From an uncultured Candidatus Neoarthromitus sp. (GTDB taxonomy: Bacteria > Bacillota > Clostridia > Clostridiales > Clostridiaceae): a stretch of 32,000 bases of DNA. The position numbers were made by a program, and so were the translations under genes. Below the pieces are notes generated by a model that was given only the letters and a program-made list of their open reading frames with translations, was not told where the DNA came from and made no database searches. The stretch spans positions 15,339 through 47,338 of the forward strand of contig CALADQ010000009.1 in NCBI GenBank assembly GCA_937890765.1, given 5' to 3'. Within the stretch, counting starts at the first letter, position 1. Every line of letters begins with the position of its first letter. This document shows positions 1 through 32,000 of the stretch, one piece after another.

Positions 1-732
1 AAATTTATCTACAACGAGAAGTGCAACTATAAATGCAACCATAAATCCAACAATAAGTGCTATGGCATGATTAGATGTAAAGTTTATATAATCCATATCA
101 AAAAGTTCATAAACAGATGCTCCTAACATTGTTGGAATAGCTAAAAAAAATGAAAATTCTGCCGCAAGTTTAGTAGAACATCCGAAAATCCAGGCTCCTG
201 ATATAGTTGAAGAAGACCTACTCATTCCTGGCCAAAGAGATAAAACTTGAAAAAATCCTATTCCTATTGCTTGAGTCAAACTAACATCCTTAATATTATC
301 AGTTTTATGAGATATCCTTCCATTCGAAAAATATTTTTCGACAAACAAAAGTATTAATGCCCCCACAACTAATCCAATCGATACACTAAATGAATTAAAC
401 AATTTCGTTTTTATAAAATCATTTATAAGCACACCTATTATAGCTGAAGGTAAAAAGGCAATTAATATGTAAAACCACATTTTAAAACCATAATCTTTTA
501 AATTAATTATAGAATCTACAATTCTTTTTCTATACAAAATTACAATTGCAAGTATAGCACCTAGTTGTATGACAACTTCATACATATTTACAAAGCTTAC
601 ATTTGCTGTTTCTGAAAATCTTATTAAATCACTTACAATTATCATGTGTCCTGTTGATGAAACTGGTAAAAATTCTGTTATTCCCTCAATAATAGCAATA
701 ATTATCGATTTCAAAATTAGTAAAATTTCCAA
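1..732 (-). CDS. uppP: undecaprenyl-diphosphate phosphatase (BacA/UppP); C-terminus lies outside the window
   Basis: It is absent from the ORF track because its stop lies left of the window. Minus-strand translation from TTG at 732 (GGGGGA SD about 6 nt upstream) gives ...IIAIIEGITEFLPVSSTGHMIIV...EVVIQLGAILA...LWPGMSRSSSTISG...AAEFSFFLAIPTMLGA. These match the conserved blocks of E. coli UppP as I recall them. There are 244 in-frame codons to position 1. Confidence 0.92.
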   Translation of the reverse strand, partial: MEILLILKSIIIAIIEGITEFLPVSSTGHMIIVSDLIRFSETANVSFVNMYEVVIQLGAILAIVILYRKRIVDSIINLKDYGFKMWFYILIAFLPSAIIGVLINDFIKTKLFNSFSVSIGLVVGALILLFVEKYFSNGRISHKTDNIKDVSLTQAIGIGFFQVLSLWPGMSRSSSTISGAWIFGCSTKLAAEFSFFLAIPTMLGASVYELFDMDYINFTSNHAIALIVGFMVAFIVALLVVDKF

Positions 733-821
733 ACTTTTTCCCCCTAACAAAACTCATTAAATTATTTTATACACAGTTATTATATTATCATTTCATTAAT
801 CATAATATTGTTAAATTAAAA

Positions 822-851
822 AAAACTTTAAGTTTAAAAACTTAAAGTTTT
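822..851 (-). terminator. AT-rich hairpin just after the TPR gene stop
   Basis: A perfect 12-bp stem, aaaactttaagt (822-833) with acttaaagtttt (840-851), and a 6-nt loop. It lies 5 nt downstream of the stop at 857. The trailing U-run on the minus strand is short, so termination strength is uncertain. Confidence 0.45.
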
Positions 852-856
852 AAAAT

Positions 857-2731
857 TTAATATAAATAATCTATAAAAGGTATCTCATCACTCTTTACTT
901 TTCCTTCTCCTTCATCGTATATAGATTCAAGTTTAAAGTAATTTTCTCTTATTATCAAAGCTTCGTAATCACTATAACTATCATTTAAATTTTCATATGC
1001 AGCTTTCATATTAGAAAAAGCTCTGGACACATCTTTTTCTATATTTGCATAATACGCTGCTGCATTATTTAAATTTAAAATATCTTTTGAATCGAGGGAA
1101 TAAGCTTTTCTTATATTTTCTATTCCTTCTTCAGTTTCATCCATTCTTATTAGCAAAACTCCAAGAGCTCTATAATAAATAGATTTTTCATTTAATTTTA
1201 TCGCCGAATAAAATTCTTCTTTTGCATCATTATCTTTTCGCTGATCCACATAAATTTTACCCAGTTTATATCTTAAATCAGATTCATATATAGAAAGTTT
1301 ACTTGAAGATTCTAGTATGTCTATTGCTTTCTCAATATCATTGAAATTTTCAGTATATTTAGTAACAAAACGATTATCTATATTTGTATTTATTAAATCT
1401 AATAATTTCATTTTCAAATAAAAATAATTTATATTTATGGATTTATTTTGATCCAATAACATGTTTAACAATATATAATAATTTTCGCCAAAATCACTAT
1501 TTAAAGCTATGCTTTGCTTAACGTAATTCATAGCATCATTATAATTATTTATGTCTAAACTATATTTTGCCAAAGCATAGTAAACATCAAAATTTTTATT
1601 TTGCAAACCATTAAGCTCGTTTGCAATTCTATTTGCTTCATCAAATCTCGAAGCTATTGTTAATATGTTTAGTTTAACTATCTTTGGTAATGTTTCGTTA
1701 GGATATTTTTTCATAACGTCAAAAATATCTTCAACATTTTCTTTTGTTCTCGATAAATCATTTTGATTTGCTCGAGCTCTTATTAGTTTTAAAATTTCAT
1801 TATTTGTCTTTTCTTCAATAAATTTGTTTAATATTTTATTGAACTCATTTATGTCATAAGCACTTAGCATATCTATAACGCCCAATGTGTAAATGTTGTT
1901 CACATCTTTCTCTAAAGCTTTTTCCAAAGCAATAACTGCATTGTCTAATCTTTTAAACAAAATGCTCAGTCTTGCGTAAGACAATATAGCTTCAACATTT
2001 TCCATCGATGACAAATCCATTAAAGAATAAACGTGACTTGCGTCATCATTTTTTCCAGACAATAACAAGTATTCTATATTTCTTTGAATAAATAACTCTT
2101 CCGTATTGTGAGAACTCATGTAATGATCTATTACTCTTTTCGCATCGTCCAAACTATTTATTAAAATAAAGCTATCAATCAATTTGTAAATATTTTTATT
2201 GTGTTCTTCGGTATTTTTAACGAGCGTAACTTGATCAAGTTTATTTTTTATTTTATTAAGCTCCTCTTTAGCTTGGTCAATGTTGTTTATGCTACTCAAC
2301 AATGTTACTAATTCAAAATGATTATCAAAAGAACTATTTAAACTAGATCTGTATCCTTCGATTAAAGTTTTAAAATCTCCTTGAACAATATAATCAATAG
2401 GATTATTAATAGAATTTATTAATTCTTTTTTATCATCTATCTTGTTGACGAACACATCTATATTTTTTTGTATTATTTCACTACCACCAACAGAATTGAA
2501 AGATAAAATAACCGCAACAAAAACTATAACGAAAGCAGAAAACTTTTTGTAAAAATCATTCGACCTAAACGCTTTAAAATTTTTTCTAATCTTCCTCTCC
2601 CTCAAATGATTTATTATTTCATAAGGGGACATGTTTTCAAAATTAAATGAATTTTTCTTCCTATGTACAATTTTATTTAATCTATTAAAGTGGACCTCTA
2701 TGTTGTCCTCATCATGTTCAAATTTTTTCAT
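857..2731 (-). CDS. membrane-anchored TPR-repeat protein, function unknown
   Basis: The track ORF is 857..2749. I prefer ATG 2731, which has GAGTGGGG 8 nt upstream and gives MKKFEHDED. There is one TM segment (FSAFVIVFVAVILSF) about 70 aa in. It is followed by about 540 aa of 34-aa-type helical repeats, for example YYALAKYSLDINNYNDAMNYVKQSIALNSDF and YYRALGVLLIRMDETEEGIENIRKAYSLD. Confidence 0.75.
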   Translation of the reverse strand: MKKFEHDEDNIEVHFNRLNKIVHRKKNSFNFENMSPYEIINHLRERKIRKNFKAFRSNDFYKKFSAFVIVFVAVILSFNSVGGSEIIQKNIDVFVNKIDDKKELINSINNPIDYIVQGDFKTLIEGYRSSLNSSFDNHFELVTLLSSINNIDQAKEELNKIKNKLDQVTLVKNTEEHNKNIYKLIDSFILINSLDDAKRVIDHYMSSHNTEELFIQRNIEYLLLSGKNDDASHVYSLMDLSSMENVEAILSYARLSILFKRLDNAVIALEKALEKDVNNIYTLGVIDMLSAYDINEFNKILNKFIEEKTNNEILKLIRARANQNDLSRTKENVEDIFDVMKKYPNETLPKIVKLNILTIASRFDEANRIANELNGLQNKNFDVYYALAKYSLDINNYNDAMNYVKQSIALNSDFGENYYILLNMLLDQNKSININYFYLKMKLLDLINTNIDNRFVTKYTENFNDIEKAIDILESSSKLSIYESDLRYKLGKIYVDQRKDNDAKEEFYSAIKLNEKSIYYRALGVLLIRMDETEEGIENIRKAYSLDSKDILNLNNAAAYYANIEKDVSRAFSNMKAAYENLNDSYSDYEALIIRENYFKLESIYDEGEGKVKSDEIPFIDYLY

Positions 2732-2813
2732 TATAAAAACCCCACTCAACTACATTTTTAATATTTAGTTTGAGAATACTACAAACAAATTATTTTCTAA
2801 GGTGGATATGTTT

Positions 2814-3719
2814 ATGAAATTTCTGATTAAATTATCAATAATATTTTTTGTTTTTACGGGTTACCATTTCACTAGTTATGATAACTATTTTTCAAAAATT
2901 ATATACAAGACCGCCTTTTCGCTACAAAAAACAAAAAACTATATCAGTTCTATTCTACTACAAAAAAATAATATTAACAACTCATCTTCCAAAAACGAAA
3001 TGTCCGAACTTATGAACGAATACTTTTTGACAATTTTTAATGCTGACTCAATTAATGAAAATTTTAAAAAAATTTTGGAGGCCTCAAACTTTTCAATTTT
3101 GGATTTGAAAAACTCAGAAATAAATTTTGATTTAAATCAAGAATTTAATTTTTTGAATGACAAAAATTTTCTCGTGGTAAATTCCAAAAACGAAAATTCA
3201 ATTTCTGAAATTAACGAAGAAGTTTATAGATTTTATCGATATAAAAATTTTTCAATCGCCTACTTAAAACCAATTTTAAAAAACGAAAAAGATTTACTAA
3301 AACTTTATACTTCAATTAAAGTTATTCAAAATAGTTCTTACATTCCAATTGTGATTATCGATAAAAATAATTTAAATGAAAATTTGCTCCCAAAAATCTC
3401 ACAAACAAATTGCGTTTTTATAATTTTAAACGATGAATTTTCGATTTCTAATTTCAAAAATATTCCCATAATCAATCTCGGAAATTTAAATGATTTTAAC
3501 ATTTCAATTCAAATCAATTTGTTTATCTCAAAAAATAATTTAAACAAATTAAGATTAAAAGTTTTCCCAACAAATAAATTCAACAAATCAATTCCTTCAA
3601 AAGATGAGTTAGAAAATATTTTAAAATCAATGAATAATAATTCTAAATTTAAACCACAATTTAGTGAAAATATTGATTATATTTATTTTGATTGTGATAT
3701 ACTCAAAAATAGTTATTAA
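2814..3719 (+). CDS. hypothetical protein with N-terminal membrane anchor or signal
   Basis: The track ORF is 2802..3719. AAGGTGG at 2799-2805 makes ATG 2814 (8-nt spacing) the likely start. The N-terminus is hydrophobic (KFLIKLSIIFFVFTGY). The protein is Asn/Lys-rich and I recognise no family. Confidence 0.6.
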   Translation: MKFLIKLSIIFFVFTGYHFTSYDNYFSKIIYKTAFSLQKTKNYISSILLQKNNINNSSSKNEMSELMNEYFLTIFNADSINENFKKILEASNFSILDLKNSEINFDLNQEFNFLNDKNFLVVNSKNENSISEINEEVYRFYRYKNFSIAYLKPILKNEKDLLKLYTSIKVIQNSSYIPIVIIDKNNLNENLLPKISQTNCVFIILNDEFSISNFKNIPIINLGNLNDFNISIQINLFISKNNLNKLRLKVFPTNKFNKSIPSKDELENILKSMNNNSKFKPQFSENIDYIYFDCDILKNSY

Positions 3720-3739
3720 ATTTTTGAGGTTATAATAAT

Positions 3740-5077
3740 ATGAAAAAATTATTGTCGATTATCATAACAAAGTTTATTATTTTTGTTTTAAACATTCGAA
3801 AAAAAGGAAGCTCTTTCCCTGGAAAGATTGCGTTAAAAATATATCCTGAAATCTTAAAAATTGTTTCTAAAGATGTGGAAACAATTTTTATAACAGGAAC
3901 AAATGGAAAAACAACAACAACCTCTCTCACAAATCACATATTTAAAAATGCTTTCATTGATTGTTTCACAAATTCCACTGGTGCAAACATGCTAAATGGA
4001 ATAGTTACAACGTACATAAAAAACTATAATTTGTTCAACAGAAAAATTAAAAAGACCGCAATCATAGAAGTTGATGAAGCCAGTCTCAAACACGTTTGTA
4101 AATATGTACAACCTAAAATAATCGCTGTAACAAATATTTTTAGAGACCAGCTCGACAGATATGGCGAAGTTTATACAACTCTTGAGCATATTAAAGACGG
4201 AATAAAATTATGTAGTAATGCGAAGCTCATTTTAAATGGAGATGAGCCTCTTCTTTGCTCGCTTGAAAAAATTTATAACAACAAATTTTATTTTGGATTT
4301 GACAATTTTGAGAACAACAACAAAAAAAGTTTAAATGTTGAGGCCACAAATTGTAAATTTTGCGGTGAACCATATGAATATAATTTTGTAACTTACAATC
4401 ATCTTGGAGATTTCAAATGTTCAAAATGTAATTTTAAAAGAGAAGATTTATATTTTTCAGTTTCTTCAATTCTAGAAAACAAATTAAACAAAAGCACTGT
4501 TAAAATTAAAAATAATATTGTAACTTTCAATTTAGGTGGAGTGTACAACATATACAATGTTCTTTGTGCTTACTCAATAAGTTTTATAAGCAATATTCCT
4601 GACTACATAATAAGCGATTCTATAAAATCATTTTCGAAAGTTTTTGGAAGGCAAGAAAATTTTAAAATAAAATCAAACTCCATAACTTTATTTTTAGTTA
4701 AAAATCCTGCTGGATTCAATGAAACTCTAAACACAATAAGTTTAAATAAAGATGAAGAAATTTCTTTGGGATTTTTGCTAAATGACAACTATGCCGATGG
4801 GCAAGATGTTTCATGGATATACGATGTTGATATCGAAATGATTAAAAATTTTAATACATCTTCTTTATTCACTGGAGGAATTAGAACTTACGATATGGCT
4901 TTAAGACTTTCTCTAGCTGAGCTCGAAAACATAAATGTATTTAAAAAATACGAAGAAATTTTAAGCTATTTGGAAAATCAAGAAAACAAAAATATTTATA
5001 TTTTATGTAGCTACACTTGTATGCTTGAGTTTAGAAAATTTCTTCACAGCAAAAATTATATAAACGTTATTTGGTAA
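3740..5077 (+). CDS. murT: lipid II isoglutaminyl synthase, Mur-ligase-like subunit MurT
   Basis: It has the Mur-ligase P-loop ITGTNGKTTTTSL and a Cys4 ribbon (NCKFCGEP...FKCSKCNF). The C-terminal region is of the DUF1727 type. It is followed directly by gatD, as in the known murT-gatD operon. GAGGT SD lies 9 nt before the ATG. Confidence 0.9.
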   Translation: MKKLLSIIITKFIIFVLNIRKKGSSFPGKIALKIYPEILKIVSKDVETIFITGTNGKTTTTSLTNHIFKNAFIDCFTNSTGANMLNGIVTTYIKNYNLFNRKIKKTAIIEVDEASLKHVCKYVQPKIIAVTNIFRDQLDRYGEVYTTLEHIKDGIKLCSNAKLILNGDEPLLCSLEKIYNNKFYFGFDNFENNNKKSLNVEATNCKFCGEPYEYNFVTYNHLGDFKCSKCNFKREDLYFSVSSILENKLNKSTVKIKNNIVTFNLGGVYNIYNVLCAYSISFISNIPDYIISDSIKSFSKVFGRQENFKIKSNSITLFLVKNPAGFNETLNTISLNKDEEISLGFLLNDNYADGQDVSWIYDVDIEMIKNFNTSSLFTGGIRTYDMALRLSLAELENINVFKKYEEILSYLENQENKNIYILCSYTCMLEFRKFLHSKNYINVIW

Positions 5078-5091
5078 AGGAGGAATTTTTT

Positions 5092-5814
5092 TTGGAACTT
5101 ACGATTCACCATTTTTATCCTGATATGTTAAACACTTATGGAGATGTTGGAAACATTTTATCGTTGAAATCTCGCGGAAAAAAACGTGGAATATCAATTA
5201 ATGTAAACAATGTTAAAATTAATGATTCCATTAAACTAAAGACTGGTGATATAATTTTCATTGGTGGGGGACAAGATTTTGAACAATCTTTAATTGCAAA
5301 AGATCTCTTAAATAGGAAAAATATTTTGCTAGAATTCATTGAAAATGATGGAGTAGCTCTCTGCATTTGTGGAGGATATCAGCTTATGGGAAAAAGTTAT
5401 ACAACAGTAAGCGGTGAAATTTTAGAAGGCTTGAACATATTAGATATTTACACAGAATCAAGTGAAATTAGAAAAATTGGAAATATCGTTGTAAAAAATC
5501 ATGAACTTAATGAAGTTTACGTTGGTTTTGAAAATCACTCAGGAAAAACTTACATAAACAACCACACTCCTTTAGGAACGTGCATAATTGGAAATGGAAA
5601 TAACGGCGAAGACAAAACGGAAGGAGTTATTTATAAAAATTTAATTGGTACGTACATACATGGCCCACTTTTACCTAAAAATCCTGAAATAACAGATAGA
5701 CTTTTGTTAAATTCATTAAAGCAAAAACACAATGAACTTAATTCTTTAGACGAAATAAATTCTGAGCTTGAATTGAATTGCAAAAATGAAATTATAAAAC
5801 GACTCATTAATTAA
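5092..5814 (+). CDS. gatD: lipid II isoglutaminyl synthase, glutaminase subunit GatD (CobQ-type amidotransferase)
   Basis: It has the nucleophile motif LCICGGYQLMG and the His motif YIHGPLLPKNP. The track start, TTG 5071, lies upstream of the SD. AAGGAGG at 5077-5083 with 8-nt spacing favours TTG 5092, giving (M)ELTIHHFYPDMLNTYGD. Confidence 0.88.
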   Translation: MELTIHHFYPDMLNTYGDVGNILSLKSRGKKRGISINVNNVKINDSIKLKTGDIIFIGGGQDFEQSLIAKDLLNRKNILLEFIENDGVALCICGGYQLMGKSYTTVSGEILEGLNILDIYTESSEIRKIGNIVVKNHELNEVYVGFENHSGKTYINNHTPLGTCIIGNGNNGEDKTEGVIYKNLIGTYIHGPLLPKNPEITDRLLLNSLKQKHNELNSLDEINSELELNCKNEIIKRLIN

Positions 5815-5858
5815 TATAACAATAAAGGACTATTTTAAATTAACTTGGAGTAATTTTT

Positions 5859-7115
5859 ATGATTATAATTAAAAAGAATATTAACTTATTTATAGTAACT
5901 ATTTTTATATTTACGTTTCTAATTTATAGCGTAGCATTTTCATATACGCCGTACAACTATTCAATAACTTTAGAAGAAGGAATAAAATTTGTTCATAAAA
6001 CTTTAGTCAACTATGATTCAAACGGTGGAAATCAAGAAATAAATTATATTGAAGCTGATTTAACAAATCCAAATATATATGTTTCATTGTCCAAAGCAAA
6101 TAATATTTCATCTTCTAAAGAAAACTTATTAAACCAACTTAATCAACAAAAGTACAACAAAAACAAAAATGTTTTAGGTGGAGTAAATGGGGAATTTTTT
6201 AATGTGTCAAATGGACAACCTCTGTTCACTACAATTTCTGATGGTGAAATTTTTTCTATAATGGATAATGAATTTGATTCATCAAATAGACCAATTTTTT
6301 ATATGGACAAGCACAGAAATTATTCATTTGATTTTTTTAACGTTGTTGGCAACTTAAGATTTACAAATAATAAATTTAAAGATTTGAAAATAAATTCTTT
6401 GAACAGATTAAATTCACACGATGACGTTAATGTTTCAACTTATAAAATTAATGATGAATCAACTTACTACCCTCATGAAGGTTTACCTTCAAGATATATG
6501 CTTATACAACTCATGAACAGCGATGGGTCAATTTATCCTGGTGTCGAAATTTATGGTGAAGTAATTGATGTTGGTGAAATGACTTCTCCAAAAAAAATAG
6601 AGAAAAATCAAATTTTAGTTACATCATATGGAGATGAAAATTATTACAATATCAGTTATGATTCATTTAAATCTGTCGTTTCCATAAAATTTGATATATA
6701 TTCATCAAACGATGGACGAATAAGAAATGATATTAAAGATGCCTTCACTGGATATGAATATTTAATAAAAAATGGTGAAGAGATGGATTACGATTACTAT
6801 AAAAATTTATCTGAACCATCTTTAATCAATACACGAAATGCTCGAACAGCATTAGGCCTTACACCTGAAAACAAATTAATTTTGTTTACTGTTGACAAAT
6901 CAAAAAACAGTTTGGGAATGAGCTTAAAAGAACTTTCCAACTACCTAAAATCAATGGGGATTTCTAATGCCATAAATTTAGATGGAGGAGGTTCAACTTC
7001 AATTTCATTTGAAAATAATGAAGGCAAACTTTTCCTAATGAACGACCCTGAAAAATATCAACGCAAAATCACAAACGCAATTAGCATAATACACAATTCA
7101 AAAAACAAGGCATAG
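5859..7115 (+). CDS. phosphodiester glycosidase family protein (DUF2233/NAGPA-like), secreted or anchored
   Basis: The N-terminus has a TM or signal segment (LFIVTIFIFTFLIYSVAF). The C-terminal block ARTALGLTPENKLILFTVDKSKNSLGMSLKELSNYLKSMGISNAINLDGGGSTS is typical of the phosphodiester glycosidase domain. Confidence 0.78.
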   Translation: MIIIKKNINLFIVTIFIFTFLIYSVAFSYTPYNYSITLEEGIKFVHKTLVNYDSNGGNQEINYIEADLTNPNIYVSLSKANNISSSKENLLNQLNQQKYNKNKNVLGGVNGEFFNVSNGQPLFTTISDGEIFSIMDNEFDSSNRPIFYMDKHRNYSFDFFNVVGNLRFTNNKFKDLKINSLNRLNSHDDVNVSTYKINDESTYYPHEGLPSRYMLIQLMNSDGSIYPGVEIYGEVIDVGEMTSPKKIEKNQILVTSYGDENYYNISYDSFKSVVSIKFDIYSSNDGRIRNDIKDAFTGYEYLIKNGEEMDYDYYKNLSEPSLINTRNARTALGLTPENKLILFTVDKSKNSLGMSLKELSNYLKSMGISNAINLDGGGSTSISFENNEGKLFLMNDPEKYQRKITNAISIIHNSKNKA

Positions 7116-7140
7116 AAATTTTTATCTATGCCCTTTTATC
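7109..7140 (+). terminator. intrinsic terminator after the glycosidase gene
   Basis: The stem is ggcatag (7109-7115, including the stop codon) with ctatgcc (7126-7132). It is followed by cttttatc. Confidence 0.55.
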
Positions 7141-7157
7141 AATATAAATTTTTTATT

Positions 7158-7754
7158 TTACAAACTTTCCACAGCATGTCTAGCTTCACTTTCTGTGAAC
7201 TTTTCATCATAAACTAATTTGTCATAAACATGATTTTTCGATACACCCAAAACATCAACATATCTTTTTGCAGCTTTTACAGCACTTTCTTTCCAATCAA
7301 AATCTAAATTTTCAATTGCATATTGAGCTTCCTCATCAGTAAAACCATCAAATTCAGAAGTCAATTGATCATAAATACTTTTCTTGGATATGCCTGAATC
7401 ACCCATACTTTTAACATATCTTCTAGCTGTATCCAAAGCAAATGATTTCCAATCAGCCTCTAAACTTTCAAATGCTTTTCTTGCTTCTTCTTCTGAAAAT
7501 TTATTAACACTAGAAACTAATTGATTATATATTGAAGCTTTTGATATTGCCATGGTATCTGCATACATTTTTGCAACTTTGAAAACGTCAGTTTCTCTAA
7601 CTATAGTATCAACTGATTGAGATAATTCAGTCGCCTCTTGAGATGCTGCATTTGCACTTTTACCTGTCATACTACAACCATAAAAGCTTAAAGGAATCAT
7701 AGCCAATGAAACAACAAACAATAATTTTTTATAAAATTTAATTTTTGTTAACAT
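7158..7754 (-). CDS. Ltp-family (host cell surface-exposed lipoprotein) repeat lipoprotein
   Basis: The track ORF is 7158..7769. GGAGG lies 8 nt before ATG 7754, which gives MLTKIKFYKKLLFVVSLAMIPLSFYGCS, a signal peptide with a Cys lipobox-like site. It has three Ltp-type repeats: S..SIYNQL....FSEEEA..A.ESL..DW, then ...SIYDQLTSEFDGFTDEEAQYAIENLDFDW, then ...HVYDKLVYDEKFTESEARHAVESL. Confidence 0.8.
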   Translation of the reverse strand: MLTKIKFYKKLLFVVSLAMIPLSFYGCSMTGKSANAASQEATELSQSVDTIVRETDVFKVAKMYADTMAISKASIYNQLVSSVNKFSEEEARKAFESLEADWKSFALDTARRYVKSMGDSGISKKSIYDQLTSEFDGFTDEEAQYAIENLDFDWKESAVKAAKRYVDVLGVSKNHVYDKLVYDEKFTESEARHAVESL

Positions 7755-7844
7755 CTTCACAACCTCCATATAATTATTAATTTCTTTAGTAGTGATATTC
7801 TATCTATTATTGAATATAAAATCAACCGTTTTATTAATAAATTG

Positions 7845-7889
7845 CAAAAAAACAAAAAGCTACTTAAGAGGATTGTCCCCCTCAAGTAA
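7845..7889 (-). terminator. intrinsic terminator closing the GT2 triplet
   Basis: On the minus strand an imperfect GC-containing hairpin (7860-7889) follows the stop at 7890 directly. It is then followed by CUUUUUGUUUUUUUG (the complement of 7845-7859). Confidence 0.65.
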
Positions 7890-8864
7890 CTACACTATCC
7901 AAAATAAATTTTTAAGATGATGATATCCAAAATTTTTAAGAAACTCTCTCGCACTCTCAAAAAATACTGTCCCAATGAAAAAAGTAGTTTCTTCAGAATC
8001 AAAATTATAAATTTCTCGAATCATAAATTCTTCAATCATATTTTCATCTACATAAATTATATTTTCATGTTCGTTCAAAATATTTTTTACCAATTCAATT
8101 TTATCACTAGATTGTATTACAATTACATGTTTACTTTTTTCAATATACGTTTTAAACAAATATTTAAATAACAATTCAAGATGAAGAAATGCTATTTTTA
8201 TTCCCGTTCCATCGACAATTGAAGAATTGTTTCCATGAACTCTATAATAATAAAGTTCCTCTTCAATAACTCCTATTCTATGTCCCTTTGTATGAAATTC
8301 TAAAAATATAAGCCTATCTTCAACGCATCCATACCTATGTTGAAATGGATTTATTGTTTTGAATAAATAACTTTTTCCAAAAATCGCACCACCATTTGGA
8401 TATCTACCAAAATAAGCTCTATTAAATTGGTCCATATAATTTTTAATTGGTATGTTTAATGTTTCCATGAGTTTCATATATTCTCTATCACCATCGCCAA
8501 AACCTTTTAAATAACAACCAATTAAATCATAATTATTATTTTTAAGATACTCAAGTTGCTTTTCGTATCTGTCCAAACGATTTATATCATCTCCGTCATG
8601 CCTCGCAATATATTTCCCATTTGCAACAGCAACACCTAATCTCATGGCCATACATATTCCACCATTTTTTCTCGTGAGAACTTTAACTCTCTTGTCCATT
8701 TTTTCGTATTGCTTAAGTATGGACAAACTTCTATCAGTTGAACCATCATCAACTAATATAATTTCTAAATTTTCATATGTTTGATTAATAACGCTGTCCA
8801 AACTATCTACTAAATATTTTTCTACATTGTAAACAGGTACAATGACGCTTATTAAATCTTCCAT
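7890..8864 (-). CDS. family 2 glycosyltransferase (copy A), soluble type with a roughly 100-aa C-terminal extension
   Basis: GT-A signature: ISVIVPVYNVEKYL...NQTYENLEIILVDDGSTDRS...ARHDGDDI. The track start is GTG 8876. AGGTGG lies 8 nt before ATG 8864, which gives MEDLISVIV. I see no TM segment. Confidence 0.85.
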   Translation of the reverse strand: MEDLISVIVPVYNVEKYLVDSLDSVINQTYENLEIILVDDGSTDRSLSILKQYEKMDKRVKVLTRKNGGICMAMRLGVAVANGKYIARHDGDDINRLDRYEKQLEYLKNNNYDLIGCYLKGFGDGDREYMKLMETLNIPIKNYMDQFNRAYFGRYPNGGAIFGKSYLFKTINPFQHRYGCVEDRLIFLEFHTKGHRIGVIEEELYYYRVHGNNSSIVDGTGIKIAFLHLELLFKYLFKTYIEKSKHVIVIQSSDKIELVKNILNEHENIIYVDENMIEEFMIREIYNFDSEETTFFIGTVFFESAREFLKNFGYHHLKNLFWIV

Positions 8865-8889
8865 AGAATTCACCACCTAAAATTTTTAT

Positions 8890-9909
8890 TTACCAATTAC
8901 AATCGACTAGACTAAACAAATTTTTAAAAACCACAAAATCCCTTTCAAAAAGATATTTAACTAAACTATCACAAAATGAAGCTCCAACAAGAAAAAGCGT
9001 ATTATTACAATTAAAATCATAATTGAAAATTTCGTTAAAATTATTTTCATCAAAATAAAATACATTTTTAAGCTCTTTGTAAAATTTTGAAAAACAATTT
9101 TTTATAAATCCAATCTCTCTAAAATTTTTCACAATCACAACATTTTCATATTTCAAAATTTTATCTCTAAACAAAAATCTAAACATAACTTCCACATATT
9201 TTTCAACAACAACTTTTCTATTTTTATCTAATGAAGTATTATCATTGTGAACTCTGTAATAATAGAGTTTTTCTTCAAGAATTCCAATTTTACAACCATT
9301 TTGATGAAGCAAAATATATAGATAAACATCTTCAACTAATCCATAATCTTTATGAAATGGCGAAAATTTTTTAAGAACATCACTTTTCCCGAAAAAATAT
9401 CCACCTCCAATATTACTACCTTGATAGATTCGCCTATTTTGATCATCAAAATTTTTTATAGGCCTATTAACAAATTTCTCCATGCCTCTTTTTGATATCT
9501 CACTTCCATTACCAAAACTTTTCAAATAACACCCAACAACATCATAATCATTTTCAATAAGAAATCTTAATTGTTTCTCGCATCTATCAAGCGAATTAAT
9601 ATCATCTGAATCAACTCTAAATATATATTTTCCATTTGATATACTCAAAGCATTTTTAACAGCCAACGAAATTCCCAAATTATTTTGAGTCATTACGATT
9701 ATCCGCTTGTCCAATCTTTCATAATGCTTCAAAATTGAAAGAGAATTATCTGTTGAACCATCATCGATAAAAATTATTTCTAAATTTTTATAAGTCTGAT
9801 TAATAATACTATCAATACATTCATGCAAATATTTTTCCCTATTATAAACAGGGACAATAGCACTTACTAAATCTTCTATAATCATCACCACCCCAAATTT
9901 TTTCACCAA
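8890..9909 (-). CDS. family 2 glycosyltransferase (copy B)
   Basis: It has the same GT-A motifs (VPVYNREKYL, IDDGSTDNS, RVDSDDI). The start is ambiguous. TTG 9909 or GTG 9906 overlaps the TGA stop of copy C (a GTGA overlap). ATG 9885 directly follows GGGGTGGTG. The position that is ATG in copy A reads ATA here. Confidence 0.82.
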   Translation of the reverse strand: MVKKFGVVMIIEDLVSAIVPVYNREKYLHECIDSIINQTYKNLEIIFIDDGSTDNSLSILKHYERLDKRIIVMTQNNLGISLAVKNALSISNGKYIFRVDSDDINSLDRCEKQLRFLIENDYDVVGCYLKSFGNGSEISKRGMEKFVNRPIKNFDDQNRRIYQGSNIGGGYFFGKSDVLKKFSPFHKDYGLVEDVYLYILLHQNGCKIGILEEKLYYYRVHNDNTSLDKNRKVVVEKYVEVMFRFLFRDKILKYENVVIVKNFREIGFIKNCFSKFYKELKNVFYFDENNFNEIFNYDFNCNNTLFLVGASFCDSLVKYLFERDFVVFKNLFSLVDCNW

Positions 9910-10892
9910 CAGAAATCAACCAAATTAAATAAATTTTCAAAAACTTCAAAATCTCTTTCACTAACATAATCTTTCAACTTTGTTTTAAATGAATGTCCAA
10001 TAATAAAAAGCGTGTTATCAGATTTGAAATCACACTTTAAAATTTCATCAACATTGTCATCATCAAAATAAAATACATTTTTAACATTTGGATAAAACTC
10101 GGAAAAACAATTTTTTATCACTCTCATATCCTTATCATTTTTTACGATTACAACATTTTCATATTTCAAAATCTTTTCTCTAAAAAGAAATCTAAAAATA
10201 ACTTCAATATGTTTTTCAACAACAATTTTTCTATTCTTATCTAGTGAAGTATTATCATTGTGAACTCTGTAATAATAAAGTTCTTCTTGAAGAATTCCAA
10301 TTTTACAACCATTTTGATGAAGCAAAATATATAAATAAACATCATCAACTAATCCATAATCTTTATGAAATGGAGAAAACTTTTTAAGAACATCACTTTT
10401 CCCAAAAAGATAACCTCCTCCGATATTACATCCCTCATAAATTAATTTATTTTGGTCATGATAATCTTTTATAGATCTGTTAACATATACCTCCATGCCT
10501 TTTTTAGATATTTCACTTCCATTACCAAAACTTTTTAAATAACAACCAACAACATCATAATCCTTTTCAAGAAGGAATTTTAATTGTTTTTCACACCTAT
10601 CTAAGTAATTGATATCATCTGAATCAACTCTGAATATATATTTTCCATTTGATATACTCAAAGCGTTTTTAACAGCTAAACACGTTCCCAAATTATTTTG
10701 AGTCATTACAATTATTCGCTTGTCCAATCTTTCATAATGCTTCAAGATTGAAAGAGAATTATCTGTTGAACCATCATCAACAAAAATTATTTCTAAATTT
10801 TTATAAGTTTGATTAATAATGCTATCAATACATTCGAACAAATACTTTTCCCTATTGTAAACAGGAACAATAACACTTACCAAATCGCCCAT
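9903..10892 (-). CDS. family 2 glycosyltransferase (copy C)
   Basis: The protein starts MGDLVSVIVPVYNREKYL and carries VDDGSTDNS and RVDSDDI. GAGGTG SD lies 7 nt before ATG 10892. It is a near-duplicate of copy B. Confidence 0.87.
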   Translation of the reverse strand: MGDLVSVIVPVYNREKYLFECIDSIINQTYKNLEIIFVDDGSTDNSLSILKHYERLDKRIIVMTQNNLGTCLAVKNALSISNGKYIFRVDSDDINYLDRCEKQLKFLLEKDYDVVGCYLKSFGNGSEISKKGMEVYVNRSIKDYHDQNKLIYEGCNIGGGYLFGKSDVLKKFSPFHKDYGLVDDVYLYILLHQNGCKIGILQEELYYYRVHNDNTSLDKNRKIVVEKHIEVIFRFLFREKILKYENVVIVKNDKDMRVIKNCFSEFYPNVKNVFYFDDDNVDEILKCDFKSDNTLFIIGHSFKTKLKDYVSERDFEVFENLFNLVDFCW

Positions 10893-10904
10893 AAAACTTC
10901 ACCT

Positions 10905-10942
10905 CAAAATAAAAATAGCCAGGAAAATAAAATTCCTAGCTA
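10905..10942 (-). terminator. terminator-like hairpin between the methyltransferase gene and the GT2 triplet
   Basis: On the minus strand the stem is UAGCUAGGAA (10942-10933) with UUCCUGGCUA (10925-10916), 9 of 10 bp paired. It is followed by UUUUUAUUUUG and then immediately by the GAGGTG SD of GT2 copy C. Confidence 0.5.
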
Positions 10943-11017
10943 CAAAATCTATATAAAATCAAATAAATATTTGATATTAACAATTTACCGTAAATTAATC
11001 TGCAAAAATAAAACAAT

Positions 11018-12886
11018 TTATTTAGTTATAACTAAAGTTCCACCTAAATCACATAAAGGAAATTTTAAAAGTTTATGGCCAATAATTTTTTCAAAATCTT
11101 TAACTGCCGATGATACACCTTTATACAATTTATGATTATAATCTCTAACAAAAATATATCCGCCTGGCGATAATCTATTGTAAAAATATTTCAATCCTTC
11201 TAAAGTTGCTTTATAAAAATTTACATCTAAACTAACAAAACAAAATCTTTCTTCAAATCCTTCTAAACTTTCAGGAAAATATCCTTGTTTAACAACAACT
11301 TTATCTTTATTTTGTAATTTATCTAATACCAAATCTACATTAGTAATTTTATAAATATCTCTAATATCATTTAAAATATTTTCATCTACAAATTTATTTA
11401 CTTTTTCAAATTCAATATCACGTTCGTCATAACTATTAAATGTGTCAAACAAATAAAGTTTTCTATCATAAAATACCTTACTTAAAAGTTTAGCAAAATC
11501 TCCTCTGAACACTCCTAATTCCGCTACTTCACCTAAAACATTGTTATTTTTAATCTCTCTCGCACAAAGTTCCAAAGTAAAAAACCTATTATAATCACCG
11601 CCATTAACATCATCTATATTAACTGGATTATTTTCATCGCTCACAAATTCATAATCACTATTAATTTTTGATGTTAAAACTACACCATTTGAATAATTAC
11701 TTCCATTAAAAATAGCATTACTTATATCTTTGAAAGCTTGTCCAATTTCATTAGCATATGATATCAGTTCTCCACTTTCCAGATAATTTTGAGCAGCTCC
11801 TCCATAATTTCTTTTTTTAGATAATATTCTTCCTATTAAACTGTACAAATTTTTTGAAGTTTCATTCATTATAGTGTGCTTTTCTGGATTATTACTTAAA
11901 TCTAATTCAATTTCTTCCAGAAATTTATCTATTTCAAAATCAGTGTTTATTAAAACTCTCTTCCCTTTTAGATATATAAGTTCTAACAAATTACATTCTT
12001 CTTTTTCTAATTCTTTTAAACATTCATCAAATTTAGTATAATCTTTAAGCTCTATATAACTTTCACATAAAACAAAAAGCGAATACATCTTCATAAAATG
12101 GTATAAATCTTCATCTAAATAAGAGTACTCCCCAGTATTATTTTTAATATAAGAGGCATAATTTATAATTGTTTGAGGAAGTTCTTTATTTTCTATTTTC
12201 AAAATTAAAAGATAATATTTCCATATAGGATTTGGATCTATTAAACTCATTCTGTTTAGTATAAATTCATTTGTATCCGATTTCCTAATAAAATTTTCAT
12301 AATCTCTTATTTTGAGAAGAGTTATTTTAGTATTAACATAGTTTTTATATTTTTTATTATAAATTCTATCTTCAAAATATTCTTCATTTTTTTCAATATC
12401 TAATATTTTAAAATTAATATTTGTACACGCTATTTCGTCTAATATAAAATATAATTCTTCTATTTCATCATAATCTTCTAAAAAAATTTCGTTTGAATTT
12501 ATATTTATTTGTACATTGTCAGAACATTTATAATTATGAATACTTGCATAAGAATTAGAACAAAATTTTTGCATATTTTTTTCAAATTGTCCATGCACAT
12601 TTAATTTTACTTCTCTCTTCCTATATCTTAAAAGATATTCTATAAAATTCTCCAAATCATCAAAAACACTATCTTCCAAAATATCTTTATAATCATTTCC
12701 AAAAAAGTATTTTTCTAAAGATTCAGAAACACTGTCGATCAATCTTAAAACTTTTAGTCTTTTCTGTATCTTCAAAATCAATTCTTTGTTAACTTTAGGC
12801 TTGCATAAAAGTTTCTCTACCATTTCATTAAAAAAATCAAAATTTCCTATTAGAAATTTTGAATAAGTATCCAAATAATCCCCCAC
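11018..12886 (-). CDS. fusion protein: N-terminal helical domain of about 400 aa (unknown) plus a C-terminal TylF/Methyltransf_24-like class I SAM-dependent methyltransferase
   Basis: GTG start at 12886 with AAGGAGG 7 nt upstream. C-terminal motifs are GEVAELGVFRGDFAKLL, LYLFDTF, VSLDVNFYKATLEGLKYFYNRLSPGGYIFVRDYN. These follow the macrocin-O-methyltransferase-type pattern E.GV.rG...LFD.F...lD.D.Y..T...L......L..GG....DDY. Confidence 0.75.
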   Translation of the reverse strand: MGDYLDTYSKFLIGNFDFFNEMVEKLLCKPKVNKELILKIQKRLKVLRLIDSVSESLEKYFFGNDYKDILEDSVFDDLENFIEYLLRYRKREVKLNVHGQFEKNMQKFCSNSYASIHNYKCSDNVQININSNEIFLEDYDEIEELYFILDEIACTNINFKILDIEKNEEYFEDRIYNKKYKNYVNTKITLLKIRDYENFIRKSDTNEFILNRMSLIDPNPIWKYYLLILKIENKELPQTIINYASYIKNNTGEYSYLDEDLYHFMKMYSLFVLCESYIELKDYTKFDECLKELEKEECNLLELIYLKGKRVLINTDFEIDKFLEEIELDLSNNPEKHTIMNETSKNLYSLIGRILSKKRNYGGAAQNYLESGELISYANEIGQAFKDISNAIFNGSNYSNGVVLTSKINSDYEFVSDENNPVNIDDVNGGDYNRFFTLELCAREIKNNNVLGEVAELGVFRGDFAKLLSKVFYDRKLYLFDTFNSYDERDIEFEKVNKFVDENILNDIRDIYKITNVDLVLDKLQNKDKVVVKQGYFPESLEGFEERFCFVSLDVNFYKATLEGLKYFYNRLSPGGYIFVRDYNHKLYKGVSSAVKDFEKIIGHKLLKFPLCDLGGTLVITK

Positions 12887-12950
12887 ATTATCCTCCTTAA
12901 TTATGCAAAGTATTTTATTATTACAAAATATTTATATTTATTATTAAATA

Positions 12951-12995
12951 AAAAATTACCAAAATAAAGAAGCACATACGAATTGCATGTGCTTC
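12951..12995 (-). terminator. intrinsic terminator of the 724-aa surface protein gene
   Basis: A perfect 9-bp stem, gaagcacat (12969-12977) with atgtgcttc (12987-12995). It is followed on the minus strand by UUUAUUUUGG. Confidence 0.72.
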
Positions 12996-13005
12996 ATAAA
13001 TATTA

Positions 13006-15180
13006 TTATTCTACTTTTAATCCTATACTGAACAAGAAGTTTCTAGTTTCCAATTCTCCTAACATTCTCTGAGAAATGGCTTGCATTGCTGCTGTTCTAT
13101 CTCCAAGTTGTGCTATTGTTTGTTCAAGTGTTTTAACCCACCATGCCAAACCTTCAGCATCTGAAGTTCTTCCTGTTACCGATCTATACATACGTTCTAC
13201 ATATTTAGCATTATCTAAGTTCTTTTCTTTATATTCATTTTCATTTACTATATTTGAAGTAAAGTAATTAACTGTTATTTCTTGTGATGAAAGTTTTGAC
13301 GTCCAATAAAGCATACCATCTGGATCTCCATCTCTTAAGAAGAATATGTGGTAAAATCCTTCAATCCAGTCCTTAGCATTTGTAACTTTCTTAGTTGTAA
13401 ATGCTTCTATTTCCATTCCTAATTCTTCACCATTTACTAGGGTAACAACTAATTCTAATCCTTTGTGTTGATTATTTGGTGTCAATCCGTATAATTTCAA
13501 CAAACTATTCTTAGAATCATAGAAAGACTTAGCTATTGAATCACCATCTATCCTAACATCTTTAACTATGCCATCTTTATCATTAAACTTAATTTCAAAC
13601 TCTGCTTTAGTAGGAGTTATATTCTTAAGTTCAAATGACTTTAAGAAATCATCCGATATATTAACATCACTTCCTGATGATTTACCACCCATAGTTTTAA
13701 TAGGAATTGGATTTACAGAAATAAGATCATAATTTGTAAACCTTCTATTTATATCCCCATCACCTGAATTATAAGTTACAATTAATTCTACAAACTTATA
13801 AGTAGTACCTGGCTTTAAGCCTTCAATTATAAAATCTTTATAAGCTGTAGCATTCTTTTGTGGATCTTTAACTAAATCATCTGTCTTACCATAAGATTGA
13901 ACTTGACCTATTTTATCGGCTTCTTTAAGAATTCTACCTGAATAAATTTTCCCTTCTGAATCTTTAATTTGAATTCTTTTTACGGTATTTTCCGGATCAT
14001 AAATAGCATCATAGAAAACTATTCCATCTTCTAATGGTCTAACGTTAGAATGCTTATAACCATGTGATTTATCATCGCTTGAAAATGGACCTATATACTC
14101 AACAATACCATTTCCTTTTGAAGAAACCTCTCCCTTTGAATTTACAGATAAATCAGTATAATAAGAAACTGTAGATTTTATAGTCATAGGGTCCAATGGA
14201 TTTGAATTATCTACATTTATAGCTTCAGTTAACATAGGATCAACATAAGGAATTATTCCTTTAGCCCCTGAAATTTCTGATTGTTGAGAAACTTTCCTAA
14301 CAACACTACTTTCAACTAAAGATGGGAATAACAATTCGCCTTGAAATTTAATATTTGTTACTTCACTTCCAGTTGGTAAACCATAAACCTTAAAGTAAAT
14401 ATTTCCCTCTTCATCAACAATTCTAGGAGCATTGAACTTGTTTGTATACTGATTTACCTTAGATACAGTACTATCCATTATTAAATCTAATACTGTGATT
14501 TTCTTTTGATCAGACTTAGAACCAGTTGAATAATCTACAATAAGATTAAAATCTTTATTAACTAATTCACCAGATTCATACAACATACCTAGAGAATTTT
14601 GAATGACTGTTGCAAGAGTCTCTTGCTCAATTAAACTTATTTGACTTCCTTTGCCTTGTTCAAGCAAAATTTTATTTTTCTTAACCTCTTCAACTGCTTT
14701 ATCTATAGTGTTTTTAAGAGCCTCCCCAACATTTCCACCAAATTTAACTTTAATGTATATATATCCTCCTGTTAGAGCATCTCTTACATTTGACTTTTTG
14801 TAGTCTTTTACATCTTCTCTAATTACAACTGTGCTTGACCTTAAAACTCCACCTTCAATTCCAACTATGCTCATAAAATTTTCAGCAGATTTTTCAACCG
14901 AAGCTGGTGCCTTAAAATCTTCCGTACCTTTTAACGGTAACATCTCATTTTCATCATATTTACCATTACCATTAAAATCAACTGCTCCTGGATTTGAACC
15001 AGCTGGAACTTCTGTATTAAGAAGACCAACGGTGAACTGTCTATCGCCTTCTAAGTATTTATCTTCAGCTGCCGGTATAGCAAAAGCGGTGAAACTTCCA
15101 AAATTAACGCATATAGTTGAAAACATAAACATAGAAACTAATGTTGCAACTATCTTTTTAGTAAACTTCTTACTTAACAT
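13006..15180 (-). CDS. secreted cell-surface protein with tandem C-terminal DUF4214-type domains (S-layer-like candidate)
   Basis: The track ORF runs to 15231, but GAGGAGGAAGAG directly precedes ATG 15180. That start gives MLSKKFTKKIVATLVSMFMFSTICVNFGSFTAFA, a signal peptide. The C-terminus carries two DUF4214-like units: WIEGFYHIFFLRDGDPDGMLYWTSKL... and YVERMYRSVTGRTSDAEGLAWWVKTL.... It is a paralog of the 969-aa protein at 23293..26202. Confidence 0.82.
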   Translation of the reverse strand: MLSKKFTKKIVATLVSMFMFSTICVNFGSFTAFAIPAAEDKYLEGDRQFTVGLLNTEVPAGSNPGAVDFNGNGKYDENEMLPLKGTEDFKAPASVEKSAENFMSIVGIEGGVLRSSTVVIREDVKDYKKSNVRDALTGGYIYIKVKFGGNVGEALKNTIDKAVEEVKKNKILLEQGKGSQISLIEQETLATVIQNSLGMLYESGELVNKDFNLIVDYSTGSKSDQKKITVLDLIMDSTVSKVNQYTNKFNAPRIVDEEGNIYFKVYGLPTGSEVTNIKFQGELLFPSLVESSVVRKVSQQSEISGAKGIIPYVDPMLTEAINVDNSNPLDPMTIKSTVSYYTDLSVNSKGEVSSKGNGIVEYIGPFSSDDKSHGYKHSNVRPLEDGIVFYDAIYDPENTVKRIQIKDSEGKIYSGRILKEADKIGQVQSYGKTDDLVKDPQKNATAYKDFIIEGLKPGTTYKFVELIVTYNSGDGDINRRFTNYDLISVNPIPIKTMGGKSSGSDVNISDDFLKSFELKNITPTKAEFEIKFNDKDGIVKDVRIDGDSIAKSFYDSKNSLLKLYGLTPNNQHKGLELVVTLVNGEELGMEIEAFTTKKVTNAKDWIEGFYHIFFLRDGDPDGMLYWTSKLSSQEITVNYFTSNIVNENEYKEKNLDNAKYVERMYRSVTGRTSDAEGLAWWVKTLEQTIAQLGDRTAAMQAISQRMLGELETRNFLFSIGLKVE

Positions 15181-15369
15181 CTCTTCCTCCTCGAAAGTAA
15201 TTAAATTTAAAATTAAACCCGCTAAACTCATTAAATTTATTTGATTGCGTTTATAAGTCTATATTCGAGATATTTAAAAAAAAGTTTACTGTATTAATTA
15301 AATTTTTATTTTTATAATTTTCTAAATTAATTTTAGGTTCATAAAATATAATATAAATTTATATTTTCA

Positions 15370-15834
15370 TTACATTAGAGCATCTTTCACTAATACAACA
15401 TTAAATATTTTGCTAGTGTACATAGTTTCACTATCATATATAACAAATTTCAATAAAAGCATTTTATTTTTAGGAATAAATTCAATTCCTTTACTTAAAG
15501 AATCTTGGAAGCTAGAATCAATTGGAATCCTCAAAAATTCTAAAAATTTATCATTATTTTCCACATTTTTCACATATATAGCAAAATCATATTTTTCAAG
15601 TTTTTCAAAATCTATTTGTTTTAAATTATAATTTATGTATTCAATAATTTGATTTTTAGTTAAATTCTCTTGAGTTAAATCAGATAAAAAAAGCTCTTCA
15701 CCTTTCATTCCAATAAACTTTATTCCCAATATTTTATTATTTAAAGTTTTAAATATAAAATCGAAATTTAACATTACTAAAAATATAAAAATAAAAGAAA
15801 GTGTTCCTATAACATTACGCTTTTTATAATTCAA
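15370..15834 (-). CDS. hypothetical small protein with N-terminal TM anchor
   Basis: TTG start at 15834 with GAGGGTG 6 nt upstream. The N-terminus is hydrophobic (VIGTLSFIFIFLVMLNFDFIF). I recognise no family. Confidence 0.55.
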   Translation of the reverse strand: MNYKKRNVIGTLSFIFIFLVMLNFDFIFKTLNNKILGIKFIGMKGEELFLSDLTQENLTKNQIIEYINYNLKQIDFEKLEKYDFAIYVKNVENNDKFLEFLRIPIDSSFQDSLSKGIEFIPKNKMLLLKFVIYDSETMYTSKIFNVVLVKDALM

Positions 15835-15888
15835 CTACAACACCCTCATTCCAATTAAAAAATTTCAAAACGAAAACATATTCACAAT

Positions 15889-16878
15889 TTAAACTTCTAT
15901 ATATTTATCTTTCAATACCATTTCGACCCAATTTAAATTATTTAAATACCAATTCACAGTATGCTTTAATCCTTCAAAAATTTTAATTTTACACTCAAAA
16001 CTCAAATTACTATCTAAATTTTCAATATTGTTGTAGAAGTTATTCTCATCTAACTTTTCGTTATTTTTTAAAACTATTAAAGATTCATCTTTATTTAAAA
16101 AAGATAAAACTTTTTTTGTTAATTCCAACTCATCTATTTCTTCACAAGAAAAAATATTATAAATATTTCCTGATTTTCCAGTACGTATTATTTTATCTAT
16201 TGCAATAACATGATCATAAACGTGAACTAATTTCATAAACTTTCTATTTTTATTAAAAAAAATTTTTTCATTTCCAATAGCTTTAACAATAATTGATGGA
16301 ATGAATTTTTCTGGATATTGATATGGACCATAATTATTTGCACTTCTAGAAATAGTTACTTCCAAATCAGAATTTTTACAATAACACAATGCCAACATAT
16401 CACTTGAAGCCTTAGTAAAAAAATAAATGGATGATAGATTTAATTTATCATTATTACAGAAAAATTTTTCATCGTACGAATGTAAATTTTCATGTATTTC
16501 ATCTGTTGAAACTTGATGAAATTTTTTAACATTATACTTTAAACACATATCCATTAAATTTTTTGTACCTATTATATTGGTTTTCAAAAACAAATTACTA
16601 TCTTTAATAGACTTATGAGCATAAGTTTCAGCTGCAAAATTTAGAACTAAATCAAAATGCTCCTTTGCAAAAACATCACTCAAAAAATCATTGTCTAAAA
16701 TATTTCCTCTATAAAATTTGAAATTTGTATTTTCTTTAACTGATTCTAAATTTTCAAGATTACCGGCATAAGTTAAAGCATCTAAACAAACAATCTGAAT
16801 ATCTCTATACTTATTTATCATGTAGCTTATAAAATTACTTCCAATAAATCCAGCTCCGCCAGCTACGCAAACCTTCAT
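15889..16878 (-). CDS. NAD-dependent sugar-nucleotide 4,6-dehydratase/epimerase (SDR family), RmlB-like
   Basis: Rossmann motif GGAGFIGSNF. RmlB-like blocks are LTYAGNLENL, VSTDEI, Y-FFT-K (YxxxK) and SRSANNYGPYQYPEKFIPS. AGGAGG SD favours ATG 16878 over the track's TTG 16881. Confidence 0.8.
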   Translation of the reverse strand: MKVCVAGGAGFIGSNFISYMINKYRDIQIVCLDALTYAGNLENLESVKENTNFKFYRGNILDNDFLSDVFAKEHFDLVLNFAAETYAHKSIKDSNLFLKTNIIGTKNLMDMCLKYNVKKFHQVSTDEIHENLHSYDEKFFCNNDKLNLSSIYFFTKASSDMLALCYCKNSDLEVTISRSANNYGPYQYPEKFIPSIIVKAIGNEKIFFNKNRKFMKLVHVYDHVIAIDKIIRTGKSGNIYNIFSCEEIDELELTKKVLSFLNKDESLIVLKNNEKLDENNFYNNIENLDSNLSFECKIKIFEGLKHTVNWYLNNLNWVEMVLKDKYIEV

Positions 16879-16994
16879 CAAATCCTCCTATAAAATTAAA
16901 TACAAAACATTTTTCACTTACCTAAGTCTACTATAAATTTTAAAATTCTTCCACTTTATAAAATAACAATAAATAATTAAATTTATAAAAATTC

Positions 16995-17023
16995 TTTATA
17001 GTTAAACAAATTTCATATATAAT
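16995..17023 (+). promoter_or_regulatory. candidate sigma-A promoter for the riboswitch-ade transcript
   Basis: The -10 is TATAAT at 17018-17023. A weak -35 (TTTATA, 16995-17000) sits at 17-nt spacing. The -10 context atatataatgttt is identical to that upstream of codB. Confidence 0.35.
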
Positions 17024-17036
17024 GTTTACTTATAAC

Positions 17037-17105
17037 CTTCGTATAAGCTTAATAATATGGTTTAAGCGTTTCTACAATATCACCGAGAATGATATTACTA
17101 TGAAG
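17037..17105 (+). promoter_or_regulatory. purine riboswitch aptamer, guanine/hypoxanthine type
   Basis: The sequence is CUUCGUA-UAAG-CUUAAUAAUAUGGUUUAAGC-GUUUCUAC-AAUAUCACCGAGAAUGAUAUU-ACU-AUGAAG. It aligns block by block with the xpt and add aptamers as I recall them: P1, a P2 with an AUAUGG loop, J2-3 GUUUCUAC, and a P3 with a CCGAGAA loop. The specificity position (17098) is C, as in guanine sensors. Confidence 0.85.
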
Positions 17106-17158
17106 ATTAAAATCCACGAAGGTTATAATATTTATTTACAAAAAGGTGGATTTGAAAA

Positions 17159-18892
17159 TTGAACAAACAAATTTATATTGAAAATATTAAAGCTTCAAGT
17201 AAACAAATATTATGCAATCTTGTTATTAAAAACATCACAGTCGTGGATGTTTTTCAAAATTCTACATTCGTATGCGACGTAGCAATTCATAATGGTTATA
17301 TCGTCGGTCTTGGAGAATATAAAGGACAAATCGAAATTGATGGAACTGGTAAATATATTTCTCCAGGATTAATTGATGCACATGCTCACATCGAATCATC
17401 TCTTTTAACTCCAAGAGAATATTATAAAACCGCTCTCCTCCATGGAATAACAACTGCCATAGTAGATCCTCATGAAATAGGAAATGTTTTAGGAGCAGAT
17501 GGAATAAATCTCATGATAGAAATGAGTAAAAATATACCGTTTGACTTTTATTTCATGCTTCCCTCTTGTGTTCCTTGCACAAATTTTGAAAATGCAGGAG
17601 CAATTTTAAAAAGCAAAGATTTAGAACCATTATACAATAATGAAAAAGTTTTAGGTCTCGCTGAAGTTATGGATTTTCCATCAATAATAAATTTGAATGA
17701 GGATATGATAGAAAAACTTTATTTTGCAAATGAAAATAATAAAGTTATCGATGGACACGGAGCTGGATTTAATATAGATAACATAAATACTTATGCAACT
17801 TGTTACATAAAAACCGATCATGAATGCAATAATTATCAAGAATTAGTTGAGCGAGTTAGACGTGGAATGTATGTACACATAAGGGAAGGCACTGTTTCTA
17901 AAAATTTAAACGATCTTGTGAAAGGCGTTTCAATTCACAATAGTAGGAAACTTTGTCTGTGTACAGATGATAAACACATTGACGATTTATTAAAATATGG
18001 ATCAATTGATAATTCTATAAGGCTTTGCATAAAAAATGGATTGAATGCAGAAATTTCTATTCAAATGGGAACTATAAATTCTGCTGAATGTTATGGTTTA
18101 AAAAATAAAGGAGCAATAGCTCCTGGTTTTATTGCAGATTTTTTAATTTTAGATTCTCTTCATGATTTTAAAATTTCAAGCGTTTATAAAAATGGAGTTT
18201 TAGTTGTTAAAAATAATATTTTAATAAATCAAGATAAAAATCATTTTGATTTCAATATTCCAACTTCAGTTAAAATTCCAAATTTAAATGAAGAACATTT
18301 CAAAATTGATTTAACAGGAAAATCTTTTTTAAACGTAATTGAAGTTATACCAAATAGTTTGAAAACAAATCATTTAAAATTTTCTATAGACGAACTCAAT
18401 TTGAAAGAAGAATTTGTTTCATGTCCCGAACACGACTTGATAAAAATTTCTGTCATTGAAAGACATAACAATACTGGAAATATTGGAATTGGAATTGTAA
18501 AAGGATTAAATCTTAAATCAGGTGCAATTGCAACGACAATAGCTCATGATTCTCATAATTTAATAGTTTGTGGGACAAACGATAACGACATGATTTTAGC
18601 TTGCAATAAAATAAAAGAAATTGATGGTGGAATTGCAATAGCTAATGATAATGAAATCAAATGCTTTTTAAAATTAGAAATAGCAGGACTCATTACAAAC
18701 AAACCACACGAAGAAGTTCTAAAGGATTTAAACAAACTTCATGAAGAAATTTCAAAAATATCTAACGATGTGAATTTTAATCAATTTTTAATGTTATCAT
18801 TCTTATCTTTACCTGTAATTCCAAATATTAAAATTACAGACAAAGGCCTATTTGACAGCACGCATTTTAAATTCATAGATGTTGCATTTTAA
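17159..18892 (+). CDS. ade: adenine deaminase
   Basis: 577 aa. It has the amidohydrolase metal motif ISPGLIDAHAHIESSLLTP, and its length and architecture are as in Bacillus AdeC. TTG start with GGTGGA SD 8 nt upstream. Confidence 0.92.
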   Translation: MNKQIYIENIKASSKQILCNLVIKNITVVDVFQNSTFVCDVAIHNGYIVGLGEYKGQIEIDGTGKYISPGLIDAHAHIESSLLTPREYYKTALLHGITTAIVDPHEIGNVLGADGINLMIEMSKNIPFDFYFMLPSCVPCTNFENAGAILKSKDLEPLYNNEKVLGLAEVMDFPSIINLNEDMIEKLYFANENNKVIDGHGAGFNIDNINTYATCYIKTDHECNNYQELVERVRRGMYVHIREGTVSKNLNDLVKGVSIHNSRKLCLCTDDKHIDDLLKYGSIDNSIRLCIKNGLNAEISIQMGTINSAECYGLKNKGAIAPGFIADFLILDSLHDFKISSVYKNGVLVVKNNILINQDKNHFDFNIPTSVKIPNLNEEHFKIDLTGKSFLNVIEVIPNSLKTNHLKFSIDELNLKEEFVSCPEHDLIKISVIERHNNTGNIGIGIVKGLNLKSGAIATTIAHDSHNLIVCGTNDNDMILACNKIKEIDGGIAIANDNEIKCFLKLEIAGLITNKPHEEVLKDLNKLHEEISKISNDVNFNQFLMLSFLSLPVIPNIKITDKGLFDSTHFKFIDVAF

Positions 18893-18900
18893 AAAATACA

Positions 18901-18930
18901 TTGATTTATAAATTGAAATCAATATATAAT
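18901..18930 (+). promoter_or_regulatory. candidate sigma-A promoter of the codBA leader
   Basis: TTGATT (18901-18906), an 18-nt spacer, then TATAAT (18925-18930). Confidence 0.45.
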
Positions 18931-18946
18931 GTTTTAAAGAAAACTA

Positions 18947-18984
18947 GTCCTTTAAATTTAGTCCAGAGAGGCTAACAAGGTCGA
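18947..18984 (+). promoter_or_regulatory. PyrR-binding anti-antiterminator stem-loop
   Basis: GUCCUUUAAAUUUAGUCCAGAGAGGCUAACAAGGUCGA contains the PyrR binding-loop consensus ARUCCAGAGAGGYU (18960-18973). It also has the flanking CCUUUAA...AAGG lower stem described for Bacillus pyr attenuators. Confidence 0.82.
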
Positions 18985-19027
18985 CCGTTATAAAAAAGTT
19001 TTTACACAATCTTTGCATATTAAAATC

Positions 19028-19058
19028 GACCTTCTTTAAATTTAAGAAGGTCTTTTTT
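19028..19058 (+). terminator. attenuator terminator of the codBA leader
   Basis: The stem is GACCUUCUU (19028-19036) with AAGAAGGUC (19044-19052), followed by UUUUUU. Its 5' arm region, UCGACCUU (19026-19033), can instead pair with AAGGUCGA (18977-18984) as an antiterminator. Confidence 0.82.
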
Positions 19059-19112
19059 GTTATAAATTTTAAGACTAGTTTTCATAATCAATAATTTTTA
19101 GGAGATTGATTT

Positions 19113-20360
19113 ATGAAAAAAATAATTCATTTAAACAACAACGATTACGAACTTTCTAACGTTTTTAGTAAAGACAAAAAAGGATTTTTCTCAATGCTAG
19201 TTATTATGCTTGGATTTACATTTTTCTCAGCAAGTATGATGACAGGTGGGACTCTTGGAACTGGTTTGGATTTCAAAAATTTTATCATTGCAGTTGCTGC
19301 AGGAAATTTAATTCTCGCAATATACACTGGCCTTCTTGCATACGTTGGTTCTTCTACAGGACTATCGATGCATTTGTTAACGAGATATTCATTTGGAGAA
19401 AAAGGTTCTTATTTAGCATCTTTTATAACAAGTATAACTCAGATTGGTTGGTTTGGAGTTGGAATTTCAATGTTTGCAATACCAATCGCAAATAGATTTA
19501 ATATAAATGTTTATGTTTTAGTTGGAATAACTGGGATTCTCATGACATCAACCGCATATTTCGGAATAAAATCCTTGACTATATTAAGTGCCATAGCAGT
19601 ACCTGCAATTGCAATATTAGGTAGCACTTCAATTTTTATAGCTACAAATTCTGTTGGTGGAATAAATGACTTGATGAATATAACTCCTGTTGATAAAATT
19701 TCTTTAATTAGTGCAATTTCATTATGCATAGGGTCATTCATAAGTGGTGGAACAGTTACACCAGACTTCGCGAGATTTTCAAAAAAGAAAATGTCTGCGG
19801 TATTAACAACAGTTATCGCATTTTTCATTGGGAATTCATTAATGTTTCTATTTGGAGCAATAGGAGCTATGGTTAAAGGAACTGCCGAAGTAGCAGATGT
19901 ATTATTTTCACAAGGGCTCGTAATACCTGCAATAATAGTTTTAGGTTTAAACATTTGGACTACAAACGACAATGCACTTTACACTTCTGGGCTTGGACTT
20001 TCAAACATAACAAAAATATCTAAAAAGAAACTTGTGTTAATAAGTGGTTTAATTGGAACTGTAGGAGCGATATGGCTCAACAATAATTTTATTGAATTTC
20101 TAACATTTTTAAACTCTATGCTTCCACCAATTGGAGGAATAATAATCGCAGATTTTTTCTTCGTAAACAAACGCAAATATGAAAAAATAGAAAATGTAAA
20201 ATTCAAATCCATAAATCCAATTGCCATAATTTCATTTTTAATTGGATTTTCCACAGCTCACTTAATAAAATTTGGGATAACAGCAATAAATGTTTTGATT
20301 ATTACAATTATTTCTTATGTTATTGGAATGAAATTATTTTATAAGAAAGGAACTCATTAA
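19113..20360 (+). CDS. codB: cytosine permease (NCS1 family)
   Basis: 415 aa. The blocks [36 protein letters not shown] and [19 protein letters not shown] closely match E. coli CodB as I recall it. Confidence 0.92.
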
Positions 20361-21625
20361 TGTTAATTAAAAATATTAAACTTTTAGACAGTGAAAAAAT
20401 TGTAAGTATAAGAATAGAAAATAAAATTATAACCGAAATTAATTCTGATTTATCTCCTTATGAAAATGAAGAAGTGATTGAAGGAAATAATCTTTTAGCA
20501 ATTCCTCCATTCATAGAACCGCACATTCATCTCGATACGACTTTAACAGCTGGAGAACCAAAATGGAACAAAAGCGGAACTCTTTTCGAAGGGATAAAGC
20601 GATGGAGTGAAAGAAAAGAATTTTTAACAAAGCACGATGTTAAATCACGAGCTATGAAAGTTGTAAAATGGCAAATTGCAAATGGCATTCAATTCATACG
20701 AACTCATGTGGATGTGACGGATAAAAATTTAGTTGCATTAGAAGCTATGCTCGAACTTAAAGATGATTTAAAAAATTTTGTTACTCTTCAAATAGTTGCG
20801 TTCCCTCAAGAAGGAATTTTATCTTTTAAAAATGGTAAAGAATTATTGGAGCAATCAATAAAATTAGGTGCTGATGTTGTTGGTGCAATTCCACATTTTG
20901 AATTTACAAGAGAGTACGGAGTTGAATCTATAAATTTTATTTTCGATTTAGCGACGAAGTACAATAAACTTATTGATGTTCATTGCGATGAAATTGATGA
21001 TGAACAATCTAGATTTTTAGAAGTAGTTGCAACTAGAGCTTTAGAAAGTGGATTAAAAAATAAAGTTACTGCTAGTCATACAACAGCGATGGGCTCTTAC
21101 AACAACGCTTACACTTTTAAATTATTTAGGCTTTTGAAATTATCAAAAATAAATTTTGTGTGCAACCCTTTAATAAACACTCATCTTCAAGGAAGGTTTG
21201 ACACATATCCAAAACGAAGAGGCTTAACTCGTGTTAAAGAATTAAATGAAAATAATATAAATGTTTGTTTTGGACACGATGACATATTAGACCCATGGTA
21301 TCCAATGGGAACAGGAAACATGATGGAAGTTTTGCATTTTGGACTTCACGTGTGTCAAATGATGGGATATGATGACATAAATGAATCAATTAAATTTATA
21401 ACTAAAAATAGCGCATTAACATTAAACATAGAAGATGATTATAAAATTGAAATTTCAAAACCTGGAAATCTAATTATACTTAACAGTGAAAATATTTTTG
21501 ATGCTGTGAGAAAAAAGTGTGACGTTATCTATTCAATTAGGGAAGGAAAAATAATTTCAAAAAACAATCCTAAACAATCTTACGTGAACTTAAATGGACT
21601 TGAGGAAATAAATTTTATGAAGTAA
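20360..21625 (+). CDS. codA: cytosine deaminase
   Basis: The block [38 protein letters not shown]...[17 protein letters not shown] closely matches E. coli CodA. The start overlaps the codB stop (TAATG), which suggests translational coupling. Confidence 0.95.
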
Positions 21626-21664
21626 ATGGATTTTAATTTTATCCATTTGCTTTTTTGTTTTTTG
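21624..21664 (+). terminator. intrinsic terminator after codA
   Basis: The stem is aaatggat (21624-21631) with atccattt (21641-21648), followed by gcttttttgttttttg. Confidence 0.75.
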
Positions 21665-21719
21665 CAAAAAATAATTTTGAGTTATCCACACTCTTATGCA
21701 CCCTGTGTTGTTAAATTCA

Positions 21720-21748
21720 TTGTAAACATTAAACATTAATGCTATAAT
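21720..21748 (+). promoter_or_regulatory. candidate extended -10 promoter of the GT2-TPR gene
   Basis: TTGTAA (21720-21725), a 17-nt spacer, then TGcTATAAT (the -10 at 21743-21748). Confidence 0.55.
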
Positions 21749-21841
21749 TTTGTAGAATTAACAATAAACATATTAGTGATTTTAACAAAAATCTAAAATT
21801 AAAATTTATAATGTACGCAACTTGCTGAAAGGTGGTATAAG

Positions 21842-23245
21842 ATGTTAACCCTACGTTCGATAACAGAAAGTATAGATATTGATTATTTTAAATTTAATTT
21901 AAATTTTCATAAATACATTGAAGACAAATTGAAACAAGACAAGTTCAAAACAACAAAAGAATTTAAAAAGAATTTAAAAAGAAGAATACAACTTTTAAGT
22001 TGCATAAATGGTACATGCCCTGATTTGTTGAAATTCTTTATAAATGATGATTACACAAATTATCAAGAAGATTTTACTAACGAAGACCTTGTTGATTTAG
22101 TGAACAAATTTTCAGACGATGAACCAATAAAATTAAGTGTAAATCTAATAGTTTATAATGAAGAACGTTGCATAGAACGCTGTCTATCCTCCCTTCTAAC
22201 CTTCGCTGACGAAATTTTAGTTTTAGACACTGGGTCCACAGACAATACAACTAAAATAATCGAAGAAAAATTCCCACAAGTAAAACTTTTTCGTGATAAA
22301 TGGAGAAAAGATTTTGCATACTCGCGAAATATTTTAATAGATAAATCTACAAACGATTGGATTCTTTCAATTGACGCCGATGAAACGCCAATAGATGAAT
22401 TTCATCTCATAAAAGATGTTATTTCTCTATTCAACAATTTTAAAGCTGATAAAGATCACCCTCTTGTATTTTCACCTACTATAGATTCATTAGGTCAAAA
22501 AATAAATACAACAAAAAGAATTTTCAACAAAACACATGAAATGAAATTTGATGGGAAGATTCACGAAGAAATTGTATCTAAAAATGAAAAGGAAATCAAT
22601 TATATAATGCTATCACTAACTTTAAGTCATGACGGATATCATCCCGATGTATTTAAAGAGAAAAATAAGGCAGAGAGAAATACAGAAATCCTAGAAAAAA
22701 TGATAAAATTAGAGCCAAACAAAATAAGATGGTATTATTTTTTAGGACGCGAAAAAAATATTTTAGGACACGATATTGATGAATGTATAAAAATTTTAAA
22801 ATCTGGTTTGAAATTAAAACATACTCAAAATTCTATAGAAAATTTTTACTACAATATTTTAACTTTACTTGCAAAAATATCTGTATCTCATAAAAAATAT
22901 GATTTATTAAAAGAAGTTATCGAATTAATGGAATATGAAATTCCAAATTCCCTAGATGCATTTTATTTTAAATTAATATTGGAAAATGATTCAGTAATGA
23001 GTGATAAATTTCTACAAATAAATAATATGGTAAAATCTATTGGTGATATTTCAAATAAAGTAAATACAATTGATGAAACATATTCTCATATACTTCACAC
23101 TTTAGGTTTAATATATTTAAGTTTCAGAGATTATACAAGAGCATTTTACTATTTTAATCAAATTCAATCTCAAAAAAATATAGATGCCATCAAAGAGATT
23201 CTTTTACCACTTAAAAATGAAATAGATGAATTTATGAAAAAATAA
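21842..23245 (+). CDS. GT2 glycosyltransferase fused to a C-terminal TPR-like helical domain (SunS/GmaR-like architecture)
   Basis: The GT-A core is LSVNLIVYNEERCIERCL...ILVLDTGSTDNTTKIIEEKFPQVKLFRDKWRKDFAYSRN...SIDADE. It is followed by HDGYHPDV...ERNTEILEKMIKLEPNKIRWYYFLGRE and helical repeats. AGGTGG SD lies 6 nt before the ATG. Confidence 0.8.
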   Translation: MLTLRSITESIDIDYFKFNLNFHKYIEDKLKQDKFKTTKEFKKNLKRRIQLLSCINGTCPDLLKFFINDDYTNYQEDFTNEDLVDLVNKFSDDEPIKLSVNLIVYNEERCIERCLSSLLTFADEILVLDTGSTDNTTKIIEEKFPQVKLFRDKWRKDFAYSRNILIDKSTNDWILSIDADETPIDEFHLIKDVISLFNNFKADKDHPLVFSPTIDSLGQKINTTKRIFNKTHEMKFDGKIHEEIVSKNEKEINYIMLSLTLSHDGYHPDVFKEKNKAERNTEILEKMIKLEPNKIRWYYFLGREKNILGHDIDECIKILKSGLKLKHTQNSIENFYYNILTLLAKISVSHKKYDLLKEVIELMEYEIPNSLDAFYFKLILENDSVMSDKFLQINNMVKSIGDISNKVNTIDETYSHILHTLGLIYLSFRDYTRAFYYFNQIQSQKNIDAIKEILLPLKNEIDEFMKK

Positions 23246-23252
23246 AAAAATA

Positions 23253-23290
23253 AAAGATGAAGTTTGAAAGAACTTCATCTTTATTTTTAT
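23253..23290. terminator. bidirectional terminator between the convergent GT2-TPR and surface protein genes
   Basis: A perfect 12-bp stem, aaagatgaagtt (23253-23264) with aacttcatcttt (23271-23282). An A-run lies upstream and atttttat downstream. Confidence 0.8.
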
Positions 23291-23292
23291 AA

Positions 23293-26202
23293 TTATTCAA
23301 ATTTAATACCTAATTTTTTAGCCATGTCTTTAACTTCTGGCGTATCTAACATTCTTAAAACAACAGCTGATCTAGCCTGACTTTGAGTTTCCCCTGCTTT
23401 TATTCCTTTTTCAATTTCAGAAACCCAAAAAGCAACTCCTTCACTCTCTCCAGCTCTATCAACTATAGCATACATAGCCTCAACAAACTGAGTATTAGTT
23501 AAATTTTTCTCCAACATTTCTGGAGTAAATGAAACTTGTCCTAAAAATCCTTTTAAAGTTTCTTGTCCACTAACTAATCTTTGTGTCCAATACAACAAAC
23601 CTTCTTGTTCTGGCTCCCTGTTGAAAAATGCTCTATACACTCTAGCCACATATCCCGCAACTCCACCTTGAACTTGCGCATTATTTCCTTCAGAAGTTCT
23701 GAATGTTGGAACATCCAAAGTAGTACTCTTAGTTCCATACTTAAGAACTAACTTCATATCTTTATACTCAGTTCCAACTCTAAGTCCTGATAGCTCAATT
23801 ATATTTTTATCAACATTGTACTTAGCAACAACTCCACTAACTCCTGAACCTGATACTTCAACTACTATTCCTTCTTTATCAGGATTTTTAATATCAGCAG
23901 TTACATTAGCAGTTGTTGTTGTTACTCCAGAAACTTGTACTCCTGAAGTTCCAACTTGAACCTTAGTATCACCAGCTCTCCCAGTAGCATATCTAGTTAT
24001 ACCCTGTTGTGTTTTAATTCCACCTGCATTTATAGAACCAAAAGCACCTATTGAATCTGTTCTTATAGTATTAACCCTATATCCATCCTCCGATGTAGTA
24101 AAATCAAACCTAAAATCTCTAGTCCTATCAGCCTGAATTCCAGTAATAGTTATTTCAACCATTTCTGAAGCCGATTCAACATTTGAAGCGTTAAAGTTCA
24201 ATTTAGCCTCATTACCAACTAGATAATCGTAATCTATATTACCTGATTTATCTACACCATTAACTACTCTATAAGTTTTTTCCATTTTAACATTAGCATC
24301 ATCTATTTTTTCATAAGTACCATTATTATTTATATAAGCAGTAACTCCATTTAAAATCGAATCCGCATCTTTCACTCTTCCAACAAATCTCACTCCACCT
24401 GGAATTTGCTCATACTCTAACTTGGAATCAATCCACGCTTCAGCTCTATTTTCTTTATTAGTAGTTGTAAACCTATTTTCATTTGTTCTAGTATTTGGGA
24501 ACAACACATTAGAATAAGGAGCACTTGCATTTCTTCCTAAAGAAACCGGATTTCCATACCTCTCCCTTCCATTATCATTATAAACAGTTTCAAGGGACAA
24601 GAAATCATAATTTCTATTCTGTTCTAATCCAGTTATTTCGATAGCAAACCAACTAGATTTACTGTTTTTACCATCTTTAGACTTAACATTCTTAACTTCG
24701 TAAGTTTCCCCACCTCTTAATCCTCTAACTTCAATTCTCTCAAGGTTAGTTGTGTCATCAACTTTAACAATGTAAGTCAATCTATCAAGACCAACATTTA
24801 CTTGATATAAATTACTTTTATTAAGCAGTGTATTATATCCACCAATCTCTGAAGATCTATTCTCAGACGTTGCAACAACTAAATATTTTCCTGTAACCCC
24901 AGGTGTTCCTGTAGCCCTACTATCATCAAATCTAACTCTTTGAGTTCTCTCTCCATCACCTGATTTATAAGTTATATCCATGTATTCAAACTCATAAGTT
25001 GTCCTATTATTAAGACCATTTATCTTAATATCTTTGTACCTATTCCTATAATCTACATCTGAAGCAGAAAAATTTGACTTTGGCTCTCCAGGATATTTAC
25101 CAACTGAGAAGTTACCTACTTCAGCATTAAATACATCTCCTCTTCTGTCAGTAACAGTAACACCTGTTATAACTGAATCTGTATCCTTAACAACATCAAC
25201 CAAAGTAACTGATGAACCTGAAACATTAACAAACGTATGCTCATTTTGCTCTATTATATTATCACCATCATCAACAAATTGATTAGCTTGTTTTCCATCT
25301 ACGGATCTAATATAAGAGTATAAAGAATCAGTTAAAGTCCAAGTAGCAGTAGGTATAACAGCACTTCCTGTATTATAGTTTAAATCTGTCTGTAGTGAGT
25401 AAGTTGTAAATTCCTTTTTAATACTATCATAGCTTGTACCTAAATACAAATCGGTCCTAGAATCTAATTCTATATTAGTTACATTTATTCCAGTTGGAAG
25501 TCCTCTTAGAGTTAAGTAAACCAATCCATTCTCGTCAACCAAAGAATTTAAATTCTCAACTGAAGAAGCCTTTCTAGGAGATTCGAATCTAATATCTTTC
25601 GCTGAAACATTAGTAGTCCTTGTTTTTCCATCTTGCTCATAAGTCACTAACAACTCAAGCCCTTTATTCTTGTCCAATCCTAAAAATGCATCATTCAATT
25701 TTTTACCAAGTATATCTTGTCTAGCTGTAGAGATTGAATTTCCACCATTATGCTGGTTAGAATTAATCAGATTAACATTGTCTCTGTACTCACTAACAGC
25801 ATTACTTATTTCACTTCTTAGGTAGGATTCCAAATTTCCTGTAATCCTTAATCCTAATCTTATAAAACCACCTTGTCTATCGTCAGCTTCATAAGCTGTT
25901 TTATTTTGTCCAACAATAGTCTTTTTACCTAAAACACCAGTTTCCACTTTTTCAATTGATAGAACAGTTTCTTTAGTTTCAGATGCTGTTGAAGATAACT
26001 TATCATTAGAATTTATATCGTAAGCATCAACAACCTCTAAACCATTCAAAGACCAGTTATTTTCGAAGAACCCTTGATCTTTAGATATATCTACATTAGT
26101 AGTTACGCCCGCAGCATTCGCATGAGTAGCTGGAACAACCGTTACCGCCATAGCAATCAGAGCGACGCTTGCAACCAAATTTCTCAATTTTTTAGATTTC
26201 AT
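23293..26202 (-). CDS. large secreted cell-surface protein with tandem C-terminal DUF4214-type domains (S-layer-like candidate)
   Basis: AGGAGG SD. The signal peptide is MKSKKLRNLVASVALIAMAVTVVPATHANA/AG. The mature region is Thr/Ser/Gly/Val-rich and beta-type. The C-terminus has YVARVYRAFFNREPEQEGLLYWTQRLVSGQ... and FVEAMYAIVDRAGESEGVAFWVSEIEKG... (DUF4214 pattern). I see no LPXTG, SLH or CWB2 motifs. Confidence 0.85.
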   Translation of the reverse strand: MKSKKLRNLVASVALIAMAVTVVPATHANAAGVTTNVDISKDQGFFENNWSLNGLEVVDAYDINSNDKLSSTASETKETVLSIEKVETGVLGKKTIVGQNKTAYEADDRQGGFIRLGLRITGNLESYLRSEISNAVSEYRDNVNLINSNQHNGGNSISTARQDILGKKLNDAFLGLDKNKGLELLVTYEQDGKTRTTNVSAKDIRFESPRKASSVENLNSLVDENGLVYLTLRGLPTGINVTNIELDSRTDLYLGTSYDSIKKEFTTYSLQTDLNYNTGSAVIPTATWTLTDSLYSYIRSVDGKQANQFVDDGDNIIEQNEHTFVNVSGSSVTLVDVVKDTDSVITGVTVTDRRGDVFNAEVGNFSVGKYPGEPKSNFSASDVDYRNRYKDIKINGLNNRTTYEFEYMDITYKSGDGERTQRVRFDDSRATGTPGVTGKYLVVATSENRSSEIGGYNTLLNKSNLYQVNVGLDRLTYIVKVDDTTNLERIEVRGLRGGETYEVKNVKSKDGKNSKSSWFAIEITGLEQNRNYDFLSLETVYNDNGRERYGNPVSLGRNASAPYSNVLFPNTRTNENRFTTTNKENRAEAWIDSKLEYEQIPGGVRFVGRVKDADSILNGVTAYINNNGTYEKIDDANVKMEKTYRVVNGVDKSGNIDYDYLVGNEAKLNFNASNVESASEMVEITITGIQADRTRDFRFDFTTSEDGYRVNTIRTDSIGAFGSINAGGIKTQQGITRYATGRAGDTKVQVGTSGVQVSGVTTTTANVTADIKNPDKEGIVVEVSGSGVSGVVAKYNVDKNIIELSGLRVGTEYKDMKLVLKYGTKSTTLDVPTFRTSEGNNAQVQGGVAGYVARVYRAFFNREPEQEGLLYWTQRLVSGQETLKGFLGQVSFTPEMLEKNLTNTQFVEAMYAIVDRAGESEGVAFWVSEIEKGIKAGETQSQARSAVVLRMLDTPEVKDMAKKLGIKFE

Positions 26203-26463
26203 ATTTGTCCTCCTAAATCTTTAAAACAAAGTTAAAAACTACTTCACCATAATAATTATTACTAAAATTTAATTATTGTGTATTGTGATTTTCTCTTGGC
26301 ATAATAATAACATTTGTAATCTTTTTTTAACATATTTATATAATATGATTTTTCTAATGTTTTACTATTATTTTGAATTATATCTCCTATTCTCTCTATT
26401 TTCCTTACAATTTTATTTTTTAAATTACACTTTAACACGAAGTATAACACCTATAATTTAATA

Positions 26464-26489
26464 TTTAGAATTTAAATTTAAATTCTAAA
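26464..26489. repeat. perfect 26-bp palindrome
   Basis: tttagaatttaaatttaaattctaaa equals its own reverse complement. It lies about 260 bp upstream of the 969-aa surface protein start codon. Confidence 0.9.
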
Positions 26490-26885
26490 CTAAAGGAGCA
26501 TCTTTTCTATAACAGACGCTCCTCCTTTATAACAAACTAAGGTTTCAAAATAGAAATATTTATTTATATAGAATAATTACAAAATATTAACAAAAGTTAT
26601 AAATTAAAGCCATAAACAATAATACTAACTAAAAATTTTACTTATACTGCTTAAAACCAAGAAATAAATATAGATTAAAACAAGTTTTATTATATTCCAT
26701 CTTAATATTAAGAGGTTAAACATTAATATCTCTCAATATTAACGCAACTCATTATACATAATTTTAGATAAAAATTCAATAATAATCATAAATTATTATT
26801 TTATTTTTTTTGTTTTAAATTGATTTATTTACAATTATTATTTATTTTATAAATCTAGATTAATTTCGACTTGGAGGATAAATAA

Positions 26886-27599
26886 ATGATAAACAAACTT
26901 AAATTACGCCATTTTATTATGGTTTATCCCTCTTTATGGATCGTTTATTGCATTTTCGAATTGATATCAGGAAACATCTCAGATTTGTACAGCATGATAA
27001 TGAATTTAATACCTGCTTTGTTATTATGCATAATATCTTATTTGTTCTATATCTATTATGAAAAATCCATATTTCTAAAAACCAAAGGATTAATATTTTC
27101 CATATCTTCTTTGTTTTTAACGGACCAAATTTCTAAAATAATAGTCTCATCAATATTTAAATCAAAAAACATAACAACCCTCAAAGTTATACCCAATTAT
27201 TTTTCAATAACACCTTACATTAATGATAAAGGTTCTTTTGTCGCATCAAGATTCAATATAAATGCTCCATTTATTATTTTTACGATTTTCAATTTTTTAA
27301 TTTTGTTATTGATATTTTGGATATATAGGTTTAAACTTCATAAAAAACAAATTAGTTCAATAGAACAAATATCTTTTATATTTTTATTTTCTGGTGGTCT
27401 CTGTTCGCTTATAGATAAAATTTTTTGGGGTGGAAGTTTGGATTTCTTACACATAAATAATTTGTTTATTGCAGATGTAAAAGATATTTTCATAACTTTA
27501 GGACTTGCAAGTTTTATTCTATCAAGTATAATTTCAGACGATCAAATAAATTTAAAAGAATTTTTAAATTTTACATTTAAATTAAAAATTTCCAAATAA
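26886..27599 (+). CDS. signal peptidase II (LspA)-family membrane aspartyl peptidase, divergent and N-terminally extended
   Basis: GGAGGA SD 7 nt upstream. It has LspA-like blocks in the canonical order: LTDQISK (DQxTK), YINDKGSFV (NxGxAF-like), SGGLCSLIDK (GGAxGNxxDR-like, Asp kept), SLDFLH (VVDF) and LFIADVKD (FNxAD, Asp kept). At 237 aa it is longer than the roughly 150-170 aa typical for the family. Confidence 0.6.
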   Translation: MINKLKLRHFIMVYPSLWIVYCIFELISGNISDLYSMIMNLIPALLLCIISYLFYIYYEKSIFLKTKGLIFSISSLFLTDQISKIIVSSIFKSKNITTLKVIPNYFSITPYINDKGSFVASRFNINAPFIIFTIFNFLILLLIFWIYRFKLHKKQISSIEQISFIFLFSGGLCSLIDKIFWGGSLDFLHINNLFIADVKDIFITLGLASFILSSIISDDQINLKEFLNFTFKLKISK

Positions 27600-27620
27600 T
27601 TAAACGTGAGGAGGATTTAT

Positions 27621-28784
27621 ATGGATCCTAATTTTTTAATTGAATTATGCTTAATTTTGGTTTTAACTAAATTTCTTGGGTCTATCACAAACAAACTCAA
27701 AATAACAAATGTTGTTGGCGCTTTAATAGCTGGTATAATTTTGGGTCCTTCAGTGTTAAAAGTTGTTTCATACGATACATTTTGGGAATACGCATCTCAC
27801 ATAGGTGTTATTTTATTGATGTTCAATGCAGGACTTGAAACAGATTTAGATCACATAAAAAAAGTTGGGCTATCATCATTTTTAATCGCTACGATGGGAG
27901 TTATTTTACCTCTTATTGTTGGATTTTCAATTGGGTATTTTATAATGAACCTATCGTATTTAGACAGTATATTTTTAGGAATTATTTTTACCCCTACGTC
28001 TGTTTCAATAACATCTCAAACATTGAAAGACTTGAAAGCATTTTCTTCAAAGTCAGGCTCTGCAATTATGGGTTCTGCAATTATAGATGATATTTTGGGT
28101 GTTTTCATATTGACTCTTTTTGGAGGATCTTTAGGACAAGAAGTTGAAATTAAAAGTGTGTTAATTGGACTAGCTTTGTTTTTTGTGTTTGCATATTTGC
28201 TTATAAAATTTTTGCCAACATTCGTAAACAATTTCAGCATAAGCAAAGAGCATAAACACAGAATGCCACTTTATGCGCTAATTTTATGTTTTGCTATTTC
28301 ATTTATAAGTGAAGAATTTTTTCACGTTACTTCAATAATAGGCGCATATTTGACAGGTATTGTTTTTTCAAAATACGTTTTTCAACACACTGTCTACAAG
28401 CAATTAAATTATTTGAGCTACTTTATTTTTTCGCCAATATTTTTCGCAAGCATAGGAATGCAAACAAAATTATCTTCTTTCAATAAAACAATAATTATAT
28501 TTACAGTTATATTGTTTATTGGTGCTGCTTTAAGTAAATTTGTTGCTTGCTTCATAACATCAAAAATTTTGGGATATGAATTTTTGGACTCAGCAAAAAT
28601 AGGAGTCGGTATGATTTCGCGGGGTGAAGTTGCTTTAATTATAATGAACATAGGTATTGCTAATGGAATTTTAAAAGAATCTTTAGTTTCACCTCTCATA
28701 ATTGTTGTAATTTTGACCACGATAATAACTCCAATTCTTTTGTCGAGTTTGTATAAAATAAAACATTCTGTTAGGAATGCGTAA
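27621..28784 (+). CDS. cation:proton antiporter (CPA2 / Na+-H+ exchanger family)
   Basis: The track start GTG 27606 is itself part of the GTGAGGAGG SD, so ATG 27621 is preferred. The protein is polytopic, with VVGALIAGIILGPSVL, LLMFNAGLETDL and GMISRGEVALI motifs. Confidence 0.85.
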   Translation: MDPNFLIELCLILVLTKFLGSITNKLKITNVVGALIAGIILGPSVLKVVSYDTFWEYASHIGVILLMFNAGLETDLDHIKKVGLSSFLIATMGVILPLIVGFSIGYFIMNLSYLDSIFLGIIFTPTSVSITSQTLKDLKAFSSKSGSAIMGSAIIDDILGVFILTLFGGSLGQEVEIKSVLIGLALFFVFAYLLIKFLPTFVNNFSISKEHKHRMPLYALILCFAISFISEEFFHVTSIIGAYLTGIVFSKYVFQHTVYKQLNYLSYFIFSPIFFASIGMQTKLSSFNKTIIIFTVILFIGAALSKFVACFITSKILGYEFLDSAKIGVGMISRGEVALIIMNIGIANGILKESLVSPLIIVVILTTIITPILLSSLYKIKHSVRNA

Positions 28785-28816
28785 AAGGCTGAACATTAAA
28801 TTGTCCAGCCTTTTTA
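28785..28816. terminator. shared hairpin terminator between the convergent antiporter and ATPase genes
   Basis: The stem is aaggctg (28785-28791) with cagcctt (28806-28812), then ttttat. It overlaps the stop of the minus-strand gene. Confidence 0.65.
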
Positions 28817-31231
28817 TAAGTTTATGATGTAAGCATTTCCTTTTAAAAATTCCACTTCTCTTTTTGTAGATACAAACAAAATAACTTGTCTATCCTTTGA
28901 ATATTTTTCAAGAAGCATCAAAGCTTTTTTCATTCTACTGTCATCATAAGACAAAAATAAATCATCTAAAATTAATGGAACTTCTCCCTTGTCTTCATAA
29001 ATTAAATCCGCAATTGTAATTCTAAGTGCGAAATAAATTAAGTCCCACATCCCAACATTTAAAAATTCTATTCCCAATCTTTCTTTAACTAAAACAGAAC
29101 CATCGCTTCCAACTCCACCACTTATTCTTCGCGTACTCAAAGAATCTTTATTCAGATATTTTATTACATAATCTATTCTGCTAGAAATTTCAGATGAAAA
29201 TGTTTCTTTTAGTTCATAATAAATATCCGTAACTTTATTTATATACATGTCTATGTTTATAATTTTACTTTCCAAATATGAGATTGTGCCTTTTAAAGAA
29301 TTTATTTCATCGTTTATTAAATTAACTTGATACTTATTGTTGTCATAATTTTTTAATTCACCTTTCAACAAACATATTTCAGTATCAATTTCTTTAAGCT
29401 CATTTTTCAAAAAAGTATATTCACTTTCTATTTGGGATTCAGTTTTAGAAACTCTAGTGTTTTCATATTCTTCAAGAGATTCCATTTCATTTATTAAATC
29501 GTATTTATTTCTATTGTTTAAAATATTTTTAAGCTCGTTCTTCTTAAGAGCTAATTCATTTTTCACACTTTCCCGGTGATTTAATTTAAATTCCAAATTA
29601 TCGATAAAATTTTCAATATCTTGTATGTATAAATCTTCAAATCCAAATCTTTTTAGCATATCAAGAAGAATTTTCTCTTCCTTTTTGAAAGACTTAATAA
29701 CGCTTGTATATGATAAATCTCCATCTTTAAATCTAAAACTCAATTCATCTAATTCATCTTCTATTTTTTTTATGTTGTCCACATCTTTTTTAATTTTGTA
29801 GTAACTATAAGGATAAAGTTCATTTTCTATTTTAGAGATTTGGTTTTTAAGGTCATAAAATTTAGAAGCTTGGGAATCTACATTTTCCAAATCTTTATAT
29901 TCTTTATACAATATTGAAACATACACAATCCCAACTAAAACTAACGAAGTTAAACTTATCAAAACAATCCCCATCTTATTTATATTTAACACTGGAGCGA
30001 ATACAGTTATCAACAAACATAATAACAAAACAGACAAACAAACTTTCTTGTATCCCTTTTTCTGTTTGTTCTTTTTGAGCCTTGAGGAATTTTTATACTT
30101 GTTAAACAAATTTCCAAAACGACTATTGCCCTTTATTTTATCTATTTCCATATTTAAATTTTCAATTTTCTTAACCTTATCCGTATAAAAAAGCAAATTA
30201 GATTTTACAACAACATATTTATCAAGCTCACGATTTAAATATTCAAAACGTTCAAACACCTTGCACTCTTCATTAAAATCAAGCTTATTAACTTTCAAAA
30301 CTTCTCTCTTACGCTCTTTATAAATTGAAACTCTCTGTTTAAGCTCGTCTATAAAATCTTTAGACAAATCTTCTCCATCAATTTTAGGAATGTCATCATC
30401 TATATTTTTAAAATCACTTTCTAGTTTATCAATTTCATCTTCTGTGCAACATAATTGGGAAACCAAATTTTTAAGATTTATGTATTTAAAATATTTTCTA
30501 CAAACTTCAACATTAGTAAAATTATTAATAAGTTGCTCTCTTCTCTTAATTAAAACATTCAACCTATTTTCATCCAAAGAATTTAAATGAACAACCTCAT
30601 TAGCTTGATTTAGCTTGTCCACCAATTTCGAATATTTTTCATAAAGCTCATTTAAATTCACAGAAACTTTTATATTTTTAATAACATCTTTCGCACTGTT
30701 AATTAATTCAACAGATCTATCAAACGAAAACCGATTATCGAAATTCTCTTTTATTTTTGAGATATCGTTCATAAGTTTAGAGTCGCCGTTTAAAGAAACA
30801 AAATCATCTATATTTTTAACAAACATAGTTCTGTTGAAAGCTTCGAATCCTATATCCAAAAAAGTTTTTCCTGGTTGATCTAAGTTCAAATTAAAAATTT
30901 TTTCACCATCACAAACTCTCGTAACACTACTTGAATCTTGAACCTTGGAACTCCCGAAGGTTCTTTCGATAGAATATTCTACATTATTCTTTTCAATAAC
31001 TAATTCTCCCTTAGTTCTCTCCATCGAGAAAGGAGAATATTTCCTCCTAAAAAAACTTTTCAACACTTTTCTATCATTATCCATACCGTATAAAAAACAA
31101 ACTATAAAATTTTGTATAATAGTTTTAACTTGCTTATTTTCAGTATAAATTATGTTAATTCCATTTTCTAAAGAAATACTTTTATTACTTATAAGACCGA
31201 AATTATTTATATTAATTTTCTTAATTTTCAT
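28814..31231 (-). CDS. YhaN/SbcC-like AAA (ABC-type) ATPase with long coiled coils and two central TM helices
   Basis: The N-terminus MKIKKININNFGLISNKSISLENGINIIYTENKQVKT has the Rad50/SbcC-type head fold pattern. The protein has long Lys/Glu/Asn-rich helical arms and two hydrophobic helices (VCLSVLLLCLLITVFAPVL and MGIVLISLTSLVLVGIVYVSILY, about nt 29900-30050). The C-terminal head is LNVGMWDLIYFALRI...PLILDDLFLSYDD (Walker B and D-loop). Confidence 0.7.
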   Translation of the reverse strand: MKIKKININNFGLISNKSISLENGINIIYTENKQVKTIIQNFIVCFLYGMDNDRKVLKSFFRRKYSPFSMERTKGELVIEKNNVEYSIERTFGSSKVQDSSSVTRVCDGEKIFNLNLDQPGKTFLDIGFEAFNRTMFVKNIDDFVSLNGDSKLMNDISKIKENFDNRFSFDRSVELINSAKDVIKNIKVSVNLNELYEKYSKLVDKLNQANEVVHLNSLDENRLNVLIKRREQLINNFTNVEVCRKYFKYINLKNLVSQLCCTEDEIDKLESDFKNIDDDIPKIDGEDLSKDFIDELKQRVSIYKERKREVLKVNKLDFNEECKVFERFEYLNRELDKYVVVKSNLLFYTDKVKKIENLNMEIDKIKGNSRFGNLFNKYKNSSRLKKNKQKKGYKKVCLSVLLLCLLITVFAPVLNINKMGIVLISLTSLVLVGIVYVSILYKEYKDLENVDSQASKFYDLKNQISKIENELYPYSYYKIKKDVDNIKKIEDELDELSFRFKDGDLSYTSVIKSFKKEEKILLDMLKRFGFEDLYIQDIENFIDNLEFKLNHRESVKNELALKKNELKNILNNRNKYDLINEMESLEEYENTRVSKTESQIESEYTFLKNELKEIDTEICLLKGELKNYDNNKYQVNLINDEINSLKGTISYLESKIINIDMYINKVTDIYYELKETFSSEISSRIDYVIKYLNKDSLSTRRISGGVGSDGSVLVKERLGIEFLNVGMWDLIYFALRITIADLIYEDKGEVPLILDDLFLSYDDSRMKKALMLLEKYSKDRQVILFVSTKREVEFLKGNAYIINL

Positions 31232-31353
31232 AGAGTTACACGTCCTTGATAAAAGCTAAATTATCTATTTAAAATTTAAAATCTAAAATACAAAAAAATT
31301 CCAAAATGTTACATTAATACTATATATTAATAAATTTTATATTGCAATATCAA

Positions 31354-31387
31354 AGAAAAAAAAGCTATCACTTAAAAGCAATAGCTC
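31354..31387 (-). terminator. intrinsic terminator of the carboxypeptidase gene
   Basis: On the minus strand the stem is AGCUAU (31386-31381) with AUAGCU (31368-31363), followed by U8-9 (the complement of 31355-31362). Confidence 0.65.
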
Positions 31388-31395
31388 ATTTATTT

Positions 31396-32000
31396 TCACC
31401 AAATCCTTTTATTTTTTTTAGGTCTAAATATTTTTAGTATCAAGAATATAAAAACCCCAACAACTAAAATAAACAAAATTATCACAAGAACATAAATCAA
31501 AATATTATCAAATATTATTCCTTTCATGTTCGCATAAACGTTGTATGATTTTTCATATTCCCCAATCGTAATTTTAAATTTACCTACTGGCTTACTTCCA
31601 TTTGTAAAAATATTTATATTATCCTTAGCAGTAATTTCAGTTTTTAAATTTTCCCTATTAAAATCATTATCATAAATATAAATGTCTTCTTTAAATTCTA
31701 TTGGAACAGATTCAACTTTCTCTGGACCAAAAAATCCAAACAATTTATATTTTAAATCTAAGTAACGAGAATAATCTTGACCTTTTGGAATAAAAACGGT
31801 TTTTTCTTTTGTCTTAGCTACTTCCATAAGGTTGAGCATATCTTTAAAAACATATGTATCTTCAGAATCATAAACCGACTTTAAAACGCAAATTATATAA
31901 GTCTTTCCATTAAGCTCAAATGCTCCAACTAAATTCCTACCTGCTCTTGATGTGTATCCCGTCTTTCCTCCAATCATACCTTCTGTTCCCAATAATTTAT
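31396..32000 (-). CDS. D-alanyl-D-alanine carboxypeptidase (PBP5/DacA-DacF type); N-terminus lies outside the window
   Basis: The frame stays open to the window edge (..KLLGTEGMIGGKTGYTSRAGRNLVG contains the KTG box). It is followed by a PBP5 C-terminal-type domain and a C-terminal TM anchor (ILIYVLVIILFILVVGVFIFLILKIF). Confidence 0.8.
   Translation of the reverse strand, partial: KLLGTEGMIGGKTGYTSRAGRNLVGAFELNGKTYIICVLKSVYDSEDTYVFKDMLNLMEVAKTKEKTVFIPKGQDYSRYLDLKYKLFGFFGPEKVESVPIEFKEDIYIYDNDFNRENLKTEITAKDNINIFTNGSKPVGKFKITIGEYEKSYNVYANMKGIIFDNILIYVLVIILFILVVGVFIFLILKIFRPKKNKRIW

Follow-up and report, generated by a model that had tools for sequence, protein, structure and literature searches.

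Why should genes for soluble sugar-modifying enzymes stand in one row with the gene of a secreted surface protein, and on what would these enzymes act? The row is a block of seven genes (positions 7890-16878) in a window of 32,000 nucleotides, which is the whole stretch of DNA analysed here. The DNA belongs to a lineage of segmented filamentous bacteria (SFB, Candidatus Arthromitus/Savagella), which live in the gut and train the immune system of the host. The block lies in the surface-antigen region of SFB; in rat SFB the gene of the Th17 antigen P3340 directly follows the GT2 gene. The block is the variable arm, rich in enzyme genes, of an SFB-specific island that measures some 19 kb (about 7.1-26.2 kb of the window) and occurs in every SFB lineage sampled. 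The surface protein SP969 and a SunS-family glycosyltransferase, both encoded outside 7890-16878 (Table 1), are part of the same system; purine/pyrimidine salvage genes lie between the SunS-like gene and the block. The answer that we tentatively prefer, at slightly less than an even chance, is that the island interleaves DUF4214 surface proteins with carrier-independent cytoplasmic glycosylation of polypeptides.

Table 1. Features of the island in the window, in order of position
Feature	Position	Strand	Basis
Ltp-type lipoprotein gene	7158..7769	-	PF07553, three repeats; phrog_4980, superinfection exclusion
Terminator-like hairpin after last GT2 gene	7858..7891	-	15-bp stem then T-run
GT2a, more divergent paralog, 46% identical to GT2c	7890..8876	-	PF00535
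GT2b, 80% identical to GT2c	8890..9909	-	PF00535
GT2c, single-module family-2 glycosyltransferase, C-terminal ~110-aa domain	9903..10892	-	PF00535, 3e-35
Terminator-like hairpin after methyltransferase fusion gene	10915..10943	-	hairpin scan
Degenerate SunS-like GT module + TylF-family sugar O-methyltransferase fusion	11018..12886	-	Pfam, hhalign, Foldseek
Terminator-like hairpin after surface-protein gene	12969..12995	-	11-bp stem then T-run
SP741, 724-aa secreted DUF4214-tailed surface protein	13006..15180	-	PF13946, signal-like segment
Small N-terminally anchored protein	15370..15834	-	one hydrophobic segment, aa 6-32
RmlB-like SDR (dTDP-glucose 4,6-dehydratase family), degenerate here	15889..16881	-	PF01370/PF16363, TIGR01181
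SunS-family polypeptide glycosyltransferase, GT-A + helical domain	21842..23245	+	TIGR04195, PDB matches
SP969, 969-aa secreted DUF4214-tailed surface protein	23293..26202	-	PF13946

Integrity and decay of the seven-gene block

Are the seven genes real and still in use? All seven ORFs, which an earlier note had described in a row on one strand, were found on the minus strand, and the domain calls hold: the Pfam/HMM check that the note had called for matched RmlB-like, DUF4214, TylF and three PF00535 domains. Their dN/dS of 0.10-0.26 against a sister lineage of 89% identity argues that they are not chance ORFs. The block as a single operon was rejected, since terminator-like hairpins follow the surface-protein, methyltransferase and last GT2 genes (8 such hairpins were found vs 1.3 expected); as predicted from these signals, the block is at least three transcription units.

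The PF00535 matches of the three GT2s fall in the 1e-35 to 1e-37 range, and the DDGSTD, DSDD and ED motifs are invariant in 13 SFB GT2 paralogs. That the three enzymes lack membrane segments, as had been claimed, agrees with a Kyte-Doolittle scan, which found no internal hydrophobic segment in GT2a-c; the sole match, aa 1-19 of GT2b, lies upstream of what is probably the true start, Met9 near 9885. GT2 enzymes of this kind are the norm in lipid-linked pathways too, so their solubility discriminates nothing.

The RmlB-like gene (its ORF can also be delimited as 15889-16878) belongs to the family assigned to it but is degenerate in this lineage: it scores 292.7 bits on TIGR01181, below the cut-off of 365.1 and about 140 bits lower than the orthologs of other SFB (403-438 bits). 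In the alignment GxxGxxG, STDE and YxxxK are kept while ESHVD, GxGxxxRDW and DRxGHDxxY are gone, that is, the dTDP-sugar-binding (substrate-binding) motifs are lost from the window copy. The earlier note had also read the missing rmlA, rmlC and rmlD as part of a non-canonical gene set. They are indeed absent from the window; however, avian-type SFB and some others have them at this locus, where they pass the equivalog cut-offs, which makes their absence a lineage-specific loss instead of a design feature. The small anchored protein has the single N-terminal hydrophobic segment described for it and no family match in the Pfam scan. Its identity with the first 144 aa of a 374-aa protein of rat SFB is 44%, and by alignment it is a truncated ortholog of the 374-378-aa protein of other SFB, whose longer form in lineage L009 shows a weak DUF4214 match.

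Could the block in the window lineage then be what is left of an ancestral rhamnose-glycan locus, mostly non-functional and without a current role? The losses in RmlB, the rml genes and the small protein fit such a view. So do the raised dN/dS of the GT2s (0.20-0.26), RmlB (0.23) and the small protein (0.25) compared with housekeeping neighbours (0.05-0.08), and the methyltransferase motifs: this clade has DVN at DxDxY and RDY as its DDY-equivalent, and N, S and K each occur in one of the three closest lineages. A P3340-type gene is also missing from its usual place. The Ltp-type lipoprotein gene occupies the slot of the P3340 ortholog of other SFB, which stands there in L002, L007 and L009; the Ltp-type gene was not found in the sister lineage L004. 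Yet two lineages separated by a dS of about 0.5 both keep the seven ORFs intact, dN/dS stays well under 1 throughout, and the GT2 catalytic motifs do not vary. Constraint is clear where dN/dS is 0.14-0.15, in the GT-A halves of the GT2s, and where it is 0.04, in the pseudo-glycosyltransferase module of the fusion. We regard such a remnant as very unlikely. What may have decayed in the window lineage is the rhamnose and methylation branch, as the absent rmlA/C/D, the lost RmlB motifs and the substituted methyltransferase active site suggest. Purifying selection still acts on the SunS-like enzyme, on the pseudo-glycosyltransferase module of the fusion and, in the three GT2s, on their GT-A halves.

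A SunS-family enzyme and its degenerate paralog

Which enzyme could start a glycan here? The candidate priming enzyme of the island is the SunS-family glycosyltransferase. On TIGR04195 it reaches 206.9 bits, short of the cut-off of 350, and its PDB matches are ThuS (3e-49), SunS (5e-44) and GmaR (6e-25), all of which glycosylate polypeptides directly. The family-invariant motifs NEERC, DTGSTD, DADE and HDGY are retained. Wherever the sequence of an examined SFB locus extends as far as the position of this gene, the gene is there, with 83-100% identity across SFB, and its dN/dS of 0.02 makes it the most constrained gene of the locus.

A second trace of this family lies inside the block. In the fusion protein, described before as a helical domain joined to a TylF-like methyltransferase, the TylF part stands (aa 433-600, 69.5 bits), while the supposed helical domain proved to consist of two parts, a GT-A domain that is degenerate and a helical domain. 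The SunS-like module covers aa ~17-394 and the methyltransferase aa ~430-622 (AF2 model, pLDDT 83.5). With hhalign the N-terminal ~380 aa matched the SunS-like family at 99.35% (E 6e-21, 371 columns), while the negative controls reached only 0.7% (comparison with the GT2 family) and 3.5% (SunS-like family compared with a TPR protein); Foldseek matched the fusion to SunS 7msn at E 1.7e-8. In the module DADE has become NSNE and the NEE/DTGSTD region is lost. By these profile and motif comparisons, the N-terminus is a degenerate paralog of the SunS-family enzyme, which ties the block to polypeptide-directed, carrier-free glycosylation. It is also the most constrained part of the fusion, and in rat SFB it persists as a stand-alone 298-aa protein from which the methyltransferase domain is gone. 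For the methyltransferase part Foldseek returned SpnH, MycF, NovP and CalS11, which are rhamnose or 6-deoxyhexose O-methyltransferases.

Of the two options raised in the earlier note, direct cytoplasmic glycosylation thus gains support from an island-conserved SunS/ThuS/GmaR-type enzyme and its degenerate paralog. The steps might be as follows. The SunS-family enzyme would move the first sugar from a nucleotide sugar to a Ser, Thr or Cys of the acceptor, and the soluble single-module GT2a-c would lengthen the glycan. The catalytically degenerate module of the fusion may dock on the same acceptor, or alternatively may pair with the active SunS-like enzyme in the manner of GtfB and GtfA, and the TylF domain would then O-methylate a terminal 6-deoxyhexose. 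In avian-type and some other SFB the donor would be dTDP-L-rhamnose, made by the locus-encoded rmlA, C, B and D. In this proposal an exporter is unnecessary because the glycan is assembled on the protein before secretion.

Missing carrier machinery and variation among lineages

In Pfam scans of window ORFs of at least 140 aa, neither a polyprenyl-phosphate transferase nor a Wzx/Wzy/ABC exporter, an O-antigen-ligase-like protein or rmlA/C/D turned up; for the cytosine permease and cytosine deaminase the identification came from their orthologs in related loci, by Pfam. Might the initiation, export and ligation genes lie just outside? In the related SFB loci, with flanks of up to 10 kb, no initiating transferase, flippase/exporter or ligase was found either; the absence claimed for the window holds in all related loci examined.

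A different explanation takes the block as a fragment of a lipid-linked pathway for wall polysaccharide, with initiation, export and LCP/ligase-type attachment encoded at other places in the 1.5-Mb genome. An undecaprenyl-PP-linked glycan of the rhamnose type would then be lengthened by GT2a-c and capped by the methyltransferase, and the polymer would decorate the wall, possibly as the ligand of the DUF4214 tails. Soluble GT2s with a terminal methyltransferase fit lipid-linked assembly as well, and the GT2s score best against TuaG, EpsE and WcaA-type enzymes, far below cut-off. The locus is flanked by the cell-wall genes MurT and GatD and a phosphodiester glycosidase gene. Surface-protein genes adjoin wall-glycan-ligand genes in C. 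difficile (CWB2, PS-II) and Bacillus (SLH, csaB). Pamp et al. (2012) report GT1 genes, a homolog of O-antigen ligase and a UDP-GlcNAc 2-epimerase from other parts of SFB genomes. Against this, the methyltransferase carries a SunS-like polypeptide-glycosyltransferase module and not a polysaccharide-pathway module, and none of the distinct loci has an exporter or initiating enzyme. The comparison of lineages bears on the ligand as well. The DUF4214 protein, three GT2s and methyltransferase do not form a conserved cassette: the island is conserved, but there are one to four GT2 genes (some split), zero to two methyltransferases, and rml genes are present or absent. DUF4214 proteins, autolysins among them, are kept in all SFB. 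A universal anchor ligand is hard to square with such unstable or decayed content, and the dedicated wall glycan for the DUF4214 tail, the other option of the earlier note, is disfavoured for this reason. We consider the wall-polysaccharide explanation somewhat unlikely.

Possible acceptors and closest known systems

If glycosylation is carrier-free, which polypeptide receives the glycan? Synteny favours, as putative acceptors, one or more of the DUF4214 surface proteins encoded nearby; a different polypeptide, such as flagellin, may take this role instead. In a rival form of the same chemistry, the glycan would go to flagellin, or to a surface protein of the spore or intracellular offspring that is glycosylated in the mother cell, and the DUF4214 genes would be neighbours only. 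Four flagellins are encoded in SFB, whose unicellular offspring carry flagella; GmaR, a solved relative of the SunS-like enzyme, is a flagellin O-GlcNAc transferase. Outside SFB, the nearest relative of the methyltransferase domain (50% identity) belongs to a flagellin glycosylation island without an exporter, where a TPR-GT2 gene adjoins the flagellin gene. The combination of rml genes, GT2s and O-methyl-rhamnose also recalls the loci of the C. difficile type-B flagellin glycan, B. subtilis sps and B. anthracis BclA, which are exporter-less. However, the flagellin genes of SFB are in separate flagellar loci, none within 10 kb of the block in the lineages examined, and synteny with three or four DUF4214 genes is kept in all of them. 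We judge this rival unlikely.

The idea that a secreted structural protein among cytoplasmic sugar enzymes is without precedent did not survive: flagellin islands, serine-rich-repeat adhesins, glycocins and BclA show the same arrangement. Clostridial flagellin islands (C. difficile type, metagenomic L010) likewise have a secreted structural-protein gene adjoining a SunS/GmaR-like or TPR-GT2 gene and a soluble set with a TylF-type methyltransferase and GT2s, and lack a lipid-carrier initiation enzyme and exporter, whereas the structural genes of the SFB island encode Sec-signal DUF4214 proteins. In the glycocin systems (SunS/SunA sublancin, ThuS thurandacin) the enzymes SunS and ThuS align with the SunS-like enzyme of SFB over nearly its full length, GT-A and helical domain alike. 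The closest non-SFB relatives of the SFB enzyme (35-36% identity) are in genuine glycocin clusters with a GG-leader peptide and C39-ABC exporter, and its natural acceptor could thus be a small peptide. In contrast, the window has neither such precursor nor exporter, the enzyme is below the SunS equivalog cut-off, and the SFB island adds the paralog/methyltransferase fusion, GT2 elongating enzymes and, in other lineages, rml genes.

Serine-rich-repeat adhesins (GtfA/GtfB; GalT1/dGT1 of Fap1) share the stepwise cytoplasmic glycosylation of a secreted surface protein proposed here. GtfB is an inactive glycosyltransferase paralog that assists active GtfA, which parallels the role suggested for the pseudo-SunS module. 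The best solved match of GT2c is the C-terminal GT2 of GalT1, of the Fap1 adhesin glycosylation pathway (5hea, 3e-27), barely better than the match to chondroitin synthase. The priming fold there is GT-B and not SunS-type GT-A, and the SFB proteins have no serine-rich repeats and the window no accessory Sec genes. The S-layer glycan (slg) clusters of Geobacillus and Paenibacillus and the S-layer glycosylation cluster of C. difficile SLCT-11 also place a surface-layer-type protein gene beside rml, GT2 rhamnosyltransferase-like and O-methyl cap genes. They have in addition genes for an initiating phosphoglycosyl transferase, for export (Wzx or ABC) and for an oligosaccharyltransferase of the O-antigen-ligase-like kind, which were in no SFB locus examined.

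The two surface proteins of the window have ordinary Sec-type signal peptides, and Sec export of pre-glycosylated proteins is uncommon; neither contains a Ser/Thr-rich tract. The SP741 ORF spans 13006-15231 (741 aa, PF13946 at aa 660-706), and its actual start is Met18 at 15180 with a GGAGG ribosome-binding site upstream, which bears out the length of 724 aa given earlier (orthologs, 717-725 aa). The protein has a pI of 5.2 and no Cys in its mature part. Its 62 homologs (59-89% identity) come, where the source is named, from SFB or Candidatus Dwaynia, and gene order makes SP741 the ortholog of mouse SFBNYU_003310. SP969 is a paralog of SP741 (24-30% identity over the N-terminal domain and tail) and probably the ortholog of SFBNYU_003240: the gene-order count fits, and it has NGLVYLTL where the mouse CD8 epitope reads SGLIYVTL.

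Gene content of the block

ORF calling in this window, whose GC content is about 26%, recovered all seven minus-strand genes reported in the earlier note (see the table). Pfam and NCBIfam upheld its domain calls, namely an RmlB-family SDR, three GT2 glycosyltransferases, a 622-aa fusion protein ending in a TylF-type methyltransferase, and a DUF4214 tail on the secreted protein SP741. The length of 724 aa given for SP741 is also right, with the start at Met18 behind a GGAGG site. A hydropathy scan agrees that the GT2s appear soluble: no internal hydrophobic segment was seen in them, nor in the fusion or RmlB, and SP741 and the small anchored protein have a single N-terminal segment each. Terminator-like hairpins (8 observed against 1.3 expected) lie 3' of the genes for SP741, the fusion and the last of the GT2s, therefore the block contains at least three transcription units. 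The further large ORFs in the Pfam scan encode a TPR protein, MurT, GatD, a phosphodiester glycosidase, adenine deaminase, signal peptidase II, a Na/H exchanger and an AAA protein; the cytosine permease and deaminase were named through Pfam calls on their orthologs in related loci. In most of the SFB lineages examined, the phosphodiester glycosidase separates MurT/GatD from the glycosylation block, and a phosphodiester-linked wall or protein glycan could be its substrate.

Coordinates of features in the window and in related loci
Locus	Feature	Position	Strand	Remark
Window	TPR protein	857-2749		
Window	Phosphodiester glycosidase	5859-7115	+	PF09992 (NAGPA), membrane-anchored
Window	Ltp lipoprotein	7158-7769	-	PF07553, three Ltp repeats; top PHROG match is a phage superinfection-exclusion family
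Window	GT2a	7890-8876	-	
Window	GT2b	8890-9909	-	
Window	GT2c	9903-10892	-	
Window	Fusion protein	11018-12886	-	622 aa
Window	SP741, surface protein	13006-15231	-	
Window	Small anchored protein	15370-15834	-	
Window	RmlB-like protein	15889-16881	-	
Window	Cytosine permease and cytosine deaminase	19113-21625	+	slot matches L007 3312-4746 and L008 5231-6683
Window	SunS-like enzyme	21842-23245	+	
Window	SP969, paralog of SP741	23293-26202	-	969 aa
Window	Small ORF upstream of SP969	26262-26450		
L007	GT2 gene broken into two ORFs	14924-15925		
L009	GT2 gene broken into two ORFs	14237-15219		
L009	58-aa ORF	1035-1211		same position as the small ORF of the window
L013	Tandem fusion genes	10001-13846		44% and 64% identical to the window fusion
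L017	Bacteriocin-like precursor	7632-7850		unannotated
L018	Bacteriocin-like precursor	7731-7925		unannotated

Is this an ordinary surface polysaccharide locus? The initiating transferase, exporter, ligase and rmlA/C/D that had been noted as missing are indeed absent among the large ORFs of the window in Pfam scans. For the carrier-dependent steps the search covered the related SFB loci as well, and neither there nor in the window did we find an initiating polyprenyl-phosphate glycosyl(-phosphate) transferase, a Wzx/Wzy or ABC exporter, or a ligase or oligosaccharyltransferase. Within these loci, the initiation and export or ligation functions that mark a lipid-linked surface glycan locus, whether of S-layer glycan, O-antigen or wall-polysaccharide type, are not present. 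Exporter-less glycosylation islands beside a secreted substrate are well known, as for flagellin, serine-rich-repeat adhesins, glycocins and BclA. The best reading of the block is a carrier-independent glycosylation pathway aimed at polypeptides. The leading alternative to it is a lipid-linked wall glycan whose machinery would be encoded in other parts of the genome, and an O-antigen-ligase homolog has been reported elsewhere in SFB genomes (Pamp 2012).

The SunS-like enzyme and its degenerate copy

The polypeptide-directed reading draws on two proteins. One is the SunS-like enzyme, encoded beyond the coordinates given in the earlier note, in which a GT-A domain is followed by a C-terminal helical domain and which is homologous over its full length to SunS and ThuS. 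Its structural matches are ThuS (7msk, 3e-49, query 72-445), SunS (7msn, 5e-44, query 72-455) and GmaR (6e-25), and it scores 206.9 bits with TIGR04195, below the equivalog cut-off of 350. A protein 100% identical to it is present in the MAG GCA_963557745.1. Its nearest relatives outside SFB (35-36% identity) are in glycocin clusters, where the SunS-family enzyme stands beside a GG-leader peptide and a C39-ABC exporter; the window, in contrast, has neither a GG-leader precursor nor a C39-peptidase ABC exporter, and no glycocin precursor was found in it by tblastn with two genuine precursors or by a scan for Cys-rich small ORFs. In loci L017 and L018, one of them in Paenibacillus alvei, we observed bacteriocin-like precursors with GG leaders and a common C-terminal TTW(N/S)YR(R/K), adjoining SunS-family enzymes and C39-ABC exporters. 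They are probably uncharacterised glycocins.

The other is the fusion protein. The earlier description of a helical domain joined to a TylF-like methyltransferase holds for the methyltransferase, but the "helical domain" is really a degenerate copy of the neighbouring SunS-like glycosyltransferase. We draw this from a profile-profile match with clean controls: the fusion family matches the SunS-like family with 99.35% probability (E 6e-21, 371 columns, fusion aa 17-394), while it matches the GT2 family with 0.7%, and the match of the SunS-like family to the GT2 family (97%) is confined to the expected 84 columns. The TPR protein was tried as a third SunS-like paralog and rejected (3.5% probability against the SunS-like family). 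An AF2 model of the fusion (pLDDT 83.5) has an alpha/beta domain at aa 1-200, a helical domain at 207-392 and the methyltransferase at 430-622. Foldseek matched the methyltransferase part to SpnH, MycF, NovP and CalS11, which are rhamnose or 6-deoxyhexose O-methyltransferases, and the remainder to SunS. Compared with the SunS-like family, the NEERC/DTGSTD nucleotide-binding region is gone and DADE has become NS(N/D)E. This pseudo-SunS part is the most conserved portion of the fusion and the portion retained in rat SFB. The fusion family is nearly limited to SFB (24 matches). A lipid-linked wall glycan would leave the SunS-like module on a methyltransferase unexplained.

How might a polypeptide-directed pathway work? 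The SunS-like enzyme would prime the polypeptide acceptor and the GT2s would lengthen the glycan after priming; in rml-positive lineages, the TylF domain may finish it with O-methyl-rhamnose. The pseudo-SunS module could serve in acceptor binding or in pairing with the active SunS-like enzyme. The three GT2s score 122-130 bits with PF00535 (gathering threshold 23.3), and the DDGSTD, D(S/G)DD and ED motifs are unchanged in 13 SFB GT2 paralogs. Among solved structures, GT2c matches GalT1 from the Fap1 glycosylation pathway best (3e-27), closely followed by chondroitin synthase (4.5e-23). Its AF2 model, built from a 3-sequence alignment, has a pLDDT of 50 and looks confident only in a small alpha/beta C-terminal subdomain (aa ~240-310). 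The GT2c relatives in a representative-library search are mostly GT2 giants of 3-5 modules without annotation, with full-length matches only among proteins of ~330 aa.

Variation of the island and decay in the window lineage

Gene order around the orthologs was read in several SFB lineages. The conserved order is a ~970-aa surface protein, the convergent SunS-like glycosyltransferase, a variable insert, RmlB, the anchored protein, a ~720-aa surface protein, the fusion or its N-terminal part, one to four GT2s and, in most lineages, a last DUF4214 protein of 1036-1067 aa. A frame of surface proteins, RmlB, fusion (or its N-terminal part) and GT2 is thus conserved; the enzyme content differs greatly by lineage. 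For example, rat SFB has a single GT2 gene and, of the fusion, only the first ~285 aa, encoded on their own as a protein of 298 aa (49% identical). The fusion is intact in L007, with three intact GT2 genes and one split, and in L009, with one intact and one split, while L013 has two tandem copies of the fusion and at least two GT2 genes. The tandem copies and the split genes indicate ongoing duplication and pseudogenisation in the block. With a block so unstable between lineages, a lipid-linked glycan is hard to accept as a universal DUF4214 ligand, and because of this variation we rank low the earlier suggestion that the block makes a dedicated wall-glycan ligand for the DUF4214 tail.

The variable insert also accounts for the "missing" rml genes of the window. 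Chicken and turkey SFB, together with two further lineages, carry rmlA and rmlC in this insert, with the SunS-like gene on one side and RmlB on the other, and have rmlD after RmlB; all three exceed their equivalog cut-offs. In the window, its sister lineage at 89% identity and rat SFB, the rmlA/rmlC slot is taken by cytosine deaminase and permease. Across SFB lineages, this one place holds either a nucleotide-salvage or a rhamnose cassette. Exact-peptide patterns of chicken-SFB RmlC, which find identical peptides only, recovered only the source species and unrelated phyla from genome contigs.

Judged by its motifs, the block itself appears to be partly decayed in the window lineage. On TIGR01181, whose equivalog cut-off is 365.1 bits, the RmlB of the window scores 292.7 and that of the sister lineage 288; the other SFB orthologs reach 403-438. 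The window RmlB keeps the NAD-binding GxxGxxG (GGAGFIGS), the catalytic T/D/E (STDE) and YxxxK (YFFTK), and the sister has SIDE and a 7-aa deletion. On the substrate side, ESHVD, GxGxxxRDW and DRxGHDxxY, the dTDP-sugar-binding motifs of RmlB, are replaced by ETYAH, NKNRKFMKL and NNEKLDENNFY. The methyltransferase part of the fusion scores 69.5 bits with PF05711 (threshold 23) and keeps the SAM-binding ExGxxxG (ELGVFRG is conserved). Its acidic motifs DxDxY and DDY, which in MycF and NovP presumably supply the metal ligands and general base, read DVNFY and RDY, compared with DVDLY and HDY in most SFB homologs and DGDxY and DDY in SpnH and MycF. The first of them begins DVN in the window; its two nearest lineages have DVS and DVK there, and nearly all the rest have DVD. 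The small anchored protein is shortened from about 375 to 154 aa.

Every gene of the block is still under constraint. Computed against the sister lineage, dN/dS is 0.02 for the SunS-like enzyme, 0.05-0.08 for housekeeping neighbours, 0.10 for the fusion (N-terminal alpha/beta part 0.04, helical part 0.13, methyltransferase part 0.14), 0.13 for SP741, 0.23 for RmlB and 0.20-0.26 for the GT2 genes (GT-A halves 0.14-0.15, C-terminal thirds 0.32-0.58).

Surface proteins, T-cell antigens and the possible acceptor

There is a further question of what the acceptor could be. Synteny favours the DUF4214 surface proteins; flagellin or a peptide is possible. Outside SFB, the methyltransferase domain nearest to that of the fusion (50% identity) is found in a flagellin glycosylation island. 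Besides flagellin itself, this island encodes a TPR-GT2, GT2s, radical-SAM enzymes and NDP-sugar enzymes, and it has no exporter either. Unlike that island, the SFB block has no flagellin domain in the window or its flanks, and SFB flagellins are encoded in separate flagellar loci. Each of SP741 and SP969 combines an N-terminal hydrophobic segment with a PF13946 match (about 1e-13), the signal peptide plus C-terminal PF13946 arrangement of Cluster 1 of Pamp 2012. SP741 has an acidic pI and no cysteine in its mature part; its 62 homologs (59-89% identity), where the source is named, come from SFB or Candidatus Dwaynia gallinarum, and the search for solved structural relatives found none. According to the SFB literature, DUF4214 is a C-terminal region common to about 19 SFB-specific secreted proteins and presumed to anchor them to the wall, and SFB are missing sortase and SLH domains.

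Among commensals, SFB are the reference for inducing Th17, IgA and CD8 responses in the intestine. By its sequence, the last gene of the island is the ortholog of SFBNYU_003340 (P3340), the Th17 antigen of SFB: the rat copy contains LVFDVQFNGQVPNNN, where the published SFBNYU_003340 peptide is LVFDVQFSGAVPNKT (11/15 residues identical), and the product size agrees with the 113.8-kDa tagged recombinant antigen. Counting genes backwards from it assigns SFBNYU_003240 to the ~970-aa surface protein, and its window ortholog SP969 has NGLVYLTL in place of the mouse CD8 epitope SGLIYVTL. The known SFB T-cell antigens or their orthologs are encoded beside a glycosylation toolkit in one locus. At the position of the Th17 antigen gene, the window has instead the phage-type Ltp lipoprotein gene, which looks like a recent insertion or replacement, and the sister lineage has nothing.

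In literature on glycosyltransferases, rhamnose or glycocins in SFB, we found no prior description of the block. The SFB papers searched did not take up the glycosylation toolkit, and they did not contain its association with DUF4214 surface proteins, its placement in the T-cell-antigen locus, the pseudo-SunS/TylF fusion, or the lineage pattern of rml loss. A full scenario, which we offer tentatively and consider rather improbable as a whole, is that SFB took over a SunS-family glycosyltransferase of glycocin type, with a catalytically dead paralog as its acceptor-binding or partner subunit, for cytoplasmic glycosylation of Sec-exported DUF4214 surface-layer proteins, including the immunodominant Th17 antigen P3340 and the CD8 antigen SFBNYU_003240. 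The glycan would vary by host-specific lineage, containing methyl-rhamnose in avian-type SFB and being truncated in rodent SFB and the window lineage. An S-layer and a "hair-like layer" of SFB have been imaged recently, the molecular composition of the latter being stated as unknown (PMC12780176). If the surface proteins do carry a lineage-specific glycan, it would therefore contribute to these unexplained layers and to the host's view of the antigens. Recombinant antigens from E. coli would then miss a native feature, glycan differences between lineages could matter for host specificity, and joining a pseudo-enzyme to a methyltransferase would be a novel means of directing a sugar-modifying enzyme to its protein substrate. 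If the surface proteins are unglycosylated, the block still records how a rhamnose-glycan pathway decayed step by step in host-adapted lineages.

Two observations concern the surface protein genes themselves. The GC content of the SP741 and SP969 genes is 30-33%, against 22-28% in their neighbours, which fits high expression or a distinct amino-acid composition. Upstream of SP969, the small ORF has MLKKDYKCYYY in common with an ORF of the distant lineage L009. It looks more like a conserved non-coding leader than a peptide; the shared string suggests such a leader, or a promoter element, for the highly conserved SP969 gene.

Follow-up and report, generated by a model that had tools for sequence, protein, structure and literature searches.

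Two genes encoding proteins with a predicted signal peptide and a DUF4214 tail lie on the minus strand of the window (the whole 32,000-nucleotide stretch of DNA that was analysed); they are designated P0001 (13006..15180, 724 amino acids) and P0002 (23293..26202, 969 amino acids). The mechanical open reading frame of P0001 (13006-15231, minus strand) spans 741 amino acids when counted from the first ATG; the ATG at 15180 was taken as the right start because all orthologues are 717-725 amino acids in length (covering 98% of the 741-amino-acid frame) and because a Shine-Dalgarno sequence, GAGGAGG (15186..15192, minus strand), is found just before it. P0002 is preceded by the Shine-Dalgarno sequence AGGAGG (26209..26214, minus strand). 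An intrinsic terminator with an 11 bp stem and a T tail (12969..12995, minus strand) follows P0001, and a bidirectional terminator with no strand assignment (23253..23282) is shared by P0002 and a convergent gene for a GT2 glycosyltransferase of 467 amino acids (21842..23245, plus strand), a linkage which is kept in mouse segmented filamentous bacteria (SFB). The protein lengths, and the strong Shine-Dalgarno sites and terminators, which an initial annotation of this DNA had given for both genes were confirmed.

Sugar-related genes flank P0001 on both sides. A TylF-like methyltransferase fusion (11018-12886) and three GT2 genes are located directly downstream (7890..12886, minus strand), while a gene for an NAD-dependent sugar epimerase/dehydratase (15889-16881) and an open reading frame for a membrane-anchored protein of 154 amino acids (15370-15834) are located upstream (15370..16881, minus strand), in an order that is kept in mouse and rat SFB. 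The gene order around P0001 and P0002 as a whole is that of mouse and rat SFB, and the best named matches were to SFB-mouse-Japan (SFBM_1251, 55% identity, for P0002), SFB-turkey and SFB-rat-Yit; from its sequence, the source genome is identified as that of a segmented filamentous bacterium (Candidatus Arthromitus/Savagella group). Upstream of P0002, a block of 40 nt (26303..26342, minus strand) is 100% identical to mouse SFB and overlaps a promoter-like site; it is probably the promoter or operator of P0002. Conservation upstream of P0001 was only moderate, and no known RNA families were found upstream of either gene.

Both genes are richer in GC than their neighbours (0.30-0.33 versus 0.22-0.29); in the genome-wide comparison, values of 0.31 (P0001) and 0.34 (P0002) put them at the 80th and 94th percentile, respectively, the median being 0.284. 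The initial annotation had taken this as a mark of high expression; the GC richness itself stands, but the conclusion drawn from it is unsupported. GC3 falls under the genome median for both genes (33rd and 36th percentile for P0001 and P0002, respectively), the GC excess therefore sitting at codon positions 1 and 2, and the codon adaptation index (CAI; reference set of 27 ribosomal-protein-operon genes, including infA and rpoA, plus EF-G) was unremarkable, at the 62nd and 68th percentile genome-wide. The excess is a matter of amino acid composition (rich in Gly, Ala, Thr, Val, Asp and Glu) and not of codon bias, an origin which is described here for the first time, and it holds no evidence on expression; the CAI, when used to gauge expression, was itself uninformative or negative. 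That high GC marks high expression of these genes, as their GC percentiles and their strong Shine-Dalgarno sites and terminators might suggest, is very unlikely given the GC3 and CAI values and the refutation of the compositional argument.

Domain anatomy of P0001 and P0002

The two proteins are paralogous: using BLASTP, their N-terminal bodies were 24% identical over 408 columns (E 2e-19) and their C-terminal 200 amino acids were 30% identical (E 1e-21), and these E-values place the paralogy far above chance. The shared motifs from which the relationship was originally proposed are present in the translations, as are the two similar ends, ...GLKVE and ...GIKFE. Sec signal peptides were predicted by eye for residues 1-34 of P0001 (15079..15180, minus strand) and residues 1-30 of P0002 (26113..26202, minus strand), each with a K-rich n-region, a hydrophobic core and an AXA-type cleavage site (...AFA followed by I in P0001 and ...ANA followed by A in P0002). 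An N-terminal helix is present in the AF2 models of both proteins (residues 4-26 in P0001), and A34, P36 and A37 of P0001 are invariant across orthologues. Without their signal peptides, P0001 and P0002 have masses of 77 and 104 kDa, respectively, a pI of about 5 and no cysteine, and both would be exported via the Sec pathway as acidic, cysteine-free surface proteins. Each is predicted to consist of three parts: an SFB-specific alpha/beta head, an FN3/Ig-like rod (approximately three modules in P0001 versus five in P0002) and a helical DUF4214 C-terminus.

Ahead of the head domain of P0001 lies an EF-hand/dockerin-like loop, DFNGNGKYDENE (residues 68-79 in 724-amino-acid numbering; 14944..14979, minus strand), which occupies invariant columns in the orthologues and is a candidate Ca2+ site; it is among just 6 sites proteome-wide which match a relaxed EF-hand pattern. 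An EF-hand proper was rejected for this loop, as a Y at position 8 breaks the strict PROSITE pattern and there was no match to a dockerin or EF-hand domain in Pfam.

The head domains (about residues 88-300 of P0001, 14281..14919, and about residues 50-275 of P0002, 25378..26055, both on the minus strand) are homologous to one another, and a search of 1.84 billion cluster representatives placed the domain in the P0001 and P0002 families only; this apparent restriction to two protein families is a new observation. When searched as sequences against PDB, Pfam and NCBIfam, neither the complete proteins nor the head alone matched anything apart from DUF4214. The head is followed by about three FN3/Ig-like beta-sandwich modules in P0001 (13396..14280, minus strand; from the model, Foldseek and motif) and about five, approximately two more, in P0002 (23686..25377, minus strand; from BLASTP in addition to the same three sources). 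The AF2 models (pLDDT 68.8 for P0001 and 80.8 for P0002) show helix-bearing heads, strings of beta-sandwiches and 8-helix tails. The top whole-chain Foldseek matches were tandem FN3/Ig arrays, with a probability of about 1.0 and low whole-chain TM-scores; the S-layer protein SbsC was at rank 19, and all the matches were generic. The Pfam FN3 family (PF00041) scored 15.1 bits on P0002 against a cut-off of 25. The repeated body modules carry the usual FN3/Ig-type strand signature (GL.P.T.Y.F; for example GLKPGTTYKF in the P0001 rod, at residue 471 of the 741-amino-acid frame or 454 in 724-amino-acid numbering) and are joined to an orphan N-terminal domain.

The C-termini were previously described as two DUF4214-like units, and Pfam DUF4214 (PF13946) was indeed found in two stretches in each protein, above the gathering cut-off of 23.2 bits (48.7 bits for P0001, 13009..13395, and 48.8 bits for P0002, 23296..23685, both on the minus strand), and a scan of the whole genome gave the same result. 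Together, the two stretches are a single phycobilisome-linker-like helical domain of about 125 amino acids, a reading which is new here. No other part of P0001 is conserved as strongly as this tail (column conservation 0.92-0.95). A profile built from 24 tails matched the REP domains of phycobilisome linkers (ApcE, E 7e-18; 2KY4, E 3.6e-8), and among solved structures these linker proteins were the only relatives; with P0001 as a single sequence, PF00427 scored 14.8 bits, below its cut-off of 28.7. DUF4214 tails are mostly acidic, with a median pI of 5.2.

Distribution of DUF4214 and retention at the envelope

A census of the 1.56-Mb genome (99.7% complete) gave 53 DUF4214 matches in 29 open reading frames. 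Partner domains included Amidase_2 (in two proteins, both muramoyl-alanine amidases), GH3, GH2, a beta-lactamase-like domain, cohesin and giant FN3 rods, while one open reading frame (G000:C26:170168-171292, 374 amino acids) consists of a signal peptide and four DUF4214 units and nothing more. DUF4214 directly follows the signal peptide in three proteins; the module is therefore autonomous, and these three paralogues exclude the tail as a C-terminal sorting signal. The expansion is lineage-specific, being found in 3/3 SFB genomes versus 2 of approximately 117 others sampled from the family.

Classical anchors are absent. No sortase (PF04203), SLH or CWB2 was found across the 99.7%-complete genome, and its only 2 LysM proteins are unrelated open reading frames; within P0001 and P0002, there was no LPXTG-type motif (LP.[TSA]G or [NS]P.TG) and no match to the SLH, CWB2 or LysM domains of Pfam, in agreement with the initial annotation. 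The DUF4214 pair is the sole candidate retention module of the two proteins, as was also claimed at the outset, and this claim is strengthened by the 29 DUF4214 open reading frames, amidases included, in a genome with no sortase, SLH or CWB2. The further suggestion that the pair attaches the proteins to the wall had already been published for SFB, where it is a standing hypothesis (Pamp 2012, PMC3371716; Jonsson 2019, bioRxiv 10.1101/813196; Nat Commun 2025, PMC12780176) and DUF4214 is regarded as a likely surface-anchoring domain (PMC12780176; bioRxiv 10.1101/813196), and it faces docking to another protein as an alternative.

P0001 and P0002 are probably SFB surface proteins in which a head and an FN3/Ig rod are carried on a DUF4214 tail that acts as a non-covalent, sortase-independent module for retention at the envelope. 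The tail would be the general means by which this lineage holds exported proteins on the envelope non-covalently and without sortase, taking the role played by SLH in Bacillus and by CWB2 in Clostridioides difficile, and its presence on amidases, other enzymes, cohesin and FN3 giants is a pattern such as a wall-targeting module would give. Its ligand may be a wall component, either peptidoglycan or a secondary glycan which could be made by the neighbouring sugar genes, and P0001 and P0002 would presumably stay on the surface. Weighing against this reading are the solved-structure relatives of the tail, which are all phycobilisome linkers, the acidity of most tails, unlike that of many teichoic-acid-binding modules, and the average codon adaptation of the two genes.

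The first two of these also count towards a different role, in which the tail is a protein docking or assembly module which plugs the 29 proteins into a scaffold or lattice and does not bind peptidoglycan or wall glycan directly. Phycobilisome linker REP domains bind proteins and are not known to bind glycans, and they were the only solved structures found with the tail profile; the 374-amino-acid protein made of four DUF4214 units could be such a scaffold, into which the tails would plug in the way that linker domains plug into phycobiliprotein rings. We consider docking unlikely, however, because the tail is also borne by two N-acetylmuramoyl-L-alanine amidases and by further enzymes acting on the envelope, all typical carriers of wall-binding modules, and because no candidate for a receptor protein was identified; in addition, a preprint on the Pseudomonas putida protein Psh (bioRxiv 10.64898/2026.09.02.748959) argues for binding to O-antigen glycan, from modelling and gene neighbourhood only.

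Retention by the tail is also compatible with a structural role for the two proteins. Cryo-electron tomography has revealed an S-layer with a spacing of about 8 nm on the intracellular offspring of SFB and a hair-like layer on the filaments, the composition of both being given as unknown (PMC12780176), and P0001 and P0002 might be structural subunits of one or both layers. In favour of this are the presence of both as core, single-copy, linked genes in 5/5 genomes of the genus, the apparent uniqueness of the head to these two families, the invariant Ca-loop-like motif of P0001 and the size and composition of the mature proteins. An acidic pI, a lack of cysteine and such sizes are typical of S-layer proteins. 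P0001 is, moreover, more highly conserved than SFB exoproteins usually are (68-74% identity versus a published mean of 52%; bioRxiv 10.1101/813196), and an extended rod of 5-7 domains would measure approximately 20-30 nm by our own estimate, compared to 34 nm for the reported hairs (PMC12780176). Against it, codon adaptation is average, the hairs could equally well consist of the giant FN3-DUF4214 proteins, and hairs of the 1.3 nm width that has been reported would be narrower than a string of Ig domains. On balance we regard this structural role as possible but doubtful. More tentative again is a combined picture, in which both proteins would be the building blocks of the developmentally alternating S-layer and hair layers, held on the wall by DUF4214, and the products of the neighbouring sugar genes would either glycosylate the two proteins or synthesise the glycan to which the tail binds.

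Orthologues, T-cell antigens and related systems

SFB are textbook commensals which drive intestinal Th17, IgA and CD8 responses. Both P0001 (68-74% identity) and P0002 were present as single copies in 5/5 genomes of the genus, and P0002 was 55-58% identical over residues 1-969 to SFBM_1251 and the other orthologues in the genus, with one match per genome. The sequence NGLVYLTL of P0002 (residues 225-232; 25507..25530, minus strand), which overlaps a beta-strand (228-235) of the AF2 model, aligns with SGLIYVTL, an H2-Kb epitope in the orthologue from mouse SFB, found in SFBM_1251 at residue 225. This epitope has been assigned to SFBNYU_003240, an antigen of CD8 intraepithelial T cells in mouse SFB (PMC13174671). 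With full-length identity of 55-58%, an identical neighbourhood and the position of the epitope kept, P0002 is assigned as the orthologue of SFBNYU_003240; unlike in the mouse protein, two of the eight epitope residues are changed, plus I/V swaps.

As SFBNYU_003240 is a reported CD8 T-cell antigen, at least the P0002 family is made in vivo. Entry of the mouse orthologue into the MHC-I pathway of host cells, together with the uptake of SFB proteins by enterocytes through adhesion-triggered endocytosis (bioRxiv 10.1101/813196), might suggest that P0001 and P0002 are released as soluble, host-directed proteins (adhesins or immunomodulators), the tail serving folding or stability and not retention. 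The published uptake is, however, that of a wall-associated protein in vesicles (bioRxiv 10.1101/813196), and a tail with no envelope-related function would be hard to square with its occurrence on housekeeping wall hydrolases; release is therefore judged highly improbable.

The Th17 antigen P3340, which carries the same DUF4214 tail, has been localised to the wall with immunogold labelling (PMC12780176). Its gene in mouse and rat SFB is found downstream of the P0001 orthologue at a distance of two genes, TylF and one GT2 gene lying between them, and the distance to the P0002 orthologue is exactly ten genes. P3340 differs in having another body without the shared head, P0001 and P0002 aligning with it only over the C-terminal 170-290 residues (21-31% identity, BLASTP). 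In the genome analysed here, its syntenic slot is occupied by a 203-amino-acid Ltp lipoprotein, and its orthologue is on another contig (C4:649-3873, 39-40% identity). P0001 as P3340 itself was rejected, since P3340 is approximately 1070 amino acids long with its orthologue at C4:649-3873, and since QFNGAVPNKTD of a mouse-type genome (one residue off the published epitope) is in a different gene. DNA patterns for the exact epitope gave no match in the genomes of the genus and family, because of the S/N difference.

The locus is ordinary for SFB and restates what the SFB literature already says; what is added is the DUF4214 census with its enzyme partners and the domain-level anatomy. All the immunodominant antigens of SFB (P3340 and 003240) are surface proteins with a DUF4214 tail, and the puzzle behind them is how a Gram-positive bacterium without sortase or SLH exposes some 2% of its proteome at the surface. 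P0001 and P0002 are two compact, well-conserved proteins with which the ligand of DUF4214 could be tested, with orthologues in tractable mouse and rat strains (003310 and 003240, respectively, in mouse SFB), and if that ligand were shown, a new class of wall-binding module would be established for Gram-positive bacteria.

Among known systems, the REP domain of phycobilisome linkers (PF00427; ApcE, CpcG; PDB 2KY4) is a homologous helical domain of approximately 125 amino acids, also internally duplicated, although the homology is at profile level only, the PF00427 cut-off being missed; these linkers are protein-binding and belong to a cytoplasmic light-harvesting antenna, whereas SFB are non-photosynthetic Firmicutes without phycobilisomes. 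The CWB2 (Clostridioides difficile) and SLH (Bacillus/Clostridium) systems likewise employ one non-covalent module across a few dozen exported proteins. These families include S-layer protein, amidases and adhesins, the module is N- or C-terminal, and they are often encoded near wall-glycan genes; the combination of cohesin and DUF4214 parallels the anchoring scaffoldins with cohesin and SLH. DUF4214 is all-helical and has no kinship with CWB2 or SLH in sequence or fold. Psh of Pseudomonas putida is a cell-surface DUF4214 protein whose gene adjoins surface-glycan genes and for which a position on the O-antigen has been proposed, but unlike P0001 and P0002 it comes from a Gram-negative bacterium, leaves the cell through a T1SS and is built on an RTX body.

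The closest counterparts are the secreted DUF4214 proteins of SFB ('Cluster.1/Cluster.3', PMC3371716; the C-terminal motif proteins of bioRxiv 10.1101/813196), which have a predicted signal peptide, a divergent body and a conserved C-terminal DUF4214 whose predicted tandem helices resemble phycobilisome linker 2KY4, and which have been proposed to be anchored independently of sortase. P0001 and P0002 come from an SFB genome, their C-terminal blocks are aligned among the 24 tails and their modelled tails have 8 helices. There is no essential difference between the two groups, P0001 and P0002 being orthologues from another lineage; across the genomes of four other species of the genus, mouse- and rat-type ones among them, they are 56-74% identical to their counterparts.

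Two paralogous genes and their orthologues

The open reading frame of P0001 (13006-15231 (-)) is 741 aa long; its start was taken as the ATG at 15180, which is directly preceded by a GAGGAGG box, giving a protein of 724 aa that is predicted to be secreted. Its homologues (n=62) were 706-725 aa in length, with the exception of one 621-aa fragment, and covered 98% of the 741-aa frame. P0002 (23293-26202 (-)) is 969 aa long. BLASTP comparison of the two proteins returned two collinear blocks, one spanning the last beta-sandwich and the tail (30% identity, E 1e-21) and one the N-terminal body (24% identity across 408 columns, E 2e-19), a layout which points to approximately two additional internal modules in P0002. 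The paralogy and common body modules proposed in the initial annotation were thus borne out, as were the SD sites of both genes, their terminators (12969-12995 for P0001, 23253-23282 for P0002), the termini ...GLKVE and ...GIKFE, and the two DUF4214-like units of each protein, in which two stretches apiece matched the DUF4214 profile (48.7 bits for P0001 and 48.8 bits for P0002; cut-off 23.2 bits). As claimed, neither protein contained an LPXTG-like motif or a match to an SLH, CWB2 or LysM domain. The observation is confirmed, while its interpretation is supported in part.

That interpretation included high expression, read from the GC-richness of the genes. GC content was indeed raised (80th percentile of the genome for P0001, 94th for P0002), but GC3 of both genes was below the median and CAI, referenced to 27 ribosomal-protein-operon genes (including infA and rpoA) and EF-G, reached only the 62nd and 68th percentiles, respectively; the GC excess therefore derives from amino-acid composition and gives no sign of high expression. 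The in vivo T-cell response to the mouse orthologue of P0002 (PMC13174671) is indirect evidence that this family is expressed. Approximately 100 nt 5' of the P0002 gene, a 40-nt block (26303-26342 (-)) overlapping a promoter-like site was 100% identical to mouse SFB (segmented filamentous bacterium), compared with 55-58% for the proteins, and might act as a promoter or operator in development.

Named homologues were from Candidatus Arthromitus (SFB-mouse-Japan, SFB-rat-Yit, SFB-turkey and 'Dwaynia gallinarum'). The five species genomes of the genus each carried a single copy of both genes (identity 68-74% for P0001 and 56-67% for P0002), and the gene order around them matched that of mouse SFB: lspA, Na/H exchanger, 981-aa DUF4214 protein, GT2, amidohydrolase, permease, adenine deaminase, epimerase, 374-aa protein and 719-aa DUF4214 protein. 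SFBM_1251, the mouse orthologue of P0002, carries SGLIYVTL, the epitope assigned to the CD8 T-cell antigen SFBNYU_003240, at residue 225, whereas P0002 reads NGLVYLTL at this position, directly before the GLPTG... motif noted in the initial annotation and overlapping strand 228-235 of the AlphaFold model. The two genes are uncharacterised orthologues inside a catalogued SFB surface-protein family.

Head domain, rod and tail

AlphaFold models of P0001 and P0002 (pLDDT 68.8 and 80.8, respectively) showed the same chain order: a signal helix, a head domain of beta-strands packed round one long helix with a second helix, a string of beta-sandwiches (approximately three in P0001 and five in P0002) and an eight-helix tail. 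Foldseek matched both models solely to tandem FN3/Ig arrays. The repeated body module 'YKDF..GLKPGTTYKF' has four occurrences in P0002 and represents the usual FN3-type strand signature.

The head domain had no match in Pfam or among PDB sequences, and a head-domain profile searched against 1.84 billion cluster representatives (matches counted at E up to 1e-10) recovered three clusters only, all P0001-like or P0002-like families. Judged by sequence, it is an orphan domain that no SFB or other protein family carries apart from these two. Near the mature N-terminus of P0001, an invariant loop, DFNGNGKYDENE (14944-14979 (-)), falls in a low-confidence part of the model; its sequence approaches the calcium-binding loop of an EF-hand or dockerin, departing from the strict pattern at one position.

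The tail is the best-conserved part of P0001. An alignment of 24 paralogous tails, all from the source genome, revealed an internal duplication of the unit Y...F.R..D..G..YW ... EF, ending in ...EF..L....G[IV].[YWF]. The profile built from it matched phycobilisome linker REP domains over nearly its whole length (ApcE, E 7e-18; 2KY4, E 3.6e-8), and therefore the two scoring stretches, taken in the initial annotation as two units, together form one phycobilisome-linker-like domain of approximately 125 aa.

An envelope-biogenesis neighbourhood

Taken as a whole, the window is an envelope-biogenesis neighbourhood that mouse and rat SFB have kept. Sugar-modifying genes (dehydratase/epimerase, TylF-like methyltransferase and GT2s) flank the P0001 and P0002 genes, and this linkage, kept across SFB, is compatible either with glycosylation of the two proteins or with synthesis of the tail's ligand. 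The set beside the 724-aa gene is enlarged in the source lineage: the TylF-like methyltransferase (11018-12886 (-)) is 622 aa long, against 298 aa for its mouse and rat SFB counterparts, with approximately 320 aa extra at its N-terminus, and is followed by three GT2 genes (7890-10892 (-)) instead of one. The 154-aa ORF at 15370-15834 (-), which had no Pfam match, is a shortened version of the 374-aa protein at the equal position in mouse and rat, with an identical N-terminal membrane-anchor sequence. Adjoining the surface-protein block are genes for MurT/GatD (lipid II amidation; 3740-5814 (+)), UppP (1-750 (-)) and a NAGPA-like phosphodiester glycosidase (5859-7115 (+)). Between the two surface-protein genes lies a nucleobase-salvage island, kept in mouse SFB, with a purine riboswitch (17019-17120 (+)) 5' of the adenine deaminase gene and a PyrR binding site (18945-19060 (+)) 5' of a cytosine/purine permease and amidohydrolase pair.

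In mouse-type and rat-type genomes, a DUF4214 protein of 1070 and 1065 aa, respectively, is encoded two genes downstream from the P0001 orthologue, between the NAGPA-like and a GT2 gene. In the mouse protein, the sequence QFNGAVPNKTD differs at a single residue from QFSGAVPNKTD, the published epitope of the Th17 antigen SFB3340; the gene of this mouse protein lies exactly ten genes from the 003240 (SFBM_1251) orthologue, a spacing which in our reading fits locus tag 003340. In the source genome this slot is instead occupied by a 203-aa Ltp-type lipoprotein gene (7158-7769 (-)), and the Th17-antigen orthologue (full-length reciprocal, 39-40% identity) is at G000:C4:649-3873, at the beginning of a different contig, behind a partial DUF4214 tail (C4:132-383).

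DUF4214 and proposed wall retention

Pamp et al. 2012 (PMC3371716) described 19 SFB-specific secreted proteins with a common C-terminal DUF4214 region of phycobilisome-linker-like fold, and Jonsson et al. (bioRxiv 10.1101/813196) postulated that at least 14 surface proteins of this sortase-less organism, among them the Th17 antigen P3340, are anchored through the motif. A 2025 cryo-ET study (PMC12780176) named DUF4214 the likely surface-anchoring domain of SFB, localised the Th17 antigen at the wall, and described two outer layers, an S-layer in intracellular offspring and a hair-like one in filaments, stating the composition of each to be unknown. The wall attachment proposed in the initial annotation is, given these papers, an independent rediscovery of a hypothesis already in print. 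Elsewhere, a Pseudomonas RTX-DUF4214 protein has been proposed to reside on the O-antigen, from modelling and gene neighbourhood alone (2026 preprint, bioRxiv 10.64898/2026.09.02.748959).

In the source genome (1.56 Mb, 99.7% complete), 53 DUF4214 matches were distributed across 29 ORFs, LysM was present in only two ORFs, and searches for sortase, SLH and CWB2 found none. Every SFB-genus genome of the family sample had at least 43 DUF4214 matches, compared with any match in only two of approximately 117 genomes outside the genus (4 and 2 matches). Partners of the tail included two N-acetylmuramoyl-L-alanine amidases, one GH3 and one GH2 glycosidase, a beta-lactamase-family protein, a cohesin domain and FN3 giants of 1528-2043 aa. 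In three proteins the module directly follows the signal peptide, which favours an autonomous binding module and disfavours a C-terminal sorting signal. By analogy with the general wall-retention modules CWB2 and SLH, this distribution of the tail is the one expected of such a module, which suggests but does not prove an anchoring role. Against a wall anchor, the solved structures recovered as relatives of the tail belong to phycobilisome linkers, proteins that bind other proteins, and the tails are mostly acidic. An anchoring role is nevertheless plausible and, although unproven, the reading we somewhat favour.

Further proteins were also observed. Four DUF4214 units make up the whole of a 374-aa secreted protein (G000:C26:170168-171292), which could act as a scaffold or compete for the site that the tail binds. 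A lipobox-bearing DUF4214 protein of 1130 aa (LFAGC; G000:C5:21166-24558), the sole other paralogue sharing beta-sandwich modules with P0001 and P0002, would be doubly retained, by lipid anchor and tail. The cohesin domain is joined to a DUF4214 tail in one protein (G000:C10:9940-10863), and another (G000:C19:93544-94932) combines a type I dockerin, SH3_3 and a VgrG3-like C-terminal domain, which we take to be a peptidoglycan-hydrolase module; a cohesin-dockerin tether may place this wall hydrolase on a DUF4214-held scaffold, much like the anchoring scaffoldins in which SLH is combined with cohesin.

The most interesting further possibility, that the outer layers of SFB are built in part from these two head-domain proteins, is considered unlikely.

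Follow-up and report, generated by a model that had tools for sequence, protein, structure and literature searches.

The 467-aa glycosyltransferase ORF occupies positions 21842..23245 of the window (the whole stretch of 32,000 nucleotides analysed), lies on the + strand, and begins with ATG. The source genome is SFB-like, with a size of 1.56 Mb, a G+C content of 28%, and an estimated completeness of 99.7%. The domains of the enzyme and the expression signals of its gene are listed below.

21626..21663, + strand: likely terminator (hairpin plus T-run), read from the sequence directly 3' of the codA stop codon
21720..21748, + strand: sigma-A-type promoter of the glycosyltransferase gene (TTGTAA, 17-nt spacer, extended -10 TGCTATAAT)
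21828..21835, + strand: Shine-Dalgarno sequence AAAGGTGG, read 6 nt 5' of the ATG
21842..22126, + strand: N-terminal helical extension (aa 1-95; AF2 helices 4-89, pLDDT mostly 85-95)
22127..22711, + strand: GT-A (GT2) catalytic domain (aa 96-290) with the motifs NEERCI, DTGSTD, DADE, HEE, and HDGY
22712..23245, + strand: C-terminal all-helical domain of the SunS/ThuS type (aa 291-467, whole-length alignment to ThuS and SunS) and the stop codon
23253..23282, both strands: bidirectional intrinsic terminator serving both convergent genes, that of the glycosyltransferase and that of the surface protein (scanner)

Upstream, an inverted repeat ATGGAT...ATCCAT was read at 21626-21646, followed by a T-rich run. 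This hairpin was not called by the consensus scanner because its stem contains too few G-C pairs; it likely separates codBA from the glycosyltransferase gene. The promoter was scored by the scanner at 10 of 12 consensus matches, with TG ahead of the -10 element. Its -35 and -10 elements are nearly invariant in an alignment of four SFB lineages, the sole change being one base of TGn in L008, and the promoter is kept also in Dwaynia, where the gene upstream differs. The glycosyltransferase gene is monocistronic and has its own conserved promoter. Downstream, the terminator that the first-pass annotation had assigned to both convergent genes proved to be real: the hairpin at 23253-23282 has a stem of 12-13 bp, was scored on both strands, and is kept with compensatory changes in three other aligned lineages (L008, L019, and L018).

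Family, fold, and conservation of the enzyme

The translation contains the motif blocks LIVYNEERCIERCL, VLDTGSTDNT, KWRKDFAYSRN, IDADE, HDGYHP, and RNTEILEKMIKLEPNKIRWYYFLGRE. They include the blocks initially described as SunS-like, with one correction, since the segment given as W.FFLGRE actually reads WYYFLGRE. The Pfam search assigned aa 99-186 to the GT2 domain PF00535 (E 5.3e-19), and the NCBIfam model TIGR04195 matched aa 73-461 over profile positions 34-417 of 421 (E 4.7e-61). The score of 206.9 bits is lower than the equivalog cut-off of 350 bits, and the enzyme is therefore a divergent subfamily member and not an equivalog. A sequence search against the PDB retrieved ThuS (7msk, E 2.8e-49) and SunS (7msn, E 4.8e-44) over the full length, followed among solved proteins by the GT domain of GmaR (22ao, E 6e-25), which was aligned to aa 98-293 only. 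Thus, the resemblance to SunS first seen in short motifs is true homology extending over the whole enzyme.

The same relationship was obtained from the structure. The AF2 model of the enzyme (pLDDT 89) retrieved ThuS first in Foldseek (E 1.1e-30, TM 0.81-0.83 over 417-419 columns) and SunS with E 2e-28 and TM 0.79-0.80, and the next fold was TarS (E 8e-09). Polysaccharide or spore-coat GT2 enzymes were not the best homologues, as TarS, SpsA, and chondroitin synthase were about 20 orders of magnitude weaker than the ThuS/SunS matches. In a 36-sequence family alignment, all 31 family-invariant columns (31/31) are kept in the enzyme, and with them the family's donor, metal, and catalytic motifs (NEERCI, DxGSxD, DxDE, HEE, and HDGY). 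These data place it almost certainly in the SunS/ThuS family. It is a soluble, cytoplasmic GT-A glycosyltransferase, and its activity is predicted by homology to depend on a metal and a UDP-sugar.

The domain order needed revision. The GT-A domain is not N-terminal, as had been proposed, because a helical extension of about 95 aa comes before it; an extension at this position is also found by alignment in the glycocin-cluster relatives P0018-P0023. The helical domain expected after GT-A is present at the C-terminus, although it gave zero matches to Pfam TPR models. N-terminal helices, GT-A, and a C-terminal helical domain are likewise the layout of the peptide S-/O-glycosyltransferases ThuS (thurandacin) and SunS (sublancin), from which the SFB enzyme differs by about 30-45 additional N-terminal residues.

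The enzyme gene is under strong purifying selection. Its dN/dS is about 0.05-0.09 across the SFB lineages, values that are rough as dS is near saturation, and amino-acid identity reaches 82-87% compared with 71-78% for codA, codB, and ade. Within SFB, the least conserved part is the extension of aa 1-95 (72% mean pairwise identity), while the GT-A domain shows 89% mean identity. Helical residues 291-390 are 96% identical across the SFB lineages versus 28% among non-SFB relatives; the domain that is nearly invariant within the SFB clade is the most variable part in glycocin enzymes. In the tree, the SFB clade lies inside the SunS-like radiation on a long stem with a short crown, this nested position having SH-aLRT values of 87-94, below 95.

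Glycocin partners in the relatives and in the source genome

The nearest non-SFB relatives belong to Paenibacillus alvei, Bacillus cereus, and metagenomic glycocin-like clusters (P0018-P0024), with 34-38% identity over 83-98% of the length. A Peptidase_C39-ABC transporter adjoins the enzyme gene in 6/6 non-SFB relatives sampled across the tree, and in five of the six a gene of 64-72 aa lies directly upstream. All five of these small genes encode double-Gly leaders, their products end in (T/C)TW, and two of the five precursor peptides have no Cys. All known glycocin leaders are removed by the C39-peptidase ABC transporter, or PCAT (PMC12457901). The SFB enzyme has neither partner: its gene is monocistronic in a region of surface genes, outside any such cluster, in contrast to those of ThuS and SunS.

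The search for these partners was extended to the whole 99.7%-complete genome. The profile search for Peptidase_C39 (PF03412) gave zero matches. The tblastn queries were five cognate precursors plus three further small ORFs neighbouring the relatives' genes, and no glycocin precursor homologue better than E 0.05 was detected genome-wide. The C-terminal (T/C)TW tail common to the relatives' precursors occurs in 0 ORFs of the genome, and the nested C-x6-C pattern was found among genome ORFs in a ferredoxin and a SCIFF-type peptide only. Genome-wide scans for a precursor by a TTW.YR-type tail or a double-Gly leader pattern yielded only junk frames. A hidden small ORF in the flanking intergenic regions was also considered and rejected: the conserved patches there can be read in several frames and on both strands, and are therefore DNA elements and not coding sequence. 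According to the Pfam annotation of the neighbours, neither a thiol-disulfide oxidoreductase gene nor an immunity gene is adjacent to the enzyme gene. The local absence of a glycocin-like ORF and of a flagellin gene, noted initially, was confirmed. At the genome level, the picture was the same for the precursor, of which none was recognisable, and for the C39 exporter, which is missing too; flagellin genes are present elsewhere, none of them near the glycosyltransferase gene. The SFB enzyme is a variant of the known SunS/ThuS family without a glycocin cluster, and very probably no part of a glycocin system.

The enzyme might still modify an unrecognised small ribosomal peptide that has no double-Gly leader and is exported by Sec or another route, or kept in the cell. 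All characterised relatives and 6/6 sampled neighbourhoods are peptide systems, and small ORFs are easily overlooked at 28% GC. Such a peptide is nevertheless unlikely considering the lack of any C39 domain in the genome, the tblastn result with the five cognate precursors (nothing below E 0.05), the absence of a (T/C)TW-tailed ORF, the restriction of nested C-x6-C to the ferredoxin and the SCIFF-type peptide, and the non-coding nature of the conserved patches beside the enzyme gene.

Neighbouring genes and candidate acceptors

The genes of the window that bear on the acceptor and on a possible glycan are all on the - strand:

7890-8876, 8890-9909, and 9903-10892, - strand: three soluble GT2 genes (Pfam)
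11018-12886, - strand: TylF-type methyltransferase fusion (Pfam)
13006..15231, - strand: 741-aa paralogue of the 969-aa protein, second candidate acceptor (signal peptide, DUF4214, Pfam E 8.2e-13)
15889..16881, - strand: 330-aa NAD-dependent sugar epimerase/dehydratase, rmlB-like (Pfam Epimerase, GDP_Man_Dehyd)
23293..26202, - strand: 969-aa secreted protein, leading candidate acceptor (signal peptide, C-terminal DUF4214, Pfam E 7.4e-13)

The 969-aa protein has a single hydrophobic segment, which is N-terminal. It had been described as Ser/Thr-rich, which applies moderately to Thr (9.1% versus a genome background of 4.2%) and not to Ser (7.6% versus 7.4%); Cys is absent (0), and no collagen-like GxT repeats were found in it. 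The 741-aa paralogue aligns with it over most of its length (BLASTP 9e-24 and 3e-19). A separate question was whether the 969-aa protein is the Th17 antigen of mouse SFB. The 3340-A6 epitope of this antigen is QFSGAVPNKT (PMC12960244); it is absent, allowing up to 3 mismatches, from the genome and from all the relatives' loci examined, and this identification was rejected.

The tail-to-tail pair of the enzyme and the DUF4214 surface-protein gene is kept in 7/7 SFB lineages, among which the upstream flank of the pair shows three layouts (codBA, rmlC-rmlA, or nothing). The conserved pairing favours, without proving, the 969-aa protein as the substrate. DUF4214 was detected in about 29 ORFs of the 1.56-Mb genome; a DUF4214 neighbour is therefore not rare, any given gene having one as its immediate neighbour with a roughly estimated frequency of ~4%. 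Adjacency of the enzyme and surface genes within one clade may also be simple inheritance. The two genes are convergent and form separate transcription units. Moreover, identity of the surface protein from one lineage to another is only 55-58%, and its dN/dS is about 0.33; a fast-evolving surface protein facing a nearly invariant putative binding domain means that the enzyme would better fit a highly conserved partner. As far as we know, the SunS-family enzymes characterised to date all modify peptides of ~40-70 aa, and none is known to act on a large (100-kDa) secreted protein. Action on the neighbouring DUF4214 protein or proteins is thus proposed tentatively, with more doubt than confidence.

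A functional precedent for a neighbour as substrate may be seen, by analogy, in SgtA of C. difficile, which combines GT-A with TPRs and transfers O-GlcNAc onto Thr of the exosporium protein BclA3 encoded alongside it (PMC7157674). In both cases, the enzyme gene adjoins a surface-protein gene. Compared by description, SgtA is a 358-aa protein in which GT-A is followed by helical repeats, its TPRs are detectable by Pfam, and its acceptor carries collagen-like GPT repeats, whereas the SFB enzyme has a SunS-type helical domain with zero Pfam TPR matches and a neighbour with 9.1% Thr and no collagen repeats.

This precedent also leads to a spore-surface role, in which a protein of the spore coat or exosporium would be modified by the enzyme in the mother cell, as BclA3 is by SgtA. 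SFB are spore formers, and Clostridia often encode distantly related GT-A enzymes with helical repeats, either 350-386 aa or about 600 aa long. The enzyme is, however, much nearer to ThuS/SunS (1e-49) than to this GT2-TPR group (about 1e-23 to 1e-32), and the 969-aa neighbour has no GxT repeats of the collagen type; the sigma-A-like promoter, which does not look sporulation-specific, argues weakly in the same direction. A spore-surface function is accordingly considered very unlikely.

The paralogous DUF4214 protein, the three soluble GT2 genes, and the methyltransferase gene are all located within 15 kb of the enzyme gene. No transmembrane segments were predicted in the enzymes of 7890..12886, and the best solved homologue of all three GT2 proteins is CgT/dGT1 (E about 1e-27 to 1e-28), an enzyme of the Fap1 O-glycan pathway (PMC5063993). 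Glycan extension is a possible role of the 7890..12886 enzymes, with a putative link to the SunS-type gene by proximity. The genome also has a lipid-linked polysaccharide route at other loci, with Bac_transf, Wzx-like, and Wzy_C genes, so the neighbouring GT2 genes need not act on proteins. Because of this route, the argument that an exporter-less genome proves cytoplasmic protein glycosylation was rejected. In three of the seven lineages, rmlA and rmlC are the upstream neighbours, with rmlA divergent from the enzyme gene; L018, L046, and L047 carry rmlA, rmlC, and rmlD. Of the rml set found beside the glycosyltransferase gene in other SFB lineages, only the 15889..16881 gene is left in this region, and rmlC was not found anywhere in the source genome.

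Proposed function and its significance

As neither a precursor peptide nor its exporter is encoded, the enzyme probably adds sugar to one of the SFB's own proteins, perhaps the neighbouring surface protein. Taken as a whole, the best explanation, to which we assign a probability of roughly 0.45, is that a domesticated glycocin-family enzyme O-glycosylates an endogenous SFB protein, with the DUF4214 proteins as the leading candidates. Ancestral enzymes in bacteriocin clusters would have glycosylated a small precursor peptide at Cys, Ser, or Thr with a hexose or HexNAc, and the C39-ABC transporter would then have exported the peptide. In the SFB lineage, the peptide and the transporter would have been lost, and the enzyme retained as a one-gene transcription unit under its own promoter among surface-protein and sugar-metabolism genes. 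Its present role would be the cytoplasmic O-glycosylation of an endogenous SFB protein, on Ser or Thr, ahead of protein export; the leading candidate acceptors are the 969-aa DUF4214 surface protein encoded next to it and the 741-aa paralogue of that protein. The protein nature of the acceptor, its identity, the sugar, and the O-linkage are all predicted; the O-linkage agrees with the absence of Cys from the candidate acceptor and from two of the five precursor peptides of the relatives.

A more elaborate scheme would make the former bacteriocin enzyme the priming step of a cytoplasmic O-glycosylation of SFB DUF4214 surface proteins, candidate building blocks of the S-layer or hair-like layer, with the three soluble GT2 enzymes extending the glycan and rhamnose and methyl groups added in some lineages. 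We regard this scheme as rather unlikely in its entirety. Its proposed logic, a soluble cytoplasmic enzyme with possible GT2-type extension, and nothing further, is shared with Haemophilus HMW1C/HMW1 and with streptococcal SRRP GtfAB plus dGT1. HMW1C glycosylates the Sec-exported adhesin HMW1 in the cytoplasm. The initiating enzymes HMW1C and GtfAB belong to families unrelated to the SFB enzyme (GT41 and GT4), and SRRP are exported via the accessory SecA2/Y2 system, whereas the SFB genome has one SecA only. With a single SecA, the accessory Sec system, which exports heavily glycosylated adhesins, is ruled out, a point that counts also against the best explanation above.

Alternatively, the enzyme could be a flagellin glycosyltransferase, attaching O-linked sugar to at least one SFB flagellin in the cytoplasm before the flagellar apparatus exports it. 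Listeria GmaR, a flagellin O-GlcNAc transferase with a related GT-A domain (E 6e-25), is likewise cytoplasmic and acts on a protein exported later, and among solved matches its GT domain ranks directly behind SunS and ThuS. At least 4 full flagellins are encoded in the genome, the enzyme is the only one of its type there, a Maf-type enzyme was not found, and the highly conserved flagellin termini would suit the near-invariant helical domain. Nevertheless, similarity to GmaR is limited to GT-A, and flagellar gene linkage is absent: no GT2 genes occur near flagellin genes in the genome, and the two main flagellin genes lie among housekeeping genes. In 4/5 Clostridiaceae genomes checked, the ~600-aa GT2-TPR relatives do not adjoin flagellin genes either, and no report of SFB flagellin glycosylation was found in the literature. 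Flagellin is therefore judged a quite unlikely acceptor. A non-protein acceptor (cell-wall polymer or small molecule), or a primarily regulatory or scaffolding, non-catalytic role, like that of GmaR as an anti-repressor, would agree with the location of the gene in a sugar-metabolism and cell-envelope region and with the 96% conservation of the helical domain, which suggests a fixed protein partner that is not necessarily a substrate, but is very unlikely, since the close relatives that have been solved and characterised all glycosylate peptides, and since every family-invariant catalytic residue is kept, which argues against lost catalysis.

SFB are gut-wall commensals; they adhere to the ileal epithelium and elicit Th17 and IgA responses. 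An intact, strongly conserved protein- or peptide-directed glycosyltransferase beside two DUF4214 proteins leads to the hypothesis that SFB surface proteins are glycoproteins, which, if true, would affect the expression, detection, and interpretation of SFB antigens. The DUF4214 proteins of SFB are suspected of forming the surface-anchored set, and recent imaging has shown an S-layer and a 'hair-like layer' (PMC12780176). If the pathway of DUF4214 glycosylation is true, the host-facing surface of SFB would be a glycoprotein coat produced with a repurposed glycocin enzyme. If the acceptor is instead a flagellin or an unseen peptide, the finding would be more ordinary, yet a clear case of a RiPP enzyme without its cluster. 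The SFB enzyme is also a candidate O-glycosylating tool enzyme, and, if the proposed function is true, it would be, to our knowledge, the first SunS-family enzyme working outside a bacteriocin cluster.

Family assignment and host genome

The glycosyltransferase gene is a 467-aa ORF with an ATG start (window 21842-23245, + strand), and its translation contains the SunS-like motif blocks quoted in the first-pass annotation. The Pfam GT2 domain was located at aa 99-186, and the NCBIfam profile TIGR04195 (SunS-family peptide S-glycosyltransferase) matched aa 73-461 over profile positions 34-417 of 421 (E 4.7e-61), with a score of 206.9 bits, below the equivalog cut-off of 350 bits. The best sequence matches among solved structures were ThuS (7msk, E 2.8e-49) and SunS (7msn, E 4.8e-44), both whole-length, followed by the GmaR glycosyltransferase domain (22ao, E 6e-25); generic GT2 enzymes reached E 1e-8 or weaker. 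An AF2 model based on an alignment of 36 sequences (mean pLDDT 89) retrieved ThuS (E 1e-30) and SunS (E 2e-28) in Foldseek with TM 0.80-0.83, the next fold being TarS (E 8e-09). All 31 family-invariant alignment columns are present (NEERCI, DxGS, DxDE, HE, HDGY, two Lys, and a Trp), and no hydrophobic segment was found in the enzyme sequence. The profile, sequence, and Foldseek matches thus bear out the likeness to SunS noted earlier, and the assignment to the SunS/ThuS family is solid. The GT-A domain, described as N-terminal, is preceded by a helical extension of ~95 aa; the C-terminal domain is helical as stated, but it is of the SunS type and not recognized by Pfam TPR models.

The source assembly (1.56 Mb, 28% GC, 27 contigs, 99.7% complete) encodes several flagellins and contains 52 DUF4214 domain hits in ~29 ORFs, with proteins from ~220 aa to >2000 aa, an expansion on a very large scale of a single putative wall-anchoring module. 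DUF4214 is regarded as a likely surface-anchoring domain in segmented filamentous bacteria (SFB) (PMC3371716, PMC12780176). Since this genome profile fits published SFB descriptions (PMC3371716, PMC12780176), we infer that the organism is a member of the SFB group and treat it as such. Close orthologues of the enzyme (82-97% identity) were found in small Clostridiaceae genomes, including Candidatus Dwaynia gallinarum.

Glycocin-type relatives and partners missing from the source genome

Identity to the enzyme falls at once to 34-38% beyond the SFB clade. Six neighbourhoods of non-SFB relatives spread over the tree were inspected (P0018, P0021, P0023, P0024, P0034, and P0044). A Peptidase_C39-ABC transporter adjoins the enzyme relative in all six, and a 64-72-aa gene lies immediately upstream of the enzyme gene in five; the sixth carries genes for thioredoxin, DsbB, and DsbA, as does the sublancin cluster. 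Double-Gly leaders are present in all five peptides encoded beside these relatives. The sampled neighbourhoods are canonical glycocin-type clusters. In a quick maximum-likelihood tree rooted with GT2-TPR proteins, the SFB sequences formed a fully supported clade, its stem long (1.07) and its crown very short, nested in the SunS-like radiation (SH-aLRT 87-94 at the enclosing nodes); this nesting is moderately, not firmly, supported.

Precursor peptides beside non-SFB relatives, and arrays of GT2 plus helical-repeat genes
L011:7632-7850, precursor peptide
L014:7731-7925, precursor peptide
L016:7704-7919, precursor peptide
L041:4797-4991, precursor peptide
L042:3954-4148, precursor peptide
G017:C6:1059454-1068797, gene array
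G021:C47:207809-219174, gene array

The five precursors share a (T/C/A)TW motif that falls in their final 3-8 residues (tails TTWNYRR, TTWSYRK, ATWKRIFG, TTWNH, and CTWH). Two are entirely devoid of Cys, and the nested-disulfide pattern of classical glycocins was seen in none of the five. The tail may mark a distinct glycocin-like peptide class, O-glycosylated at the C-terminal tail. Arrays of 3-5 paralogous GT2 plus helical-repeat genes (~600 aa) occur in several Clostridiaceae genomes, without adjacent flagellin genes in those checked.

A Peptidase_C39 domain was not found anywhere in the 99.7% complete source genome. The genome was searched for glycocin precursors, as the first-pass annotation had proposed, by tblastn and motif scans, and none was recognized. 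As tblastn queries, the five cognate precursors, together with three more small ORFs from these neighbourhoods, gave no match better than E 0.05; scans for double-Gly leaders, the common C-terminal tail, and the nested C-x6-C pattern, which is that of classical glycocins, returned just junk frames, a ferredoxin, and a SCIFF-type peptide. A 47-aa ORF outside the window (G000:C26:117944, - strand), with six Cys in its C-terminal half, looks like a SCIFF-type radical-SAM-modified peptide. A hidden peptide gene beside the enzyme gene was rejected because the conserved patches in the flanking intergenic regions show up in multiple frames and on either strand, a DNA-element signature. With no C39 domain, no precursor match, and no flanking peptide gene, the enzyme is orphaned relative to the system known for the SunS/ThuS family.

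Constraint and gene neighbourhood in SFB lineages

The dN/dS values of the enzyme gene across five SFB lineages were 0.05-0.09, rough figures as dS is near saturation. Protein identity between lineages is 82-87% for the enzyme, 71-78% for its metabolic neighbours codA, codB, and ade, and 55-58% for the adjacent surface protein. Within the SFB clade, identity reaches 96% in the first half of the helical domain (aa 291-390) versus 89% in the catalytic domain; among the glycocin-cluster relatives, that half is the most variable part (28% identity). We read these sequence patterns as a helical domain that would track divergent peptides in bacteriocin systems but face a single, unchanging partner in SFB. 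The gene is a separate transcription unit: codA is trailed by a hairpin and T-run, and the promoter TTGTAA-17-TGCTATAAT ahead of the enzyme gene is nearly invariant in four SFB lineages, the sole change being one base of the TGn element in lineage L008. The ATG has a good Shine-Dalgarno sequence ahead of it, and the 3' hairpin has a terminator score on both strands, with compensatory changes between lineages. Strong constraint maintains the enzyme in SFB, outside the bacteriocin context.

Features of the window and of other SFB loci
17019-17120, purine riboswitch (77.5 bits) upstream of the adenine deaminase gene
18945-19060, PyrR binding site (65.7 bits) upstream of codB-codA
19113-21625, ade-to-glycosyltransferase slot of the window, codB-codA
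L018:1599-3039, L046:5407-6842, L047:5549-6890, same slot, rmlC-rmlA on the opposite strand
L045, same slot, empty
23253-23282, hairpin 3' of the enzyme gene
23293-26202, - strand, 969-aa DUF4214 surface protein
26203-26885, 683-bp non-coding stretch upstream of the surface-protein gene
26886-27599, 237-aa LspA-like protein

The enzyme gene stands tail-to-tail with an orthologue of the 969-aa DUF4214 protein in all seven SFB lineages; a variable slot separates the enzyme gene from ade. The upstream flank is ade-codB-codA in the window, L008, and L019; ade followed by opposite-strand rmlC and rmlA, with rmlD and rmlB beyond ade, in L018, L046, and L047; and ade alone in L045. As rmlC is absent from the whole source genome, dTDP-rhamnose cannot be made there by the usual route; even so, conservation of the enzyme is no lower than in the lineages that carry rml genes. 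Blocks of ~60 nt in the non-coding stretch are kept in L008 and L019. As these blocks can be read in multiple frames and from either strand, they probably represent a 5' leader element or regulatory DNA. The LspA-like protein (TIGR00077, E 7.6e-09, below the cut-off) carries an extra ~70-aa N-terminal region, and in six of the seven loci examined from SFB its gene adjoins that of the CPA2 antiporter, the seventh contig (L018) stopping short of the position.

The opposite flank of the enzyme gene carries, at distances of up to 15 kb, genes for a 741-aa surface-protein paralogue, for a TylF-type methyltransferase fusion, and for three GT2 proteins that lack membrane segments. Each of these GT2 proteins has as its best solved homologue CgT/dGT1, an enzyme that lengthens the O-glycan on the adhesin Fap1 of streptococci (PMC5063993); this match is only modestly better than generic GT2 matches and therefore carries little weight.

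Candidate acceptors

The convergent surface protein, named earlier as the nearest plausible substrate, is the best single acceptor candidate, with roughly one chance in three of being the substrate. In its favour, the gene pair persists through rearrangements, the region is given over to surface proteins and sugars, and SgtA/BclA3 offers a clostridial precedent (PMC7157674). Several points weigh the other way: the genes of the pair are transcribed separately, a DUF4214 gene is no unusual neighbour in the source genome, the candidate evolves fast (55-58% identity between lineages), and only one SecA is encoded. Its described Ser/Thr richness, too, holds only for Thr, which is moderately enriched (9.1% versus 4.2%), Ser being at background. 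Without Cys, the protein could accept only an O-linkage. A lipid-linked polysaccharide route elsewhere in the genome also counts against the proposal, as the neighbouring GT2 enzymes may have targets other than proteins.

Other possibilities are that the enzyme modifies an unrecognized peptide or a protein of the spore surface, or that it acts as a partner without catalysis. Flagellin is a possible target, being encoded in the source genome, but no GT2 gene lies near the flagellin genes, which are directly flanked by housekeeping genes; a Maf-type enzyme was not found in this genome, and the ~600-aa GT2-TPR relatives of four Clostridiaceae genomes, out of five checked, likewise lie apart from flagellin genes.

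No description of a SunS/ThuS-family enzyme kept outside the bacteriocin context in SFB was found in the literature searched. The enzyme of the window is a SunS/ThuS-family glycosyltransferase that has left that context.
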